A DNA stretch of 64,000 bases, taken from positions 6,176,001 through 6,240,000 of the forward strand of contig CBDDPY010000002.1 in assembly GCA_965232515.1 (NCBI GenBank), read 5' to 3'. A program made the position numbers and the translations under genes. Under the pieces are notes generated by a model. That model was given only the letters and a program-made list of their open reading frames with translations, made no database searches and was not told the DNA's origin. This DNA comes from Alphaproteobacteria bacterium. GTDB lineage: Bacteria > Pseudomonadota > Alphaproteobacteria > GCA-2731375. Shown one piece after another: positions 1 to 64,000 of the stretch; positions within the stretch are counted from its first letter, which is position 1, and the number at the start of each line of letters is the position of its first letter.

Positions 1-49
1 CTTGATGGCTGATCTGGGATTGATTTTAGATTGAGATCAGGGGGTAGGC

Positions 50-1555
50 GTGGCACTACGGCGGTTGTGGCGTGCCTTGGCGCTGGGCAAAGTGCAGCGG
101 CGTTCGCTGCCTACCTGCGCCCTGCTTGCTGCCACCGCATTTGCGACCGCTGCCGACGCGCAGGTGTATGTCGATCCCAGCGTTCTGAACGACTTGCAGA
201 GCCGGTTGGATGCGCAGGAGCGCATGCTGGAGCGGCAGCGCCTCGAGATGGAGCAGCAGCGACGCCAGCTGGAGCTGCTGCGCAGCCAGATCCTGCAACG
301 GCAACAACTCGATCAAATCCGTGGCGCCGGTCTGCCCCCCGCTCAGCCTTACGTTCAGCGGCCGATTCCGGCCGTGCCTGGCGCCGGGATTCAGACGACC
401 CAGGCCGCGCCGCGGCCCGTCGCGCCGGTGCCGGTAGCGCCGCAACCCGTGGCGCCGCAGCCGGTCGCCCCTCGACCCGCGGCGCCGCAGCCTGTCGCGC
501 CGCAGCCTGTCGCGCCGCAGCCTGTCGCCCCGCAGCCCGTCGCACCGCAGCCAGTCGCGCCGGAAACACCCCAGCCGGTCGAGACGCCACCGGTGGAGGC
601 GCCCGCGCCAGCGGCACCGACCGAGACCGCATCCACCGAGCGCGAGCCGGATCAGGGCGAGCAGTTATTGTTGGAGGCGGGCGGCATCCTGCTGCGGCCC
701 GGCCGGCTGCAGATCGAGCCGAGCCTGGAGTACTCGCATTTCTCCAGCGACCGCGTGGTGATCGCCGGCTTCACGATCTTCGAGGCCATCATCATCGGCA
801 CGATCCGGGTCGACGACCTGGAGCGCGATATCCTGACGGCCGGCCTGACGGCACGATACGGTCTGACCCGCCGCCTGCAGATCGAGGCGCGGGTTCCTTA
901 CACATATCGGCGCGACGACGAAATTCTCGGCGTCGGCACGGCCGACCAGGAAGACCGCCAGATCAGCGCCGACGGCATCGGCGATATCGAGGGCACGATC
1001 TCTTACCAGGCGCTGTTCCGGCGCGGTTGGATTCCAGACGCGATCGTCCGGGTGCGCGGCAAGGCCCGCAACGGGCGCGACCCATTCGACGTTGATCGCG
1101 AGACCACGACCGGCGGTACCGTGCGTCTGGACGAACCGCCGATCGGCAGCGGCTTCTTCGCGGTGTCGCCCGGCGCGACCTTTGTCTGGCGGACCGATCC
1201 GGTGGTGTTCTTCACTGGCGGCAGCTACACCTTCAACCTGGAGCGCGATTTCGGCGAGGAGTTCGGCGAGATCGATCCGGGCGACTCGATCCAGTATTTC
1301 GGCGGTATGAATATCGCGCTCAGTGATCGCGCCGCGATCAACTTCTCGTTCATCAACGAGTTCACGATGAAGACCAAGCAGGGCGACGTGAAGGTGCCCG
1401 GCACGGACACCAATGACGCCCGTGTCGTGCTGGGCGCGTCCGTGGGCCTGACGCAGAACATGTCGCTGCTGGTGTCGGCCGCGGCCGGGCTGACCGACGA
1501 GTCGCCCGACTTCCAGTTCACGGTCAGCGTGCCGATCAATTTCGATTTGTTCTAA
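50..1555 (+). CDS. fapF: FapF-like outer-membrane amyloid secretion channel
   Basis: Signal peptide (ATAADA-Q), Q/E/L/R-rich coiled coil, Pro-rich linker, then a beta-barrel with FapF-like segments (GGILLRPGRLQIEPSLEYSH, GIGDIE, PIGSGFF, GLTDESPDFQFTVSVPINF). Adjacent to a C39 peptidase and amyloid-repeat genes. Confidence 0.85.
   Translation: MALRRLWRALALGKVQRRSLPTCALLAATAFATAADAQVYVDPSVLNDLQSRLDAQERMLERQRLEMEQQRRQLELLRSQILQRQQLDQIRGAGLPPAQPYVQRPIPAVPGAGIQTTQAAPRPVAPVPVAPQPVAPQPVAPRPAAPQPVAPQPVAPQPVAPQPVAPQPVAPETPQPVETPPVEAPAPAAPTETASTEREPDQGEQLLLEAGGILLRPGRLQIEPSLEYSHFSSDRVVIAGFTIFEAIIIGTIRVDDLERDILTAGLTARYGLTRRLQIEARVPYTYRRDDEILGVGTADQEDRQISADGIGDIEGTISYQALFRRGWIPDAIVRVRGKARNGRDPFDVDRETTTGGTVRLDEPPIGSGFFAVSPGATFVWRTDPVVFFTGGSYTFNLERDFGEEFGEIDPGDSIQYFGGMNIALSDRAAINFSFINEFTMKTKQGDVKVPGTDTNDARVVLGASVGLTQNMSLLVSAAAGLTDESPDFQFTVSVPINFDLF
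407..556 (+). repeat. 15-bp coding tandem repeat, 10 x AP(Q/R/V)P(V/A), in the FapF linker
   Basis: Read directly: APRPV APVPV APQPV APQPV APRPA (APQPV)x5. Confidence 0.95.
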
Positions 1556-1579
1556 GGCGCGGCAGCCCAATCTTCTGAC

Positions 1580-1667
1580 CGTCATGCTGGCGTAGGCCAG
1601 CATCCACTGGCCGCGCAACACATTTGCGAGTCGACAAACTTGGATCCTGGCCTGCGCCAGGATGACG
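1580..1667. repeat. CGTC-tagged REP/RIME-like inverted doublet between convergent genes
   Basis: GTCATGCTGGCGTAGGCCAGCATCCA (1581-1606) and TGGATCCTGGCCTGCGCCAGGATGAC (1641-1666) are reverse complements at 23/26 positions. Each is itself an 8-bp hairpin. Confidence 0.75.
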
Positions 1668-1690
1668 AACGGGTCAGGCGTATCGGCGGT

Positions 1691-2698
1691 CTATTCGGTC
1701 TTGGCCGCGACCAAACCAGCTGACGCTTTTTCGGCGAAGCTGTTGTCGACGAAGCCGGCGAGCTTTGGCGCCTCGCGCAGAACCTGACCGATGGTCAGGC
1801 CCCAGCCGTTGTATTCGGCGTCGGCGATGTCGTTTTGGGTCCAGACGAAACGGTCGTAGCGGGTCATCTCGACCCATTCGCGCGCTTGTTCGTCGCGCAC
1901 GACCACGCCCTGGCGGTGGAAGAAGATGATCAGCAGCCGCGCCGCGTCGTCCGGATCCTCGTTGATGTAGTTCAGCGCGCGGACCCAGCCGTTGACGAAC
2001 CGCTGCACGGTAACCGGCGATTTTTCGATCATCTCATTGCGGGTGATCAACGCCTGCGCGCCGATGACGCCGAGGGTGCCGACGACCTGATCGGCGGTGA
2101 GCAGATGCCGGGCCTGACCGCCGTCGATCAGTACCTTGGTGAAGTGCTGCGATTCGAACACCGCGTCGGCGAGGTTGTTCTTGAAGGCGCTCGTCAGTTG
2201 GTCGGCGGTCAGCAGGCGGATCTGAACATCGCCGGGCTGCAGCCTGGCCTGATTGAGCAGGCGCATGAGCACCGGGAACGCTTCCGAACCGTTGCCGACG
2301 CCGACGGACTTGCCCTTCAGGTCGGCGACGCCGTTCAGATCCTGGTTGCTCTTCGGCACGACCAGCTCGGTCTTGGTGCCCCAGCCATTCAACGAAATCG
2401 CTTTGACCGGCAGGCTGGAGGCGGCGGCGACGAGAAACGTCCGTTGCGGCACGGCCGCGAAGTCGCTGGAGCCGACGCCTATGGAGCGCAAGGCCGCGGT
2501 GGCCGAGGTGATGGCCAGGCCGCTGACCAACAGGCCCTCCTCGCTGAACAGGCCGCGTTCGATGCCGACGATGGCCGGCAAGGCGTCCCAGCCGCTGCTG
2601 AACGACAGGCGTACCAGGGAAGACTCCTGCGCCGACGCCCGCACCGCGAACACGGCAATCAGCGCTGCGAGTACAACCGAAATCACTTGTCGTTTCAT
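1691..2698 (-). CDS. ABC-type substrate-binding protein, SsuA/NMT1/THI5-like
   Basis: Signal peptide, GLFSEEGL, ADLKGKSVGV, VQRFVNGWVRALNYINEDPDDAA. No permease or ATPase nearby. Confidence 0.8.
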   Translation of the reverse strand: MKRQVISVVLAALIAVFAVRASAQESSLVRLSFSSGWDALPAIVGIERGLFSEEGLLVSGLAITSATAALRSIGVGSSDFAAVPQRTFLVAAASSLPVKAISLNGWGTKTELVVPKSNQDLNGVADLKGKSVGVGNGSEAFPVLMRLLNQARLQPGDVQIRLLTADQLTSAFKNNLADAVFESQHFTKVLIDGGQARHLLTADQVVGTLGVIGAQALITRNEMIEKSPVTVQRFVNGWVRALNYINEDPDDAARLLIIFFHRQGVVVRDEQAREWVEMTRYDRFVWTQNDIADAEYNGWGLTIGQVLREAPKLAGFVDNSFAEKASAGLVAAKTE

Positions 2699-2743
2699 GG
2701 CCGACCGTCCTGACGCATTGTCGCTGCCGTTATTAGACGCCTC

Positions 2744-3559
2744 TTAGGGCGCCATGCTCAACACCGATTGCAGACCGGGGGCGGCGGCGAGGTCCTGCAC
2801 CACGTTGATCTGCACGAACAGATTGTTGTTCACGATGTTGAAGTCGCCGGGCACCTGGGTGATCTGGAAGATGCCGCTGGCGCCGTTCAGGTTGCCGACG
2901 ACGGTCTGGATGGTGACGTCGCCGTTGTTACCGACATTGACATCGGCCAGTGACGGCGCCGGCGCTGGCGGCCCGTTGACCACGAGGTTGCCGGTTGGAT
3001 TGCTGTTCGGCTGGATCGAGCCGCTGAAGATCACGCTGAAATCGAGGCCGTTGAAGGCACCGCGTTCGGTGGCCATCTCGCTCTCGTCCAACGCTGCCCA
3101 TTGCGGATTGAACACGGTCGCCGCGGCAAGGTGCCGGACGCCATCGATCGAACCCGCGGGCACACCATCGTCGGCGACGACCTCGACCAGGCTCGGCGGC
3201 AACGACATCACCCCCGACGTCGTGTCGTTTTTGGTCGATGTCGTACCATCGTCGGTCGGCGCGACCGGCGCGCGTTTGGCGAGCGTCGCCCAGTCGATCT
3301 TGGCGACGCTTGGCAGCTGCGCGACCTCGATCTCGACCTCGCCGCGCGACATCTCGACCTCTTTGGTCGTCACCGTCTGCGATTCCATATGGACGCGGAC
3401 GACGGGCACGAGCGCCGGCGCCAGCTCGGGCGGCGCCGAGGTCTGGGTTGTCGATGGTGGTGCGCAGGCGGCCAGCGTGAATAGCAGTGCGGCCGCCAAT
3501 GACCGCGGACGGGCGTTCGATCGCCGCCGCGGTTCAGTGTCTGGATTGGCGCATGGCAT
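2744..3559 (-). CDS. FapE-like protein with N-terminal lipoprotein signal
   Basis: Lipobox LAAC, internal LDESEMATERGAF motif, C-terminal GASGIFQITQVPGDFNIVNNNLFVQINV. Start overlaps the stop of the C39 gene (TGATG). Confidence 0.65.
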   Translation of the reverse strand: MPCANPDTEPRRRSNARPRSLAAALLFTLAACAPPSTTQTSAPPELAPALVPVVRVHMESQTVTTKEVEMSRGEVEIEVAQLPSVAKIDWATLAKRAPVAPTDDGTTSTKNDTTSGVMSLPPSLVEVVADDGVPAGSIDGVRHLAAATVFNPQWAALDESEMATERGAFNGLDFSVIFSGSIQPNSNPTGNLVVNGPPAPAPSLADVNVGNNGDVTIQTVVGNLNGASGIFQITQVPGDFNIVNNNLFVQINVVQDLAAAPGLQSVLSMAP

Positions 3560-4233
3560 CAGAATTCACCTGCCAGCGGCCGGATCGTCGCCAAGTTGCG
3601 ACTGAGCAGCATCATGATTTCTTCGGACGGCCCCTTCACGACCTGGCTGGTGCGGAAGGACTCGTCGCCTTGCCGTTGCTGATCCACGACCGCGAGGATG
3701 ATGTTTTTCCACTCGGATTCGAATTGGTCGAGCGGGCGGGACAGGTTGCCGAAGGCGGGATCTGCGATCAGAACCCGGCCATTTTCGACGCCCTTTACGA
3801 CAACGAAATGCGCATAGCCACGGGTGTTGATAAGGGTGATGACGGGCACTTTGAGCTGAAGCAGGTCGCGTACGTTGGCCAATTGAAAGCCGTCGGCCGC
3901 GTAACCGCGCGCTTCCGCCGCCTTTTTCATTTCGAGCATCGAGAAGCCGCGCTTCTGGATCTCCTCGACGTCGCCGGCCGCGACCATGTCGTCGATCAGT
4001 TCGCGTTCGGTGCGGGGGTCGCTGTAGAAGTAGGTGAACAGCGTCGCCATCGCCGCGGCGCCACAACTGACATCGAAACCCTGCCGCACCACATTCTTGA
4101 AGCGCAGACCGGCCATGCTCTCGACCGGCACATTGAGCACGGTGTTGCCCGGAATGGCAAAGGTTTGCGCGGCCGCCGGCGCTGACAGCGCGAATACGGC
4201 AAGCAGTACGGTTATGAGGCGCCGGGCGGTCAT
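3559..4233 (-). CDS. fapD: FapD-like C39 cysteine peptidase (exported)
   Basis: Signal peptide; VVRQGFDVSCGAAA (catalytic Cys), YAHFVVVKG (His), VLIADPAFGN (Asp). Confidence 0.9.
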   Translation of the reverse strand: MTARRLITVLLAVFALSAPAAAQTFAIPGNTVLNVPVESMAGLRFKNVVRQGFDVSCGAAAMATLFTYFYSDPRTERELIDDMVAAGDVEEIQKRGFSMLEMKKAAEARGYAADGFQLANVRDLLQLKVPVITLINTRGYAHFVVVKGVENGRVLIADPAFGNLSRPLDQFESEWKNIILAVVDQQRQGDESFRTSQVVKGPSEEIMMLLSRNLATIRPLAGEF

Positions 4234-5066
4234 TGCAGCGGCACCACATTGACCGACATCGCCAGCGCATTGCGCGCGATGTTGCCGTCGCCGGACGCCT
4301 GGCCGATCTGGGCGATGCCGCGGAAGTTGGTGAAGGAATCGGTGACGAAATCGCCGCGCGGCCGCTGCAGGCCATCCTCCTGGTAGATGGTCGTCAGATG
4401 GTTGTTCGCCACCTGCTCGTCGAGCGTGATCGCGTTCAGCGGCGACAGTGTCTGCGGGTTGTCGGCGATGCCGAGCGCCAGCGCGTTGGTTTGCTGGTTC
4501 AGGTTGCCGGCCGATTGATTGACGCCGACGATCCCGGTCGCGTTGTCGAAGCTGTTCATCACCGTATTGTCGCGGGCGACGTCGGTGACGGTAAGCCGGT
4601 TGTCGATCAGCCGGGTCTCGACAATGACCTCCTGCAGCTGCGTTTGATCGGCCGCCGTGCCGAGCGTGACGGCGCGCACATTGGCCTGATTGTTCAGGTT
4701 GCCGACTTCCTGATTGATGCTCATCATCCCGTGGGACTCGGAAAACGATTCGAAGATCGTGGTCCGACGCACCGGCTCCTCTGGCTCGCCGATGAACTTG
4801 ATGAAGGCCGGGTTGTCTTTAAACGTTTCGTAGTAGAGCGTGCCCGCGAGCGGATGCTCGACCTCGTCCTGCGTGATCGTGACGCGATTGCCGATCAGCG
4901 CCTGGTCGACCCTGGCGGTTGCCACCGCGGTGCTGCTGGAGAGCGCAGCGACACCGGCAATATCATTGACGCCAATGGACTGCGCACTTGCGGTAAGCGG
5001 CAGGATCGCCACGACGGCGACCGCGCCTGCCAGCGCAGCGTTGCGCCCTGGTCCTCTCCACGACAT
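4230..5066 (-). CDS. Fap-type amyloid subunit (FapB-like, probable minor subunit or nucleator)
   Basis: Signal peptide and three repeats, e.g. SFDNATGIVGVNQSAGNLNQQTNALAL, matching the FapB/C pattern S-x5-G-x3-VN-x3-G-x2-NQ-x-N. Confidence 0.8.
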   Translation of the reverse strand: MSWRGPGRNAALAGAVAVVAILPLTASAQSIGVNDIAGVAALSSSTAVATARVDQALIGNRVTITQDEVEHPLAGTLYYETFKDNPAFIKFIGEPEEPVRRTTIFESFSESHGMMSINQEVGNLNNQANVRAVTLGTAADQTQLQEVIVETRLIDNRLTVTDVARDNTVMNSFDNATGIVGVNQSAGNLNQQTNALALGIADNPQTLSPLNAITLDEQVANNHLTTIYQEDGLQRPRGDFVTDSFTNFRGIAQIGQASGDGNIARNALAMSVNVVPLQ

Positions 5067-5114
5067 TGCCCGTCACCAAAACCTGCTTATCCAAACGACT
5101 AAATGTCCCAAACG

Positions 5115-5150
5115 AATAAAAAGAGCGGGGAGGGGGCGAGCCCCCTCCCG
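5115..5150 (-). terminator. Intrinsic terminator/attenuator inside the amyloid operon
   Basis: 9-bp stem GGGAGGGGG/CCCCCTCCC with a 4-nt loop, followed on the minus strand by CUCUUUUUAUU, just after the 5164 stop. Confidence 0.75.
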
Positions 5151-5163
5151 AGCAAATAGCGGA

Positions 5164-6042
5164 TCAGATATTCGGTGCGCCGATCGTGACCTGCGACGTA
5201 AGCGCCGAGAAGGAAACGACCGAGGCCTGGTTGATGTAGTTGCCGGTGGTCTGGTTGACCGCCGTGATGCCGTTGTTGCCGGTGATCGATGCCGAGATGG
5301 TGTTCGACCGGGCGAAGTTCTCCTCGAACAACGTGTTGTTCTCGTTCTCCTGGCCCAAAGCCGACTCGGACAACGCGGCCGTGCCGTTGATGCCGACCGA
5401 CAGTGACACGGCATTGTGCTGGTTCACCGCATCGCCGGTATTCTGGTTCACGCCGACGATACCGCTGTTGCCGATCACCGAATTGGTCATGCTGTTGACA
5501 CGGGTTTCGTCGAACTTGACGACGACGATCGGCGGCTTGCCGGGTTCGTCGACCGTCTCGGTGCCGGTGTCGTTTTCGACCTGGACGAGGGTGTTGTCGT
5601 CGTTGTCCTGCTCGACCCACGCCTGCGCGTCGGCCGCCGACGATAGGCCGGTGGTCAGCGCGAAGGCCACGACGTTCCCCTGGTTGGCGAAGTTGCCGGC
5701 GTCCTGGTTCACGTGCGTGATGCCGGTATTGGCGTTGATCGAATCGACGATAACGGCGTCGAAATCGAGACCGAGTTCCTCCGAGCCATTGGTGTCATTG
5801 GTGACGAGCTCGTTCTCGGCGTTGACCACGGCCTCGGCTTCGGCCGCGCCTTCCGGCATGATCATCGACTCGACCTGAATGAACAACGCCTTGTCCTTCA
5901 GGATGTCCTCGTCGATGTTGATTTCCTTGTCCTTGTCGAGGAAGGCCTCGACATCGACATCAGCCATGGCCGACCAGGACGTTGTGCCAAGCAGCAGCGC
6001 CGTCGTCAGCCCCAGGCTTGCGTGTAAGAGCTTTCTCATCAC
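5164..6042 (-). CDS. Fap-type amyloid subunit (FapC-like)
   Basis: Signal peptide and three repeats: SINANTGITHVNQDAGNFANQGNVV, SVIGNSGIVGVNQNTGDAVNQHNAV, SITGNNGITAVNQTTGNYINQASVV. Confidence 0.85.
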   Translation of the reverse strand: MMRKLLHASLGLTTALLLGTTSWSAMADVDVEAFLDKDKEINIDEDILKDKALFIQVESMIMPEGAAEAEAVVNAENELVTNDTNGSEELGLDFDAVIVDSINANTGITHVNQDAGNFANQGNVVAFALTTGLSSAADAQAWVEQDNDDNTLVQVENDTGTETVDEPGKPPIVVVKFDETRVNSMTNSVIGNSGIVGVNQNTGDAVNQHNAVSLSVGINGTAALSESALGQENENNTLFEENFARSNTISASITGNNGITAVNQTTGNYINQASVVSFSALTSQVTIGAPNI

Positions 6043-6083
6043 TTAGGCTCCCTTCCGTATTCGCTAGGTTGCCGCGACCGGGC

Positions 6084-6875
6084 TTACTGGATCACCGCCG
6101 ACCCGAAGGCCACGATGTTGCCCTGGTTCGAGTAGTTGCCAACCGACTGGTTGACGCCCGTGATGCCGCTGTTGTTGGTCACGGACGTGGTGAGCGTCGC
6201 CAACCGGAAAGCGTTCTGCTCGGTCAGAACCAGCTCGAGATTCAGCTGACCGAGATCGGCTTCCGTCAGGATCGTGCCCGCGCCACCGGCGCCCGTCGTC
6301 ACGGCCATCGAGACGGCGTTTGCCTGGTTGCTGAACACGCCGACGGCCTGGTTGACATGCGTGATGCCGCTGCCGCCTTGCACCGAACCGGTGATCAGGG
6401 CTTCACGCTCCGTGCCGTCAACCGAGTTGAACGGGACGTCGCTGTTGATCTGCTGGGCATTGGCCTGCGCCTCGCCGAAGCTCGGATCGGCGCCCGTCGC
6501 CACGGCCGCGCTGACGGCGTTGCCCTGGTTCAGGAAGTTACCGGAGGCCTGGTTCACGCTCAGCACGCCGGTGTTGGTGTTCGCCGAGTTTTCGATCGTG
6601 TCGGTGCGGAAGGTCTCGACTTCTTCCAGCTCGTTGTTGTCGTTCTTCTGGTAGACCTGCAGATCCGACTCCGCGAACTTCTCGACCATGGCCATCACCT
6701 GCACCTGCAGGAATACGGCCTTGTCCTTCAGGATATCCTCTTGGATGTCCTTGTCCTTGAACTTGAAGATCTCGGCGTCGACGTCGACCTCGCCCGAGCT
6801 CTCCTCTTCTTGCGCCAGCGCCGGACTCGTCATGAGGAGCAGCGCTGCTGCAGTGCTCAAAAGCACGTTTCTCAT
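6084..6875 (-). CDS. Fap-type amyloid subunit (FapC-like), first gene of the operon
   Basis: ATG at 6875 with SD AGGAGG, signal peptide MRNVLLSTAAALLLMTSPALA, and three repeats: SANTNTGVLSVNQASGNFLNQGNAV, SVQGGSGITHVNQAVGVFSNQANAV, SVTNNSGITGVNQSVGNYSNQGNIV. Confidence 0.85.
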   Translation of the reverse strand: MRNVLLSTAAALLLMTSPALAQEEESSGEVDVDAEIFKFKDKDIQEDILKDKAVFLQVQVMAMVEKFAESDLQVYQKNDNNELEEVETFRTDTIENSANTNTGVLSVNQASGNFLNQGNAVSAAVATGADPSFGEAQANAQQINSDVPFNSVDGTEREALITGSVQGGSGITHVNQAVGVFSNQANAVSMAVTTGAGGAGTILTEADLGQLNLELVLTEQNAFRLATLTTSVTNNSGITGVNQSVGNYSNQGNIVAFGSAVIQ

Positions 6876-7021
6876 GCTTTTTCCTCCTGTTAAATACCGC
6901 TGGTTACCGGCGTTGGCAGTCACTAGGGTGGAAGCCATTCATGAAGCCCACGGGAACCAGCCCGACGGCCCGCCGACGACGGGCCCCGATGAAAGCAGAT
7001 CATTCGGAAGGGAGCGGCGCG

Positions 7022-7155
7022 TCTCCCAAATGGGGTAGCGGCGGCCATTTTTTTTGACACCGATACCCGTGCATGTCGGCTGACTGATGTCGGGGAACGT
7101 CGACAGCATTTTCGTCATCTGAACTTTGTCACCGCATGACCCTCATTTGGGGGTC
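7022..7155. promoter_or_regulatory. Two candidate LuxR-HTH operator palindromes upstream of the amyloid operon
   Basis: TCTCCCAAATGGGGTA (7022-7037) and GACCCTCATTTGGGGGTC (7138-7155). The same core recurs at 9972-9988. Confidence 0.5.
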
Positions 7156-7416
7156 GCGGCCCGACGGACCTTTGTCTAGCGTGCGGCAACGACAGCGTGA
7201 CGATTGCCGGATTTTGCATCTCTCGACCGCACGGCAATCAGGTGTGCCGGGATTGGCCCCGCGCGCAGAAGGACCTCGCCAGTAAAGGCGTATTGCTGTC
7301 CCAGCGCGCAAGGCCGTCGTGTGTCAGTGTTGATTTGGCCTGTACGGAATTGCGCGTGCGTTGGGGAAACGTGTGGCAGTCCCATGTTCGCGCGTCGATC
7401 TGATGGGATGGGGGGT

Positions 7417-7608
7417 GTGATACAGGCAAACGACAATGAAAAGTCAATTGGCCCATTGACGGCCAAGGAATGGCTCGAACTCGACCACTGGTCGTTTCAG
7501 GAATTGCCGCGGCATGCCTACGCGTTGTTCACGAAGCTGCTTGACGCGCACAAAGTTCCGATCGAACGCTGGCATAGTCAGGATGCGGCCGATGGCCCCG
7601 AGCGCTGA
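7417..7608 (+). CDS. 63-aa microprotein A (paralog of 11522..11713)
   Basis: GTG start inferred from collinearity with the paralog (an alternative ATG lies at 7408). 33/63 identical residues, ungapped. Confidence 0.75.
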   Translation: MIQANDNEKSIGPLTAKEWLELDHWSFQELPRHAYALFTKLLDAHKVPIERWHSQDAADGPER

Positions 7609-7662
7609 CGAAGGTCGATGGCAAATGCCGAAGCTCGTCCGGATACGACGGGTCGCCGCGCG

Positions 7663-8442
7663 CTAGTCTGTCGCCAGGCGCGCATGGAGCGCTTGCAGCA
7701 ACCGCGAAAGCTCGCTTTGACGCCCGGTACCGGTCTTGTCGAACATGTGCTTCAGATGCGTGCGCGCCGTTCCGGTGGTCACACCGAGTTTTTCGGCGGT
7801 GAGATCCAGCCTGTCGCCGCCGGCCAACAACGCCGCAATCTGGCTTTCCGCCGGCGTCAGACCAAAGAGCTCTTCGAGATCGTGGGGCGGCAACGATACC
7901 GGCCGTTCCGGATCGGCAACGAAGACCACGATCGGATCGTGATCGTCCAGGTGCGACGGGTCTTGTCGCTGCAGCCGATATGCGGCGAGTAGAAGCGGCT
8001 GCCGATGATCGTGGCGGTCGATTGCGAGCACGTTCGTTGCCGGATCATCGTCACCGCGCGATCCGTCGCGAACACAGGCGACCATCCGGGCGAGTTCGCC
8101 CGCCTGCGTCGAACTGTCCACGCTCAGTCGACCGGCCGTGATCGACAGCCCGTCATCCTGCGCCACGATCTCATTCACGTATCTGTTCGACCAGAAGACA
8201 TGTTCCTGACGGTCGAGCAGTGCGACGCCAATCGCCAGCCTGTCGAGTGCCGCCGTGACGGCGGTTGTGAATTCGTCTGACGCAGCTGCTGTGCGTGCAA
8301 GATCATCGAGACGGTCGGTCAGAAGCCGACGCTGAGCCGCATCGACCGGGAGGTCCGCGATTTCATCAATGAGCTGAGAGATCGCAACCTGCAGCCGGTG
8401 CGTCGATGCGACCGTATCCGCTCGCTGACGCCCCACGCTCAT
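7663..8442 (-). CDS. PAS-like/LuxR-HTH transcriptional regulator (paralog 1)
   Basis: ALDRLAIGVALLD...WSNR PAS-like segment; C-terminal FGLTPAESQIAALLAGG...GVTTGTARTHLKHMFDKTGTGRQSEL. Confidence 0.9.
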   Translation of the reverse strand: MSVGRQRADTVASTHRLQVAISQLIDEIADLPVDAAQRRLLTDRLDDLARTAAASDEFTTAVTAALDRLAIGVALLDRQEHVFWSNRYVNEIVAQDDGLSITAGRLSVDSSTQAGELARMVACVRDGSRGDDDPATNVLAIDRHDHRQPLLLAAYRLQRQDPSHLDDHDPIVVFVADPERPVSLPPHDLEELFGLTPAESQIAALLAGGDRLDLTAEKLGVTTGTARTHLKHMFDKTGTGRQSELSRLLQALHARLATD

Positions 8443-8644
8443 GAAATGCCCATCCCGGCATTTTGTTGTGGTTTGTTCTGCACGCGGCCCGAACCCCGAT
8501 GGCGCTTTATTGCTCCCAGACGCATTACTGAAGCAAACGAAGAGCCGACGTGATGTTCAGTACAGATGCAGCATTTACTACTTATATTAGTTTTAGTTCG
8601 AATATAATATTCGTCAGCCCTGAATATTCTCTACCTGTAGTATT

Positions 8645-8661
8645 AGCAAGCAGTGTGCCAA
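8645..8661 (-). promoter_or_regulatory. Sigma-54 (-24/-12) promoter for regulator paralog 1
   Basis: Minus strand reads TTGGCAC-ACTGC-TTGCT, an exact TGGCAC-N5-TTGC match. Confidence 0.8.
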
Positions 8662-8734
8662 ACGTGGTTAATTCCAATTTATCTTCCTGAACAACGCCTT
8701 AAGACCGGCCGTGTGCTGCCGTGGGGCAAGAAAG

Positions 8735-8771
8735 TGTAAAATCCTCCGACAATGCGTCGAGATTCTTTACA
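8735..8771. promoter_or_regulatory. Paired enhancer-binding-protein sites (PEP-CTERM-box-like)
   Basis: TGTAAAATCCTCCGACA (8735-8751) and an inverted copy reading TGTAAAGAATCTCGACG (8755-8771), 75 bp upstream of the sigma-54 site. The same motif pair occurs at 58870-58906. Confidence 0.65.
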
Positions 8772-8851
8772 GCTTAGCCAATCCATCCGAAGCAGGATTG
8801 TCCATACGAGGCGTCGTGCGCGTTTGGTTTCGGCGCGCGACCTCGCGTTGG

Positions 8852-9625
8852 TTAGCGGATCTTTCCGTGCAGAGAATGCAGAAGCCGGGCGAGTTCGCTT
8901 TGCCGGCCGGTGCCGGTCTTGTCGAAGATATGTTTGAGATGCGTGCGCGCGGTGCCTGTCGTCACGCCGAGCTTTTCGGCGGCGGAGTCCAGGCGGTCAC
9001 CGCCGGCCAGCCGGGCGGCTACCTGACTTTCGGCCGGCGTCAGGCCGAACAGCGTTTCGAGGTCTGCGGCCGGCAACGACATCGGTCGATCCGGATCGGC
9101 GACAAACACGGCCACGATATTGCGATGTCGTTGCGAGGTCGAATTCCCATGACGTAGTGGAAACGCCGCGACCAGGCATGGCCGCTCATGCCGCCGGCGG
9201 TCGATGGCCAGCACGGCGCCCGTCGTGTCGTCGGCGTCGCCTTGTCGATCGTGCGCCCGCTCTATCAGCCGGCTGAGTGCGTTCGCTTGCTCTGAGTTGT
9301 GCACCCGCAAGCGCCCGGCGGCGACGGTCAGTCCATCATCCTCTGCCAAGATGTCGTCCAGATACCGGTTCGACCAGATAACCGTCCCGGCGGCATCGAC
9401 AAGCGCGACGCCGACAGCGACCCGGTTCAATGTCCCAAGCGCGGCATCGGCGAGCGCTTGCGACTGCGCGACGGCTTTGCTGAGCGCATCGATCCGGGCG
9501 GTCAGCGCGTCGCGTCGTTGGGCGTCGATATCGAGGTTGGAAAGGTCGCGACGCATGCCCAACAAGACGTCGAGCAGCATACCCTGTCGGGTTGCAAGGT
9601 CTGTCCCCTCTCCCCTCATGTTCAT
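8852..9625 (-). CDS. PAS-like/LuxR-HTH transcriptional regulator (paralog 2)
   Basis: Close paralog of 7663..8442: WSNRY...DDGL...AGRL, VFVADP, FGLTPAESQVAARLAGG...TARTHLKHIFDKTGTGRQSEL. Confidence 0.9.
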   Translation of the reverse strand: MNMRGEGTDLATRQGMLLDVLLGMRRDLSNLDIDAQRRDALTARIDALSKAVAQSQALADAALGTLNRVAVGVALVDAAGTVIWSNRYLDDILAEDDGLTVAAGRLRVHNSEQANALSRLIERAHDRQGDADDTTGAVLAIDRRRHERPCLVAAFPLRHGNSTSQRHRNIVAVFVADPDRPMSLPAADLETLFGLTPAESQVAARLAGGDRLDSAAEKLGVTTGTARTHLKHIFDKTGTGRQSELARLLHSLHGKIR

Positions 9626-9971
9626 GAAGATCTGGACCTCGGCCCTCAGCTAGGGCTAGCGCAAAATCAAGCCCGTTCAGGTGATCCGAAGTCTGTCAGC
9701 TTGCCGTGACCGTTTTTGTGACTTCGATCACTCTTGGTCGCGCGTTACCAGAATGTCACAGCGCGACGATGTCGAAGATGGATGGGCAGAACACGCTCCT
9801 GATCGCTCGCCCTTCCATATGTGAACACAGTTACGTGTCAGTCTTGCGAAACCTGAAGCGTCGCGGCGGCGCGCGTCGATCGTTTTGACCGCGATCAGAG
9901 TTCGTTTCGTTTGCGATGCTGCGCCCCGCGAACCCACAGACGCCGCCGGATGTCCGGTTGCAGGTTTGGCT

Positions 9972-9988
9972 TGCCCCATTTGGGGGAC
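9972..9988. promoter_or_regulatory. Candidate LuxR-HTH operator upstream of the acyltransferase
   Basis: TGCCCCATTTGGGGGAC; same core as 7022-7037 (reverse complement) and 7138-7155. Confidence 0.45.
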
Positions 9989-10150
9989 GACTCCGCCAGT
10001 TGCACATGATCAGTTTGGATGCTCGGAAATCTGCCGGCTGGCGTCGAATGTCGGCTTGCCGGCGACAGGAGGCGTTGCCACGACCGGGGGAGGAACGGGG
10101 CACCGGATGCGCAACGGCATCAATACGAATAAGAACGACAGGAGGTTCAG

Positions 10151-11053
10151 ATGCCCGCTCGCGTGCCCCAATCCTGTAAAGCCGGTCGCCTGCCCATTCA
10201 GCACGACACGTCGCTTCTACAGGCGTTCGACAGGTTTTTCAGCGTCGTCACGGCCGACACGCCCGACCTGGTGCGGGAGGCGCACCGTTTGCGTCATCAG
10301 GTCTATTGCGTCGAAAACGATTTCGAGCCGCGCGATCGCAATCCGAACGGACTTGAGATCGACGCCTACGACGCCCGGTCGGCGCATAGCCTGCTGTATT
10401 TCGCACCGAGCCGACGGTTTATCGGAACCGTACGGCTGGTGCTGCCCGATGCCCGGCATCCGTATCGGAGCTTTCCGTTCCAGAGCATTTGCGGTGCGCG
10501 GCTTCGTGCCGTGCGCGACGCGGCGGAGGTTTCGCGGTTTTGCATTTCGCGCGAACTGCGACGGCCGCCGATGACGACAGGGATGCGGATCGCCGCGCTG
10601 TCCGGCGCTGGCGGCGCCCCGGCGACCGTCGACGCGGTCGACGAGGGTCGCCGGATCCTGCCTTATGCGGCCATGGGTCTGGTGCGCGGCCTTGTCGAGA
10701 CGAGTATGGCCAATGGGGTCAAGCACTGGTTGGTTTTGGCGGCGCCGACACTGTTGCGATTCCTCGCCGGCTTCGGCATTCACCTTGATCCCGTCGCGCC
10801 CATGGTCGACTTCCATGGCCCGCGCGTGCCCTGTTGTTCGAACCTGCAGCAATTGCTGGAGCTGGCACGGCAAGAACGGCCGGAGATTTGGCGCATACTG
10901 ACCGATGACGGCAGATTGGAGGTTCGCGGCGGTTCGTTCGCGTCGCCGATCAAGTCCAGGCATCGACCGGGGCGCGCGGAGCCGCGGCGCGGGGGCCGAT
11001 GGTGGCCCAGAGAGCGGCCGCCGTCCGTCCGACCTCACAGTCACTACACGTAA
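10151..11053 (+). CDS. PEP-CTERM/exosortase-associated acyltransferase (N-acyl amino acid synthase/LuxI-related GNAT)
   Basis: SD GGAGG; HRLRHQVYCVE, EIDAYDARSAHSLL, IGTVRLV, AEVSRFCISRELRR, VDFHGPRVP. Confidence 0.8.
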   Translation: MPARVPQSCKAGRLPIQHDTSLLQAFDRFFSVVTADTPDLVREAHRLRHQVYCVENDFEPRDRNPNGLEIDAYDARSAHSLLYFAPSRRFIGTVRLVLPDARHPYRSFPFQSICGARLRAVRDAAEVSRFCISRELRRPPMTTGMRIAALSGAGGAPATVDAVDEGRRILPYAAMGLVRGLVETSMANGVKHWLVLAAPTLLRFLAGFGIHLDPVAPMVDFHGPRVPCCSNLQQLLELARQERPEIWRILTDDGRLEVRGGSFASPIKSRHRPGRAEPRRGGRWWPRERPPSVRPHSHYT

Positions 11054-11419
11054 ATGTCACGTCGGACGCCTTGATCTGACACTGGCGAGCGCTCACTTCT
11101 GGGTCGCACGAATGCTCATTATCCCCTAATATTCCCGCGGTTCAGGCGATCTGAATTGGGGGTCGGAAAAGTTGGGGGATGGGCATCGCCCACGATGCCG
11201 AAGCCGTGCTCGGCGATGCTCGCGGATCGTGGTTAGCAACGCTGCGGAATCGCGATCGCCTGTGTGGCCGGTACCAACACGAACGACTCAAAAAGACGAT
11301 TACGGGACGGCGGCGGCGTCTCGACGAGGGCTGCCCGGCAATCCAGTACGCAGGACTTGTGGGCATCGGCGCGTTGAACCTAGGTACTTTTCCGGGCTCA
11401 CGCGTCTTGCGGAGGAATG

Positions 11420-11435
11420 TTAAGGATTTGTTAAC
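11420..11435 (+). promoter_or_regulatory. CtrA-type box
   Basis: TTAA-GGATTTG-TTAAC, an exact TTAA-N7-TTAAC match, about 87 bp upstream of microprotein B. Confidence 0.6.
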
Positions 11436-11521
11436 ACTTTCGGGAATACAGAGTTGGGATGCGCGAAACTGCCGATACTGCTTTCCTGTCGGACAGCCGT
11501 GTCATTGATCGGGACACGGAC

Positions 11522-11713
11522 GTGAGCTCGGACAACGATAAGAAGCAGAAATTCGGGCCGCTCACCGGCGAGGAATGGCTGGAGTTGGACACCTGGGCAT
11601 TCCAGGAACTGCCGCGCCACGCCTACGATATGTTCAGGAAAGTCGTCGAGAGCCACAACGTGCCGATCGATCATTGGCACGACGACAAGAAGCCGGACGC
11701 GCCGGACGGCTGA
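11522..11713 (+). CDS. 63-aa microprotein B (paralog of 7417..7608)
   Basis: GTG start; GPLTGEEWLELDTWAFQELPRHAY core shared with paralog A. Stop lies 5 bp from the stop of regulator paralog 3. Confidence 0.75.
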   Translation: MSSDNDKKQKFGPLTGEEWLELDTWAFQELPRHAYDMFRKVVESHNVPIDHWHDDKKPDAPDG

Positions 11714-11718
11714 TCCCG

Positions 11719-12507
11719 TCAGGACCTGTCGTCGGATTCCGACCGGTTCCAAAGAAGTTTGCCGAGCAACGCGCGGAGCAGGCGACTCAGCTCCCCCTGT
11801 CGGCCGGTACTGGTTTTCTGAAAGATATGCTTGAGATGGGTGCGCGCGGTTCCCGTGGCGACGCCCAATTCCGCAGCCGCGAGATCGAGGCGTTTGCCGG
11901 CGGCAAGGCGTGCGGCGAGCTCGCTTTCGGAATGCGTCAAATCGAACAACGAGGCGATGTGGCCGGCGTCGAGACGCTCGTCGCGTTGCGGGTCGGTGAC
12001 GAACACGGCGACATAATGCGCTGCGGCCGGCGCCGGCTGGTCCAGCGATCGCACGGCGGCATGATAAGAGCGCCTTCCCGATGGTCGCGCCAGCGTAATC
12101 ACGCCGGTCGCCATCTCTCCGTCACCGCAGCGATCGCCGATTTCCCTGATTCGTCGGTGCAGATCCAATGACTGCTTGCGGGTCGACGCACGCAGTTCGC
12201 CGCCGATAATTGACAGGCCGTCAGCCTCAGTCAGTATCTCGCTGCAATAGCGGTTGGCCCAGACGACATGGCAGCCCGGATCGACAACGGCGACGCCGAT
12301 CGACAGCTGATCGAGCGCGGCGAAGCCGGCGAGCGCGAGGTCTTCCGTCGGATTGTCGCCGCGTGCGAATTCAGATTGGCCGGGCGTGGCGGCATGATCG
12401 GTATCCGCATATGACAGCCTGGCCGAACCGCGGTCAGGCGGCCGCCGAGAGCGTGCTAAGCGACCAGAGTTCTCCGTAACGTCCGCCGCGCTATTCTTCT
12501 TGCTCAT
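11719..12507 (-). CDS. PAS-like/LuxR-HTH transcriptional regulator (paralog 3)
   Basis: ALDQLSIGVAVVD...WANR; FDLTHSESELAARLAAG...GVATGTARTHLKHIFQKTSTGRQGEL. ATG at 12507 with a GAGG SD. Confidence 0.88.
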   Translation of the reverse strand: MSKKNSAADVTENSGRLARSRRPPDRGSARLSYADTDHAATPGQSEFARGDNPTEDLALAGFAALDQLSIGVAVVDPGCHVVWANRYCSEILTEADGLSIIGGELRASTRKQSLDLHRRIREIGDRCGDGEMATGVITLARPSGRRSYHAAVRSLDQPAPAAAHYVAVFVTDPQRDERLDAGHIASLFDLTHSESELAARLAAGKRLDLAAAELGVATGTARTHLKHIFQKTSTGRQGELSRLLRALLGKLLWNRSESDDRS

Positions 12508-12844
12508 GGGTCCTCGGCCTCCCTGCCCCTGGAGACGGGCTCGAAACCCCAACAAGATCACCGAAGCGAGTTATGGCCGCTGTCGGTGTATCGGCTCTGA
12601 AAACATCAACGCACCGAGCTTGCACCAAGCGGCGGATTGGTGCGTCATTCGATCGGTGGGCCGTCTACGCGTCGCTGCCGATGCTAACCGGTCGCTCTCT
12701 TGCCCAACCGCGGCCGATCGAATGAAAACCGAAAGATCAATATAACGAGTTTCTTATCGACGGTCGACAACTTCGCCGGCCGCGCGTTTTGCCCCGTGCC
12801 GATGTCGTATTGAACAGTGTGCATGTTCGTCGGCGGATCTGGAA

Positions 12845-13564
12845 ATGGATGGCGACATGGGATCGGGTCGTTTCAAAACCATCGTCAACCTGGCGGCCAT
12901 ATTGGGGTTGCTGGCGGCCTGTTCGAAAGACGACGCGAATCCGGTAACGGCCGACGGCGCCGGCGACGAGATTAGCGTGATGGATTTCACCGAACCGTTC
13001 CCGCTCGACCCGCCGCCCGAAGGTTGGCGCCACCGGACCTTCTGGACCCGGCCGGCCATGGAAATCGGGTTCGCCGACAAGGACGGCGTCAAGGCGTTGC
13101 GCTGCGAGACGGATGGCAGCGGCTCGATCTTCGGCCGCAACACCGACGTCGCACTCGCGGACTATCCGCTGCTGGCCTGGCGCTGGCATGTGGAACTGCC
13201 GATCGACAGCGATCTCGATGAAGCGACCGAAGCCGGCGACGACCACCCGGCGCGCCTGTTCATTCGCATCGACGACGGGGCGGGCGAGGAACGCTACCTC
13301 GAGATTATTTGGAGCAACCGGAAGTACGCGCCTGGCGACTACAAGTATATCGGCGACTTTCCGCACTATGTGGCCAACGGACACGACGAAAACGCCGGCC
13401 GCTGGCATGACGAGCAGGTCGATCTGCTGGCGATCTATCGGACGATCACCAAGCGTGACGACGCGCCGCGGGTGAAGCTGATCGCCATTTTCTGCGACAG
13501 CGACGATACCGGCAGCCGCAGCATCGCCTATTTCGCCGACGTGCGCCTGCGGCGCGCGGATTAA
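12845..13564 (+). CDS. DUF3047-like lipoprotein
   Basis: Lipobox LAAC; YPLLAWRWHVE, GDDHPARLFI, IAIFCDSDDTG...AYFADV. Confidence 0.75.
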   Translation: MDGDMGSGRFKTIVNLAAILGLLAACSKDDANPVTADGAGDEISVMDFTEPFPLDPPPEGWRHRTFWTRPAMEIGFADKDGVKALRCETDGSGSIFGRNTDVALADYPLLAWRWHVELPIDSDLDEATEAGDDHPARLFIRIDDGAGEERYLEIIWSNRKYAPGDYKYIGDFPHYVANGHDENAGRWHDEQVDLLAIYRTITKRDDAPRVKLIAIFCDSDDTGSRSIAYFADVRLRRAD

Positions 13565-13634
13565 GGGAATGTTGAGGCTGGCCGGCTAGGCTTTCCGGCT
13601 CTTCCAGACGATCGACGAGAACGGGAAACGTCCG

Positions 13635-14093
13635 ATGGAACTTGCCGTCGCGCGCGGCCGGATCTCCGGCCCCGTCGCCATCCTTGCGCTGATCGGATTG
13701 CTGCTGACCGGGGCTGCTTACGCCGCCGGTTTCATCAACACGTTGGGCTACGAGAGCCGCCATGCAACGTTTTCCGGCTTCGCCAGCGGGACGCGTTCCG
13801 GAACCAGCGTCGGCCTGAAGCACATGCTGTTCTTCGAAGGGCAGACATTCTATGCGGCCTATGATGCCGAGGTGCGGCAGGGCTCGCTCCGGATCGGCAT
13901 TCTGGAGACCTTCGGGCCGATCGGCGACAAGCCGCATTTCGTCGAGAGCGTCACCGGCAACAGCCGTGGCGAGGTCGTCTACCGCATTCCCAAGACCAGC
14001 GTGTACTCGATTTATTTCGAGGGGTCTGTTCTGGGCGGTGACACGGGCCGTGGCTACGACGTCAGCTACACGGTGCGTTGGGGCGCGCGGTAG
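13635..14093 (+). CDS. Hypothetical membrane-anchored beta-rich protein (tandem paralog 1)
   Basis: N-terminal hydrophobic segment; shares NTLGYE, FFEGQTF, GRGEV/SRGEV, YF.GSVLG and DV.Y.VRWG.R with the next gene. Confidence 0.75.
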   Translation: MELAVARGRISGPVAILALIGLLLTGAAYAAGFINTLGYESRHATFSGFASGTRSGTSVGLKHMLFFEGQTFYAAYDAEVRQGSLRIGILETFGPIGDKPHFVESVTGNSRGEVVYRIPKTSVYSIYFEGSVLGGDTGRGYDVSYTVRWGAR

Positions 14094-14112
14094 CACGCCA
14101 GTCCGAACGCCG

Positions 14113-14574
14113 ATGCAGGAAGCGACGAGGCCACAACGGCGCAACGCGTCTATCGCGATGTTCGCCATCCCGCTTGTCTTGGTGCTGATGTGGACCGGCT
14201 ACGCGACGGGCTGGCTGAACACGCTGGGATATGAATACCGGCACGACAGGCTGAGCGGCTTCATGGGCGGCGGCGGCCAGGGCGGCAGCTTCGGCGTGAA
14301 CGATTTCTACTTCTTTGAAGGCCAGACATTCTTCGCGCAGTACGACGTCGAGGTGCGCCGGGGCGCGCTGGCGATCGGCATTTTCAAGCTGATCGACAAC
14401 CCGGACGACCGGATCCACTTTGTCCGTCACATAAAGGACAGCGGCCGCGGCGAGGTAACGTTCCGGATTCCCGAGACCGGTTTTTATACGATGTATTTCG
14501 ACGGATCGGTCCTGGGCCACAAATCGCGCCCGGGCATGGACGTCACCTACTCCGTGCGCTGGGGCGTGCGGTAG
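14113..14574 (+). CDS. Hypothetical membrane-anchored beta-rich protein (tandem paralog 2)
   Basis: ATG at 14113 in the 13852 ORF frame; collinear with 13635..14093. Confidence 0.75.
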   Translation: MQEATRPQRRNASIAMFAIPLVLVLMWTGYATGWLNTLGYEYRHDRLSGFMGGGGQGGSFGVNDFYFFEGQTFFAQYDVEVRRGALAIGIFKLIDNPDDRIHFVRHIKDSGRGEVTFRIPETGFYTMYFDGSVLGHKSRPGMDVTYSVRWGVR

Positions 14575-14586
14575 CGCGACGCCCGC

Positions 14587-15627
14587 TCATGCCGGCTTGA
14601 GCGCGACCAGCATGGTGAAGAGCCCGCCGATCTGTTGGCGGGCGACCTCTTCGAGGCCGGCGCTGGCGAACAGCTCGTGCTGCTCTTCCCGAGTCGGGAC
14701 GACATTGCCCCAGACGAGCTCGTTGAACTGGGTCTGCACGGCGAAGGCAAAGGCCGGATCTCGCAGATCCTCGAGATTGGACGGGTAGGTCTCGTCCAGG
14801 ATGAAGAGCGCGCCGCCGGGTTTTAGCGTCCGCGCCACCGAACCGATTACGGCCGGCCGCTTGCTCTGCTCGATTTCGTGCAGGACCTCGAACATGACGG
14901 CGAGGTCGAATGCAGCCGTGCCACCAAGATCGTCGCCGCCTTGAAGCTCGGCACTGACGCGGTCCTCGAGGGCCGCGAGCGCGATGTTCTGCTTCGCCTG
15001 CTCGATGCCGTGCGGGTCGATGTCGACGCCGTGGCAGCGGACGTTCGGCCAGGCTTGCGCGATCTTGATCATCAGGCCGCCGACGCCACAGCCTACATCG
15101 AGCACATCGGCGCCGCGCTCAAGCCGTTCCTTCATGCCCGGAATGCCGGCGATCATCTTGCGGGCGACGACGTTATGGAAGCCGGCCGTGGTGTCGCCGA
15201 CATGGCGGGAGAAGTCGTGGCCCTTTTCCTGGAACCGGCTGACGGCGCCGGTGCGGAAGAACTCGGGATAGGCCCGCAGTTCGTCCGAACCGAAGTTCAC
15301 CGTCGTGCGGAAGTAGGGGGCCAGATGCCGCGGGTCGCCGGCATCGACCAGCAGGGCATCCATGGTCGGCGCCAAACGATAACGGCCGTCGTCGGCCGCC
15401 TCCAGGACACCATAGTGATGGCCGGTCTGACACCAGACATCGACGTAGGGCGGGTGCAGGCCGAGTTCGCCGGCAAGCGCTTCCGGCGCAGCGCCGGCAT
15501 CGCCCGCCGCGTGAATTCTTTCGAGCAGGCCGGTCTCCGTGCCGATGGCGATGTGGTGCACGGCGTGAAAGCCTTTGAGATAGGTCCAGAGCAGCGCCGT
15601 CTGCGATTCCGGCGTGGTCTCGGTCAT
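14587..15627 (-). CDS. Class I SAM-dependent methyltransferase with N-terminal winged-helix/dimerisation region
   Basis: VLDVGCGVG, HGVDID, FEVLHE, LKPGG. Confidence 0.85.
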   Translation of the reverse strand: MTETTPESQTALLWTYLKGFHAVHHIAIGTETGLLERIHAAGDAGAAPEALAGELGLHPPYVDVWCQTGHHYGVLEAADDGRYRLAPTMDALLVDAGDPRHLAPYFRTTVNFGSDELRAYPEFFRTGAVSRFQEKGHDFSRHVGDTTAGFHNVVARKMIAGIPGMKERLERGADVLDVGCGVGGLMIKIAQAWPNVRCHGVDIDPHGIEQAKQNIALAALEDRVSAELQGGDDLGGTAAFDLAVMFEVLHEIEQSKRPAVIGSVARTLKPGGALFILDETYPSNLEDLRDPAFAFAVQTQFNELVWGNVVPTREEQHELFASAGLEEVARQQIGGLFTMLVALKPA

Positions 15628-15652
15628 CGCTGCGTCTCCTGTGGCCGGATTG

Positions 15653-16492
15653 CTACCCCATGGCGTCGAAGGCCGTGCGCAGACCGGCGAGGCCCTGCTG
15701 CAACGCGGTCCACTGCCGGCCGCCGATCATGCCGCCATCGACGACAATGTCGCGGCCGTTGATGAAGCTCGCTTCGTCGCTGGCCAGGAACACCGCCGCG
15801 TGCGCGATGTCGTCCGGCAGGCCGGCCCGCTTGATCGGCTGCATGGAGGCGAAGGCCTGCTTGACGACGTCGGCGGTCTGTTCGGCCTTGTCGTCGTCGA
15901 GGCCGAGCGCTTTGCCGAAGATGCCGGTGGCGATGGCGCCCGGGGAGATCGAGTTCACCCGCACGCCGCTTTCGCCGAGCTCCATGGCGACGCAGCGCGA
16001 CAGATGCACGACGGCGGCCTTGGCGGCGGAATAGATCATTGACGACGACCAGCCGGCCTGGTGCGCGGCGATGCTGCCGTTGTTGATGATCGATCCCGCG
16101 CCCTGCGCCTTCATTACCGGGGCGACATGCTTCATGCCGTGAACGACGCCGGCGACCAGAACGTCCATGGCGCGGTGATAGAAATCCATGTCGACGTCGG
16201 CGATCGAGCCCGTCGGCGCCGGCCCGCCGGCATTGTTGAACAGCACGTCGATGCGGCCGTGCGCGTCGGCCGTGCGCTTGATCAGCCCGGCGACCTCGGC
16301 CTCGACCGTGACGTCGACCTTCTCGAACGCCGCCTTGCCGCCCAGCCGCTCGGCCAGCGCCTGTCCCAGTTCTTCGCGTCGGCCGCAGAAGACGACCGTC
16401 GCGCCCTCGTCGACGAAGATCTCGACGGTGCGTGCGCCGATGCCGCTGGTGCTGCCGGTGACGATGGCAATCTTGCCGTCCAGCCGTCCCAT
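15653..16492 (-). CDS. Short-chain dehydrogenase/reductase
   Basis: TGSTSGIG, NNAG, YSAAK, VRVNSISPG. Confidence 0.92.
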   Translation of the reverse strand: MGRLDGKIAIVTGSTSGIGARTVEIFVDEGATVVFCGRREELGQALAERLGGKAAFEKVDVTVEAEVAGLIKRTADAHGRIDVLFNNAGGPAPTGSIADVDMDFYHRAMDVLVAGVVHGMKHVAPVMKAQGAGSIINNGSIAAHQAGWSSSMIYSAAKAAVVHLSRCVAMELGESGVRVNSISPGAIATGIFGKALGLDDDKAEQTADVVKQAFASMQPIKRAGLPDDIAHAAVFLASDEASFINGRDIVVDGGMIGGRQWTALQQGLAGLRTAFDAMG

Positions 16493-16561
16493 GTCCTTCC
16501 TCCCGTCATATCTGCGGGCACATGTCGGCCCTGATGGCAGATAGTAGTACGGGTTATCCGG

Positions 16562-17896
16562 TCAGCGCCACGCGCCGAGTCGGATGGCGCCGGCGACGGT
16601 CAGGCCATAGAGCAGCATGCCGGCGCCGATCAGCCCGAAGACGAGCTGCGGCGTCGGCTCGGCGGCGACAACGATCAACGCGCCGCCGGCCACGATCAGG
16701 CTCAGACGCGCGACGCCGGCCAGCACCGGCCAGAATACCCGCCGGGCGCCCTGCGAGGCGAAGTAGAGACACAGGCCGAGGCCGAAGAACGCATAGAATG
16801 GACCGGCGATGCGCAGATAGGTGCGGCAGGCCTCGCGCACGGCCTCGACGTCGGTGAACAGATTGGCCCAGAGGCTGGGGAACAGGGCCAGGACGATGCC
16901 GATCGTGCCGGTGACGGCGGCGGCGGCAAGCGCGCCGGTCCAGGCCACCTGGTGGCCGCGGTCGACCTGGCCGGCGCCGAAATGCACGCCGACCATGGTG
17001 ATCAGCGCCGCGCCGATGCCGAAGATCATCGGGATCATCAGGAACTCGAGCCGCGCGCCGATGCCGTAGCCGGCCAGCACCGCGTCGCCGAGCCGGGCAA
17101 CGAAACCGGTCACCACGATCACCGTCGCGACAGACGTCACCGGCGAGACGGATGCCAGCAGGCCGACCTTCAACAAATTGGCGAAATAGACTGCCCGGAC
17201 CGGCAGGCCGCTGAACCGCAACCGGATGCCGGCCGCGCCGCTCACGAGGTAGGCCGCCAGCAGCAGTGCGGCGAGACCGAAGCCGATGACGGCGGCGAGC
17301 GCCACGCCGCCGATGCCCATTGCCGGAAACGGACCGATGCCGAACACCAGCAGACCCCCGAGCACGACCTGACATGCCGATCCGGCCATCAGCGCGCCGG
17401 CGGCGATGCGCATATGGCCGCAGGCCCGGACCACGCTCGAGAGCGTATTCGCAAGCCAGATACTGGCGCCGCCGGCAAACAGCAGATTGGCGTAGGCGAT
17501 GGCGTGGTCGAGGGCCTCGCCCCGGCCGCCGAGCGCCGCGAAGATTGGCCGGCCGGCGAGCAGGAACAGCGCCGCGAACAGGGCGGCGGCGACGATGGCG
17601 ATGATGACGGCGTGCAGCGTCAACGTCTCGGCAAGCTGCCGGTCGCCGGCGCCGAGCGCCTGCGCCACGGCGCCGGCGATGGCGCCGCCGATCGAGCCCG
17701 CCGAGAGCATGGTCATGAGCATGAACATGGGGAAGGCGAGCGCCAGGCCGGCGAGCGCCGTCGTGCCCAACTGGCCGACATACCAGGCTTCCGCCATGGA
17801 CGTTGCCAGCATCACGAACATGGCGGCGATGTTGGGGGCGGCGAGGCGGGCGATGGTGCCGGCGATCGGCGACGTCAGCAGGGCCGGACTGTTCAT
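16562..17896 (-). CDS. MATE family efflux transporter
   Basis: LAAPNI...YVGQLGTTALAG and LAGYGIGARLE; about 12 hydrophobic segments. ATG at 17896 preferred. Confidence 0.88.
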   Translation of the reverse strand: MNSPALLTSPIAGTIARLAAPNIAAMFVMLATSMAEAWYVGQLGTTALAGLALAFPMFMLMTMLSAGSIGGAIAGAVAQALGAGDRQLAETLTLHAVIIAIVAAALFAALFLLAGRPIFAALGGRGEALDHAIAYANLLFAGGASIWLANTLSSVVRACGHMRIAAGALMAGSACQVVLGGLLVFGIGPFPAMGIGGVALAAVIGFGLAALLLAAYLVSGAAGIRLRFSGLPVRAVYFANLLKVGLLASVSPVTSVATVIVVTGFVARLGDAVLAGYGIGARLEFLMIPMIFGIGAALITMVGVHFGAGQVDRGHQVAWTGALAAAAVTGTIGIVLALFPSLWANLFTDVEAVREACRTYLRIAGPFYAFFGLGLCLYFASQGARRVFWPVLAGVARLSLIVAGGALIVVAAEPTPQLVFGLIGAGMLLYGLTVAGAIRLGAWR

Positions 17897-17940
17897 GCGG
17901 TCTGTCTCCCGCCGGGCCCGGCTATCCGCCGCCCGTGCCG

Positions 17941-18001
17941 TTAACATCTATCAGAAAGGTTCAGTTTTTGAACTTTAGATGTTAAGTTCAAAAAGTCAAC
18001 T
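17941..18001. promoter_or_regulatory. Tandem operator between the divergent MATE and HxlR genes
   Basis: AT-rich. Perfect 11-bp inverted repeat TTTTTGAACTT-N8-AAGTTCAAAAA (17965-17994) and two AAGTTCA-N5-TGAACTT-like units. Confidence 0.65.
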
Positions 18002-18173
18002 TTTTATGTTATTCTGTCGGTGAGTTATTCGTCGGTGTGGCGAAGGGTTTGCGCCACGATCACAGCGCGCGGTTGACGATGGATGTGCGAGCGGGTGTGG
18101 ATCGAAAAACGACAATAGATCGGCGCGCGGATGCCAATTGTCCGATCGGCGGTTGCGTTGGAGATCCAGCGCC

Positions 18174-18686
18174 ATGACCGTGCGCAGCTATGACCGGCAT
18201 GCCTGTCCGATCGCGCAGACGCTGTCGGTCGTCGGCGATCAATGGACGCTGTTGCTGGTGCGCGACGTGCTGCGCGGCGCACGGCGGTTCGAGACCTTTC
18301 AGTCGAGCCTGGGCATCTCTCGCAATCTGCTGGCGCGGCGGCTGAAACAGCTCGTGGCCGAGGGGCTGCTGGAGCGGACGCGGATCCCAGGCTCGCGCCG
18401 CTACGAATACCGGCCGACCGAGAAATGCAAAGATCTCCGCCTGACCATTCTGGCCTTGGCCGAATGGGGGGAACGTTGGCGGGCCGATCCGAAGGGCGCG
18501 CGCCTCGAGCTGCGGGAGCGCGATACCGACGCCGCGGTCGGCGTCCGGTTCTGTCGCCTCGACGACGGGCGCGCGATCGGAACCGCCGATGTCGTTACGC
18601 ATCCCGGACCCGCCGCCAGCGGTGGTCTGAAGCGCTGGCTCGCCCGCAATCGCGAAGGCGTCGCGGAGACCGGCACGGACGGTTGA
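18174..18686 (+). CDS. HxlR-family winged-helix transcriptional regulator
   Basis: CPIAQTLSVVGDQWTLLLVRD...RRFETFQSSLGIS...YEYRPTEK. Confidence 0.9.
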   Translation: MTVRSYDRHACPIAQTLSVVGDQWTLLLVRDVLRGARRFETFQSSLGISRNLLARRLKQLVAEGLLERTRIPGSRRYEYRPTEKCKDLRLTILALAEWGERWRADPKGARLELRERDTDAAVGVRFCRLDDGRAIGTADVVTHPGPAASGGLKRWLARNREGVAETGTDG

Positions 18687-18712
18687 CGGCCGGATCGCCG
18701 CCGCCGGCCCAT

Positions 18713-18726
18713 TTGATCCAAATCAT
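18713..18726 (+). promoter_or_regulatory. FNR/FixK-like box upstream of the cytochrome c gene
   Basis: TTGAT-CCAA-ATCAT, one mismatch to TTGAT-N4-ATCAA. Confidence 0.45.
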
Positions 18727-18852
18727 CGCAAAGCCTGCAGGTCGATTGAGACTGGGGTCCGACCGACGGCACGGGAGTCACGGCACGCCGGGCGATGCCG
18801 ACGGTTCGGTGACGGTAACGACAGGGGCGGATGCCATGATTTCGCGTATGCC

Positions 18853-19404
18853 ATGCTGAGCTTGTTTCGAGACACCCGGCGGCGATGGCCGCTTTGGCTG
18901 CTGCTGGGCGCGTTGGCGCTGGCGACGGCTGGCGTCATATTGTTCACCGCCGGTGGCGCGGCGGCGGCTTCCCACAGCGCCGACACGAGCGACGGTCAGC
19001 GGGTCCGGGGCTTCATCGTGCCGTTTGCCGATTCGGCGCGCGGCCGGCAGCTGTTCGTCGGCAAGGGCTGCGTGATCTGCCACTCGATCAACGGAGTCGG
19101 CGGCAAGGCCGCCCCGCCGCTGGACGTCGATCCCGATGTGCAGCATGCCGACATCTTCGAGTTCGCCGCCCGTATGTGGCGCGGCGCGCCGACCATGTTC
19201 GTGCTGCAGGAGATGGAGCTCGGCTATCAGATCGACATGACCGGCGAGGAGCTGGCCCACATCGCCGGGTTCGTCTACGACCTCGAAGAGCAGAAACGCT
19301 TCAGCGACGATGACGTGCCCGAGTTGATCCGCGACTGGATGACGGACACCACCTACGAGCGCCTGGACGAACTGCGCGAGGAGTTGCGCGAATACATCGA
19401 GTAG
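18853..19404 (+). CDS. Monoheme c-type cytochrome
   Basis: N-terminal signal/anchor; GRQLFVGKGCVICHSING (CxxCH). Confidence 0.85.
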   Translation: MLSLFRDTRRRWPLWLLLGALALATAGVILFTAGGAAAASHSADTSDGQRVRGFIVPFADSARGRQLFVGKGCVICHSINGVGGKAAPPLDVDPDVQHADIFEFAARMWRGAPTMFVLQEMELGYQIDMTGEELAHIAGFVYDLEEQKRFSDDDVPELIRDWMTDTTYERLDELREELREYIE

Positions 19405-19441
19405 CGTCGGCGCGGTTCGCTGGCTTTGGCTGTGATCCGCA

Positions 19442-19672
19442 TCAGACTCTATAGAGCAGCGGCCGAAGCAGGGAGCCGTGAGAGTTCACGTCCGGCGCCT
19501 GGAAGGCTTCGAACACGACCTCCTGATCGTCGTCGCCGGCGGCGATCGTGCGAACGGCAGCCTGACGATAACGGCCCGAGCGCACGATGTCGTCGTAGAG
19601 CTCGTAGGCCTCGCGGCGCTTCAGGGTGACGCCGCACGGCTTGTCATTCTTGATGACGATATAGACCTGCAT
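19442..19672 (-). CDS. Hypothetical 76-aa protein
   Basis: ATG with a GAGG SD, host-like codons, 32 bp downstream of the DUF1127 gene. Confidence 0.55.
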   Translation of the reverse strand: MQVYIVIKNDKPCGVTLKRREAYELYDDIVRSGRYRQAAVRTIAAGDDDQEVVFEAFQAPDVNSHGSLLRPLLYRV

Positions 19673-19704
19673 GGCTGCCTCGCTAAATCAAAGGTTCGGG
19701 GTGG

Positions 19705-19917
19705 TCAAAACAGCTTTCGGACTTCCCGATCGACGTCGGCACGCGTCAGGCCGACATCGCGGAGCATCCGGTCGTCCAGCCGCGACAGCGCGGAGCGCTC
19801 GTTGACGCGCATCTGCCAGTCCAGCACGGCCTGACAGATCCGCGCCGGCAGGTTGCTGCTAAAGGTATGGGTGGCGGTGGTCCGGCCATGGCCGGCGGTT
19901 GTCATATGGGCGGTCAT
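19705..19917 (-). CDS. DUF1127 small protein
   Basis: W..RVNERSALSRLDDRMLRDVGLTRADV. Confidence 0.85.
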   Translation of the reverse strand: MTAHMTTAGHGRTTATHTFSSNLPARICQAVLDWQMRVNERSALSRLDDRMLRDVGLTRADVDREVRKLF

Positions 19918-20064
19918 CTGGGCACCCTCGATATCTTCCGTTGTGCGGATCAGTCCGCTTCATCCGTTCGTGGCATAGATGGGGTGCGGCTGTTTCCGCT
20001 TGATGTCGTGCAAGCGGCTGAATTGCTTCAATTGTTTCGCGCTCGGTGGGTCGGGCCGGCGGTC

Positions 20065-21537
20065 CTATTCCTGGACCCCATAGCGCGTGCGGATCTCGAT
20101 CAGGTCGCGGCGAAGGGCGTCGCGATTCCGGATCGGAAAGGTGTCCTGCAGCAGGGGCGGGCCGATGTTCTCGTTGACCCGATCGACGGCCGTGAGCAGG
20201 GCGCGCGCGGTCGGATTCAGGCGGTCGAGCGACAGGGCCTTGTCCAGATCGCCGAGCAGTGATTCGTCAATCCGGCGGGTCAGGCCGGCATTGGCGATCG
20301 CGCGAATGGCGTAGGCGTTGGGATCGTAGGGCGTGAGGTCGACCGCACGATCGAAGGCGCGCAACGCCTCGGGTGGGTTCGCGCCCTTGCCGATCAACGT
20401 CGTCGCGCCGAGGAACTGGTAGGCCGTCGCGAGGTTCACGTTACGCGCGTCGGGACCGGCGGTCTCGATATAGCGCCGGAAGTGGGCTGCCGCCTGTCCG
20501 TAGTTGCTGAGGCCATGGCGCAGCATGCCGGCGACGAAGTCGATCGCCGGCAATGAATACCGGTCGTCGACGAGACCGGCCCAGATCCAGGCAGGTCCGA
20601 AATCGAAGTCCAGCCGATACCATTTCAGCCACTTGCCGCGCTCCTTCACGAAGCGCTGATCGAGCACGGCGAAGCGGCCGTCGATGATGCGGGTGTCGAT
20701 GCGCTCGGCCGAGACGCTGGGCGCGGCGCGGATGTTGCCGGAGCGCTGGCGGCCGACCACGTAAGCCGGCGGGATATCGACCGGGCTGTCCTCCCGCATC
20801 TCCAGATAACCAATCGTGCCATCCGGCGTTTCGACCTCGGCCCAGACGTCGCGCATGTCGCGCATGCTGAGCGCGGTCTGCGCCGGCAGGCGCGCGATCA
20901 CCGTCGAACCGGCATCAGGCGCCTGGCGCAGCGTTGCCTGCCGCCGGGTAACGACGGCCCGCGTGAACAGGTCGCGGAGCTGGATGCGCTGGGTGCGGAA
21001 GCTGAATTGCGTGCGCGACAATTCGGCCGAAAACCCCGGCAGCGGCGTGCGCCGACCCCGTGCGTAGACGCCCAGCAACGGCTGCGCGCCACGCACTTCG
21101 GGCAGCAGCGACAGGTACGGGTGCAGGAATAACAGGTCGTCGTTGACCTCGACCACGGCCCAGAGCGCCAACCAGGTTTTCTGGCTGCGGGCGATCTGGA
21201 CGGCGGCTTGATGGTAGTCGCGGCGCAATAGCTCGGTCAGGCGTTGACCTTCCGGCGGCCGGGCTAGGATCACGCCGACGCCGGACTGGTCACTGACCGC
21301 GCTCAGCAATTCGCGCCAGAGCACGAAGCCGACCGCCTTGCCGCGGCCGGTGTCGCCGGGATCGAGCGCTTCCGTCACCAGCGCCTTGTTGGTCAGATGC
21401 GTCAGCGCCTCCGGTGTCGATCCCGGTTCGTGCGTCGGCGTGAAGTCGGTGATCACGGCGCCGGCGTTGGCGAAGCTGGGCAGCAGCGCAAGGATCGCGG
21501 CGGCGGTCAGGCGGCGGAACTGGTTGGCGACAGGCAT
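20065..21537 (-). CDS. Exported SH3b + TPR domain protein
   Basis: Signal peptide; LRQAPDAGSTVIARL...WAEV...GY and NIRAAPS...WY (two SH3-like segments); C-terminal EALRAFDRAVDLTP and DLDKALSLD (TPR-like). Confidence 0.7.
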   Translation of the reverse strand: MPVANQFRRLTAAAILALLPSFANAGAVITDFTPTHEPGSTPEALTHLTNKALVTEALDPGDTGRGKAVGFVLWRELLSAVSDQSGVGVILARPPEGQRLTELLRRDYHQAAVQIARSQKTWLALWAVVEVNDDLLFLHPYLSLLPEVRGAQPLLGVYARGRRTPLPGFSAELSRTQFSFRTQRIQLRDLFTRAVVTRRQATLRQAPDAGSTVIARLPAQTALSMRDMRDVWAEVETPDGTIGYLEMREDSPVDIPPAYVVGRQRSGNIRAAPSVSAERIDTRIIDGRFAVLDQRFVKERGKWLKWYRLDFDFGPAWIWAGLVDDRYSLPAIDFVAGMLRHGLSNYGQAAAHFRRYIETAGPDARNVNLATAYQFLGATTLIGKGANPPEALRAFDRAVDLTPYDPNAYAIRAIANAGLTRRIDESLLGDLDKALSLDRLNPTARALLTAVDRVNENIGPPLLQDTFPIRNRDALRRDLIEIRTRYGVQE

Positions 21538-21540
21538 GGC

Positions 21541-22608
21541 TCAGCCGCCCTCGAGCTTGCTGAGTTCGCCGTCGACGATGGCGATCAGGCGAGTGAGCGG
21601 CCGCACTTTGGCCTGCTCGTCGGCGCCATACTCCGACCGTTTGGCGACGAGCCGGCCGTGCACTTGTCGCAGCGCGTCGGCGTCGCGGCCGGCGCTGGCC
21701 GCCTGGATCTGGCGAATCGAGATGGCCAGCAGTGTGTGCAGCGCCCAGTTATCGCTGAGCTGTTCGTAGAGATCCGGCGAATTCAGGCGGGCCGTCGGCA
21801 CCTGATCGTCGATGAACAGCGCGCCTGTGCGGAAGCGCGGCAGTTGCGGCACCACGAAATAGTGCGACGACAGGCGCACGGCGTCGGGTTGGGCCGATCC
21901 GGCTGGCTGTCCGAACCCGCCGACCAGCGCCAGCGCCTCGACGAACTCGCCGATCTGACGGAGGCGTTCGGTATCGCTGCGCTTGACGGCGAGATCCGTG
22001 ATCGTGGTGATGCCGATCTCCGGCGGCGGCTGGAGCAGCGGATCGTCGCTGTTAAAGGCGCTCTCCTGCAGACCGGTGTTAATAACCCGATGCAGCGACC
22101 AGGCGAGAGCGTCGAGATCGACTTGACCGGCGTCCGCGCCGCCGCCGATCAGGTACGGCATCAAGAAGATCGTCGTGCCGCCAGGTCGGCGCAGCGGATC
22201 GAGCAGCGCGCGCTCGTCATTGCTCAGGCCCGTGCCGCCGGCGAGCCGCGGCATCCGCACCAGCAGATCGCCGCAATTGACGCTGCCGGCCGGGGCGCAG
22301 GGCAGAACCCGAACGACCGGTTCGTGGTCCGGCTTCTCGAAGCTGAGCGTGACGTCGGGCAGGCGGGCGACATAACCGGGAAACAGCGTCGCCAGTTCCA
22401 ACCGAAAGCGGCCGGCGGCGTCGGTCTCGGCGGCCGCCTGGCGGATCTTGGCGCCATACTCGACGCCGATTGCGGTGCCGGCGACGGGCGTGTTGCCCGG
22501 CCCAAAGGCCACACGGCCCTCCAGCGTCGGCGCCTGTGCGGCGGCGCCGAGCGGCAGCAGCGACAGGAGTAGAGCCGAACAGAGGCTTGCCATGCGTGAT
22601 GCGATCAT
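21541..22608 (-). CDS. Exported hypothetical protein with N-terminal carboxypeptidase-regulatory/Ig-like domain
   Basis: ATG at 22608 overlaps the upstream stop (ATGA); signal peptide; LEGRV...PVAG...ETDAAGRFRL. Confidence 0.65.
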   Translation of the reverse strand: MIASRMASLCSALLLSLLPLGAAAQAPTLEGRVAFGPGNTPVAGTAIGVEYGAKIRQAAAETDAAGRFRLELATLFPGYVARLPDVTLSFEKPDHEPVVRVLPCAPAGSVNCGDLLVRMPRLAGGTGLSNDERALLDPLRRPGGTTIFLMPYLIGGGADAGQVDLDALAWSLHRVINTGLQESAFNSDDPLLQPPPEIGITTITDLAVKRSDTERLRQIGEFVEALALVGGFGQPAGSAQPDAVRLSSHYFVVPQLPRFRTGALFIDDQVPTARLNSPDLYEQLSDNWALHTLLAISIRQIQAASAGRDADALRQVHGRLVAKRSEYGADEQAKVRPLTRLIAIVDGELSKLEGG

Positions 22609-23174
22609 CGGTCCTCGCGGCATTCGAACGAGACCACGATATCGGCGCCTGCGCGCAGGCGCGGTAGCGACAATGGCTGGCGCTGCGGCGCGCAATCGCT
22701 GGTCGTCAGCACCAGCATCTGCGGTCGCGCGGCGACGCCACCTGCATAGGCCAGACTAAAGCGGCCATTGGTCGTGTCAACGCGGCCGCCCTCGGTCTGC
22801 ATCTCGCGGCCGCGCGCGTCCAGCAGCCTGACCCGCAGATCGGTCGGCATCGTCCCGGAACCGGCCTCAACGGTGCCTGTCACGATTCCCGGCAGCGGCC
22901 AGAGCCAGCCGCCGATCCAGAACGCCGCCACGAACAGAACCAGGAGGCCGCTGCCGAGACTCGCGATCAGCGCCAGCGGCGCGTCGAGCGGTTTTGGCCA
23001 AGCACGCCGTAGCGACAGTGCCAGCAGCAGGACGGCAACGGCAAAAATGCCGATCTGCACGCCGACGAGCGGCAGTTCGATGCCGGCGAACGCCAGCACG
23101 CCCTCGATCCGCTCGACCAGGAGGCGCGGATAGTCGATGACGGACAGCGGATCGTCGAGATCGAGCTCGGCCAT
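22605..23174 (-). CDS. Hypothetical membrane protein (2-3 TM plus Ig-like domain)
   Basis: Two strong hydrophobic helices, then VTGTV...VRLLD...VDTTNGRFSL. Confidence 0.65.
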   Translation of the reverse strand: MAELDLDDPLSVIDYPRLLVERIEGVLAFAGIELPLVGVQIGIFAVAVLLLALSLRRAWPKPLDAPLALIASLGSGLLVLFVAAFWIGGWLWPLPGIVTGTVEAGSGTMPTDLRVRLLDARGREMQTEGGRVDTTNGRFSLAYAGGVAARPQMLVLTTSDCAPQRQPLSLPRLRAGADIVVSFECREDR

Positions 23175-23284
23175 GCGGTTGCGTCCCGCGTTTGCGAATC
23201 GATGCCATCATATCGTCAATTCACCGGTTGCCGGCAGCGGCCGGGCCCGCGGCGTTCCGCGAGCCCGGCGTCTGCGCGGACGCG

Positions 23285-24685
23285 TCAGGCCTGCGCCGCC
23301 AGCGCGACGATGTCGGCCATGCGGAACGTGTCGGCGTCGGCGCGCGGTAGGGTCGGCGTCCAGCCGGGGTCGGCGCAGAGGTAGGCCGTCGAATCGAGCT
23401 GCATCAGCCCGACCAGCACCTCGGCGACGATATGGCCGCCGACCGGACCCAGCTTGCGGCCGTCGCGGCGGATCTCCGACTCCTTCAGGATGTAGTACCA
23501 GAGCGGCGCCCCATCACTGAACTTCGCCGCCAGCGACGGCGCGACGCCGTTCCAGAGCTGGCCGTGGTCGAGCGGTGAAATGTTCATGGCCGCGGCCACG
23601 TGCTCGCCCGCCGGCAGACCGTAGGTCCAGTGCCGCAGCAGATTGCGCGAGGCGAGCGAGGCCATGGACGGATCGGCGTCCGGGCCGACGATCGGCGCCG
23701 GCAGCTCGAGCAACGATGGGTCGATCTTGGTGTCGATCTTGTGCGAGAGCTGCGGTGCGCCGCTGCCGGTGTCGAAGAAGGCGGCCCAATCGACCACCTC
23801 GTCGTCGCTCGTCACCGGCTGGAAACCGCGTCCGAAGGCGGCCGAGAACAGGCCGTGCGCCTGCGCCTGCGGCTGCAGCCTCATGGTCGGGGGCACCTGG
23901 CTGTGGCCGTAGCGATAGGCCGCGACCGAGAACTCGACCGGCATGTAGACGCGCTTATGCGGGCGGTAGAAACGCCGCCAGTGGATGGCGCGCCGGGTGC
24001 GCCGACGGCCGGCGATCTTCGGCAGGAACTCATGCACAACCATCCACTGATAGTGCCAGCGCACCAGACGCTGGGCCTCCTCGAACAGCGGCTTGCCGGC
24101 AAGACCGTGCGCGCTCGCCAGGTGATCGACGACGGCGTTGTGGAACTTCAGGAACATGAGCTGAAGCTGCGAGACCACGCGGTTCTCGTCGTTGCGCGGA
24201 TCGCCGATGAGCGCGCGCTGCGGCTGCTCGGTGCCACCGACGTCCTCACGGTTGCGGGGCAAGTCGGTGCCGTCGCGGCCGGTCAGCAGCTTGATGCCGG
24301 CGAACTCACCGTTGTTCAAATAGAGGTACGGCGATGCCTCGGGACCCCGCCCATAGACGCAATCCAGGTCGAGCGCCGGTGTACGCACATTGACGACGTC
24401 GCGCGGACGCGACCGGGCGTCGAGGCTGCTGGTCGTGTCAAGCGTGATGTCATGATCGATGAACTGGCCGAGAAAAACGAACCCCAGGGGCACGTCGGGA
24501 TTCTCGGCCGGGTGCGCGCCGGCATTCATCGGGCCGGCGGCCGCGCCGAGCTCGATCAGCGCCTCGCGTTCGATCCTGAGAGATTCGAGATAGCCGAACA
24601 TGCGGCCGAAGGTGGTGCCGTCCTGATCGGACCGGCCCCGGTGGCCGATGACGGACGAATGCGGTTCAAATCCATGGGATGCCAT
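23285..24685 (-). CDS. Bacterial heme peroxidase (peroxidase-cyclooxygenase/animal peroxidase family)
   Basis: FGRMF, GQFIDHDIT (distal His), LDLDCVYG, IGDPRNDEN, AAYRYGHS (proximal His), PLWYYILKE, LGPVGG. ATG at 24685; no signal peptide. Confidence 0.9.
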   Translation of the reverse strand: MASHGFEPHSSVIGHRGRSDQDGTTFGRMFGYLESLRIEREALIELGAAAGPMNAGAHPAENPDVPLGFVFLGQFIDHDITLDTTSSLDARSRPRDVVNVRTPALDLDCVYGRGPEASPYLYLNNGEFAGIKLLTGRDGTDLPRNREDVGGTEQPQRALIGDPRNDENRVVSQLQLMFLKFHNAVVDHLASAHGLAGKPLFEEAQRLVRWHYQWMVVHEFLPKIAGRRRTRRAIHWRRFYRPHKRVYMPVEFSVAAYRYGHSQVPPTMRLQPQAQAHGLFSAAFGRGFQPVTSDDEVVDWAAFFDTGSGAPQLSHKIDTKIDPSLLELPAPIVGPDADPSMASLASRNLLRHWTYGLPAGEHVAAAMNISPLDHGQLWNGVAPSLAAKFSDGAPLWYYILKESEIRRDGRKLGPVGGHIVAEVLVGLMQLDSTAYLCADPGWTPTLPRADADTFRMADIVALAAQA

Positions 24686-24801
24686 GTCGCTGTGCTCCGT
24701 TGGTTGTGAACAACGAACGGCCCGAACCCTTGCGGGAAACACTAGGCGGCGAAGGCGACGGAGCTTGTGAGTGCCTTCACAAGCGAATTGGCACGGCGCT
24801 T

Positions 24802-25602
24802 TTAAGCGTCTGATGTGGCGGCGACGAGGAGCGTGAAGGCGGCGTGGCGATGCCAGCGTTCGAGCCAGGGATTGGCCGCGATCAGCGCGGCGTCGGGCTG
24901 CGGCTCGGCGATGCGGGTGATGCGAAATCCGGCCATGCAGAGACCGTTCACGTAGTGTTCCAAACGAAATGGAAAGTGCGGCACGACGAACGGTTCGGCC
25001 GTTGCCGTCTCGGGCGCCTTGGAAAAGCGCCAGCGTTCGACCGCGGCGCGCTCGCCGAAATAGTCGGCGACGGTCACATGGTCGGGGACATCCGAGCCCT
25101 GCTGCGGGTTGAAGCCGGGCGTCATGAAGCAGGGGTGCAGGACGCTGAAATAGAGTGCGCCGCCAGGTCGCAACACGCGATGGGCGGCACGCGCGGCGGC
25201 AGCGAAGTCTGGGCTGTCCATCAGCGCCATGGTCGAGACCGCGGCGTCGAAGCTGTCGTCGGGGATGCCGTCCAGCCGCGTGAAGGAAGCGGTCTGATAG
25301 GCGATGCCCAACGGCTCCTCGGTCTCGGCGGCGCTGGCCGCCGCAACCATGCGCGGAGAGATGTCAATGCCGGTCATGCGAGCGCCACGGCGGGCGAACT
25401 CGCGGGTATTACGGCCTTCGCCGCAGCCGAGATCGATCACCTGCCGGCCGTTCATGTCCGGCAGAAAATCGAGGAAGGCCGGCAAACTGATCAGTTCGCG
25501 ATAACGGTCGTAGCCCGCCCGCACGTGCGCCGTCCAGGTCGGTGCGTTCGCGTCCCAGGCCGCCGCAACCTCGGTCTCGCCGATCTCGTTCCGTCTGGTC
25601 AT
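24802..25602 (-). CDS. Class I SAM-dependent methyltransferase
   Basis: WDANAPTW, VIDLGCGEG, GIDIS, VLRPGG...SVLHPCF. Real start is ATG 25602 inside the 820-aa ORF. Confidence 0.85.
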   Translation of the reverse strand: MTRRNEIGETEVAAAWDANAPTWTAHVRAGYDRYRELISLPAFLDFLPDMNGRQVIDLGCGEGRNTREFARRGARMTGIDISPRMVAAASAAETEEPLGIAYQTASFTRLDGIPDDSFDAAVSTMALMDSPDFAAAARAAHRVLRPGGALYFSVLHPCFMTPGFNPQQGSDVPDHVTVADYFGERAAVERWRFSKAPETATAEPFVVPHFPFRLEHYVNGLCMAGFRITRIAEPQPDAALIAANPWLERWHRHAAFTLLVAATSDA

Positions 25603-25694
25603 GCTGGGCTCGCGGCGCGGATGTCGATCGCCCGTATCTACCGCATCGACCGGCGGCGCGCCAATGATGGCGGAAGATAAAGATGCGTGGCGCG

Positions 25695-27005
25695 TTAACC
25701 CGGCCGGGTGCGCATGTTTTCCGGGAGCCAGGTGGCGAGGTCGGGGAAGGCGATCAGCACGAAGACCATGACCACCATGATCAGGAACATCGGCAGTGCG
25801 GCGATGGCGATGTAGCTCATCTCGTGCCGCGTCATGCCTTGCAGGACGAACAGGTTGAAGCCGATGGGCGGCGTGATCTGCGCCATCTCGACGACGACGA
25901 CGATGAAGATGCCGAACCAGATCACGTCGATGCCGGCCTGGCGGATCATCGGCTCGACCACGGCCATGGTCAGCACCACCGACGAGATGCCGTCCAGGAA
26001 ACAGCCGATGATGATGTAGAACACCATCAACGCCAGGATCAGCACGGTTGGCGACAGGTCGAGCGTGTCGATCCAGCCGGCGAGCGCCCGCGGCAGCCCG
26101 GTGAAGCCCATGGACAGTGACAGAAAGGCCGCGCCGGCCAGGATCAGCGCGATCATCGCCGAGGTCCGGGTCGCGCCCATCAGGCTCTCGGTGAAAGTCG
26201 CCCAGGTCAGCGAGCCCTGGCTGGCGGCCAGGATCAGCGAGCCGATGACGCCGAAGGCCGCGGCCTCGGTGGCGGTGGCGACGCCGAGATACATGGAGCC
26301 GATGACCAGCATGATCAGCAAGATCACCGGGATCAGAAAGCGCGAATTCTTGAGCTTTTCCAGCAACGGGCGTTTCGGCTCGGGCGCGGGCTGCAGGTCG
26401 CGCCGGATCAGCGCCCAGACGGCGACGTAGCCCATGAACATCAGCGCCAGCACCAGGCCCGGCAGCAGGCCGGCGATGAACAGCTTGGAGATCGACTCGT
26501 TGATCGTGACGCCGTAGACAATCAGCGTCAGCGACGGCGGGATCATCAGGCCCAGCGTGGCGGCGCCGGCCAACGTGCCGATCGTCATCTTTTCGGCGTA
26601 GTTCCGCCTGCGCAGCTCGGGAATCGACATCTTGCCGACCGTGGTCAGCGTGGCGGCGGACGAACCGGAAACGGCGGCGAAGATCGTGCAGCCGACGATG
26701 TTGGTGTGCAGGAGGCCGCCCGGCAGCGGCGCCATCCAAGGCGCCAAGCCCTTGAACATGTCTTCCGACAGGCGGGTTCGGAACAGGATCTCGCCCATCC
26801 AGATGAACAGCGGCAGAGCGGTCAGCGACCAGGACGACGACGCTGTCCAGATCGTGGTGATCATGGCGTCGCCGGCCGGCCGCGACGTGAACAGCTCCAT
26901 GCCGACGAAAGCCACGCCCATCAGCGCCAGGCCGACCCAGACACCGGTGCCCAGCAACAGGAACAGGACGAAGAGGAAGATGGCCGTGAGCGCGAGCTGT
27001 TCCAT
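25695..27005 (-). CDS. TRAP transporter large permease (DctM)
   Basis: ALPLFIWMGEI, FAAVSGSSAAT, LGLMIPPS, ATATEAAA, QITPPIGFNLFV. Confidence 0.93.
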   Translation of the reverse strand: MEQLALTAIFLFVLFLLLGTGVWVGLALMGVAFVGMELFTSRPAGDAMITTIWTASSSWSLTALPLFIWMGEILFRTRLSEDMFKGLAPWMAPLPGGLLHTNIVGCTIFAAVSGSSAATLTTVGKMSIPELRRRNYAEKMTIGTLAGAATLGLMIPPSLTLIVYGVTINESISKLFIAGLLPGLVLALMFMGYVAVWALIRRDLQPAPEPKRPLLEKLKNSRFLIPVILLIMLVIGSMYLGVATATEAAAFGVIGSLILAASQGSLTWATFTESLMGATRTSAMIALILAGAAFLSLSMGFTGLPRALAGWIDTLDLSPTVLILALMVFYIIIGCFLDGISSVVLTMAVVEPMIRQAGIDVIWFGIFIVVVVEMAQITPPIGFNLFVLQGMTRHEMSYIAIAALPMFLIMVVMVFVLIAFPDLATWLPENMRTRPG

Positions 27006-27014
27006 GCCGCCGTC

Positions 27015-27551
27015 CTATTCGCCGTGACTCTGTTCGACGGTGTCGGACTCGATGCCGTGGGCGCCGAAGAACAGGATCCGGACGAGGTTGTCGACCAGCG
27101 CCACCGCCAGCAGCACGGTGCCGGCGGCCATGACGAGCTGCGGGATCCAGATCGGCGTAGCGTCCTGGCCCTGGCTGATATCGTTCAGCTTGTACGACCA
27201 GTAGACGGCGCGGATGGCGTAGTAGGCGAAATAGCAGGACAGCGCGCTGGCGACGGCGAAACACCAGATCTCGGCCCAGCGCCGGTAACGGCCGAGCTTG
27301 CTCAACAGCAGGCTGACGCGGATATGCGCGCCACGGCTAAGCGCGTGGGCGAAGGCGAAGAACGAGGCGCCGGCCATGCAGTAGCCGGCATAGTCCGTCG
27401 AGCCCGGAAAGACCTGCCCGGTCCAGCGCGCCGCCATCTGCAGCACGATGATCACTAGGATTGCGATCAGAAAGCCGGCCGCGACCATGCCACCGGCGAA
27501 GTAGAGCCGGTCGAGGATGGCACGCAGGCCGTTGCCGATGGCCTTCACCAT
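27015..27551 (-). CDS. TRAP transporter small permease (DctQ)
   Basis: 4 TM segments, GAHIRVSL, PIWIPQ. Confidence 0.9.
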   Translation of the reverse strand: MVKAIGNGLRAILDRLYFAGGMVAAGFLIAILVIIVLQMAARWTGQVFPGSTDYAGYCMAGASFFAFAHALSRGAHIRVSLLLSKLGRYRRWAEIWCFAVASALSCYFAYYAIRAVYWSYKLNDISQGQDATPIWIPQLVMAAGTVLLAVALVDNLVRILFFGAHGIESDTVEQSHGE

Positions 27552-27589
27552 GACATTGCTACCAACCGTGAACCGCCAGTGGTGTTACC

Positions 27590-27620
27590 GGACGCGGCGG
27601 CCACCACAGCCGTCGCGTCC
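27590..27620 (-). terminator. Stem-loop after the TRAP binding-protein gene
   Basis: GGACGCGGCGGC-N7-GCCGTCGCGTCC, 12-bp stem with one mismatch. Confidence 0.5.
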
Positions 27621-27666
27621 GTCCGCTTCCAGACCAGGTTGGCAAGACCGTTAACGGACCCGTCGC

Positions 27667-28644
27667 CTACATGCTCTTGAAGCTGTCGACGATGGCTTTG
27701 CCGTTGCCGCCAGCCTGGCCAAGCCATTCCTCGGTCATCGTCTCGCCAATCTTCATCAGGTCGGCGCGTAGCGTGTCGCCCGCCTTCACCACCTGCATGC
27801 CGCCCTCGCGCAGACCCTTGAGGGTGAACTGCGTGTAGTCGACGGCGCGCTTCAGGCCGTTCGCGGCGGCTTCGTCTGCGCAGCTGCGCAGCACGCCCTG
27901 GGTCCCGCTGTCGAGGCCTTCCCAGGCGTCCTTGTTGGCGAAGATGTGATTGCGCGGCAGCCAGGCATCGACCTCGTAGAAGTGGGTCAGATGCTCCCAG
28001 ACCTTGCGGTCGTAACCGGTGGCGCCGGAGGAGATGAAGGACTCGGCGACACCTGTGGCGAGCGCCTGCGACAGCTCGGCCGCCTCGATCTGTACGGGCA
28101 GCATGCCGGCGAGCTCGGCCAGGCGCGCCGTCGCGGTGTTGTAGGAGCGGAATTTGATGCCGCGCATGTCGGCGACGCCGTTCACGGGCTTTTTGAAATA
28201 AAGGCCCTGCGGTGGCCAGGGTACCGAATAGAGCAGCACGAGGTTCTGTTCTTCGAGCAGCTTCTCGATGGTCGGGCGCGCCGCCTTCCAGAGCCTTTCG
28301 GAATCTTCGAACGAGGTTGCCAGGAACGGGATCGAGTCGACGCCGAAGATGGCGTTCTCGTTCTGATGCGCCGACAGCAGCCGCTCGCCGATCGGCGTCT
28401 GGCCGGTCTGCACGGCGCGCTTGATCTCGTTGCCCTTGAACAGCGAGCCGGACGGGTGGGTGACGATCTCCAGCTTGCCGCCGCTGCCGGCGGTAACGCA
28501 TTTCGCGAACGCCGCGCCGTTCTCCGAGTGGTAGTTCGTCGCGGCATAGGCCATGGGCATGTCCCATTTCTCCGCCGCGGTCGCGCTGGTGGCCAACAGG
28601 CCGACCGTCGCCAAGACGCTAAGGCTTGTCTTGATGAAGTTCAT
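27667..28644 (-). CDS. TRAP substrate-binding protein (DctP)
   Basis: Signal peptide; HPSGSL, WPPQGLY, DMRGIKFR, ELSQALATG. Confidence 0.92.
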   Translation of the reverse strand: MNFIKTSLSVLATVGLLATSATAAEKWDMPMAYAATNYHSENGAAFAKCVTAGSGGKLEIVTHPSGSLFKGNEIKRAVQTGQTPIGERLLSAHQNENAIFGVDSIPFLATSFEDSERLWKAARPTIEKLLEEQNLVLLYSVPWPPQGLYFKKPVNGVADMRGIKFRSYNTATARLAELAGMLPVQIEAAELSQALATGVAESFISSGATGYDRKVWEHLTHFYEVDAWLPRNHIFANKDAWEGLDSGTQGVLRSCADEAAANGLKRAVDYTQFTLKGLREGGMQVVKAGDTLRADLMKIGETMTEEWLGQAGGNGKAIVDSFKSM

Positions 28645-28710
28645 TCGGCTTCTCCATGACGACCCCCAGAATCAGAGGCAATTTAGTAGCATGTGATGTT
28701 GAGAATGTGC

Positions 28711-29973
28711 TTACGAAAATCGCGCCGGCCGATAGGGCGCGAGGTCGATGTTGGGTCGGCGGCCGGCGATCAGGTCGGCGAGCAGACGCCCTGTCTTGGG
28801 TCCACCCGTAAGACCGATATGGTGGTGGCCGAAACCGAGATAGGCGCCGGCGGCGCCGGGCGCCTCGCCGATGATCGGGATCGAATCGGCAGGCGCCGGG
28901 CGGTGACCCATCCATTCCCGCGTCTCGCGCCAGGTCAGGCCGGGCATCGCCTGGCGCGCCCGTTTCGTGAGCAGTTCGAAGGGCTTACGGCTGGGCGGCG
29001 CGTCCAGACCGCCAAATTCGACGATGCCGGCGAGCCGCAGGCGGCCGTCCATCGGCGTGGCGACGAACTTGCCGGCGGCGACCATCACCGGCGCGCGCGG
29101 CATCAGGCTGGGTTCGATCAGCTCGAGATGATAGCCGCGCTCGCTTTCCAGTGGCACGCGCAGGCCCAACTTGGCCGCGAGCGGGCCGGACCAGACGCCG
29201 GTCGCGATGATGGCGGCGTCGCAGGGAATCGGTCCCTGGTCGGTGGCGATGCCCGTGACGCGGCCATTTTCGCGAATCACGTCCGCGACGTCGGCCTTGA
29301 CGACACGTCCGCCCGAGGCCGCGACATGCGTGGCCAGGTCTTTGACATATTGGCCGGGGTCGGTAATGTGGCCGTGGTTCGGCACGCGTACGGCGAAATC
29401 GAACCCGTCGCCGAAGGCCGGATCGTAATTGCGGAACGCCGGCTTCTCCAGTTCTTCCCACTCGAACCCGTGGGCCCGACGCAGGTTCCAACCGAAGGCA
29501 TCGGCCTCGAAACCGGCCCGGTCGCCATAAACGAAGACATAGTCCGAGGCCGAGATCCATTTCTCGGCGCCGGTGCCGTCGGCGAGCGCCCGGTGCTGAT
29601 CCAGGCTGTCGCCGACAATGGGTTCGAGCGCCGCGGCGATGCGCCGGGTCTCTTCCGGACGGCAATGGCGCAGGTATTTGATCAACCACGGCAGCAGTTT
29701 CGGCAGATAGGACCAGCGCAGGAACAGCGGGCTCTCGGGATCGGCCAGCATGCCCGGCGCCTTGCCAATGAGGCCCGGCACCGTGACCGGCACGATCGAA
29801 CACGACGCCAACACGCCGCCGTTGCCGTAGGAGGTGCCTTCGCCTGGGGCGAGCCGATCGACGAGCGTGATCTGATATCCGGCACGCTGCAGCCAGACCG
29901 CTGCCGAGACGCCGACGATGCCGGCGCCGACAACGGCGACATGGCGTTCGGTCGTGTCCTGGTTCATCGGCAT
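28711..29973 (-). CDS. FAD-dependent D-amino-acid dehydrogenase-like oxidoreductase
   Basis: VVGAGIVG, TSYGNGG, ERGYH, WMGHRP, FGHHHIGLT. Confidence 0.88.
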   Translation of the reverse strand: MPMNQDTTERHVAVVGAGIVGVSAAVWLQRAGYQITLVDRLAPGEGTSYGNGGVLASCSIVPVTVPGLIGKAPGMLADPESPLFLRWSYLPKLLPWLIKYLRHCRPEETRRIAAALEPIVGDSLDQHRALADGTGAEKWISASDYVFVYGDRAGFEADAFGWNLRRAHGFEWEELEKPAFRNYDPAFGDGFDFAVRVPNHGHITDPGQYVKDLATHVAASGGRVVKADVADVIRENGRVTGIATDQGPIPCDAAIIATGVWSGPLAAKLGLRVPLESERGYHLELIEPSLMPRAPVMVAAGKFVATPMDGRLRLAGIVEFGGLDAPPSRKPFELLTKRARQAMPGLTWRETREWMGHRPAPADSIPIIGEAPGAAGAYLGFGHHHIGLTGGPKTGRLLADLIAGRRPNIDLAPYRPARFS

Positions 29974-30084
29974 TCTGTTTTGTGGGGTATCTGTGGCCGG
30001 TTGTTGCCGTTGGCGCGACGCGACTAAGCTAGGCGGCGTGCGGATCGCCGGTCAAACATATTGCCGGCACAAGGGAGAAGAGCG

Positions 30085-30819
30085 ATGACCAAGGTCAGCG
30101 GCGGCAAGGCCGTCTACGGCGCCGCGGTCGGTATCCTGATGCTGGAGGCGCGGTTTCCGCGCATTCCCGGGGATATGGGCAATGCGCTGACCTGGCCGTT
30201 TCCCGTGCATTACCGGGTCGTGCGCGACGCCTCGCCGGACCGGGTTGTGCGGCGGCGCGCCGAGGGCCTTCTCGACGCTTTCGTCGCGGCCGGCCGAGAC
30301 CTGGTCGCCGACGGCGCCGACGGCATCACCACCAATTGCGGGTTCCTGTCGCTTTACCAAGCCGAACTTTCGGAAGCGCTCGACGTGCCGGTGGCGACGT
30401 CGTCGCTGATGCAGGCGCCGCTGATCCAGGCGACGCTGCCGCCCGGCCGGCGTGTTGGCGTTCTGACGATCTCGCCATCGTCCCTGAGCCCCGAGCACTT
30501 GGACGCGGCAGGCGTCGATCCCGCAACGCCCGTTGGCGGCACCGACGAATCAGGCGCTTTCTGCCGAGCGATCCTTGGCAACGAGATGTTGCTGGATGTG
30601 GCGGCGGCGCGACGCGACAACGTCGAAGCGGCGGTCCGGCTTGTGGCCGATCATCCTGATCTCGGCGCGCTTCTGTTGGAGTGCACGAACATGATCCCTT
30701 ATGCCGCCGATGTCCGCGCTGCCACCGGCCTGCCGGTCTATTCGATCTACAACTTCGTGACCTGGTTCCACTCGGCGCTGAGCCCGCGCCGATTTCCGCC
30801 GCCGGTCACAGCGGCCTAG
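30085..30819 (+). CDS. Asp/Glu racemase-family protein
   Basis: [18 protein letters not shown] and LECTNM (two-Cys motif). ATG at 30085 with a GGAG SD. Confidence 0.82.
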
Positions 30820-31664
30820 GGCCATTTCGCCATCGGCGGCATCGACATCAGGATGGCCTCGGTATTGCCGCCAGTGCGCAGGCCGAACTGGGTGCCGCGG
30901 TCGTGCAGCAGGTTGAACTCGACATAGCGGCCGCGGCGGACGAGCTGGTGCTCGCGCTCGGCTTCGGTCCAGGTTTCGTTGAAGTGCTGGCGGACGATGC
31001 GCGGATAAACCTCCAAGAAGGCCCGGCCGACGTCCTGGGTGAAGGCGAAATCCGCCGTCCAGTCGTTGTCGAGATAGTCGTAGAAGATCCCGCCGACGCC
31101 GCGCGGCTCGCCCCGGTGCGGCAGGTAGAAGTATTCGTCGCACCATTTCTTGAAACGCTCGTAGTAGTCGGCGCCGTGCTTGTCGCAGGCCGAACGAAGG
31201 GCGTCGTGAAAGGCCGCCGTGTCGTCCTCATCCGGCGTCATCGGCGTCAGGTCGGCGCCGCCGCCGAACCAGGATTTGGTGGTGACGATATGGCGGGTGT
31301 TCATATGGACCGCCGGCACCAGGGGCGAGCACATATGCGCGACCAGGCTGATGCCGCTGGCCCAGAAACGCGGGTCGGTCTCGGCGCCGGGGATGCGTTG
31401 CCGGAACTCCTCGGAGAACTCGCCCCAGACGGTCGAGACGTTAACGCCGACCTTCTCGAAGACCCGCCCGCGCATGACCGACATGACGCCGCCGCCGCCG
31501 TCGGGCCGATCCCACGCGGTACGCTCGAAGCGCCCGGCCGGCCGATCCTTGAGCGGCCCGGCATAGTCGTCCTCGATGGCTTCGAAGGCGGCGCAGATAC
31601 CGTCGCGCAGCCGCTCGAACCAGGCTCTCGCCGTCGCCTTGCCGTCTTCCATGGCCTCATTCAT
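30816..31664 (-). CDS. hemF: Oxygen-dependent coproporphyrinogen III oxidase
   Basis: [58 protein letters not shown]. Confidence 0.96.
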
Positions 31665-31668
31665 GCGT

Positions 31669-32124
31669 TCACACCAGGTTTTCGAAACCGCCGGTTTGCC
31701 GCAGTGCCTCGCCCAACACCAAGCCAGCGGCCAACGCGACGTTGAGAGAGCGGGCGCCATCGCGCATCGGCACCCGCACCGCCAGATCGGCCGCCGCGTG
31801 AACGGTGTCCGGCACGCCGGCCGACTCGCGGCCAACCAGCAGGACGTCGTCGGCCGCGTAGGCGGCTTCCGTGTAGGCGATACGGCCGGCCGTGGTCAAC
31901 AGCACCAGCCGTCCACCGCGCGCCAGCCGGAACGAATCCCAGGAAGCGTGCCTCCGAACATCGACGAGCGGCGCATAGTCCATCGCCGACCGCTTGAGCT
32001 GGCGATCGGTGAAGGTGAATCCGCAGGGTTCGATGACGTCGAGCCCAACGCCGAGGCAGGCGGCGAGCCGGATCATGGCGCCGGCGTTCTGGGGGATATC
32101 CGGTTGGTAAAGCGCCAGTCGCAA
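31669..32124 (-). CDS. trmL: tRNA (cytidine34-2'-O)-methyltransferase
   Basis: [34 protein letters not shown] start at 32124. Confidence 0.92.
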
Positions 32125-32156
32125 TGTCCGCCGTCCTTTTCCCGCACGCCCGCGGT

Positions 32157-32171
32157 GCGTCACGCTGTCGC
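32157..32171 (+). promoter_or_regulatory. RegA/PrrA/RegR-like box upstream of petA
   Basis: GCGTC-N5-GTCGC against consensus GCGGC-N5-GTCGC. High GC raises the chance of a spurious match. Confidence 0.45.
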
Positions 32172-32263
32172 ATCGCCCGCCGGCTGGACAAAGCCACATC
32201 ATCGTGACAAAAGACAGCGGTTAAGCGCCAGGGAAGTTTTCGTAAACAAGAGGTTAATACGGC

Positions 32264-32782
32264 ATGGCGGACACGACCCATGGGGGACAGACGCGGCGGG
32301 ATTTTCTCTACATCGCCGCCGGGGGGATGGGAGCGGTAGGCGTCGGTGCGATGGTCTGGCCGTTCATCAGCCAGATGAACCCCTCGAAGGATGTTCTCGC
32401 ACTGTCGTCCATTGAGGTCGACCTTTCGACGATCGAGCTCGGCCAGTCGGTCAAGGTGTTCTGGCGCGGCAAGCCCGTGTTCATCCGCCATCGCACGGAG
32501 GCTGAAATCTCCGAGGCGGAGGGCGTATCCATGGACGATCTGCCCGATCCGCAATCCGATTCGGACCGTGTGCAGCGGCCGGAATGGCTGATTCTGGTCG
32601 GTGTCTGCACGCATCTCGGCTGCATCCCGATCGGCGAACAGGGCGACTACGACGGCTGGTTCTGCCCGTGCCACGGCTCGCACTACGATATCTCGGGCCG
32701 CATCCGCCGCGGTCCGGCGCCGCTGAACCTGGAAGTGCCGGAATACGTGTTCCTGGACGACAACCGCGTGCGGATCGGCTAG
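32264..32782 (+). CDS. petA: Cytochrome bc1 Rieske iron-sulfur subunit
   Basis: TRRDFL Tat anchor, CTHLGC, CPCHGS. Confidence 0.97.
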
Positions 32783-32794
32783 GGGGACGGCGAG

Positions 32795-34057
32795 ATGAGC
32801 GAATTTCAGACGAACAGCCGGATCATCAAGTGGATCGAGTACCGGCTGCCGATCTTCAGCTACGTCAACGAGCATCTGGTCGACTATCCGGCGCCGAAGA
32901 ACCTGAACTATGCCTATAACTTCGGCTCGCTGGCCGGCGTCATGCTGGTCGTGCAGATCGTCACCGGCATCGTGCTGGCGATGCACTATACGCCGCATGT
33001 CGATTACGCCTTCGACAGTGTCGAGCACATCATGCGCGACGTGAATTACGGCTGGCTGATGCGTTACATGCACGCCAACGGCGCGTCCATGTTCTTCATC
33101 GTCGTCTATATCCACATCTTCCGCGGCCTCTATTACGGCTCCTACAAGAGCCCGCGCGAGGTGCTCTGGTTCCTCGGCATCATCATCCTGCTGCTGATGA
33201 TGGCGACGGCGTTCATGGGCTATGTGCTGCCCTGGGGTCAGATGAGCTTCTGGGGCGCGACCGTGATCACCAACCTGTTCTCGGCCATACCGCTGGTCGG
33301 CGACGGGATCGTCACCTGGCTCTGGGGCGGCTTCGCGGTCGACAACCCGACGCTGAACCGGTTCTACAGCCTGCACTATCTGCTGCCGTTCGTGCTGGTC
33401 GGCATCGTCTTCCTGCACCTCTGGGCGCTGCATCACCGCAAGTCGAACAATCCGCTCGGCATCGACATCAAGGGGCCGCAGGACACCATTCCGTTCCATC
33501 CCTATTACACGGTGAAGGATGCGCTCGGCATGGCCGTCTTCGGCGTGTTCTTCGCGGTGTTCCTGTTCTTCATGCCGAACGCGCTCGGCGAGCCGGACAA
33601 CTACATCAAGGCCGACCCGCTGGTGACGCCGGCGCACATCGTGCCGGAATGGTACTTCCTGCCGTTCTACGCGATCCTGCGCGCGATCCCGGACAAGTTG
33701 GGCGGCGTGGTCGCCATGTTCGCGGCGATCTTCGTGCTGTTCGTGCTGCCCTGGCTCGACACCAGCCGGGTCCGCTCGGCGACCTTCCGGCCGATCTACA
33801 AGCAGATGTTCTGGCTGTTCGTCATCGTCTGCCTAGTGTTGGGTTGGTGCGGCGCCAAGCCGGCCGAAGGCATCTACCTCACCGTCAGCCGGGTCGCGAC
33901 GTTCCTCTACTTCGCCTTCTTCGGCCTGCTGCCGTTCATCGGCTGGTTCGAGCGGCCGCGTCCGCTGCCTGAGAGTATCAATGCCGCCGTCCTGAAGGGC
34001 GGTGGCGGCGCCGCCATGCCGGAAGGCGCGGCGGCGAAAGCGGAGGAGCGCGGCTGA
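32795..34057 (+). CDS. petB: Cytochrome b
   Basis: [29 protein letters not shown]. Confidence 0.98.
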
Positions 34058-34836
34058 TGCGTGGGATCGGAAAACTTGTTGTCGCGCTTACCGTCGGTCT
34101 GGGCCTCGGCAGCGTCGTCGCGGTCACGCAAGCGCAGGCCGCGGGCGAGGCGCGGGCGCCGCTGACCCGCGATTGGTCGCACGCCGGCCCGTTCGGGACT
34201 TTCGACCGGGCCTCGATCCAGCGTGGCATGATGGTCTATCGCGAAGTCTGTGCCGCCTGCCATGGCCTGGAATACGTCGCCTTCCGCAATCTGGTCGAGA
34301 TCGGCTTGTCCGAGGACGAGGCCAAGGTCATTGCCGCCGAGTACGAGATTACGGACGGGCCGGACGAGGTGGGCGACATGTTCGAACGGCCGGGCAAGCT
34401 GTCGGACTACTACCCCAGCCCGTTTCCGAATGCGAACGCGGCGCGCGCGGCGAACGGCGGTGCTCTGCCACCCGATCTGTCCCTGGTCGTGAAGGCGCGC
34501 AAGGGCGGCGAAAACTATCTCTATTCGCTGCTTGTCGGCTACGAGGATCCGCCGGCCGATGTCGAACTCGGCGACACGCAGCACTACAATCCCTACTTCG
34601 CTGGCGGTGCGATCAGCATGGCGCCGCCGCTGGCCGAGGATATCGTCGAATATCCCGACGGCACCTCGGCCACCGTCGAGCAGATGGCCTACGACGTCAC
34701 TAACTTTCTGACCTGGACGGCCGAGCCGCGGCTCGAGGACCGCAAGCAGCTTGGCGTCAAGGTGATCATCTTCCTGGTGCTGTTCTCGATCCTGATGTAT
34801 GCGGTGAAGCGCAAGGTCTGGGCCGACCTGCACTGA
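34057..34836 (+). CDS. petC: Cytochrome c1
   Basis: CAACH, ANGGALPPDLS, MAPPL, C-terminal TM anchor. Confidence 0.97.
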   Translation: MRGIGKLVVALTVGLGLGSVVAVTQAQAAGEARAPLTRDWSHAGPFGTFDRASIQRGMMVYREVCAACHGLEYVAFRNLVEIGLSEDEAKVIAAEYEITDGPDEVGDMFERPGKLSDYYPSPFPNANAARAANGGALPPDLSLVVKARKGGENYLYSLLVGYEDPPADVELGDTQHYNPYFAGGAISMAPPLAEDIVEYPDGTSATVEQMAYDVTNFLTWTAEPRLEDRKQLGVKVIIFLVLFSILMYAVKRKVWADLH

Positions 34837-34860
34837 TCGCGCCGCCCACGGCACGAAAAC

Positions 34861-34887
34861 AAGGGCCGCCTTCGGGCGGCCCTTTTT
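34861..34887 (+). terminator. Rho-independent terminator of petABC
   Basis: AAGGGCCGCC-TTCG-GGCGGCCCTT followed by TTT. Confidence 0.9.
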
Positions 34888-34954
34888 CGCGGTTGATCGG
34901 GTCTGCGATCCTTGAAAGACTGCGCCGAAATCAAGGGAGCTTCTGGGAACGTTC

Positions 34955-35842
34955 ATGACGGATATTCATCCGAAGCCGGTGCTGGGCGTGATCGGCGGCA
35001 GCGGTGTCTACGAGATCGACGGCCTGGCCGACGTGGCCTGGCGACGTATCGAGTCGCCCTGGGGCGAGCCCTCGGACGAGCTGCTGTTCGGCAGCCTCGA
35101 CGGCGTGCAGATGGTCTTCCTGCCCCGACATGGGCGCGGCCACCGGCATTCGCCGTCGAGCATCAACTACCGCGCCAATATCGACGCCATGAAGCGGGCC
35201 GGCGTGACCGACATCATCTCGGTCAGCGCCTGCGGCTCGTTCCGCGATGAGCTGGTTCCGGGCATGTTCGTGATTGTCGACCAGTTCATCGACCGGACCT
35301 TCGCGCGCGAAAAGAGCTTCTTCGGCGACGGCATGGTCGCGCATGTCTCGATGGCCCATCCGGTCAGCCGGCGGCTGGGCGACTGGTGTGCCGCGGCCTG
35401 CGAGGCCGAGGGCATCCCCTTCCACCGTGGCGGCACATATCTGGCCATGGAAGGCCCGCAATTCTCCAGCCTGGCGGAATCGAATCTCTACCGGTCCTGG
35501 GGCTGCGATGTCATCGGCATGACCAACATGCCGGAGGCGAAGCTCGCCCGCGAGGCCGAGATCAGCTATGCCACGGTCGCGATGGTCACCGACTACGACT
35601 GCTGGCACCCGGACCACGACCATGTCGAGGTCGAGGCCATCATCGGCGTGCTGATGGGCAACGCCGACAAGGCGCGGACGCTGGTCAAACGGATCGCGCC
35701 GAACATGAAGCAGCGGCCGGCGCTATGTCCGCAGGGCTGCGACCGGGCGCTGGAGAATGCGCTGATCACCGCGCCCGACGCACGCGATCCGGCGCTGCTG
35801 GCGAAACTCGACGCGGTCGCGGGCCGTGTCTTGAATGGCTGA
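34955..35842 (+). CDS. mtnP: S-methyl-5'-thioadenosine phosphorylase
   Basis: GVIGGSG, PRHGRGH, INYRANI, EGPQFS, GMTNMPEAKLAREA, TDYDCW. Confidence 0.94.
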   Translation: MTDIHPKPVLGVIGGSGVYEIDGLADVAWRRIESPWGEPSDELLFGSLDGVQMVFLPRHGRGHRHSPSSINYRANIDAMKRAGVTDIISVSACGSFRDELVPGMFVIVDQFIDRTFAREKSFFGDGMVAHVSMAHPVSRRLGDWCAAACEAEGIPFHRGGTYLAMEGPQFSSLAESNLYRSWGCDVIGMTNMPEAKLAREAEISYATVAMVTDYDCWHPDHDHVEVEAIIGVLMGNADKARTLVKRIAPNMKQRPALCPQGCDRALENALITAPDARDPALLAKLDAVAGRVLNG

Positions 35843-35848
35843 CCCGAC

Positions 35849-36376
35849 ATGGATCTGAAAAGCCTGGTTCGGACAATCCCGGACTACCCCAAGCCCGGCA
35901 TCATGTTCCGGGACATCACCACCCTGTTGCGCCATCCCGGCGGCTTCCGCCGTGCCGTCGACGAACTGGTGCAGCCCTTCGCCGGCAGCGGCATCACCAA
36001 GGTCGCCGGCATCGAGGCGCGCGGCTTCATCCTGGGCGGCGCGGTGGCGCACCAGCTTTCGGTCGGCTTCGTGCCGATCCGCAAGAAAGGCAAGCTACCC
36101 TGGCAGACCATCGGCGTTGAATACGAGCTGGAATACGGCACCGACGAGGTCGAGATCCATATCGACAGCCTGGACAAGGGCGACCGCATTTTGATCGTCG
36201 ACGATCTGATCGCGACCGGCGGCACGGCGATGGCCTCGATCGAGCTGATCCGCGAGGGCGGCGGCGAGGTGGTCGGCTGCAGCTTCGTCATCGATCTGCC
36301 CGACATCGGCGGCCGCAAGCGCCTGGAAGACATGAACGTGCCGGTGCGGACACTGATGGAATTCGAGGGCGACTGA
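35849..36376 (+). CDS. apt: Adenine phosphoribosyltransferase
   Basis: [42 protein letters not shown]. Confidence 0.97.
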
Positions 36377-36384
36377 GGGGCGAT

Positions 36385-37242
36385 ATGGCGAACGCCATCA
36401 CCGGCATCGACCACGTCCTGATCGGGGTCGGCGATCTCGAGGCCGCGGCGGAGGCGTGGCGGCGGCTGGGCTTCACCACGGCGCCGCGCGGCGCGCATGT
36501 CGGCCGGCGCACCGGCAACTACTGCATCATGTTCCAGCGCGACTATGTTGAGCTGATCGGCATCGTCACCACGGACGCACCGCCATCGAGCCTGGAAACC
36601 CTGCTGGCCGAGCGCGGCGACGGACTGATCGGCGCGGCCATGGCGACCGAGGGCGCGCATGAGTCCTATCGGCAGATGCGCGAGGCCGGACTCGATCCGA
36701 CACCGGTGGCCGATCTGGTCCGACCGGTCGATCTGCCGGACGGTCCGAGCGAGGCGCGGTTCGCGCTCGTCGAGCTGCCGCCGGACCGGACACCGGATTT
36801 CCGGCTCTTCGTCTGCGATCACCTGACACCGGACGCGGTGCGCCAACCGGCTTGGCTGCGCCATGCCAATGGCGTGACGGGGATTCGCACCATCGCTGCC
36901 GTGGTTGCCGAGCCGGCGCGGCTGGAGCCGGCGCACGCCGCCCTGTTCGGTCCCGGCGCCACAACCATGACCGACGAGACGCTGACAGTCTTCACCGGCA
37001 GCGCCCGGCTGGTCTTCGCCAACGAGGAAGATATGTCGGCGCTCTATCCGGAGTTTGACCTGCCACTCGGCGGTCCAGTGCCGCGCGGGGCTGCCGTCAG
37101 CTTTGCGGTGGCCGATATCAACGCGACGGCAGCCTATCTCGACGGCGCCGGCGTCGCTTACGAGACCGGCCTCGACGGCGCGCTGCAGGTCGCGCCGCAA
37201 TTCGCCAACGGCACGCTGGTGGAGTTCGCGCCGGCGGATTGA
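36385..37242 (+). CDS. VOC/glyoxalase-like protein
   Basis: GIDHVLIGVGDL...LGF...G.H...TGN; HANGVTGI. Confidence 0.82.
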   Translation: MANAITGIDHVLIGVGDLEAAAEAWRRLGFTTAPRGAHVGRRTGNYCIMFQRDYVELIGIVTTDAPPSSLETLLAERGDGLIGAAMATEGAHESYRQMREAGLDPTPVADLVRPVDLPDGPSEARFALVELPPDRTPDFRLFVCDHLTPDAVRQPAWLRHANGVTGIRTIAAVVAEPARLEPAHAALFGPGATTMTDETLTVFTGSARLVFANEEDMSALYPEFDLPLGGPVPRGAAVSFAVADINATAAYLDGAGVAYETGLDGALQVAPQFANGTLVEFAPAD

Positions 37243-37248
37243 GCGTGG

Positions 37249-37728
37249 CTACTTTGCCGTTGCGGCATCCGCGATGCTTTTGAAGATGACGTCCAGTTCC
37301 CGCGCCATTTCGTCGAGGTCGGCGCTGTCGTAGGGGGCGAAGACGGCGCTCGGGGTGCGATAGACCAGGGTCGCCGTGCCGTCGGGGTTCTCGGTGATGT
37401 AGAAGCGCAGCGGCGCCTCGATGCCCGCCGACACGCTGGCGGCCAGCATGCGCACCGCGAAATCGTTGCGATAGACGCCGAATACGGCGTTTCCGGGGAT
37501 GGTCACGCCGCGGCGGGATGCGCCCATGCTGGCGCTGGCGCGGCCGACAAGCCCCATCTTGTTGTCCTTGATCGCCTGCTCCAACCGGTTCCACAGCGTC
37601 TGGAAGCTGTGCGGTGTGGCAATGACGTTGGTGCCGGCATGCGGGTAGTCGGCGGCCCGCGCCGGTGCGTTTGAAGCGATGATGGCGAGACCGGCCAGGA
37701 ATGCCAGAGTGGCGACGACACGGCGCAT
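37249..37728 (-). CDS. DUF302 domain exported protein
   Basis: Signal peptide; AGIEAPLRFYITE...YRTPSAVF. Confidence 0.78.
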   Translation of the reverse strand: MRRVVATLAFLAGLAIIASNAPARAADYPHAGTNVIATPHSFQTLWNRLEQAIKDNKMGLVGRASASMGASRRGVTIPGNAVFGVYRNDFAVRMLAASVSAGIEAPLRFYITENPDGTATLVYRTPSAVFAPYDSADLDEMARELDVIFKSIADAATAK

Positions 37729-37833
37729 GTGGCTACCTCGGATGTGATTAGCACATCGCCCGACTGTAGCGGAGACGGGCCGGCGCTTGGCCGGCCCTCA
37801 CCATCATTTGACCGCCGGTCCGGCCGGCTGACG

Positions 37834-38505
37834 TCAACTCAGATTGGCGGCGTAGAGGGCCATCGTGCGTTCGCGGGCGGTCTTGGCGGCGGCTTCGTTG
37901 TAGCTGCCGCGGTGATCGCAGTTGAAGCCGTGGTCGGCGTCATAGATGTGGACAACAGCCTCCGGATGCGCGGCCTTGATGGCGTCGACGTCGCTGAGCG
38001 GGATGCCTTTGTCATGCTCGCCGAAATGCATCAGCAGCGGGCAATTCTCCTTCTCGTCCACGTAGGGAAGGATCTGGCCGCCGTAGTAGACGACGGCCGC
38101 CTGCACGTCGAGCCGGCAGCCGGCGAGATAAGAGATCGTGCCGCCCCAGCAATAGCCCGTCGTGCCGACCTTCAGGCCTTCGGCCTTCAGCACGTCGACG
38201 GCGGCCTTGACGTCCAGCACCGTGTCGTCCCAGGAGAATTCCTCGCGCAGGTCGCGGCCGATGGCGATGTCGTCGCCCTCGTAGCCGAGCTGAACGCCCT
38301 TTTTCGACGACCGGTCGTAGAGCGCAGGCGCGATGGCGATATAGCCGTCGGCCGCGAAGCCGTCCGCGACCTCGCGGATATGCTTGTTGACGCCGAAGAT
38401 CTCCTGCAGCACGACGATGCCGCCTTTCGGCGTGCCCGCCGGATCGGCTCGGTAGGCGCCGAGCGTGTGGCCGTCATCGGCGGTTAGTGTGAGGTCCTGT
38501 CCCAT
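37834..38505 (-). CDS. Dienelactone hydrolase family protein
   Basis: QEIFGVN, GYCWGG, HFGEHD, ADHGFNCD. Confidence 0.92.
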   Translation of the reverse strand: MGQDLTLTADDGHTLGAYRADPAGTPKGGIVVLQEIFGVNKHIREVADGFAADGYIAIAPALYDRSSKKGVQLGYEGDDIAIGRDLREEFSWDDTVLDVKAAVDVLKAEGLKVGTTGYCWGGTISYLAGCRLDVQAAVVYYGGQILPYVDEKENCPLLMHFGEHDKGIPLSDVDAIKAAHPEAVVHIYDADHGFNCDHRGSYNEAAAKTARERTMALYAANLS

Positions 38506-38528
38506 TTTCTCCCTCCGTTTTTTCAGTT

Positions 38529-39122
38529 TCAGTTGCCGCTGTAGCTGATCCGTTCCTCAAGCAGTTGCTGCAGATCGGCCTGCTTGATGGCGAGCATCGA
38601 AATCGGGATCTGAACGGTCGGCAGCCCCTGCATCTGGCCGCGGAAATGTGCCGCGCCGCGGTTGAAGCCACCGGCGGTGAAGCGTTTCAGGCGTTGCTGA
38701 AGCTCGAGGTCGTTGTCCGTGTTGACGGCGACCAGCAACTGTTTGCGAAACGCGGTCGGCCGCGCGAAGCCCATGCCCATGACCCGGTCCCAGGGGATCA
38801 GGCCGATCGCAGGCCGGCGGCAGCGGATGCCGTCCTCACCGATGGTCAGCACCGGCTTGCGGTCGAAGCCCAGGTAGATCAGCGTCGCCGCGGTGACGAG
38901 ACCGACGAGAAACACGCCGATATCGACGCCCATGCCGTTGCTTTCCGTGATGCTGACGCCGCGACGCATCGCGTCGAGCGCGGCGAGCGAAATCAGCAGG
39001 CAGGGCAGCGCCATGCCGACATACTTGCCCTTCGAGGCCATGATCTCGATGGGCTGGACCCGGTCTCCGGGATCTGCCGGCATAGCCGGTGCGTCATCCG
39101 CCGCGCGGTCGCCGCTGCTCAT
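38529..39122 (-). CDS. Hypothetical 2-TM membrane protein
   Basis: ATG at 39122 overlaps the upstream stop; two TM helices, then KPVLTIGEDGI...IPWDRV. Confidence 0.65.
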   Translation of the reverse strand: MSSGDRAADDAPAMPADPGDRVQPIEIMASKGKYVGMALPCLLISLAALDAMRRGVSITESNGMGVDIGVFLVGLVTAATLIYLGFDRKPVLTIGEDGIRCRRPAIGLIPWDRVMGMGFARPTAFRKQLLVAVNTDNDLELQQRLKRFTAGGFNRGAAHFRGQMQGLPTVQIPISMLAIKQADLQQLLEERISYSGN

Positions 39123-39616
39123 CCGTCGGCCGTCGTTGCCGGTCGACGGCGGTAGAAGGCGATGTTGGTGATCGTCATGACGGTCTCGCCGGCCTGGTTC
39201 AGCACCGTGTTGGCGATCTTTATGATGCCCCGGTCCGGCTTGCTTTTGGATTCGATTTTCTCGGCCACGACGGAACGCACCGACAGCACGTCGCCAGGGC
39301 GCACCGGGCGCAGCCACTTCAGGTTTTCGAAACCGGGCGAGGCCAGCACGGCCGTGCGCGGCAGGCCGTCGTCGCAGACCATGCGCATCATCATGCCGCA
39401 GGTATGCCAACCGCTGGCGATCAGGCCGCCGAACATGGTCTGCGGCGCGGCTTCTTTGTCGATGTGAAACGGTTGCGGATCGAACTGCCGGCCGAACTCG
39501 ATGACCTCTTCCTCGGTCACCGCATAGGCGCCGAATTCGCGTGTCTGGCCGATCTCGAAGTCCTCGAAATAGACCGGCTTGCCGGTGGTTGCTTTGGGCG
39601 AAGTGGCGTCGTTCAT
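39119..39616 (-). CDS. MaoC-family dehydratase
   Basis: YFEDFEIG, FDPQPFH, GGLIASGWHT, PVRPGD. Confidence 0.9.
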   Translation of the reverse strand: MNDATSPKATTGKPVYFEDFEIGQTREFGAYAVTEEEVIEFGRQFDPQPFHIDKEAAPQTMFGGLIASGWHTCGMMMRMVCDDGLPRTAVLASPGFENLKWLRPVRPGDVLSVRSVVAEKIESKSKPDRGIIKIANTVLNQAGETVMTITNIAFYRRRPATTADG

Positions 39617-40065
39617 GCCGCCGCCTCCGGCCGCCGCGCGATCATGCCCAGGCCGACGGTCGTCATCACGACCTCGCCGTTCTGGTTTATGAGATCGGTA
39701 CGACTGCGCACGAACCCCATGGGCTTACTTTTCGACGGCCAGATCTCCAGCACTTCCTGCCGGCCGGTCAGCGTATCGCCCGGGCGCACTGGGATCAGCC
39801 AGCGGCAGGATTCGACGCCGGGCGAGCCGAGGGCGGCGACGGACTCGGTCTTGAACCGCTCGACCAGCATACTGATCATCAGGGCGTTGGTATGCCAGCC
39901 GCTGGCCGCCAGACCGCCGAACGAGGTCTGTTTGGCGGCCTCCGGATCGGTGTGAAAGACCTGCGGGTCATACTTTTTGGCGAAGGCGATGATGTCGGCC
40001 TCGTTGACGTGCCGGGCCGCCAGTTCGGCGACGTCGCCGACCTTGATGTCCTCGAAATACTTCAT
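39613..40065 (-). CDS. MaoC-family dehydratase
   Basis: YFEDIKVG, YDPQVFH, GGLAASGWHT, PVRPGD. Confidence 0.9.
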   Translation of the reverse strand: MKYFEDIKVGDVAELAARHVNEADIIAFAKKYDPQVFHTDPEAAKQTSFGGLAASGWHTNALMISMLVERFKTESVAALGSPGVESCRWLIPVRPGDTLTGRQEVLEIWPSKSKPMGFVRSRTDLINQNGEVVMTTVGLGMIARRPEAAA

Positions 40066-40160
40066 GATTGGTGTGCTGCGAACTGTCCCCGGTGCGATAC
40101 GGCGCGTAACATAGCTATTCTATTCGATCATGCCTACAGACAGGGAGGCCGTGCCGGCCG

Positions 40161-40535
40161 ATGCTGAAGTTGACCTTTTGCCTGCGCCGCAAGCCGGGCC
40201 TGAGCCGGGAGGAATTCCAGCGCTATTGGCGCGAGAACCATGGGCCGCTGATGCGCAAAAACATGGCCGCCATGGGGGTACGCAAGTATGTCCAGCAGCG
40301 CACGCTGGACGGCGAGGCGGCGGATTTCATCGCCAACAGCCGCGGCGGGCCGGAGCCCTATGACGGCGTCGCCGAGGTCTGGTGGGACGATCTGGCGGCC
40401 TTTCAGGCGGCGACGGGCTCGGCCGACGGTCGCGCGGCCGGCAAGGAAATGTACAAGGACGAGCTGAACTTCATCGATCTGGCGAACTCGCCCTGCTTCC
40501 TGACCGAAGAGCAGTTCGTCGCCGAGGACAACTGA
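40161..40535 (+). CDS. EthD-domain protein
   Basis: RRKPGLSREEFQRYWRENHGPL, YDGVAEVWWD, DELNFID. Confidence 0.88.
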   Translation: MLKLTFCLRRKPGLSREEFQRYWRENHGPLMRKNMAAMGVRKYVQQRTLDGEAADFIANSRGGPEPYDGVAEVWWDDLAAFQAATGSADGRAAGKEMYKDELNFIDLANSPCFLTEEQFVAEDN

Positions 40536-40545
40536 GGCCGCGGGA

Positions 40546-41274
40546 ATGGCGGCGAGCCTCGACTTCAGCGGCCGGACGGTGCTGGTGACCGGCGGCTCCA
40601 GCGGTATCGGCAATGGCATTGCCCGTGCATTCCGCGATGCCGGCGCCAACGTGACCGTTACCGGCACCCGCGCGCAATCGGCGTACCAGGCCGATCTTTC
40701 CGGCATGGCGTACCGTCAGCTCGACGTCGCCGACGATACGGCCGTCGAGGCGCTGGAAGCCGACGTGCCGGCGCTGGACGTCCTGGTGAACAATGCCGGC
40801 ACGGTTGTCTACCGCGGCCGCGAGTTCGAGCCCGAAACCTTTCGCAAGGTGCTGGACGTGAACCTGACCGGCGCGTTGCATCTGGCGAACCGGTTCCACG
40901 ACAAGCTGCGCTACAGCCATGGCTCCGTCGTCAATATCGCGTCGCTGACCAGCTTCTTCGGCTCGCGCGGCAATCCGGCTTATGGCGCCAGTAAAGCCGC
41001 GATCGTGCAGCTTACCAAGTCGCTGGCCGTGGCTTGGGCGCCGGACGGCATCCGGGTCAACGCCATCGCGCCGGGCTGGGTCGAGACCAGCATGACGCAG
41101 CGGATTAAGGAGAACGCGTCCCTCGACGCGGCGATCCTGGCCCGCTCGCCCATGGGCCGCTGGGGCACGCCCGAGGATATCGCCGGTGTCGCCCTGTTCC
41201 TGGCCTCCGAGCTCGCCGGCTTCGTCACCGGCGAGACTATCGTTGCCGACGGCGGCTATTCCGTCAGCGTTTGA
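40546..41274 (+). CDS. Short-chain dehydrogenase/reductase
   Basis: TGGSSGIG, NNAG, YGASK, IRVNAIAPG. Confidence 0.92.
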   Translation: MAASLDFSGRTVLVTGGSSGIGNGIARAFRDAGANVTVTGTRAQSAYQADLSGMAYRQLDVADDTAVEALEADVPALDVLVNNAGTVVYRGREFEPETFRKVLDVNLTGALHLANRFHDKLRYSHGSVVNIASLTSFFGSRGNPAYGASKAAIVQLTKSLAVAWAPDGIRVNAIAPGWVETSMTQRIKENASLDAAILARSPMGRWGTPEDIAGVALFLASELAGFVTGETIVADGGYSVSV

Positions 41275-41291
41275 GGGACGGTTGTAGACCG

Positions 41292-42392
41292 CTAGACGTT
41301 AAAACGGAACAGGATGACGTCGCCGTCCTTGACGACGTAGTCCTTGCCTTCCTGCCGCATCTTGCCGGCATCCTTGGCGCCCTGCTCGCCGCCGGTCGAG
41401 ACGTAGTCGTCGTGGGCGATGGTCTCGGCGCAGATGAAGCCGCGCTGGAAATCGGTGTGGATGCGGCCGGCGGCCTGCGGCGCGGTGGCGCCCTCGGGCA
41501 CCGTCCAGGCGCGGGCTTCCTTCGGCCCGGCGGTGAAGAAGGTGATCAGGTTCAAGAGCGCATAGCCGGCCCGGATCAGCCGGTCGAGGCCGGTTTCTTC
41601 CAGGCCCAGCTCCGCGAGAAAAGCCTGCTTCTCTTCCAGATCGTCGAGCTGGGCGACCTCGGCCTCGATCTTGGCCGAGACGACGATCGCGCCGGCGCCC
41701 TGCCGGGCCGCCATCTCGGCGACTTCGGCCGACAGCGCGTTGCCCTCGGCGGCCGACGCTTCGTCGACGTTGCAGACATAGAGCACCGGCTTGGCGGTCA
41801 GGAGTTGCAGTTGTTTGAAGACAGATGCCAGCTCGGCCGCGACCGGCACGGTACGGGCCGGCTTGCCCTCGCGCAGGGCCGCCAGCACGGCTTCGACCAG
41901 TACCAGCTGTTGCCTGGCGTCCTTGTCATTGCCGCGAATGCGCTTGTTCAGCGGCTCGATGCGCCTTTCCAGGCTTTCGAGATCGGCCAGCATCAACTCG
42001 GTCTCGATGGTCTCGGCGTCGGCCAGCGGATCGACCCGGCCATCGACATGGGTGACGTTCTCGTCCTCGAAGCAACGCAGCACCTGGACGATGGCGTCGA
42101 CCTCGCGGATGTGGGCCAGAAACTGGTTGCCCAGGCCTTCACCCTGGCTGGCGCCCCGAACCAGCCCGGCGATATCGACGAAGTCCATGGTGGTGGGCAC
42201 CACCTTGGCGGATTTGGCGAGTTCCGCCAGCCGGTCCAGTCGCGGATCCGGGATTGCCACTTGGCCGACATTCGGCTCGATGGTGCAGAACGGATAGTTC
42301 TCGGCCGCGGCCGAGGCGGTGCTTGTCAGGGCATTGAACAGGGTCGACTTGCCGACATTCGGCAGGCCGACGATGCCGCATTTGAAACCCAT
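41292..42392 (-). CDS. ychF: Ribosome-binding ATPase YchF
   Basis: MGFKCGIVGLPNVGKSTLFNALT, NYPFCTIEPN, DIAGLV, IHTDF, FRFNV. Confidence 0.98.
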   Translation of the reverse strand: MGFKCGIVGLPNVGKSTLFNALTSTASAAAENYPFCTIEPNVGQVAIPDPRLDRLAELAKSAKVVPTTMDFVDIAGLVRGASQGEGLGNQFLAHIREVDAIVQVLRCFEDENVTHVDGRVDPLADAETIETELMLADLESLERRIEPLNKRIRGNDKDARQQLVLVEAVLAALREGKPARTVPVAAELASVFKQLQLLTAKPVLYVCNVDEASAAEGNALSAEVAEMAARQGAGAIVVSAKIEAEVAQLDDLEEKQAFLAELGLEETGLDRLIRAGYALLNLITFFTAGPKEARAWTVPEGATAPQAAGRIHTDFQRGFICAETIAHDDYVSTGGEQGAKDAGKMRQEGKDYVVKDGDVILFRFNV

Positions 42393-42529
42393 GGGCGGCG
42401 AACTCCGGATCAGGCGGATAGCTACGGGCGGGCTTGGTAGCGCCAAGCGCCGGCTTTGTCCAGCCCATCAGCATTGACGGGCTGGTAACCACTTTCGCCG
42501 ATCATGCCGGCCCGCGTCCGGAGACCGTC

Positions 42530-44734
42530 ATGTTGCCGATTTTCGCCGGCACGCTGTGCCTGAGCGCCCTTCTGCTGTTCTGGCTTCAGCCGATGTTCAC
42601 GAAGATGGTGCTGCCGCTGCTGGGCGGTTCGCCGGCTGTCTGGAATACCGCCATGGTGTTCTTTCAGGCGGCTCTGCTGGCCGGCTACAGCTATTCGCAT
42701 CTGACCACGCGCTGGCTGGGGCTGCGGCGGCAGAGCCTGCTGCATCTGCTGATTCTGCTGACCGCCCTGCCGTTTCTGCCGATTGCGGTGATGGCGGGCT
42801 GGTCGCCGCCGCGGGACGCCATGCCGCTCGCCTGGCTGATCGGCCTGTTCACGGTCTCGGTCGGCCTGCCGTTCTTCGCCGTGGCCACGACGGCGCCGCT
42901 ACTGCAGAAGTGGTTCGCGCATATCGGGCACCGGGACTCGACCAATCCCTATTTCCTGTATGCGGCCAGCAACATCGGCAGCATCTTCGCGTTGCTGGGT
43001 TATCCGGTCCTGCTGGAACCGTTCGTGACCCTGACCGGGCAGGGCATGCTGTGGGCCTTCGGCTACGGCCTGCTGGTCGTTCTGATCGGGGTCTGCGTCT
43101 TTCTTCTGCGACGCAACTTCACCGAGCAGGCGGCGGATGCCAAGCCGGCGGCCGCCGCCGAGGCGCGGTCGGCGCCGCCCGACTGGCGACGCCGATTGCA
43201 CTGGATGATCCTGGCGTTTGCGCCGTCGAGTCTGCTGTTGGGCGCAACCAGCCATATCAGCACCGATGTTGCCGCGGCGCCGTTTCTGTGGGTCGTACCG
43301 CTGGCGCTCTACCTGCTGACGCACGTGATCGTGTTCTCGCGGCGGCCGATCCTCAAGCACAGCTGGATGATCAAGGCGCAGCCCCTGTTCGTGCTGCTGG
43401 TCGCGATCACCTTTTTCTGGCCGACCTTTTCGCTCGGCATGGTCATGACAATGCACCTGGCGGCCTTCTTCGTGACCGCCATGGTCTGCCATGGCGAACT
43501 GGCGCGCCTGCGTCCGGCGACCAGCCATCTGACCGAGTTCTATCTGGTGATGTCGCTGGGCGGCGTTCTGGGCGGCGCCTTCAACGGCCTGCTGGCGCCG
43601 GTGCTGTTCGATTCCGTCGTCGAGTACCCACTGATGATCGTCTTGGCCTGCATGCTGCGTCCGGCGGCGGACGGCGCGGCGCCTCGCTGGCGGGCCTACG
43701 ATCTGATCTGGCCATTGGCGCTCTGCATCGTGATGCTGATTTACCGGCGCTGGTTCGAGGCCATCGACACCACGCTGGCGATCGTGCTCTGGACCGGCTT
43801 CTACGTGATCGCCAGCCTGGTCGCCTACAGCTTCAACACCCGACCCTACCGCTTCGGTCTGGGCGTGTCCGCCATTCTGCTGTCCGGCGCCGTTGTCAGC
43901 GCCGCCAACTCGAACGTGCTGCTGCGCGAACGCAGCTTCTTCGGCGTCCATCAGGTGCTGCTCGACAAATCCGGCACCTACAATGTTCTGAAACACGGCA
44001 CCACCATGCACGGCGCGCAGTTCCGCGACCCGTCGCGCCGGCGCGAGGCGGTGAGCTATTACCACCGCGCCGGCCCGCTCGGCCAGGCGATGGCGGCGTT
44101 CGCCGACGGCCCGCCCAAGCGGACCGCCGTGATCGGCTTGGGTACCGGCGCGCTGGCCTGTTATCGCAGACCGGGCGAAAAATGGACCTTCTACGAAATC
44201 GATCCGGTGGTGGCGTCGATCGCGCGCGACACGCCTTACTTCACCTATATGTCCGACTGCGCCGACAACACGCCGGTGGTACTTGGCGACGGACGCATCA
44301 CGCTCGCCCAGGCCGACGACGGCAGCTATGACCGGATTATCATCGACGCCTTTTCTTCCGACTCGATCCCGGCGCATCTGCTGACCCGGGAAGCGCTTGC
44401 GCTTTACCTCGAAAAGCTGTCGGTCGGCGGCGTGATCCTGGCGCATATCTCAAACCGCTACCTGAATCTCGAGCCGGTGCTGGCCAACCTGGCCGCCGAC
44501 GCCGGCATCCATGGTTTCAGTCAGACGCAGCTGGCCGAAGCAGGGGGCGATGAGCGGGTGCTGCGGTCGGGCGGCTCCTGGGTCGTATTGGCCCGCTCGC
44601 CCGATACCTTGGCGGCGCTTGCCGACCGGCCGGACTGGCACGCGCTGGAACGGCAGCCGCGCTTCGGCGTCTGGACCGACGATTTCACCAACATCATCAG
44701 CGTTCTGGTCTGGTGGCGCGGCGATCGCGATTAG
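42530..44734 (+). CDS. Fused membrane domain/spermidine-synthase-like methyltransferase
   Basis: Multi-TM N-terminus (QPMFTKMVLPLLGGSPAVW, VCHGEL); C-terminal IGLGTG, YEIDP, GDGR, DAFSSDSIP.HLLT.EA. Confidence 0.87.
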   Translation: MLPIFAGTLCLSALLLFWLQPMFTKMVLPLLGGSPAVWNTAMVFFQAALLAGYSYSHLTTRWLGLRRQSLLHLLILLTALPFLPIAVMAGWSPPRDAMPLAWLIGLFTVSVGLPFFAVATTAPLLQKWFAHIGHRDSTNPYFLYAASNIGSIFALLGYPVLLEPFVTLTGQGMLWAFGYGLLVVLIGVCVFLLRRNFTEQAADAKPAAAAEARSAPPDWRRRLHWMILAFAPSSLLLGATSHISTDVAAAPFLWVVPLALYLLTHVIVFSRRPILKHSWMIKAQPLFVLLVAITFFWPTFSLGMVMTMHLAAFFVTAMVCHGELARLRPATSHLTEFYLVMSLGGVLGGAFNGLLAPVLFDSVVEYPLMIVLACMLRPAADGAAPRWRAYDLIWPLALCIVMLIYRRWFEAIDTTLAIVLWTGFYVIASLVAYSFNTRPYRFGLGVSAILLSGAVVSAANSNVLLRERSFFGVHQVLLDKSGTYNVLKHGTTMHGAQFRDPSRRREAVSYYHRAGPLGQAMAAFADGPPKRTAVIGLGTGALACYRRPGEKWTFYEIDPVVASIARDTPYFTYMSDCADNTPVVLGDGRITLAQADDGSYDRIIIDAFSSDSIPAHLLTREALALYLEKLSVGGVILAHISNRYLNLEPVLANLAADAGIHGFSQTQLAEAGGDERVLRSGGSWVVLARSPDTLAALADRPDWHALERQPRFGVWTDDFTNIISVLVWWRGDRD

Positions 44735-44753
44735 CCGCCGGCAGCCGGGGACA

Positions 44754-45374
44754 TCAGGCCGGACGATCCTGATCTGACGTCGGTTTTTCCGGCGGCTTTG
44801 GCGGTGGCAGACGGCGCAGCAACGCGACCTTCGTGGCAAATCCCGGATCGTCGCCGGCGGCCAGCAGCGGCGCCGCGTCGGCCATGGCGTCAATCAGGTC
44901 CTCGACCCATTCCGCATCCGACTTGGCGAAATCCGACAACGTGTACTTCGCCACCTTATGCTTGCCGCCGGGATGCCCGACGCCAAGCCGCACACGGCGA
45001 TAGTCGTTGCCGATATGCCGGTCGAGGCTGCGGATGCCGTTGTGGCCAGCGCTGCCGCCGCCGCTTTTGACCCGGATCTTGCCAGGGGCAAGGTCAACCT
45101 CGTCATGGAAGACGATGACCTCGTCCGTCGACAGCTTGTAGAAGCGCATCGCCTCGCCAACCGAACGGCCGGACTCGTTCATGTAGGTCGTGGGCTTCAG
45201 CACCATGACCCGCTCGCCGTCGAGGCGGCCTTCCGAGGTCAGGCCCTGAAAGCGTTTGCGCGGGCTCGAAAAGTTATGGCGGCGGACGATCTCATCCACC
45301 GCCATGTAGCCGAAATTATGCCGGTTGTGGGCATGCTCGGGCCCGGGATTGCCGAGCCCGACAAACAGCAGCAA
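44754..45374 (-). CDS. pth: Peptidyl-tRNA hydrolase
   Basis: [30 protein letters not shown]. Confidence 0.96.
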
Positions 45375-45383
45375 AGCGATTGC

Positions 45384-46061
45384 CTATTCGGTTGACTCGT
45401 CGTCGCCGCCTTCCGCCGGGGCTTCCTCGCCCGCGGCCTCGGCCGGCGCTTCTTCCATGCCTTCCTCGCCCTCGGCCGGCGCTTCTTCCTCCTGGACCGT
45501 CGGCGCGGCGATGGTGGCGATGGTGAAGTCGCGATCGGTAATCGTCGGCTCGACGCCGTCCGGCAGCTTCACGGCGCTGATATGCACGCTGTCGCCAATA
45601 TCGGTGCCGGCGAGATCCACCTCGATCCGCTCAGGAATGGCGTCGGCACGGCAGCTCACTTCGATCTCGTAGCGAACCACGTTCAGCACGCCGCCGCGCT
45701 TCAGGCCGTCGGATTCCTCTTCGTTAACGAACTGCACCGGGACCTCGATGGTGACCCGCGCATCGGCCGACAGCCGCAGAAAGTCAACGTGCAGCGGCAC
45801 GTCGGTGACGGGATGGCGCTGCACGTCGCGGGGCAGCACCTTCTGACGCCGGTCGTCCAGCTTCAACTCGTAGAGGGTGCTGAAAAAGGCGCCGGAATTC
45901 AGCTCGCGCTCGAGCGTTCGGCGGCTCAGCGAAATGGCCGCGGACGGCTTTTTGTCGCCGTAGACCACGCCCGGCACCATGCCGGCCCGCCGCGCTGCTC
46001 GGGCCGGCCCCTTGCCGGTGCCCTCGCGCGCCTCAACGACGATCTCGTTGGCTTCTTCCAT
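45384..46061 (-). CDS. rplY: 50S ribosomal protein L25 / Ctc
   Basis: GKGPARAARR...VPGVVYG, QRHPV...HVDFLR, acidic tail. Confidence 0.95.
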   Translation of the reverse strand: MEEANEIVVEAREGTGKGPARAARRAGMVPGVVYGDKKPSAAISLSRRTLERELNSGAFFSTLYELKLDDRRQKVLPRDVQRHPVTDVPLHVDFLRLSADARVTIEVPVQFVNEEESDGLKRGGVLNVVRYEIEVSCRADAIPERIEVDLAGTDIGDSVHISAVKLPDGVEPTITDRDFTIATIAAPTVQEEEAPAEGEEGMEEAPAEAAGEEAPAEGGDDESTE

Positions 46062-46236
46062 CGTTCAATCCTCTCGCCATCGACGGTCCCAGGCAGCCGG
46101 CCATCGCCGCGCCCGCGAGATCGATGAATATCTCGGAAAATCCGGCGTTGATATACGCGTGCCGGCGGCAAAACTCAATCAATTTCGGACCTCGGAAGGC
46201 CCCGAAAACATGGTTAACGGGAACTTGGCGGCGATC

Positions 46237-47169
46237 CTAGTCGAACAGGCTGGATACCGACGATTCTTCGCTGATCCGGCGGATTGCCTCGCCAATCAAG
46301 GGGGCGATGGTGACGCAACGCAGATTGCCGGAGTTCTTCATCGCTTCGGTGGACTGGATGCTGTCGGTGACGGTCAACGCCTGCAGCGCCGAAGCGTTGA
46401 CCCGGGCGACCGCGCCGCCGCTCAGCACGCCGTGCGTCACATAGGCCGAAACTTCCTTTGCGCCTTCGGCGATCAGCGCGTCGGCGGCGTTGCAAAGCGT
46501 GCCGGCGGAATCGACGATATCGTCGAACAGTATGCAGCTTCGTCCCTTGACGTCGCCGATGATGTGCATGACTTCCGAGACGCCGGCCCGCTCGCGCCGT
46601 TTGTCGACAATCGCAAGATCGGCGTCGATCCGCTTGGCCAACGCCCGGGCCCGGACGACGCCGCCGACATCCGGCGAGACGATGATCGGCCGCTCGCCGT
46701 TCAGGCGTTCCTGAAGGTCGCGGGTGAATACCGGCGCGGAGAACAGATTGTCGGTCGGAATGTCGAAAAAGCCCTGGATCTGGCCCGCGTGCAGGTCCAT
46801 CGTCAACACCCGGTTGGCGCCGGCCGTCACGATCAGATTGGCCACCAGCTTGGCTGAGATCGGCGTCCGCGGCCCGGGCTTACGGTCCTGCCGGGCATAG
46901 CCGAAATAGGGCAGCACCGCCGTTATCCGGCGCGCCGATGCGCGTTTCAGCGCATCGATGCAGACCAACAACTCCATCAGATTGTCGTTCGCCGAATAGG
47001 ACGTCGACTGGATCACGAAAACGTCCTCGCCGCGAACGTTTTCGTGGATTTCGACGAACACCTCCATGTCGGAGAAACGCTTCACATCGGCGTCGGTCAA
47101 TGTCACGCCGAGATAGCCTGCGATGGCTTCGGCCAGGGGTCGGTTGCTGTTCCCGCTCAGCAACTTCAT
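46237..47169 (-). CDS. prs: Ribose-phosphate pyrophosphokinase
   Basis: [42 protein letters not shown] at 47169. Confidence 0.97.
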
Positions 47170-47256
47170 GCTTCGGATCCTCGTTCCGGTAGGTTTCGTC
47201 TGTTCTGTCCGATCATGGCGCCGGCCAACCGCTCCCAAGCGGATTGCGCCGGACTC

Positions 47257-48186
47257 TTAGCAAGGGGCAGGGTGGCTGTAAATCGATTCGCACGCCGCCG
47301 CGGCCCGACGTCCCGATGTGGCATTTTTGACGCGGCCGGCGCGTTGCAGCAGATCGACGATACCGACGGCGGCGCCGTCGGCGACAATCAGCGCGGCCTC
47401 GCCCCAGCGCGGCTCGAGCACCCCCGTCGGGATCTCGTCGGCCTGCTCGACCTTGCCTAGCTCCCCGCCGTCCGGGCCCAACACGGTCCAGGTAATGCGG
47501 ACGAGCTGATGGGTAGGGCCGCTGTCGGTGACGCCGACCGCGCCGAGCACGACATAAACGTCGGGCCCGACGCTTTCGGCCAGTGGCAGCCCGGCACGCC
47601 GCAAGGCCGCGCGCAGCGCCCGCGTCAGCGAGCGATAGCCGTCGCCGGGCGCGCCGGTCACGGGCTCTATCAGGATGCCGTCAAGGGCCAGCTGTGGTTC
47701 CCGGTCGTCGGCGCGGATTGCCGCGTCGATCCGCCGCGCCGTCTGACGCGCAATCTCACGCAGCAGTTCCGGCGACGCGGCGGCCGCGGTAGGGGCGGGT
47801 AGGGCCGCCGGCTGCTCGATCTTCGCGAGCGTCAGTCCATAGGGATCGACGAGCCGCCACCGCAGATCGAGCTTGCCGTCGCCATTGGCCGATTTGATAG
47901 CCGTGCCCTGGAGCAGGTAGCTGCCGTGATGGCTGCCGCGGGTGACCGCCGGAAGCTCGCGCTCGGTCAGGGCCTGGGCGACCTGACTGCTCAGGAGCGT
48001 CGGCGACTTGCCGGCCAGTCCGATGACCGGGGTGACCAGAATTCCGGCCTGCGGGCCGAAGTTGAGCGCCTGGCGCGGCGGGCTCAGCTTGCCGTCCGGC
48101 TGGAACGGCCGTGGCGGTCGTTCGCAGGCGGCGAGTCCCACCAGCAGCGCCGCCGCCAGGACGGTTGTGCAGAGCCTAGAGAACAC
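47257..48186 (-). CDS. Hypothetical lipoprotein
   Basis: Lipobox LAAC; VTGAPGDG..SL..AL. Confidence 0.7.
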   Translation of the reverse strand: MFSRLCTTVLAAALLVGLAACERPPRPFQPDGKLSPPRQALNFGPQAGILVTPVIGLAGKSPTLLSSQVAQALTERELPAVTRGSHHGSYLLQGTAIKSANGDGKLDLRWRLVDPYGLTLAKIEQPAALPAPTAAAASPELLREIARQTARRIDAAIRADDREPQLALDGILIEPVTGAPGDGYRSLTRALRAALRRAGLPLAESVGPDVYVVLGAVGVTDSGPTHQLVRITWTVLGPDGGELGKVEQADEIPTGVLEPRWGEAALIVADGAAVGIVDLLQRAGRVKNATSGRRAAAACESIYSHPAPC

Positions 48187-48241
48187 AGCTCACCATCAAG
48201 CCGATGATGAGCAGGGCGCTGAAGATCAGGATGTGCGGCAT
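48176..48241 (-). CDS. Putative 21-aa hydrophobic microprotein MPHILIFSALLIIGLMVSCVL
   Basis: ATG...TAG read by hand, fills the intergenic gap, mostly GC3-rich codons, overlaps the next start. No clear SD. Confidence 0.4.
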   Translation of the reverse strand: MPHILIFSALLIIGLMVSCVL

Positions 48242-48267
48242 GGCAATACGATAAAAATATAGCCTGC

Positions 48268-49422
48268 CTAGCCGTTCACAACCAGATCGAGCGGCAGTCG
48301 ACTCAGCCGTTCACAGCCGTTCTCGGTGACCAGCATGGTCTGGCCCAGAGTCATGGCCCGGCCGGCCTCGCTGTCCATGAGAATGATATGAATGAAAAAC
48401 ACCATGTTCGGCGCCGCCTCGACCGCGTTGCCGGCATAGAACATGGGCCAATCCATCCAGCTCGGCGCAAACGTCGTGCCCAGGCTGTAGCCGCAGGCGT
48501 TCATCCGATGCGCTTCATAGCCGGCGGCGTCGAGCACGCGGGCATGCGCGTCGAACACCTCGCCGATCGGCCGGCCTGGCTTCAGGGCCTCGATGCAGGC
48601 CGCCATGGCGTCGGCGCAGGCGGCGTGCATGGCGATCTGTCCGGGCTCGGGCGTGCCGGTCAGGATGGTTCGCATCAGGGCGCCGTGATAGCGGCGGTAG
48701 ACGCCAGCAAATTCGAGCGTCAGTTGGTCCTGCGCTTCCAGGTGCCGGCGGCCGGTGAAATAACGGCAGAGCAGCGCGTTCTCGCCGGAGCCGATGATGA
48801 ACTCGTTACCGGGATAGTCGCCGCCGCCGCGGAACACGGCGCCCTGCATGGCGGCGAGGATATCGCCCTCGAAGGCACCGGGACGGGCGAGGTTGTTGGC
48901 CTGCTCCAGCGCGTCGTCGGCAAGTACCGCGGCGCGGCGCACGTAGTCGAGCTCCGCCGGGCTTTTCACCAGGCGCAGCCGGCTGACCAGATCGGAGGCG
49001 TCTTCTACTGAGCAAAATCCGTCGAGCGCCTGATCGACCCGGCGGCCGTTCTGCGCGGTCAGCCCATAGGCGTCATACTCGATCCCAAGGCGGCGACCGG
49101 CGCAGCCGTGCCCCGCCAGCATGTCGCGCAGATCGTCGGCCGGGTTCTTGCCCTCGCGGTCGACCCAGACGCGGATGTCCTCGATGATCGAGGTGTGCTG
49201 TGCCTGCCGCAGATCGGGCGCGCGCGTCAGCAGCGTCAACGTACCGTCGGCGCCGAGATAGAGGCACTGAAAGAAACAGTAGCCGAAGGTGTCGAAGCCG
49301 GTGAGATAGAACATGCTTTCCTGGCGGAAGATCAGCAGGCCGTCGAGCCCGCGTTCGGCAATCGCCGCCGTGGCGCGGTCGCGGCGCGCGGCCAGTTCGG
49401 ATTCGCTGAAATGGATCGCCAT
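48268..49422 (-). CDS. M24/Xaa-Pro peptidase-family protein (creatinase-like)
   Basis: SMFYLTGFD, LRLVKSPAE, TLEFAG..RRYH. ATG at 49422. Confidence 0.85.
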   Translation of the reverse strand: MAIHFSESELAARRDRATAAIAERGLDGLLIFRQESMFYLTGFDTFGYCFFQCLYLGADGTLTLLTRAPDLRQAQHTSIIEDIRVWVDREGKNPADDLRDMLAGHGCAGRRLGIEYDAYGLTAQNGRRVDQALDGFCSVEDASDLVSRLRLVKSPAELDYVRRAAVLADDALEQANNLARPGAFEGDILAAMQGAVFRGGGDYPGNEFIIGSGENALLCRYFTGRRHLEAQDQLTLEFAGVYRRYHGALMRTILTGTPEPGQIAMHAACADAMAACIEALKPGRPIGEVFDAHARVLDAAGYEAHRMNACGYSLGTTFAPSWMDWPMFYAGNAVEAAPNMVFFIHIILMDSEAGRAMTLGQTMLVTENGCERLSRLPLDLVVNG

Positions 49423-49481
49423 GGGACACCTGTACGTTGGCGGACTTGCCGTTTCGATACCCGGCGCGGCATGGTTTGCCA

Positions 49482-50213
49482 ATGAAAAAGGCTGACGGCG
49501 CGATCCTGACGAGGCTGAACGAACGGCTGAGGCCGGTTGGTATGATTCCGCGGGGCGGTTTTCGTGTCTCGGCGTCCGACGATGTGCCCGCGCTGCCGGA
49601 CGGCGCGTCACCAGGCACCGTCATTCTGATCGGCAATGCCGGGCCGGCCATGTGGCGGGCCTTCGCAGCTGCCGGCGTACGCGGTGAGGATCCGCTCGAC
49701 GGCTGGACTCGTGAGGTGCTGAACGGGGTCGCGGCCGTGGTCGGGGCGTCGGCGTTTTTTCCCTTCGACGGTCCGCCCTGGTTGCCGTTCCAGCGCTGGG
49801 CGCAACGCGCCGACGATGTGCATCAATCGCCGATCGGGCTATTGATTCATCCCGTCTTCGGACTTTGGCATGCATACCGCGGCGCCCTGGCGTTCGCGGA
49901 CGTTGTCGAGCTCGCCGCGACATCGGCGGGACCGTCGCCTTGTGACGCCTGCATCGACAAGCCCTGCCTGACGCCTTGTCCGGTCGAGGCGTTGGCGCCG
50001 GGTTCGTACGACATTGCCGCCTGTGCCGGTCATGTCGCCGGGTCAGACGGCGCGGACTGCCTGAACGGCAGCTGCCGCGCACGGGCTGCCTGCCCGATCG
50101 GCGCCGCGTACCGGTACCATCCGGATCAGGCGCGGTTTCATATGTCCGCGTTCCTGCACCGGGTGTCGGCGCGCGCGACGGCAGCGGGCGGAGGCGACAG
50201 AGATCCCGGCTGA
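49482..50213 (+). CDS. Fe-S protein with QueG/MMACHC-like segment
   Basis: PFQRWA...LLIHPVFGLWHAYRGAL, then CDACIDKPCLTPCP...C...C...CRARAACP. Confidence 0.7.
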   Translation: MKKADGAILTRLNERLRPVGMIPRGGFRVSASDDVPALPDGASPGTVILIGNAGPAMWRAFAAAGVRGEDPLDGWTREVLNGVAAVVGASAFFPFDGPPWLPFQRWAQRADDVHQSPIGLLIHPVFGLWHAYRGALAFADVVELAATSAGPSPCDACIDKPCLTPCPVEALAPGSYDIAACAGHVAGSDGADCLNGSCRARAACPIGAAYRYHPDQARFHMSAFLHRVSARATAAGGGDRDPG

Positions 50214-51489
50214 CCCGCCGGCGCGCGATCCGAGGATCGGCGCGACCGAAACAGCAGCGCCCCGGCACGCGGCGCTGGCGCTGCTTGCCGATCCCCGGTT
50301 CCGCAACCTTTGGCTTGCCGGCGGTGTGCTGAACACCATGCGCTGGCTCGAAATTCTGGCTATCGGCGTCTATGTGTTCGACCGCACCGGCTCGGCGCTG
50401 ACGGTCGCGGTGGTCCAGTTGGTGCGCTGGTTGCCATTGGTGCTGTTCGGCGGTCTGATCGGCGCCTATGCCGAGCACGGACGGCGCAAGCCGTTCCTGC
50501 TGGCCGGTTTCGGTTTGGCCGCCGGCGTCAGCGTGCTGCTCGGTCTGCTGGCCCTTGGCGGGCAGATTGCGCTTTGGCAGATCGGCGCCGGAAGTTTCCT
50601 GATGGGTCTGTTGTGGTCGGGCGACTATGCGCTGCGGCGCACATTGCTTGGCGACGTCGCGGGGCCGGAGCGGCTTTCGACTGCAATGGCGCTGGACTCG
50701 GTGACAATGGCCGCCACCCGCATGATCGGCCCGCTGGTCGGCGGCGTGCTGGTCGGCGTCATCGGACTGCACGGCGCCTATTTCGCCGGGGCGGCCCTCT
50801 ACGGTCTGGCGGTGTTGCTGCTCCTGCGGCTTCACGAACCGACGCTACGCCGGGCAGCAGTCGAGCCGACGCGGGCCGGGGGCTGGCGAGAGGGGCTGGC
50901 ATACCTGCGACGCAACCGGCAGGTCACGGCGGTGCTGTTCATCACCATCGTCTTCAATCTGTTCGGCGCGCCCTATGTGGCCTTCGTGCCGGTGATCGGC
51001 AAGGAGATCCTGAACCTGACGCCGACGCTGGTCGGCTTGCTGTTGGCCGCCGATGGCTTCGGCGCGTTCTGTGGCGCCATACTGGCGACGGCATTCGGCG
51101 AGCGGCTGCGGGCCGGCCGGGTGTTCGTGTTCGGGACCGGGATATTTCTACTCGGCGTGCTGCTGTTCGCCTTGTCGGGCAGCTATCTCCTGTCGGGCCT
51201 GCTGCTGCTCGCCGCCGGATTCGGCTTCGCGGGATTTTCCGGCATGCAGAGCGGCCTGGTTCTGCGGCATAGCGCGCCGGAGGTGCGGCGGCGGATGATG
51301 GGGCTGCTGGCGACCTGCATCGGTTGTTCGCCGATCGGGATGCTGCATCTCGGCGCGCTGGCCGAGGCCATCGGCGCGGCCCCGGCGCTGCGCATCGTTG
51401 CTGCCGAAGGCCTCGCGGCGTTGATTCTGGCGGCGGTAATCTGGCGGGAGCTGCACACGCCGCCGGCTACAACGCGCCCAGGGCCCTAG
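50203..51489 (+). CDS. MFS transporter (start uncertain)
   Basis: About 12 TM segments. The typical N-terminus LLADPRFRNLWLAGG lies upstream of the first canonical start (GTG 50326). An in-frame ATC at 50203 sits 8 nt after GGAGG. Confidence 0.8.
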   Translation: MPADPPARDPRIGATETAAPRHAALALLADPRFRNLWLAGGVLNTMRWLEILAIGVYVFDRTGSALTVAVVQLVRWLPLVLFGGLIGAYAEHGRRKPFLLAGFGLAAGVSVLLGLLALGGQIALWQIGAGSFLMGLLWSGDYALRRTLLGDVAGPERLSTAMALDSVTMAATRMIGPLVGGVLVGVIGLHGAYFAGAALYGLAVLLLLRLHEPTLRRAAVEPTRAGGWREGLAYLRRNRQVTAVLFITIVFNLFGAPYVAFVPVIGKEILNLTPTLVGLLLAADGFGAFCGAILATAFGERLRAGRVFVFGTGIFLLGVLLFALSGSYLLSGLLLLAAGFGFAGFSGMQSGLVLRHSAPEVRRRMMGLLATCIGCSPIGMLHLGALAEAIGAAPALRIVAAEGLAALILAAVIWRELHTPPATTRPGP

Positions 51490-52298
51490 AGCGTCGCGGC
51501 AAAGTCCTTGAGCGCCGCAATGAACGGCTGTGGCGCCTCGACTGGCAGCATGTGACCGGCCTCCGGCACGTCAACGCGGCGGCCGTCGGGCAATCGCGCG
51601 AACAGCCGGTCGACGATTTCGGGATCGTAGAACACCCGGTCGTTCGGCCCCATCATCACCAGCACCGGGCAGGTGAGCTGGTCATAGGGCACAACCCAGT
51701 CTGTCTTGCCCATCCAGGTCAGCAAATTGATGGCGCCGGAATCTGGATCCAGCGGCTCGTAGGCCGTGTCCGGTTGCAGGCATTCGCCGCGATGTGTCTC
51801 GAGATAGGCCGGACCGAACAGCAGCGGCGTCATCATGTCGCGCATCAGGTTCGGGCCGCCGACCTGCATGGCCATCAGCGCCGCATCGTTGATCCAGGCG
51901 ATGCGCGGGCCGATCTCGCGCAGCGTGTTGACCAGCACCAGACCGGCGGCCGGACAGCCGGCCAGGAAGGCGCGGCAGCAATAGAGACCGCCGATCGACA
52001 GGCCCACCAGCACCGGTTTCGGCGGCGCCAGGTCCCCAACCAGCCTTCCGAGATCGCCGTAGATCACCTCGTCGGTCAGCTTGAGATCCGGCGCGTATGG
52101 GCTGTTGGCCTGTCCGCGGAAATTATAGGCCAGCGTGCCGTGGCCCGCCTCGCGCAGCGCCGGGCCGACCTCGGCCTGCCACATGCCGGCGTCGCCCGTG
52201 ATGGCGTTGACGAAGACGAAGGTGCAGCCGCCGTCGGCGGTCGGTGGGTCGTATTCGTAGTAGAGACCGTCCTGTGGTCCGAGTTGCAGCACTGGCAT
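51486..52298 (-). CDS. Alpha/beta hydrolase
   Basis: YNFRGQ..S, GLSIGG nucleophile elbow, AGHML. Confidence 0.85.
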   Translation of the reverse strand: MPVLQLGPQDGLYYEYDPPTADGGCTFVFVNAITGDAGMWQAEVGPALREAGHGTLAYNFRGQANSPYAPDLKLTDEVIYGDLGRLVGDLAPPKPVLVGLSIGGLYCCRAFLAGCPAAGLVLVNTLREIGPRIAWINDAALMAMQVGGPNLMRDMMTPLLFGPAYLETHRGECLQPDTAYEPLDPDSGAINLLTWMGKTDWVVPYDQLTCPVLVMMGPNDRVFYDPEIVDRLFARLPDGRRVDVPEAGHMLPVEAPQPFIAALKDFAATL

Positions 52299-52359
52299 AT
52301 CGACCCTCCCGCGTCGTTGGAACGGCCGTTAGTTTACCGGCAACGGCGCGGCAATCAAT

Positions 52360-53130
52360 TCAGACCAAGGCAATGGCCGAAATCAGCCGGCCGTAGTCGT
52401 CCTCGCCGGCGTGGGTGGCGCGCCGGTAGCTGAAGCAGCGATCGGCCTCGGCATAGGTGTCGACGTCCAGCCGTTCGACGGCGGCGATTCCAGCCCGCGC
52501 CAGACGTTGGACCACGTAGCCAGGCAGATCGAAGCGGAAATGCGCCGGTCGGTCCGAGACAACAAAGAACCCGTCATTGGCTTCGTCGGCGGCGAGGAAC
52601 GCGTCGCGGAATTCGGGCCCGACCTCGTAGGAAGCTTGGGCGATGCAGGGGCCGAGCGCGGCTTCGATCCGCTCGATCCTTGCGCCGAGGCCGCACATGG
52701 CGTCGACCGTTGCTTCGACAATGCCATTCAGCGAGCCGCGCCAGCCGGCATGCGCCGCGCCGATGACGCCGGCCTCAGGGTCGGCGAACAGGACCGGTCC
52801 GCAATCAGCCGTGAGCACGCCGATAGCGATGCCCGGCGTGCGGCAGACCATCGCGTCGGCGCGCGGCGCCGCGGCCGGCTCCCAGCCGGCAGCGACAGTC
52901 GCGACCTCGGCGCTGTGGACCTGATGCACCGTGTTCAGCGCCTGCCTGTCGACAGCGAGTGTCCGGGCAACACGGGACCGGTTCTCGGCCACATCGTCGG
53001 TCCGGTCGCGCGAGCCGAAACCGCAATTCAGCGAGGCGTAAACGCCCCCGGACACGCCGCCCTGGCGGGTGAAGAAGCCGTGTCGGATGCCGGCGGCATC
53101 CAGGTTCCTGGCGACAATCGGCTCGGTCAT
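52360..53130 (-). CDS. pgeF: YfiH/PgeF-family protein
   Basis: HGFFTRQGGVS, HQVHS, TADCGPVL, AHAGWRG, GPCI, FSYRR. Confidence 0.92.
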   Translation of the reverse strand: MTEPIVARNLDAAGIRHGFFTRQGGVSGGVYASLNCGFGSRDRTDDVAENRSRVARTLAVDRQALNTVHQVHSAEVATVAAGWEPAAAPRADAMVCRTPGIAIGVLTADCGPVLFADPEAGVIGAAHAGWRGSLNGIVEATVDAMCGLGARIERIEAALGPCIAQASYEVGPEFRDAFLAADEANDGFFVVSDRPAHFRFDLPGYVVQRLARAGIAAVERLDVDTYAEADRCFSYRRATHAGEDDYGRLISAIALV

Positions 53131-54212
53131 GCCATCTCGTCCTCGAATCCAGCCGGCGCCGGCATGTCTTTCGACGTGACCGCCAGAACCTTGAACAACG
53201 CGCCCATCTGCCCGGCACCGGTCAACCGCGCCGTCGCCGTCTCGATCGCGGCGGCCTGCGCCGGCGTCGCCTTGGCGCTCAACGTCGCGGCGCGCGCGGC
53301 GATGCCGAGGCGTTCCAGGAACCGGCCCTGCGGCACCGGCCCGTGGGCGGCGGCGCCCGCGCTGGTCGCCGCCTCGGCAAGCGCCTGAAAGTCGACATGG
53401 CTGGTGATGTCGGCCGTGCCGGGCGCCTGCAGCACCGGATGGCGGGCGTGTCCCTTCACGGCCTGCAAGGTATCGCCCGGCGCCGTGCGCACGTAGCCGT
53501 AGTCGACGACCAGCGCGAGGCCGCCGGCCGCGGCGATGCGCGCGGCGATCTCGGCCATAACGGACGCGCGGGCGGGCGAAGCCTCGACAATGCTGTCGGG
53601 GGGCGCCTGACGGACGGCGGGCGGCAGCGCGCTATCGGCGATGGGCTGTGGCGACAGCACGTAGGCGAGGCCGCTCGGGCCGACGTTGATGAGGCGTTCG
53701 TGCCACCGGTTCTTGTGCCGCTGAAACTGCCGTATCGGCAGGGCGTCGAAGAACTCGTTGGCGATCAGCAGCAACGGGGCGTCGGGCAGCTCGGCGATGT
53801 CGGCGTGCCAGGTGACGTCGACGCCGGCAAGCGTATCGCGCTGGCGTTCGCGAAGCGCCGGACTGACCTCGACCAGCCGAATATCGGCCGCGTCCAGGAA
53901 GCCCGGAACACCCCGGCAGGCCCGCACGGCGTCGGCCATGAGGGTGCCGCGGCCGGGGCCGAGCTCGACCAGCAGAAACGCCGACGGCCGACCGAGCTGC
54001 TGCCAGCCGTGCGCGCACCACAGACCGATCAGCTCGCCGAACATCTGGCTGATCTCGGGCGCGGTGACGAAATCGCCGTCTTGGCCGAAGGGATCGCGGT
54101 TGGCGTAATAGCCGAGGGTTGGATGGGTCAGCGCCTCGGCCATGAAGCGCGATACCGGCATCGGTCCGTCGACCGCGACCAGGCGACGAAGATGGTCGGC
54201 GAGCGCGCTCAT
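53127..54212 (-). CDS. MidA/NDUFAF7-type SAM-dependent methyltransferase
   Basis: GDFVTAPEISQMFGE, ELGPGRGTL, ANEFFDALP, DITSHVDF, MGALFKV. Confidence 0.92.
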   Translation of the reverse strand: MSALADHLRRLVAVDGPMPVSRFMAEALTHPTLGYYANRDPFGQDGDFVTAPEISQMFGELIGLWCAHGWQQLGRPSAFLLVELGPGRGTLMADAVRACRGVPGFLDAADIRLVEVSPALRERQRDTLAGVDVTWHADIAELPDAPLLLIANEFFDALPIRQFQRHKNRWHERLINVGPSGLAYVLSPQPIADSALPPAVRQAPPDSIVEASPARASVMAEIAARIAAAGGLALVVDYGYVRTAPGDTLQAVKGHARHPVLQAPGTADITSHVDFQALAEAATSAGAAAHGPVPQGRFLERLGIAARAATLSAKATPAQAAAIETATARLTGAGQMGALFKVLAVTSKDMPAPAGFEDEMA

Positions 54213-55030
54213 GAGGTTGTCGGCGGCGATGTCCGGGCGCGCCAGATCAAGTAGAGGCCCAGCATTAGCATGGGGATCGACAATAGCTGGCCCATGGTGC
54301 TGCCGCCGGCCAGCAGGCCGATATGCGCGTCGGGCTCGCGCAGGAGCTCGACGGTGCCGCGCGCCAGACCATAGCCGAGCAGAAAGACGCCGGTGGCAAA
54401 ACCCGGTCGTTCAAAGATCCGTCGCCGTTGCACCAGCCAGAACAGCAGCAGGAACAGCACAAGGCCTTCCAGCGCCGCCTCGTAGAGCTGGCTCGGGTGA
54501 CGCGGCAGGGGACCTCCGTTGGGAAACACCATGGCCCAGGGGACGTCTGTCGTCCGGCCGTAAAGCTCGCCATTGATGAAATTGGCGATGCGCCCGAAGA
54601 ACAGGCCGATCGGCGTCGCCGCGGCGATCATGTCGGCCAACGACAACAACGGAATCTTGCGCTGACGTGCGAACAGCAGGATGACAACGACAACGCCCAG
54701 CAAGCCGCCGTGAAACGCCATGCCGCCGCGCCAGATCGCGAACACCTCAAGGGGGTGCGCCAGATAGTAGGCCGGGTTGTAGAACAGCACCGAGCCGATC
54801 CGGCCGCCCAGGATGACGCCGATCGTCACCCAGAACAGCAGGTCGTCGACATCCTTGCGCTGCATCAGCGCGCCTGGCCGCCGATTGAGCCAGACCACGT
54901 AACGCCAGCCGCCGAACAGGCCGGCGATATAGGCGAGCGCGTACCAGCGGATCGCCACCGGGCCGATCTGCAGCAGCACGGGGTCGATGGCTGGATAAGG
55001 AAGAACGGGCAGGGTCGTCAGGCTGATCAT
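54209..55030 (-). CDS. lgt: Prolipoprotein diacylglyceryl transferase
   Basis: IRWYALAY, GGMAFHGG, GRIANFINGELYGR, RHPSQLYE. ATG at 55030. Confidence 0.96.
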   Translation of the reverse strand: MISLTTLPVLPYPAIDPVLLQIGPVAIRWYALAYIAGLFGGWRYVVWLNRRPGALMQRKDVDDLLFWVTIGVILGGRIGSVLFYNPAYYLAHPLEVFAIWRGGMAFHGGLLGVVVVILLFARQRKIPLLSLADMIAAATPIGLFFGRIANFINGELYGRTTDVPWAMVFPNGGPLPRHPSQLYEAALEGLVLFLLLFWLVQRRRIFERPGFATGVFLLGYGLARGTVELLREPDAHIGLLAGGSTMGQLLSIPMLMLGLYLIWRARTSPPTTS

Positions 55031-55160
55031 ACTCGACCGTCTCGGCGGATGCGCAGGATATAGCCGCCGTGCCGGCGGCTCGCAAGCAACGCAGATCGGC
55101 GGCCGCCATTGCCTGATGTCCGGCGGCGGGCCATATTGCCTGCGAAGGGAGTACAACGTG

Positions 55161-55475
55161 ATGGTTCCAAACCGCCGCCGCCTCGACGATATCGCCAAAA
55201 TCGCAACCAGCGCCGTCGGAATCCTGCAGGGCGCCGGTCGGGAGGCCGAGGGTCTGATGCGGATCCGCATGGAGCGGCTGCTCGACCGCATGGATCTGGT
55301 GACGCGCGACGAATTCGACGCGGTGAAAGCGATGGCGGTCGCCGCGCGGGAGGAGAATGCCGCCCTGAAGGAGCGGATCGCGGCGTTGGAAGCGGCCGCC
55401 AGGCCGGCGGCGCAACGCGCTGCCCGAGCCAAGTCGACGACCAAAGCGAAGCCGCGCGGCAAATCGACGAAATAG
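55161..55475 (+). CDS. ubiK: Accessory factor UbiK family protein
   Basis: MDLVTRDEFDAVKAMA..AR.EN..LKERIAALE; divergent from lgt. Confidence 0.85.
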   Translation: MVPNRRRLDDIAKIATSAVGILQGAGREAEGLMRIRMERLLDRMDLVTRDEFDAVKAMAVAAREENAALKERIAALEAAARPAAQRAARAKSTTKAKPRGKSTK

Positions 55476-55478
55476 CCG

Positions 55479-56552
55479 TCAGCCGAAATGACCCATATAG
55501 GCCTTGCGCACCAGGTGGGGCAGCAGGAGACGGAGCGGCATGCGCAGCGCATGCGCCCGGACATAGAGCAGCCAGCGGGCGAGGCCGCTGAACCCGTCGT
55601 CGCAGGTCGGGTGATTCGGTCTGAGGCCGCGGTCGAAGAGAAAATCCATCAATGCCGATAGCGGCCGCGATGGCGCGCCGGCGCGCGATGCGTCGATGAC
55701 GTCGTCGGGGATCGGCGTGCCCAACACGTTGCGGGCATAGCGCAGCGCGTAGAAAAGCGGTCGGGACAGCTCGAGTTCGATCGCGCGGGGCACCAAACTG
55801 TCCCAGAACCGGACATCCGTTCCAAAATGAGAAAGCAAGGCGTCGAGGTCGCCGAGATCGCGCAGGCCCTTGTCGAACTCGCCCTCATGGAACAGATGGG
55901 TCGCCGCGTGAATGACCATGTCGGCCGGCGCCAGGGTGAACAGACCGTCGTGCGCTGGAATTGGCTGGGCGGCGGCCAACAGCTTTTGCGGGTCGGGATG
56001 GTAGGGTGCCGTCTCGGGCAATATCGTGTGGTGCACGTCCAGGTAGGTCTTGCGCTTGTAGTGCCGCAGCGGCGGCAGTTCGTGCATCCAGGTCCTGTAA
56101 TAGCGGCTGTCGTAGTCGCTGATCGGTCCGCTGGACCATCCCTTCAATGACAATTGACGTTCGACCGCGTCCAGTGATGTCTTGGGCACCAGGATGTCGA
56201 CGTCGAAGAAGATCCGACCGGCCGCCGGCGGCAATTGGGCCATGGTGTAGGCGGCGCCCTTCAACAGCACGATCGGCAGATCGAGGGGCGCGAGGGCGGC
56301 CTTGATCTGAGCCACTTCCCAGGCGACATCGATGGCCAGCCGGTCGGCGAACAGGCGGTTCGATTCGAGGTGGGCCAATGGCCGGTCCGGGACGCTGTCC
56401 AGCAGGTCCTGGTCCCGCAGGGCCAGGTAGAGCCGTGACAGCATGGCGGACTTGCGCGCCTGCCGGATCAGCCGATCCCACTCGCGACCGGTCAGATCGG
56501 CGGCGTCCAAGGGCTGGCGCAACGCGGCAGTCAGCGCGGGAACGGCGGTCAT
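55479..56552 (-). CDS. Nucleotidyltransferase family protein (NTP_transf_5-like)
   Basis: VLLKGAAY...GRIFFDVDILVP, HELPPL, LDVHH, H...HLF, LRDLGDL. Confidence 0.85.
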   Translation of the reverse strand: MTAVPALTAALRQPLDAADLTGREWDRLIRQARKSAMLSRLYLALRDQDLLDSVPDRPLAHLESNRLFADRLAIDVAWEVAQIKAALAPLDLPIVLLKGAAYTMAQLPPAAGRIFFDVDILVPKTSLDAVERQLSLKGWSSGPISDYDSRYYRTWMHELPPLRHYKRKTYLDVHHTILPETAPYHPDPQKLLAAAQPIPAHDGLFTLAPADMVIHAATHLFHEGEFDKGLRDLGDLDALLSHFGTDVRFWDSLVPRAIELELSRPLFYALRYARNVLGTPIPDDVIDASRAGAPSRPLSALMDFLFDRGLRPNHPTCDDGFSGLARWLLYVRAHALRMPLRLLLPHLVRKAYMGHFG

Positions 56553-57484
56553 GCCGACATTCGCGGCCTGGCCGCGGCGGGTGGTGTCAGAGCGTCAAAC
56601 ATGGCGATGGCGTCGTCCAGGTCGCCATAGCTGTATTCCATGCAGCTACAGCGGTCGACAAAGCCGGTCAGCGCGGCAAAGCCGGCCGCACCCAGCACAT
56701 TGGCGTTAAAGGCGCCGCCACTGAGGCGCAGCACCGATTGTCCTTTGCTGATGGGGGTCAACGCCGGCGACGCGCCGGCCGTGAATGTCGGGAAGATCAG
56801 CCAGGCCGGCGTCGCCGGTTCGGCCCAGCGCGCGACGCTATCGGTCGGCGGCTTCACATGCGCGACTGTGCCCTTGTTGGTATCGCGGGTCTCCGGGCCA
56901 ATGACAGCTTGCGGCGCGAACTGGCGCATCACGCCGATGGATTCGTTTTTCAGGCTGACCGGCCGCGGCATCGGCGACAGGCTGGCGCCGTCGTGCGCGA
57001 TCAGGCCCAGTTCGTCGGAGAACAGCCGCCAGCCACGGTTGATCAAGGCCGCGCAGAGCGTGCTCTTGCCCGAACCCGACGCGCCGGGCAGTACGGCGGC
57101 GAAGCCGTTGCGCTCGACCACGGCGGCATGCAAGACGAGGTGCTGATGCAGATGGGCGTGGGTCGCCCAGTTCAGTCCCCATTCCAGGACCGGGAACGCC
57201 TGGTTGCTGGACAATGGCGTGAACGGCACATGGCCGTCGAGATCGAAGATGACCAGCGGTCGTAGCCAGCGCCGCAGCAGCGACGGAGATCTGAGCCGGA
57301 CGTGAAAATCGACAAAGGCGTCGTCCGGTGCGATCGCATAGTCCCGGTAGAGCACGGCAATGCCGTCGACCAGTCCGTTCATTTGCGAGCGCACGCGGAC
57401 CGTGAGCGGCCCGATCCGCCAGGCCAGCCCGTCGCCGCGAAGGCGGCGGCGAATTTCGCTCTCGGTGAGGTCGGCGATCTTCAC
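56549..57484 (-). CDS. HprK-related kinase A
   Basis: LEWGLNW, LHAAVVE, Walker A GASGSGKST, LFSDE, PRPVSLKNESI. GTG at 57484 lies 1 bp after the PqqD-like stop. Confidence 0.85.
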   Translation of the reverse strand: MKIADLTESEIRRRLRGDGLAWRIGPLTVRVRSQMNGLVDGIAVLYRDYAIAPDDAFVDFHVRLRSPSLLRRWLRPLVIFDLDGHVPFTPLSSNQAFPVLEWGLNWATHAHLHQHLVLHAAVVERNGFAAVLPGASGSGKSTLCAALINRGWRLFSDELGLIAHDGASLSPMPRPVSLKNESIGVMRQFAPQAVIGPETRDTNKGTVAHVKPPTDSVARWAEPATPAWLIFPTFTAGASPALTPISKGQSVLRLSGGAFNANVLGAAGFAALTGFVDRCSCMEYSYGDLDDAIAMFDALTPPAAARPRMSA

Positions 57485-57485
57485 G

Positions 57486-57782
57486 TCAGCTTCCGTCTGG
57501 CTCGACGAGGCCAAGCTTGTGAAACTCATCGATCAAGACCGCCAGATGGGCGGCCAAGTCAGGATCCGGCGGTAGGTTCAAGTCCGCGGCGACCTGTCGC
57601 GTCAGGCTGTCGACATCGGCGGGCGATTGCTGCAAGGCGCGGATCGCCGCCGCCTCGACGGGACCCAAGAGATGCGTATCGCCGGAGCCGTCGTGATAGG
57701 CGACGGACTCGTCACCCCAGCCACGCAGCTGGACGGAGAATTCGCGGGGCATGCGCCATCGAGAGTGCGACTGCGTGACCAT
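57486..57782 (-). CDS. PqqD-family (RRE-like) protein of the HPr-rel-A system
   Basis: WGDESVAYHDGSGDTHLL...LIDEFHKLGLVE, about 98 aa. Confidence 0.82.
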   Translation of the reverse strand: MVTQSHSRWRMPREFSVQLRGWGDESVAYHDGSGDTHLLGPVEAAAIRALQQSPADVDSLTRQVAADLNLPPDPDLAAHLAVLIDEFHKLGLVEPDGS

Positions 57783-57829
57783 GGCCGGGAACGATCGGTT
57801 GTCGTTGGTCCCGCGCAAGCATCACGCAA

Positions 57830-57854
57830 GCCGGGATGATGGGTCAATCCCGGC
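57830..57854 (-). terminator. Stem-loop between the Cys-rich gene and the PqqD-like gene
   Basis: GCCGGGAT-N9-ATCCCGGC with no U-tail; more likely a stabiliser or attenuator. Confidence 0.45.
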
Positions 57855-57911
57855 CGTTTGTCGCAGGCAAAGGCGAAGAAATGGTAACGCGGCGGCCGGC
57901 CGCGGCATGTA

Positions 57912-58568
57912 TCAGCTGTAGTAGTTGCCGTGGCTGTCAAGCGGGCAATACTGGTTGTTGTAGTAGTCGAACTCGTTTTTGACTTCTTCCATGACGTCGG
58001 CAGTGTTGCTTTGGTAAGCCTGCACGAACTTGCTGATCACCGTCAGCACATCGAGATCGAATTTCACGTCGCAGGCCGCATTCTGCAACGCGGCGACCGC
58101 CTGCCTGCCGAGGTTGGGAAGCTGGCGGCTGCAGTTGCCATCGCAATTGGCCGGGATCACTGGATCGCAATCACCCCGGATCACCTCTTCCAGGGTCGCG
58201 CCAACCTGGCTGTTCTTGGCGTTGAAGGCCTGGATCAGGAAGATTTCCAAGAACTCCTTGTCGGGCCCGTATTGAGGGTGCCAGAGGTGCGTATGCTTCT
58301 TCCAGAAGCCCTTGCTGCAGCCCTCACCCTCACAATCGACGATTTCGGACATGTTCTCCGAGGCCATCGCCGACTCAGAACAACCGCCGGCCCAGGCCGG
58401 TCGGCCATACTGGGTCAAAATAACGGGGGCACCGATCAGGCCACCCTTGAGCAGCCGTCGCCGTGTGGCGCCGCCGGACTCGCTGGCCTGGGGGGTATCG
58501 GCGGCCTGGTCCGCGAGATTAGCGGAGTTATCGGCGCCGTTCTTGCCGTGCGATTTCATCTTGTCCAT
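57912..58568 (-). CDS. Twin-arginine-like exported Cys-rich protein
   Basis: TRRRLLKGGLIGAPVILT...PAWA, then GGCSESAMASENMS, GCSKGFWK, RQAVAALQNA; 8 Cys. Confidence 0.75.
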   Translation of the reverse strand: MDKMKSHGKNGADNSANLADQAADTPQASESGGATRRRLLKGGLIGAPVILTQYGRPAWAGGCSESAMASENMSEIVDCEGEGCSKGFWKKHTHLWHPQYGPDKEFLEIFLIQAFNAKNSQVGATLEEVIRGDCDPVIPANCDGNCSRQLPNLGRQAVAALQNAACDVKFDLDVLTVISKFVQAYQSNTADVMEEVKNEFDYYNNQYCPLDSHGNYYS

Positions 58569-58782
58569 GACCCAGATACACCTGTCACTGTCCAGTCCGC
58601 CCTGCTCAACCGGCTGAACGCTAACAATGCGTCGCTTTACCGGCGAAACCTCTCCCTACGGACGGTCACCCGCTCGCTGGCGCCGAACATGACAACTGGA
58701 AGCAATCCCGTCGTATCCCCCGCGACGTGATTTCCCAGTTTGGCACGAACAACGGCCGCCCGAAGGCTCTCACCATCATACA

Positions 58783-58799
58783 AGCAAAATTCGGGCCAG
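58783..58799 (-). promoter_or_regulatory. Sigma-54 promoter for the Cys-rich/PqqD/kinase/NTase operon
   Basis: Minus strand reads CTGGCCC-GAATT-TTGCT, with correct GG-N10-GC spacing. Confidence 0.7.
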
Positions 58800-58869
58800 G
58801 GGAGTCCAAACCAATAGGATGGGTTTTCAATGGTTTAACGTCCCTTGCCCGGCCGGGGTTCTCCGATTC

Positions 58870-58906
58870 TGTAAAGAAACCCGACATAATGTAAGAAATC
58901 CCGACA
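58870..58906. promoter_or_regulatory. Paired enhancer-binding-protein sites (PEP-CTERM-box-like)
   Basis: Direct repeats TGTAAAGAAACCCGACA (58870-58886) and TGTAAGAAATCCCGACA (58890-58906), 72 bp upstream of the sigma-54 site. Confidence 0.7.
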
Positions 58907-59244
58907 CTTAGCATCTGGCATTAACCATAAACGTGATTTCCGACGTACATGGCTGGCTCCGTTCGCGCTTCCTGTCGAGCACTGAACGTTACCTAACATA
59001 GAAACATGTCATAACGGTTTCTTTGTTCCCAGTGACTAGCATGAGAGCAGATGGTGTCCGGGGGTTGTGGGAGCGGCAAAACGCTTGCGCGCGGCTCGGG
59101 CTTCGTGGCACGTTAGCTTTTATGGTGTTCGAGATGGTGCTCAGCCACAAGATGTGGTCGATCAATCGGGTCCCTCGATTTTCCCCCATGGAATACCTGC
59201 GCCCAGACAACGCAATTCTGTTCCGCCGCTGAGGAGCGCTGGCA

Positions 59245-59748
59245 ATGCCGACGACCGAATTCGAAGAACCGACCGATATCGACAACCCGCTGGACGTCGT
59301 TGAGCAGATCGTGTCCGCGAACCAATGGCCGTTCGATCGCCAGGGCGAGGAAGAGCTTTCGGTCTCCATTGCCGGCAGCTGGTGCGACTACCATCTCGGC
59401 TTTTCGTTTCCGCAAGGGCAGGGCGCCATGCAGATCGCCTGTGCCTACGATCTGCGTGTGCCGCAACGGAAGCGCGAGGAGATCTACTCGTTGCTGGCCA
59501 TGGTGAACGAGCGCATGTGGCTCGGTCACTTCGACCTGTGGTCCGAGGAGGGCGTGCCGATGTTCCGGCACACCGTGCTGGTGCGCGGCGGGCCGGCGCT
59601 GACGCCGACGCAGCTCGAGGAAATGATCGAGGTGTCGATCGGCGAATGCGAGCGGTTCTATCCGGCCTTCCAGTTCGTGCTTTGGGGCGGCAAGGCGCCG
59701 GACGAAGCGATCGAGGCGTCGATGCTGGAAACCGTCGGCGAGGCCTGA
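59245..59748 (+). CDS. YbjN-domain protein
   Basis: NPLDVVEQ...W.FDR, WLGHFDLW, CERFYPAFQFVLW, ETVGEA. Confidence 0.88.
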   Translation: MPTTEFEEPTDIDNPLDVVEQIVSANQWPFDRQGEEELSVSIAGSWCDYHLGFSFPQGQGAMQIACAYDLRVPQRKREEIYSLLAMVNERMWLGHFDLWSEEGVPMFRHTVLVRGGPALTPTQLEEMIEVSIGECERFYPAFQFVLWGGKAPDEAIEASMLETVGEA

Positions 59749-59750
59749 CC

Positions 59751-60575
59751 ATGACGGGCGCCATCGCCGGGCCGCTGCTGCTGGTCGGTTGCGGCAAGAT
59801 GGGCGGGGCGCTGTTGCAAGGCTGGCTACGGCAGGGCGCGGATCCCGCCGATATCCTGGTCGTCGAGCCCATGGCCGATCCGCACCGCGTGCTGGCCGCG
59901 CCCGGCGTGAAGATGCTGGCCGAGCCAGAGCAGTTGCCGGCCGATTTCGAACCCGCCGTGGTGGTTCTGGCGGTGAAGCCGCAGACGATGGATGACGTGG
60001 CGGCGCACTACGGCCGGTTTGCCCAGCCGAACACGGTCTTCATGTCGATCGCCGCGGGCACCAAGATCGCTTACTTCGAACAGCATTTCGGCGATGATGC
60101 CGCCATCGTGCGGGTGATGCCGAATACGCCGGCTGCGGTCGAGCGCGGCATGTCGGTGCTATGCGCGAACGCCCGGGTGTCGGCCGCGCAGCGCGAGACC
60201 TGCACCGGTTTGATGGCGGCCGTCGGCGAGACGGCCTGGATCGAGGACGAGGCGCTGATGGACGCGGTCACGGCGGTCAGCGGCTCCGGCCCGGCCTACG
60301 TGTTCCTGCTGATCGAGTGCCTGGCGCAGGCCGGGGTCGAGGCCGGATTGTCCGTAGAGCTGGCGGCCCAGCTCGCGGCGGCGACGGTGTCCGGCGCCGG
60401 CGAACTGGCGCGGCAATCGGCGGAGACGCCGAGCCAGCTACGCGTCAACGTCACCAGCCCGGGCGGCACCACCCAGGCGGCGCTCGAAGTGCTGATGGCG
60501 GATGACGGCTTGGCGCCGCTGCTGCGGCGCGCCGTCGACGCCGCCGCCCGCCGCAGTCGCGAGCTCGGCAGCTAG
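59751..60575 (+). CDS. proC: Pyrroline-5-carboxylate reductase
   Basis: GCGKMG, LAVKPQ, RVMPNTP, SGSGPAY, VTSPGGTT. Confidence 0.96.
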   Translation: MTGAIAGPLLLVGCGKMGGALLQGWLRQGADPADILVVEPMADPHRVLAAPGVKMLAEPEQLPADFEPAVVVLAVKPQTMDDVAAHYGRFAQPNTVFMSIAAGTKIAYFEQHFGDDAAIVRVMPNTPAAVERGMSVLCANARVSAAQRETCTGLMAAVGETAWIEDEALMDAVTAVSGSGPAYVFLLIECLAQAGVEAGLSVELAAQLAAATVSGAGELARQSAETPSQLRVNVTSPGGTTQAALEVLMADDGLAPLLRRAVDAAARRSRELGS

Positions 60576-61657
60576 GCGGCGAATTCCTCGACCTCGACCC
60601 GATTCACGCCCGCCATCTGTGCCGTATCCAGCAACTCCTGCCAGGTCGTCGCGTCGATGGGAACGCCATCGGCGAGACGCTTGTCGCGCATCTTGCGTTC
60701 GGGGTCGCCGGGCACCATGACCGCCTCGACGCCGGGCGCCGGCGGCGAGGCCTTGACCCAGTCGGTGAAGGCGTTGAGGTCCTGGCCGAAAAAGTCGCTG
60801 GCGTTGAAGACGTCGGGGTCGAGGATGATCATCAGCATGTTGTTGATGATCGTTCCGCGCTCCAACCGCTCTGGCAGGAACGTGCCGCCACCGGTGACGC
60901 CGCCGGCCAGAATGTCGCAGATCAGCGCCAGGCCATAGCCCTTGTGCGCGCCGACCGACATCAGGGCGCCCGTCGGCTCGCCGTCGCCGCGGAACATGAC
61001 ACCCGGGTCGTTGGTCGGATTGCCTTTCTCGTCGATGAGCGAACCTGTCGGCACCTCGACGCCTTTATTGTGGGCGACCCGGACCTTGCCCATGGCGATG
61101 TTGCTGGTCGCCATGTCGAGGATCAGGCGCGGATGGTCCTTGGTGGCGGGAATGGCCGTGCAATAGGGATTGGTCGTATAGCGCGCGTCGGAACCGCCGA
61201 ACGGCGCGACGAGCGCATGATAGGACGTCGAGTTCACGTAGTGGATCGAGACGAAGCCGGCGTCTGCGCACATCTCGCCCCAGGCGCCGATGCGGCCGAT
61301 GTGGTGGCTGTTCCGCAGACCGACGACGGCGACGCCGTGATCGCGCGCCTTGGCGATGCCCATCTCCGTGGTCTCTTGCGCGATCACCTGGCCATAGCCG
61401 GCATTGCCGTCGACCAGCAGGAAGCAGCCCTTGTCGATCACGATTTCGGCGTGCTGGCCGACGTTCAACCGGCCTTCGACAACGGCGCTGATATAGGCCG
61501 GCATCATCCCGACGCCATGGCTGTCATGACCGGCGAGATTGGCTTCGACGAGGCGGTCCGCGACCATCTGCGCTTCGGCTTCCTCGCTGCCGGCGCGCAT
61601 ACAGATCAGCTTGGTCAATTCGGTAAGCTTGTCGGCCTGAACCACCACATCGGCCAT
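60572..61657 (-). CDS. Malate/L-lactate/ureidoglycolate dehydrogenase (Ldh_2 family)
   Basis: GHDSHGV, HHIGRIG, TNP, LDMATS, HKGYGL. ATG at 61657 with SD AGGAGG. Confidence 0.9.
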   Translation of the reverse strand: MADVVVQADKLTELTKLICMRAGSEEAEAQMVADRLVEANLAGHDSHGVGMMPAYISAVVEGRLNVGQHAEIVIDKGCFLLVDGNAGYGQVIAQETTEMGIAKARDHGVAVVGLRNSHHIGRIGAWGEMCADAGFVSIHYVNSTSYHALVAPFGGSDARYTTNPYCTAIPATKDHPRLILDMATSNIAMGKVRVAHNKGVEVPTGSLIDEKGNPTNDPGVMFRGDGEPTGALMSVGAHKGYGLALICDILAGGVTGGGTFLPERLERGTIINNMLMIILDPDVFNASDFFGQDLNAFTDWVKASPPAPGVEAVMVPGDPERKMRDKRLADGVPIDATTWQELLDTAQMAGVNRVEVEEFAA

Positions 61658-61705
61658 GTTGGCGTCCTCCTTTTTGTTGTCGCGGTTTCGTTGCCGCAAT
61701 GCGCT

Positions 61706-61720
61706 GCGGCGACTTGTCGC
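61706..61720. promoter_or_regulatory. RegA/RegR-like box between divergent genes
   Basis: Exact GCGGC-N5-GTCGC match. Confidence 0.4.
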
Positions 61721-61787
61721 CGGTTCGCCGCGTCGCTTGCCGCGTTCGTGGGCTCGCTTATATCATGCCAATCGGAGGGATACGGCA

Positions 61788-62459
61788 ATGGCCAAGCAAC
61801 CGACTTCGACCCGGCGCAGAAAATCCGGTGGCGGCAAGACGGCGGCCGATCCGCGCCAGGCGGCGTTCGCGGCGGCCATGAAGCTGGCCGGTTTGCAGGG
61901 CTGGACCGACACCACGATGGCCGATATCGCCGACGAGGCCGGCATCGGCCTCGACGAGCTGCATCGGCATTTCAGCAGCAAGCCGGCGCTGCTCGCCGCA
62001 TTTGTCGAACATGTCGACGGTGTCGTTCTGGCCGGCACCGATCCCGACATCGGCGACGAGCCCGTGCGCGACAGATTGTTCGATATCTACATGCGTCGCT
62101 TCGATACGCTGACGCCCTACAAGGATGGATTGCGCGCCGTGGCGCGGGAGCTGCCACGCGATCCCGCGGTGTTCGCCTGCTTCCTGTCGGGCCCCTATCG
62201 GCGGTCGCTGGAATGGACGCTCGAGGCCGCGCGCATCGGCAACTGGGGACCGCTGCAGCCGTTGCAAATCAAGGGACTCGGACTGATCCAGGCAGCCGTC
62301 ACCCGCACCTGGCTGGGCGACGACAGCGAGGATCTGGGCAAGACCATGGCGGCGCTGGACAAGGCGCTGCGGCGCGCCGATTCGATCGTCGCGTCGTTCC
62401 CGTTCGGTGGCGGTCGCCGAAGCGGCGAGCAGGCCGAGGCGGGCGCCGAAAGCACCTGA
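61788..62459 (+). CDS. TetR/AcrR-family regulator
   Basis: TTMADIADEAGI...HFSSK; RDRLFD..MRRFD; DLGKTMAALDKAL. Confidence 0.85.
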   Translation: MAKQPTSTRRRKSGGGKTAADPRQAAFAAAMKLAGLQGWTDTTMADIADEAGIGLDELHRHFSSKPALLAAFVEHVDGVVLAGTDPDIGDEPVRDRLFDIYMRRFDTLTPYKDGLRAVARELPRDPAVFACFLSGPYRRSLEWTLEAARIGNWGPLQPLQIKGLGLIQAAVTRTWLGDDSEDLGKTMAALDKALRRADSIVASFPFGGGRRSGEQAEAGAEST

Positions 62460-62518
62460 CGGCACGACCAGAATTTGCTTGACCCGTCGACGCCGACGGG
62501 CGATACGACCGGCCTGAT

Positions 62519-62533
62519 TTGTGCAGTGCAGCA
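62519..62533 (+). promoter_or_regulatory. PhaR-like operator upstream of the phasin gene
   Basis: TTGTGCAGTGCAGCA (TGC-N3-GCA type). Confidence 0.55.
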
Positions 62534-62620
62534 TTTGCGTTGCGGCGACGCCGCATTGGCTTCGCGAGGCGTGACGCGGGGCTTCACCGAATTCAGATTT
62601 CCGATTGGAAAGGCACCACA

Positions 62621-63076
62621 ATGGCCAAGGACAATCCGTTCGCCGGATTTGACGTCACCAAAATGATGACGGATTTCAAGCTACCCGGCGTCGATATCGA
62701 GAGCATGTTGAGCGCGCATAAGAAAAACATTGAAGCCTGGCAAAAGGCCAACGAGCGCGCGGCCGAGAACTTCCAGGGCATCGTCGCGCGGCAGGCCGAC
62801 ATGGTGCGCGACACCATGGGCGAATTGGCCGAGACGCTGCAGCAGATCTCGGCGTCAACCAGCCCGGAGGACAGCGCCAAGCGCCAGACCGAAGTCATTA
62901 ACCGGGCGCTCGAAACCGCGCTGAGCAACCTGCGCGAAATCGCCGAGATGACGGCCGAGTCGAACCGAGAGGTCTTCGACGTGCTGAACGACCGCATCAT
63001 GGAAAGCATGGAAGAGGTCCGCGAGCTCGGCAACGAGGCCATGCGCAAGGCGGCCGGCGGAAACGACAAGAAGTAG
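62621..63076 (+). CDS. phaP: Phasin (PHA granule protein)
   Basis: FKLPGVD...HKKNIEA...AN...RQ...SNREVFDVLNDRI.ESMEE. Confidence 0.85.
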   Translation: MAKDNPFAGFDVTKMMTDFKLPGVDIESMLSAHKKNIEAWQKANERAAENFQGIVARQADMVRDTMGELAETLQQISASTSPEDSAKRQTEVINRALETALSNLREIAEMTAESNREVFDVLNDRIMESMEEVRELGNEAMRKAAGGNDKK

Positions 63077-63160
63077 CCGCGAAGACAGACGCCGGCCGGA
63101 TTGTCAGGATCGCGGCGGCGGTGTTAGCGTGCGCCGCTGCGAAACAGGCGGGGCCGGCTC

Positions 63161-63499
63161 ATGTCCGAGATCAGTTTTGACGACTTTCTGAAAGTCGACA
63201 TTCGCGTCGGCACGATTATCCGTGCCGACGATTTCCCGGAAGCGCGCCGGCCGGCCTACAAGCTGTGGGTCGACTTCGGGCCGGAGATCGGCGAGCGCAA
63301 GACCTCGGCGCAGATCACGAAGCACTACACGCCGGAGACGCTGGTCGGCCGGCAGGTCTGTGCCGTCGTCAACTTCCCGGCGAAGCAGATCGGCAAGTTC
63401 ATGTCCGAAGTGCTGGTGCTGGGCTTTCCCGATGACGACGGCGAGGTCGTCCTGATCGGTCCGAGTCTGCAGGTGCCGAATGGCGGCCGCATGTATTGA
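63161..63499 (+). CDS. csaA: tRNA-binding/export chaperone CsaA
   Basis: [45 protein letters not shown]. Confidence 0.93.
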
Positions 63500-63621
63500 G
63501 TGCAAATCGTCCGCCGGCGGTGACATCTGCGTCGAAACGTCAACGTCGTGACATAGGTCAACGCTAAGCTCTCCAGAGCGGTGTTTTTTGTCGCCGCTAA
63601 CGCCAAATGGAGGGCATCGAC

Positions 63622-64000
63622 ATGGCGACTTCACGCAGTACAGCGTCAACAGCCAAGACGAACCAAGGCGGCGCGATCCAGGACAATCCAATGGTCGCGG
63701 TGGAGAACGGCATGAACGCGTTCGCCGGCGTCGGCGGGGCCTATTTCGGCGCCGTCATGAAGGCCAGTCAGACCATGATGAACGGCGTTGTCGAGTGGAA
63801 CCGCGAGATGGCGGACTTCGCCAGTCATCGTTTGCAGGCCGATGGCGAAACGGCGCAGGCCTTGATGCAGTGCAAGGACTGGTCGGCGGTGGCGGATATT
63901 CAGAAGGACTTCCTCGATCGCGCGGCGGCACAGTACAGCGAGGAAGCGACCAAGCTGACGAACCTGGCGACCCGGGTGATGCAGGATAGCATCGCACCAC
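63622..64000 (+). CDS. Second phasin-family protein (truncated by the window end)
   Basis: SD GGAGG and ATG at 63622, open to the end: ...WNREMADFASHRLQADGETAQALMQCKDWSAVADIQKDF...YSEEATKL. Absent from the ORF track. Confidence 0.75.
   Translation, partial: MATSRSTASTAKTNQGGAIQDNPMVAVENGMNAFAGVGGAYFGAVMKASQTMMNGVVEWNREMADFASHRLQADGETAQALMQCKDWSAVADIQKDFLDRAAAQYSEEATKLTNLATRVMQDSIAP

Follow-up and report, generated by a model that had tools for sequence, protein, structure and literature searches.

The locus studied here lies in a window of 64,000 nucleotides, the whole stretch of DNA that was analysed, and raises the question of whether a fibre-export operon and the regulatory genes beside it form one system. 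The initial annotation held that they do, with an acylated small-molecule signal, LuxR-type regulators and small modulators controlling the production of an amyloid matrix; the genes that it listed were all present, eleven at or near the positions given for them. We read the locus, with a probability of roughly 0.55, as a divergent Fap-type functional-amyloid export locus under a clade-private regulatory cassette. Points against this reading came from the class-wide comparison, the other Fap-type loci of the same genome, the G+C content and a distant microprotein homologue, and each is given below with its subject. The host is a bacterium related to Rhodospirillales and has three Fap-type loci, including the studied one.

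Fap-type export and fibre genes

The fapF-like gene was found on the plus strand, an orientation absent from the initial annotation, and is convergent with a minus-strand operon that spans 6938 to 1691 and comprises three repeat-protein genes (rep1, rep2 and rep3), a C39 peptidase, a lipoprotein and a substrate-binding protein (SBP).

50-1555, plus strand: FapF-like outer-membrane transporter, 501 aa (NF058560 FapF, E 4.1e-48)
1691-2698, minus strand: SsuA/NMT1-family orphan periplasmic SBP, the operon's last gene (PF09084, E 2.8e-21)
2744-3559, minus strand: lipoprotein in the FapE position, 271 aa, lipobox L-A-A-C (gene position and one motif)
3559-4233, minus strand: FapD-like periplasmic C39 cysteine peptidase (PF03412, E 3e-21; NF058616 FapD, E 2.2e-41)
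4230-5066, minus strand: rep3, FapB-like repeat protein, candidate nucleator or minor subunit (NF058557 FapB, E 1.6e-20)
5128-5149, minus strand: terminator-like hairpin and T-run between rep2 and rep3 (consensus scan only)
5164-6042, minus strand: rep2, FapC-like, three repeats (NF058558 FapC, E 9.7e-10)
6084-6938, minus strand: rep1, FapC-like, three repeats, the operon's first gene (NF058558 FapC, E 3.8e-14)

The proposed identity as an alphaproteobacterial Fap-type locus was borne out by the matches to the FapB, FapC, FapD and FapF models and by the nearest named records, which are labelled Alphaproteobacteria. Because all of the Fap-model matches score below the curated NCBIfam equivalog cut-offs, the locus is regarded as a divergent Fap-type system. 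The FapF-like protein scored 164 bits (cut-off 700); the peptidase scored 141.6 bits with the FapD model (cut-off 330) and 76 bits with PF03412 (cut-off 22). The FapF-like protein consists of a signal peptide, a coiled-coil-like region, a proline-rich (PAPQPV)n linker and a C-terminal barrel, and its residues 197-497 match the FapF barrel in the PDB (5O65, 13-333 of 334) with an E of 9.9e-39.

The three repeat proteins have signal-peptide-like N-termini, an N+Q content of 15-16% and no cysteine. The motif G-I-x-x-V-N-Q-x-x-G-N-x-x-N-Q-x-N occurs three times in rep1, three times in rep2 and twice in rep3, in which a third, degenerate repeat was read by eye. The identity of rep2 and rep1 is 41%, and rep1 has an alternative start at Met22 (6875). 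That these proteins form amyloid is predicted from homology. The same C39/FapF-type route could instead serve a non-amyloid fibre or adhesin (a Fil-type "pilus"), which would make the amyloid matrix the wrong output; every Fap-model score far below its equivalog cut-off, a FilB score of the peptidase (E 7.4e-34) nearly as good as that for FapD and the lack of FapA and of a clear FapE would all fit this. However, rep1-3 specifically match the FapB and FapC models and have the hallmark of FapC and FapB, an imperfect triple repeat rich in Asn and Gln, with the N+Q content and lack of cysteine given above, and we regard a non-amyloid product as quite unlikely.

The gene at 2744-3559 had been called FapE-like. 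Its position and a match to the same genome's own FapE over 42 residues (pairwise E 0.002), which contains a single Fap-type G..G..Q..G..N motif in the C-terminal third, speak for this name, whereas the hhalign probability was 15%, no family match was obtained and the FapE model was silent even at E<=10. The C-terminal half of the lipoprotein is nearly invariant across the two species compared. The SBP, which matches TIGR01728 with an E of 4.3e-35 but a score below the model cut-off, is kept at the same position in the sister genome with 91% identity; no permease or ATPase gene was found among the genes adjoining it.

Judging from homology, the repeat proteins, the peptidase, the lipoprotein and the SBP would be exported by Sec, and the unfolded subunits would cross the outer membrane via the FapF-like barrel. 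The fibre would be built of rep1 and rep2, with rep3 nucleating or accompanying it. The hairpin after rep2 is strong (nine pairs, eight of them G-C) and perhaps lowers the dosage of the accessory genes; it is possibly an attenuator that tunes subunit-to-accessory ratios.

The locus has several features of the Pseudomonas system (fapABCDEF): a FapF-type barrel, a C39 peptidase in the periplasm, subunits that are Sec-exported, rich in Asn and Gln and built on three imperfect repeats, and a third subunit resembling FapB. It differs in having two FapC-like genes, a lipoprotein replacing a recognisable FapE, an SsuA-type SBP inside the operon, a convergent fapF, a private PAS-LuxR cassette and proteins that all fall below the NCBI equivalog cut-offs; a profile search of the ORFs of the locus revealed no FapA. 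That fapF can lie apart from the operon and that fapA can be lost is already described in the available text of a 2013 survey (PMC3792158). The same text reports no Fap system in Alphaproteobacteria, the label carried by the host of this locus.

The regulatory island

Upstream of rep1, the island (7384-12561) comprises three paralogous PAS+LuxR regulators, two paralogous proteins of 74-84 aa and one acyltransferase.

7384-7608, plus strand: micro1, 74-aa cytoplasmic protein of an unannotated family (paralogue of micro2; ortholog in the sister genome)
7663-8442, minus strand: LuxR1, PAS + LuxR-HTH one-component regulator, 259 aa (GerE and PAS matches below cut-off)
8852-9625, minus strand: LuxR2, PAS + LuxR-HTH regulator, 257 aa (weak Pfam GerE/PAS matches; paralogue of LuxR1)
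10151-11053, plus strand: TIGR03694 acyltransferase (N-acyl amino acid synthase family), 300 aa (221.9 bits, cut-off 111.95)
11459-11713, plus strand: micro2, 84-aa paralogue of micro1 (paralogy; conserved in the sister genome)
11719-12561, minus strand: LuxR3, PAS + LuxR-HTH regulator, 280 aa, disordered N-terminus (fold model)

The Pfam GerE and PAS matches are weak for all three regulators, and LuxR1 and LuxR2 are 54% identical. The model of LuxR3 has a pLDDT >90 across most of residues 90-260, and its top Foldseek matches were VqmA and EL222 (E 1e-6 to 5e-6); the three paralogues share this predicted VqmA/EL222-like fold. VqmA, the DPO receptor of Vibrio cholerae, and the LOV-HTH protein EL222 have the same two-domain architecture, a PAS and a LuxR-type HTH, but the sequence identity is only 14-18%, the whole-chain TM scores are low (0.25-0.39) and the locus studied here has three tandem paralogues with a partner microprotein family. 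Relatives of the regulators carry the JGI name "CsgD family", which is the COG label. The LuxR-family regulators beside a fibre operon here may be likened to CsgD of enterobacteria, a LuxR-family regulator that is encoded divergently beside an amyloid-fibre operon, that of curli. The N-terminal domain of CsgD is receiver-like, not PAS, and the curli and Fap machineries are unrelated.

The microproteins, which would act as co-regulated cytoplasmic factors, are 44% (tblastn) or 49% (alignment) identical, and their dN/dS is 0.11 for micro1 and 0.30 for micro2. micro1 points away from rep1 and towards LuxR1, and the stops of micro2 and LuxR3 are 5 bp apart. A distant homologue (L013) adjoins a two-component system and an ECF sigma factor, without a PAS-LuxR gene. 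The third-position G+C is 0.70-0.75 in the island genes and 0.78-0.87 in the fap genes; a separate history of the two is therefore possible.

A palindromic box at the fap promoter

A repeat search inside the island revealed a palindrome, CCCCATTTGGGG, from which the regulon was defined afterwards.

7024-7035, unstranded: Box 1, TCCCAAATGGGG, 86 bp upstream of the rep1 ATG
7141-7152, unstranded: Box 2, CCTCATTTGGGG, in the divergent rep1/micro1 promoter, 203 bp from the rep1 ATG
9974-9985, unstranded: Box 3, an exact CCCCATTTGGGG, upstream of the acyltransferase

At <=1 mismatch, 24 sites were found in 7.33 Mb compared with six for the reversed control. Box 3 precedes the acyltransferase start by 166 bp and the LuxR2 start by 349 bp; the chromosome has only three exact copies, this one included. 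Two further sites (3.2159/3.2171 Mb) flank the gene of a receiver-PAS-LuxR paralogue (RR-PAS-LuxR), which sits in an H-NOX/kinase cluster. About 0.014 sites would be expected in the ~4.4 kb that hold five boxes, regions that were picked after the sites had been seen. The regulators associated with boxes have a common recognition helix, T-A-R-T/V-H/Y-L-K, which differs in three paralogues without adjacent boxes.

In the sister genome (G001), Box 1 is kept at an equal distance (L008:775) and Box 2 is kept as well (L008:662); the flanks of both are identical, in an intergenic region of only ~78% identity between the species. The orthologous sites conserved there are the two fap-promoter boxes, the two paralogue boxes and one fifth site. 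The proposed tie between the regulators and the fap genes was thus strengthened by a rare palindromic box common to the fap promoter and the PAS-LuxR genes: the likely DNA target of the regulators lies in the fibre-operon promoter, which makes it probable that they control the fap operon. In G189, a genome from another family with a fapB-C-D-E-F operon and a PAS-LuxR gene 3.2 kb off, the 15-mer at Box 1, TACCCCATTTGGGAG, recurs unchanged 75 bp upstream of fapB (L017); because the box pattern is common in that genome (102 sites in 5.4 Mb), this case is only suggestive. The VqmA operator, AGGGGGGATTTCCCCCCT, is a G/C-run palindrome around ATTT in the available text of PMC8284805; the box studied here likewise has G/C runs around ATTT, but the half-site polarity is opposite (C-run first).

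From these cis-elements and the synteny, the three PAS-LuxR proteins would bind the palindrome and, through Boxes 1 and 2, drive the divergent rep1/micro1 promoter. Box 3 would bring the acyltransferase, and perhaps LuxR2, into the same regulon, and the RR-PAS-LuxR paralogue, having the same boxes, may provide a second input to the same sites.

Sister species and class-wide synteny

In the sister genome, one contig carries micro1, rep1-3, FapD, the lipoprotein, the SBP and FapF, and another, which ends where the fap contig begins, carries LuxR1-LuxR2-micro2-LuxR3; the flanks common to the window and this genome have a nucleotide identity of 83-91%. The second contig (L007) aligned in blastn with 7674-9761 and 11029-12351 of the window, with ~25 bases between them in L007. 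The missing segment is:

9762-11028, unstranded: 1.27-kb segment with Box 3 and the acyltransferase, missing from the sister island (blastn)

The claim that the locus is one unit therefore stood in part: in the one available sister, the fap operon is accompanied by the three regulators and the two microproteins, and the fap boxes are retained, but the island acyltransferase is missing. The linkage across the class, on which the initial annotation had staked its proposal, was largely not found. Sixteen other genomes of the class contributed 18 FapF-type loci, of which one had a PAS-LuxR gene within 10 kb, while the acyltransferase, the microprotein and the SBP were each present at 0 of 18. The fapD-fapF pair was kept at 16 of the 18 loci and was opposite-strand/convergent in nine of those 16. 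The other two Fap-type loci of this genome have neither a box nor a PAS-LuxR neighbour. In these comparisons, the cassette of regulators, microproteins and acyltransferase is clade-private and rare.

The island and the operon could also be neighbours rather than partners, with an autonomous signalling cassette that has its targets elsewhere, fap under other factors and an adjacency that reflects a variable region. This would agree with the many indels between the species (9762-11028, 12787-15653 and 16509-18704 of the window are missing in G001), the differing codon composition, the missing class-wide link and the occurrence of boxes at other, unrelated places such as a haem peroxidase gene and the H-NOX cluster. 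However, the two conserved rep1-promoter boxes with identical flanks, the retention of micro1, which has its promoter region in common with rep1, beside rep1 in G001 and the identical 15-mer before fapB in G189 argue against this, and we consider it unlikely.

The acyltransferase

Besides TIGR03694, the island acyltransferase matches PF13444 (E 4.5e-14) and FeeM (E 8.5e-9), and has a distant likeness to LuxI-type synthases (TraI model, E 7.7e-8; PF00765, E 4e-4, where its score of 20.4 is under the cut-off of 24). According to the available text of PMC7293339, which cites Craig 2011, this type of family is tied to PEP-CTERM/exosortase loci. The two other TIGR03694 copies of this genome agree with this: they form a tandem pair beside a PepA-like PEP-CTERM protein, and the sister genome retains the pair. 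The island copy departs from this family pattern: it lies amid PAS-LuxR genes, it has a 45-residue C-terminal extension, and the ORFs scanned on both sides include neither a PEP-CTERM nor an exosortase gene.

Under the preferred reading of a Fap-type locus with a clade-private cassette, the enzyme would be an accessory member that produces a lipid ligand or is simply a regulated output; it possibly makes the acyl signal of the regulators. A stronger version is a circuit resembling quorum sensing, in which the PAS-LuxR receptors would bind its N-acyl amino acid as their ligand and then activate both fap and, in positive feedback, the acyltransferase itself, with the microproteins tuning the receptors. 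The locus would then resemble LuxI/LuxR systems in having a synthase beside LuxR-HTH regulators and an operator upstream of the synthase; it differs in that the regulators have a PAS and no autoinducer-binding domain. The exact box upstream of the acyltransferase, the VqmA-like architecture of a small-molecule receptor, the distant kinship to LuxI-type synthases and the apparent sharing of contigs with LuxR1/2-like proteins in two further lineages are consistent with such a circuit. However, the upstream box is equally compatible with a regulated output, the family is otherwise bound to PEP-CTERM/exosortase loci, and the sister keeps the receptors, microproteins and fap boxes without the island enzyme, although its tandem pair could substitute. 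Moreover, in the other genomes of the class none of 12 TIGR03694 loci had a PAS-LuxR or fap neighbour, so the proposed linkage of the acyltransferase to fap or the regulators was not recovered there; a FapF-like gene and TIGR03694 occurred together in 0 of 300 sampled genomes, and we found no literature report pairing such an N-acyl amino acid synthase with a PAS-LuxR receptor. We consider the circuit rather doubtful.

Orthologues of 300 aa with 71, 65 and 63% identity have the conserved C-terminal extension in common with the island acyltransferase. Judged by matching longest-contig sizes (22324 and 15213), those with 71% and 63% identity apparently share contigs with LuxR1-like and LuxR2-like proteins, and a microprotein homologue apparently also lies on the 22324 contig with the former. 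This placement suggests that the acyltransferase belongs to the regulator cassette in other lineages.

In the genome studied (G000; 7.39 Mb, 65.5% G+C), a Fap-type operon is accompanied by a compact control unit, which comprises three putative sensor-regulators of the PAS-LuxR type, a putative 12-bp operator (a CCCCATTTGGGG-like palindrome, hereafter the box) with two copies in the operon's promoter, and a candidate synthase of a lipid signal. Taken together, the reading that this is a Fap-type locus and that the PAS-LuxR proteins would control it by way of the boxes is given a probability slightly better than even (about 0.55); its control part is inferred from cis-elements and from synteny in two species. 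New here are the private regulatory cassette, its candidate operator, a microprotein family and the presence of a binding protein in the operon. No transcription factor dedicated to a Fap operon is known to us.

The Fap-type locus

The real frames were picked out by third-position G+C, which gave the following features.

6084-6938, minus strand: rep1, repeat protein, FapC model E 3.8e-14; a start at Met22 (6875) gives a better signal peptide
5164-6042, minus strand: rep2, repeat protein, FapC model E 9.7e-10
5149-5128, minus strand: strong terminator-like hairpin between rep2 and rep3
4230-5066, minus strand: rep3, repeat protein, FapB model E 1.6e-20
3559-4233, minus strand: C39 peptidase (FapD-like), overlapping rep3 by 4 bases; PF03412 E 3e-21, 76.1 bits against a cut-off of 22
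2744-3559, minus strand: lipoprotein of 271 aa in the FapE position
1691-2698, minus strand: SsuA/NMT1-type binding protein (SBP), within the operon
50-1555, plus strand: FapF-like protein of 501 aa, converging on the operon; FapF model NF058560 E 4.1e-48

The identity of this region as a Fap-type export and fibre locus is well supported. The three repeat proteins have the profile of secreted subunits, with signal-peptide-like N-termini, no cysteine and an Asn+Gln content of 15-16%; the motif G-I-x-x-V-N-Q-x-x-G-N-x-x-N-Q-x-N is present in three copies in each of rep1 and rep2 and in two strict copies in rep3, where one further degenerate repeat can be read by eye. The C39 peptidase, whose N-terminus is also signal-peptide-like, corresponds to a periplasmic stand-alone enzyme such as FapD and matched the models of both FapD (E 2.2e-41; 141.6 bits against a cut-off of 330) and FilB (E 7.4e-34). 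In the case of the FapF-like protein, NF058560 was aligned over model positions 93-420 with 164 bits against an equivalog cut-off of 700, and residues 197-497 align to the whole of the solved FapF barrel 5O65 (E 9.9e-39), as would an outer-membrane transporter. Since all of the Fap scores were below the NCBI equivalog cut-offs, these proteins are homologues of the Pseudomonas proteins and not equivalogs. The formation of amyloid fibrils by the products of the locus is predicted only. Between the coiled-coil-like N-terminus and the barrel of the FapF-like protein (residues ~115-175) P-(A/Q)-P-Q-P-V-A repeats follow one another and form a linker that is presumably far longer and more repetitive than that of Pseudomonas FapF.

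The lipoprotein gene had been labelled FapE-like in the initial annotation. Its position agrees with this label, but the FapE model NF058559 gave no match even at E<=10, and what homology is left is weak: a 42-residue pairwise match with the FapE of G000 itself (E 0.002) and a probability of 15% in a profile comparison (hhalign). The lipoprotein contains E-M-A-T-E-R-G-A-F at residues 161-169, approximately 130 residues behind the lipobox, and the part downstream is almost invariant between G000 and its same-genus sister genome, G001. The FapE of G000 (L014:12509-13417, in a second Fap-type locus) contains E-L-A-D-M-R-G-R-F at residues 65-73, and the two may represent a shared double-glycine-type cleavage motif.

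No match to the FapA chaperone was found among the 19 ORFs that were scanned with NCBIfam, a set in which a FapA model is not a given. In Dueholm et al. 2013 (PMC3792158), a frequent loss of fapA and a separate fapF are known variations of Fap systems, and these systems are reported only from the Beta-, Gamma- and Deltaproteobacteria, with none in the Alphaproteobacteria. In the literature outside subscription journals and supplements, our searches found nothing relevant on Fap in Alphaproteobacteria or on an N-acyl amino acid synthase paired with a PAS-LuxR protein; the same was true of Fil/C39 in Acinetobacter in papers outside subscription.

Other Fap-type loci of the genome

There are three FapF-like genes in G000. 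A more canonical Fap locus, L014 (7.107-7.120 Mb; G000:C2:7106900-7119700, C2 being the chromosome contig), encodes FapB, FapD (265 bits), FapE (87 bits), a protein with a peptidoglycan-binding domain and FapF (422 bits), together with several FapC-like paralogues of ~280 aa; all three of those scanned matched FapC and three further ORFs look alike. The third locus, L015 (2.786-2.791 Mb; G000:C2:2785600-2791000), is a Fil-like locus of the FapD/FapF type with approximately equal scores against FilB/FilC. Neither L014 nor L015 has a PAS-LuxR neighbour, and no CCCCATTTGGGG box was found in L014. A sigma-54-activator-like gene lies upstream of L014 and an XRE+LuxR-HTH gene downstream. In L015, three small cargo proteins carry bacteriocin-like leaders right behind the signal peptide, e.g., M-T-D-D-E-L-D-A-V-K-A-G.

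The putative regulatory cassette

The island that adjoins the operon contains six genes.

7384-7608, plus strand: micro1, microprotein
7663-8442, minus strand: LuxR1, PAS-LuxR regulator
8852-9625, minus strand: LuxR2, PAS-LuxR regulator
10151-11053, plus strand: acyltransferase, TIGR03694 221.9 bits (cut-off 111.95) over model positions 2-240 of 241
11459-11713, plus strand: micro2, microprotein paralogous to micro1
11719-12561, minus strand: LuxR3, PAS-LuxR regulator

LuxR1-3 are paralogues with 44-54% mutual identity, and their Pfam matches to GerE and PAS were sub-threshold (GerE 18.1-21.8 against a cut-off of 23.5). The AlphaFold model of LuxR3 is confident for approximately residues 70-270, with a pLDDT >90 for most of 90-260, and its best Foldseek matches were 7DWM, 6KJU, 6UGL, 6IDE (VqmA) and 3P7N (EL222). 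The model has an N-terminal PAS fold that is followed by a C-terminal four-helix LuxR-type HTH, i.e., a VqmA-like architecture. VqmA, a quorum-sensing receptor, and EL222, a LOV-HTH protein, are likewise one-component regulators that combine PAS with a LuxR-type HTH; identities in their structural alignments with LuxR3 were only 14-18%. The autoinducer-binding domain that is typical of LuxI/LuxR systems was matched in none of LuxR1-3. The third-position G+C of the island (0.70-0.75) is lower than that of the fap genes (0.78-0.87), and in window 8501-9000, between LuxR1 and LuxR2, the G+C falls to 0.52.

The microproteins share the motif G-P-L-T-x-x-E-W-L-E-L-D-x-W-x-F-Q-E-L-P-R-H-A-Y, match no Pfam or NCBIfam family and are under purifying selection (dN/dS 0.11-0.30). 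Their family is very small: searches of 5.8 billion proteins and of 1.84 billion representatives yielded 19 proteins and 13 clusters, respectively. For micro2, the structure model is a small helical bundle of low certainty (mean pLDDT 62.7), and the ESM Atlas gave no usable match; the prediction of its complex with LuxR3 (score 0.13, mark 0.32) speaks neither for nor against binding. When the microprotein alignment was used to scan metagenome contigs, none of the 37 pattern stretches was confirmed by tblastn, and a scan of genome contigs gave only three loci. Two of these, L011 and L012, duplicate what the sister-genome contigs contain. The third (L013:10001-10177), in a MAG labelled Rhodospirillaceae, is a distant homologue with 52% identity, with the genes of an OmpR-type two-component system on one side and, on the other, a gene for an ECF sigma factor that is accompanied by one for a periplasmic anti-sigma-like protein, and its neighbourhood contains no PAS-LuxR, fap or acyltransferase gene. 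Even without a receptor role of the PAS-LuxR proteins, this is a new orphan microprotein family that is linked to transcription regulators.

The candidate operator

The boxes were found by a repeat search within the island. The 7.33-Mb chromosome has three exact CCCCATTTGGGG copies and 24 with <=1 mismatch, compared with six for the reversed control, and 14 of the 24 are intergenic according to a rough gene call. Boxes at 7024 and 7141 lie in the divergent promoter of rep1 and micro1, at distances of 86 and 203 bp from the ATG of rep1, and an exact box at 9974 lies 166 bp ahead of the acyltransferase; two others stand on either side of a receiver-PAS-LuxR paralogue, at 3.2159 and 3.2171 Mb. 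By our own arithmetic, ~0.014 boxes would be expected in those ~4.4 kb, the regions having been chosen after the sites were seen. Both fap-promoter boxes are kept in G001 with identical flanks (spacing 113 versus 117 bp), as are, at orthologous places, the two boxes of the paralogue and one ahead of a haem-peroxidase gene. Moreover, the recognition helix T-A-R-T/V-H/Y-L-K is common to the box-adjacent regulators and differs in three paralogues without boxes.

In the class sample, the one locus with a PAS-LuxR neighbour was L017, a fapB-C-D-E-F operon in a genome of another family (G189), where fapB is preceded at 75 bp by the identical 15-mer TACCCCATTTGGGAG, oriented as in G000; as the box pattern is common in G189 (102 sites), this case is suggestive only. 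The operator of VqmA, given as AGGGGGGATTTCCCCCCT in PMC8284805, is the same kind of site as the box but has the opposite polarity.

The genes beside the other nine intergenic boxes had no common theme apart from the haem peroxidase and an H-NOX cluster. At L052 (G000:C2:3093749-3095461), an exact box that is kept in G001 lies 60 bp before a secreted gene of the animal-haem-peroxidase family (E 2.5e-130), and a second peroxidase-family gene is present at window 23285-24742. At L053 (G000:C2:3211500-3217100), the box-flanked receiver-PAS-LuxR paralogue heads a cluster that also encodes a haem-NO-binding protein of the H-NOX type, a histidine kinase with a PAS domain and a receiver-HD(GYP-like) protein. 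The cluster looks like an NO-responsive signalling set, which may share its operator with the fap promoter.

Distribution among relatives

Among 60 relatives, a microprotein was found only in G001, which is 81% complete (2/61 genomes counting G000). One contig of G001 carries micro1, rep1-3, FapD, the lipoprotein, SBP and part of FapF; another carries LuxR3, micro2, LuxR2 and LuxR1, and it stops at the point at which the fap contig starts. The flanks are kept at 83-91% nucleotide identity. In an indel-rich region, window 12787-15653 (DUF3047, a 152-aa ORF and an O-methyltransferase) and 16509-18704 (a MATE pump and an HxlR regulator) are absent from G001, where an SDR gene directly follows LuxR3.

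The labels of its nearest named records assign G000 to the Alphaproteobacteria. FapF-like genes were present in four of the 32 other genomes of the family, and only that of G001 is orthologous. In the class sample of 300 other genomes, FapF-like genes (E<=1e-10) were found in 16 and TIGR03694 (E<=1e-20) in 13, with no genome having both; Fap-type systems in 16/300 would be of significance even if the PAS-LuxR proteins had no receptor role. Those 16 genomes have 18 FapF loci, 16 of which include FapD, in nine cases (9/16) on the strand opposite to FapF. The initial annotation had treated the regulators and the acyltransferase as parts of one system with the fap genes, and across the class such linkage was largely lacking: a PAS-LuxR neighbour was seen at 1/18 FapF loci and an acyltransferase, a microprotein or an SBP at 0/18 each. 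For the regulators, it did hold within the small clade that is formed with G001. Conversely, none of 12 TIGR03694 loci in other genomes had a PAS-LuxR, a microprotein or a fap gene (0/12 each); these 12 loci represent 15 of 20 matches, as tandem copies share a locus and five sub-cut-off matches were excluded.

The acyltransferase

The name of TIGR03694 refers to N-acyl amino acid synthases that are associated with PEP-CTERM/exosortase systems, and the N-acylation of amino acids by the island enzyme is predicted from this match. Against PF00765, the LuxI-family synthases, it scored 20.4 bits, below the cut-off of 24. G000 has three TIGR03694 genes, of which the other two lie in tandem at 4.83 Mb beside a PepA-like PEP-CTERM protein, the usual company of the family; among the ORFs scanned at 50-30819 around the island gene there were no PEP-CTERM/exosortase genes. 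A signalling role of this family in the biology of matrix and exosortases has been suspected for a long time, and we know of no receptor for it. If a PAS-LuxR protein were the receptor for the product of the synthase, this would establish a new signal/receptor pair.

That the island acyltransferase is a signal synthase is rather unlikely. It belongs to the same putative regulon as the fap genes, yet the regulators and boxes persist in G001, the island contig of which has no acyltransferase. A regulated output would equally carry a box, and the two readings are not distinguishable here. More improbable still is an undescribed cell-cell or self-signalling circuit in which a FeeM/TIGR03694-type synthase would produce an N-acyl amino acid that is perceived by VqmA-like PAS-LuxR receptors, which would act at the CCCCATTTGGGG operator on the Fap-type amyloid matrix and on the synthase; in this circuit the ~75-residue proteins would be receptor partners or anti-activators, and an NO-sensing H-NOX phosphorelay would join at the operator via the receiver-PAS-LuxR paralogue.

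Window 7674-9761 and 11029-12351 have their counterparts side by side in G001, so that 9762-11028 is absent there, and the only TIGR03694 genes of G001 are the tandem pair. Three proteins of 300 aa, with identities of 71, 65 and 63%, are the nearest relatives of the acyltransferase. For the 71% and 63% relatives, the longest contigs, which are metagenomic, have 22,324 and 15,213 bases, the same sizes as for LuxR2-like and LuxR1-like proteins, and 22,324 bases is also the size for a microprotein homologue. Given these equal sizes, the acyltransferase and LuxR-like (and microprotein) genes probably share contigs, in which case the acyltransferase would have belonged to the cassette for a long time before its loss in G001. 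A recent insertion with a read-through C-terminus had been considered; it was overturned by the 300-aa orthologues on contigs that probably hold LuxR homologues, and loss in G001 now appears to be the simpler reading. Near-identical strains also carry the acyltransferase segment, which is all that the Logan contigs (four runs, short contigs only) show: X1, of 226 bases with three differences, spans the right-hand edge of the segment, and the X7 contigs match portions of the gene with ~98% identity. The motifs A-T-G-T-C-A-C and G-T-G-A-C recur on either side of the 1.27-kb segment (window 9712-9760 and 11040-11075), and the same motifs lie ~60 bp apart in G001, where the segment is missing.
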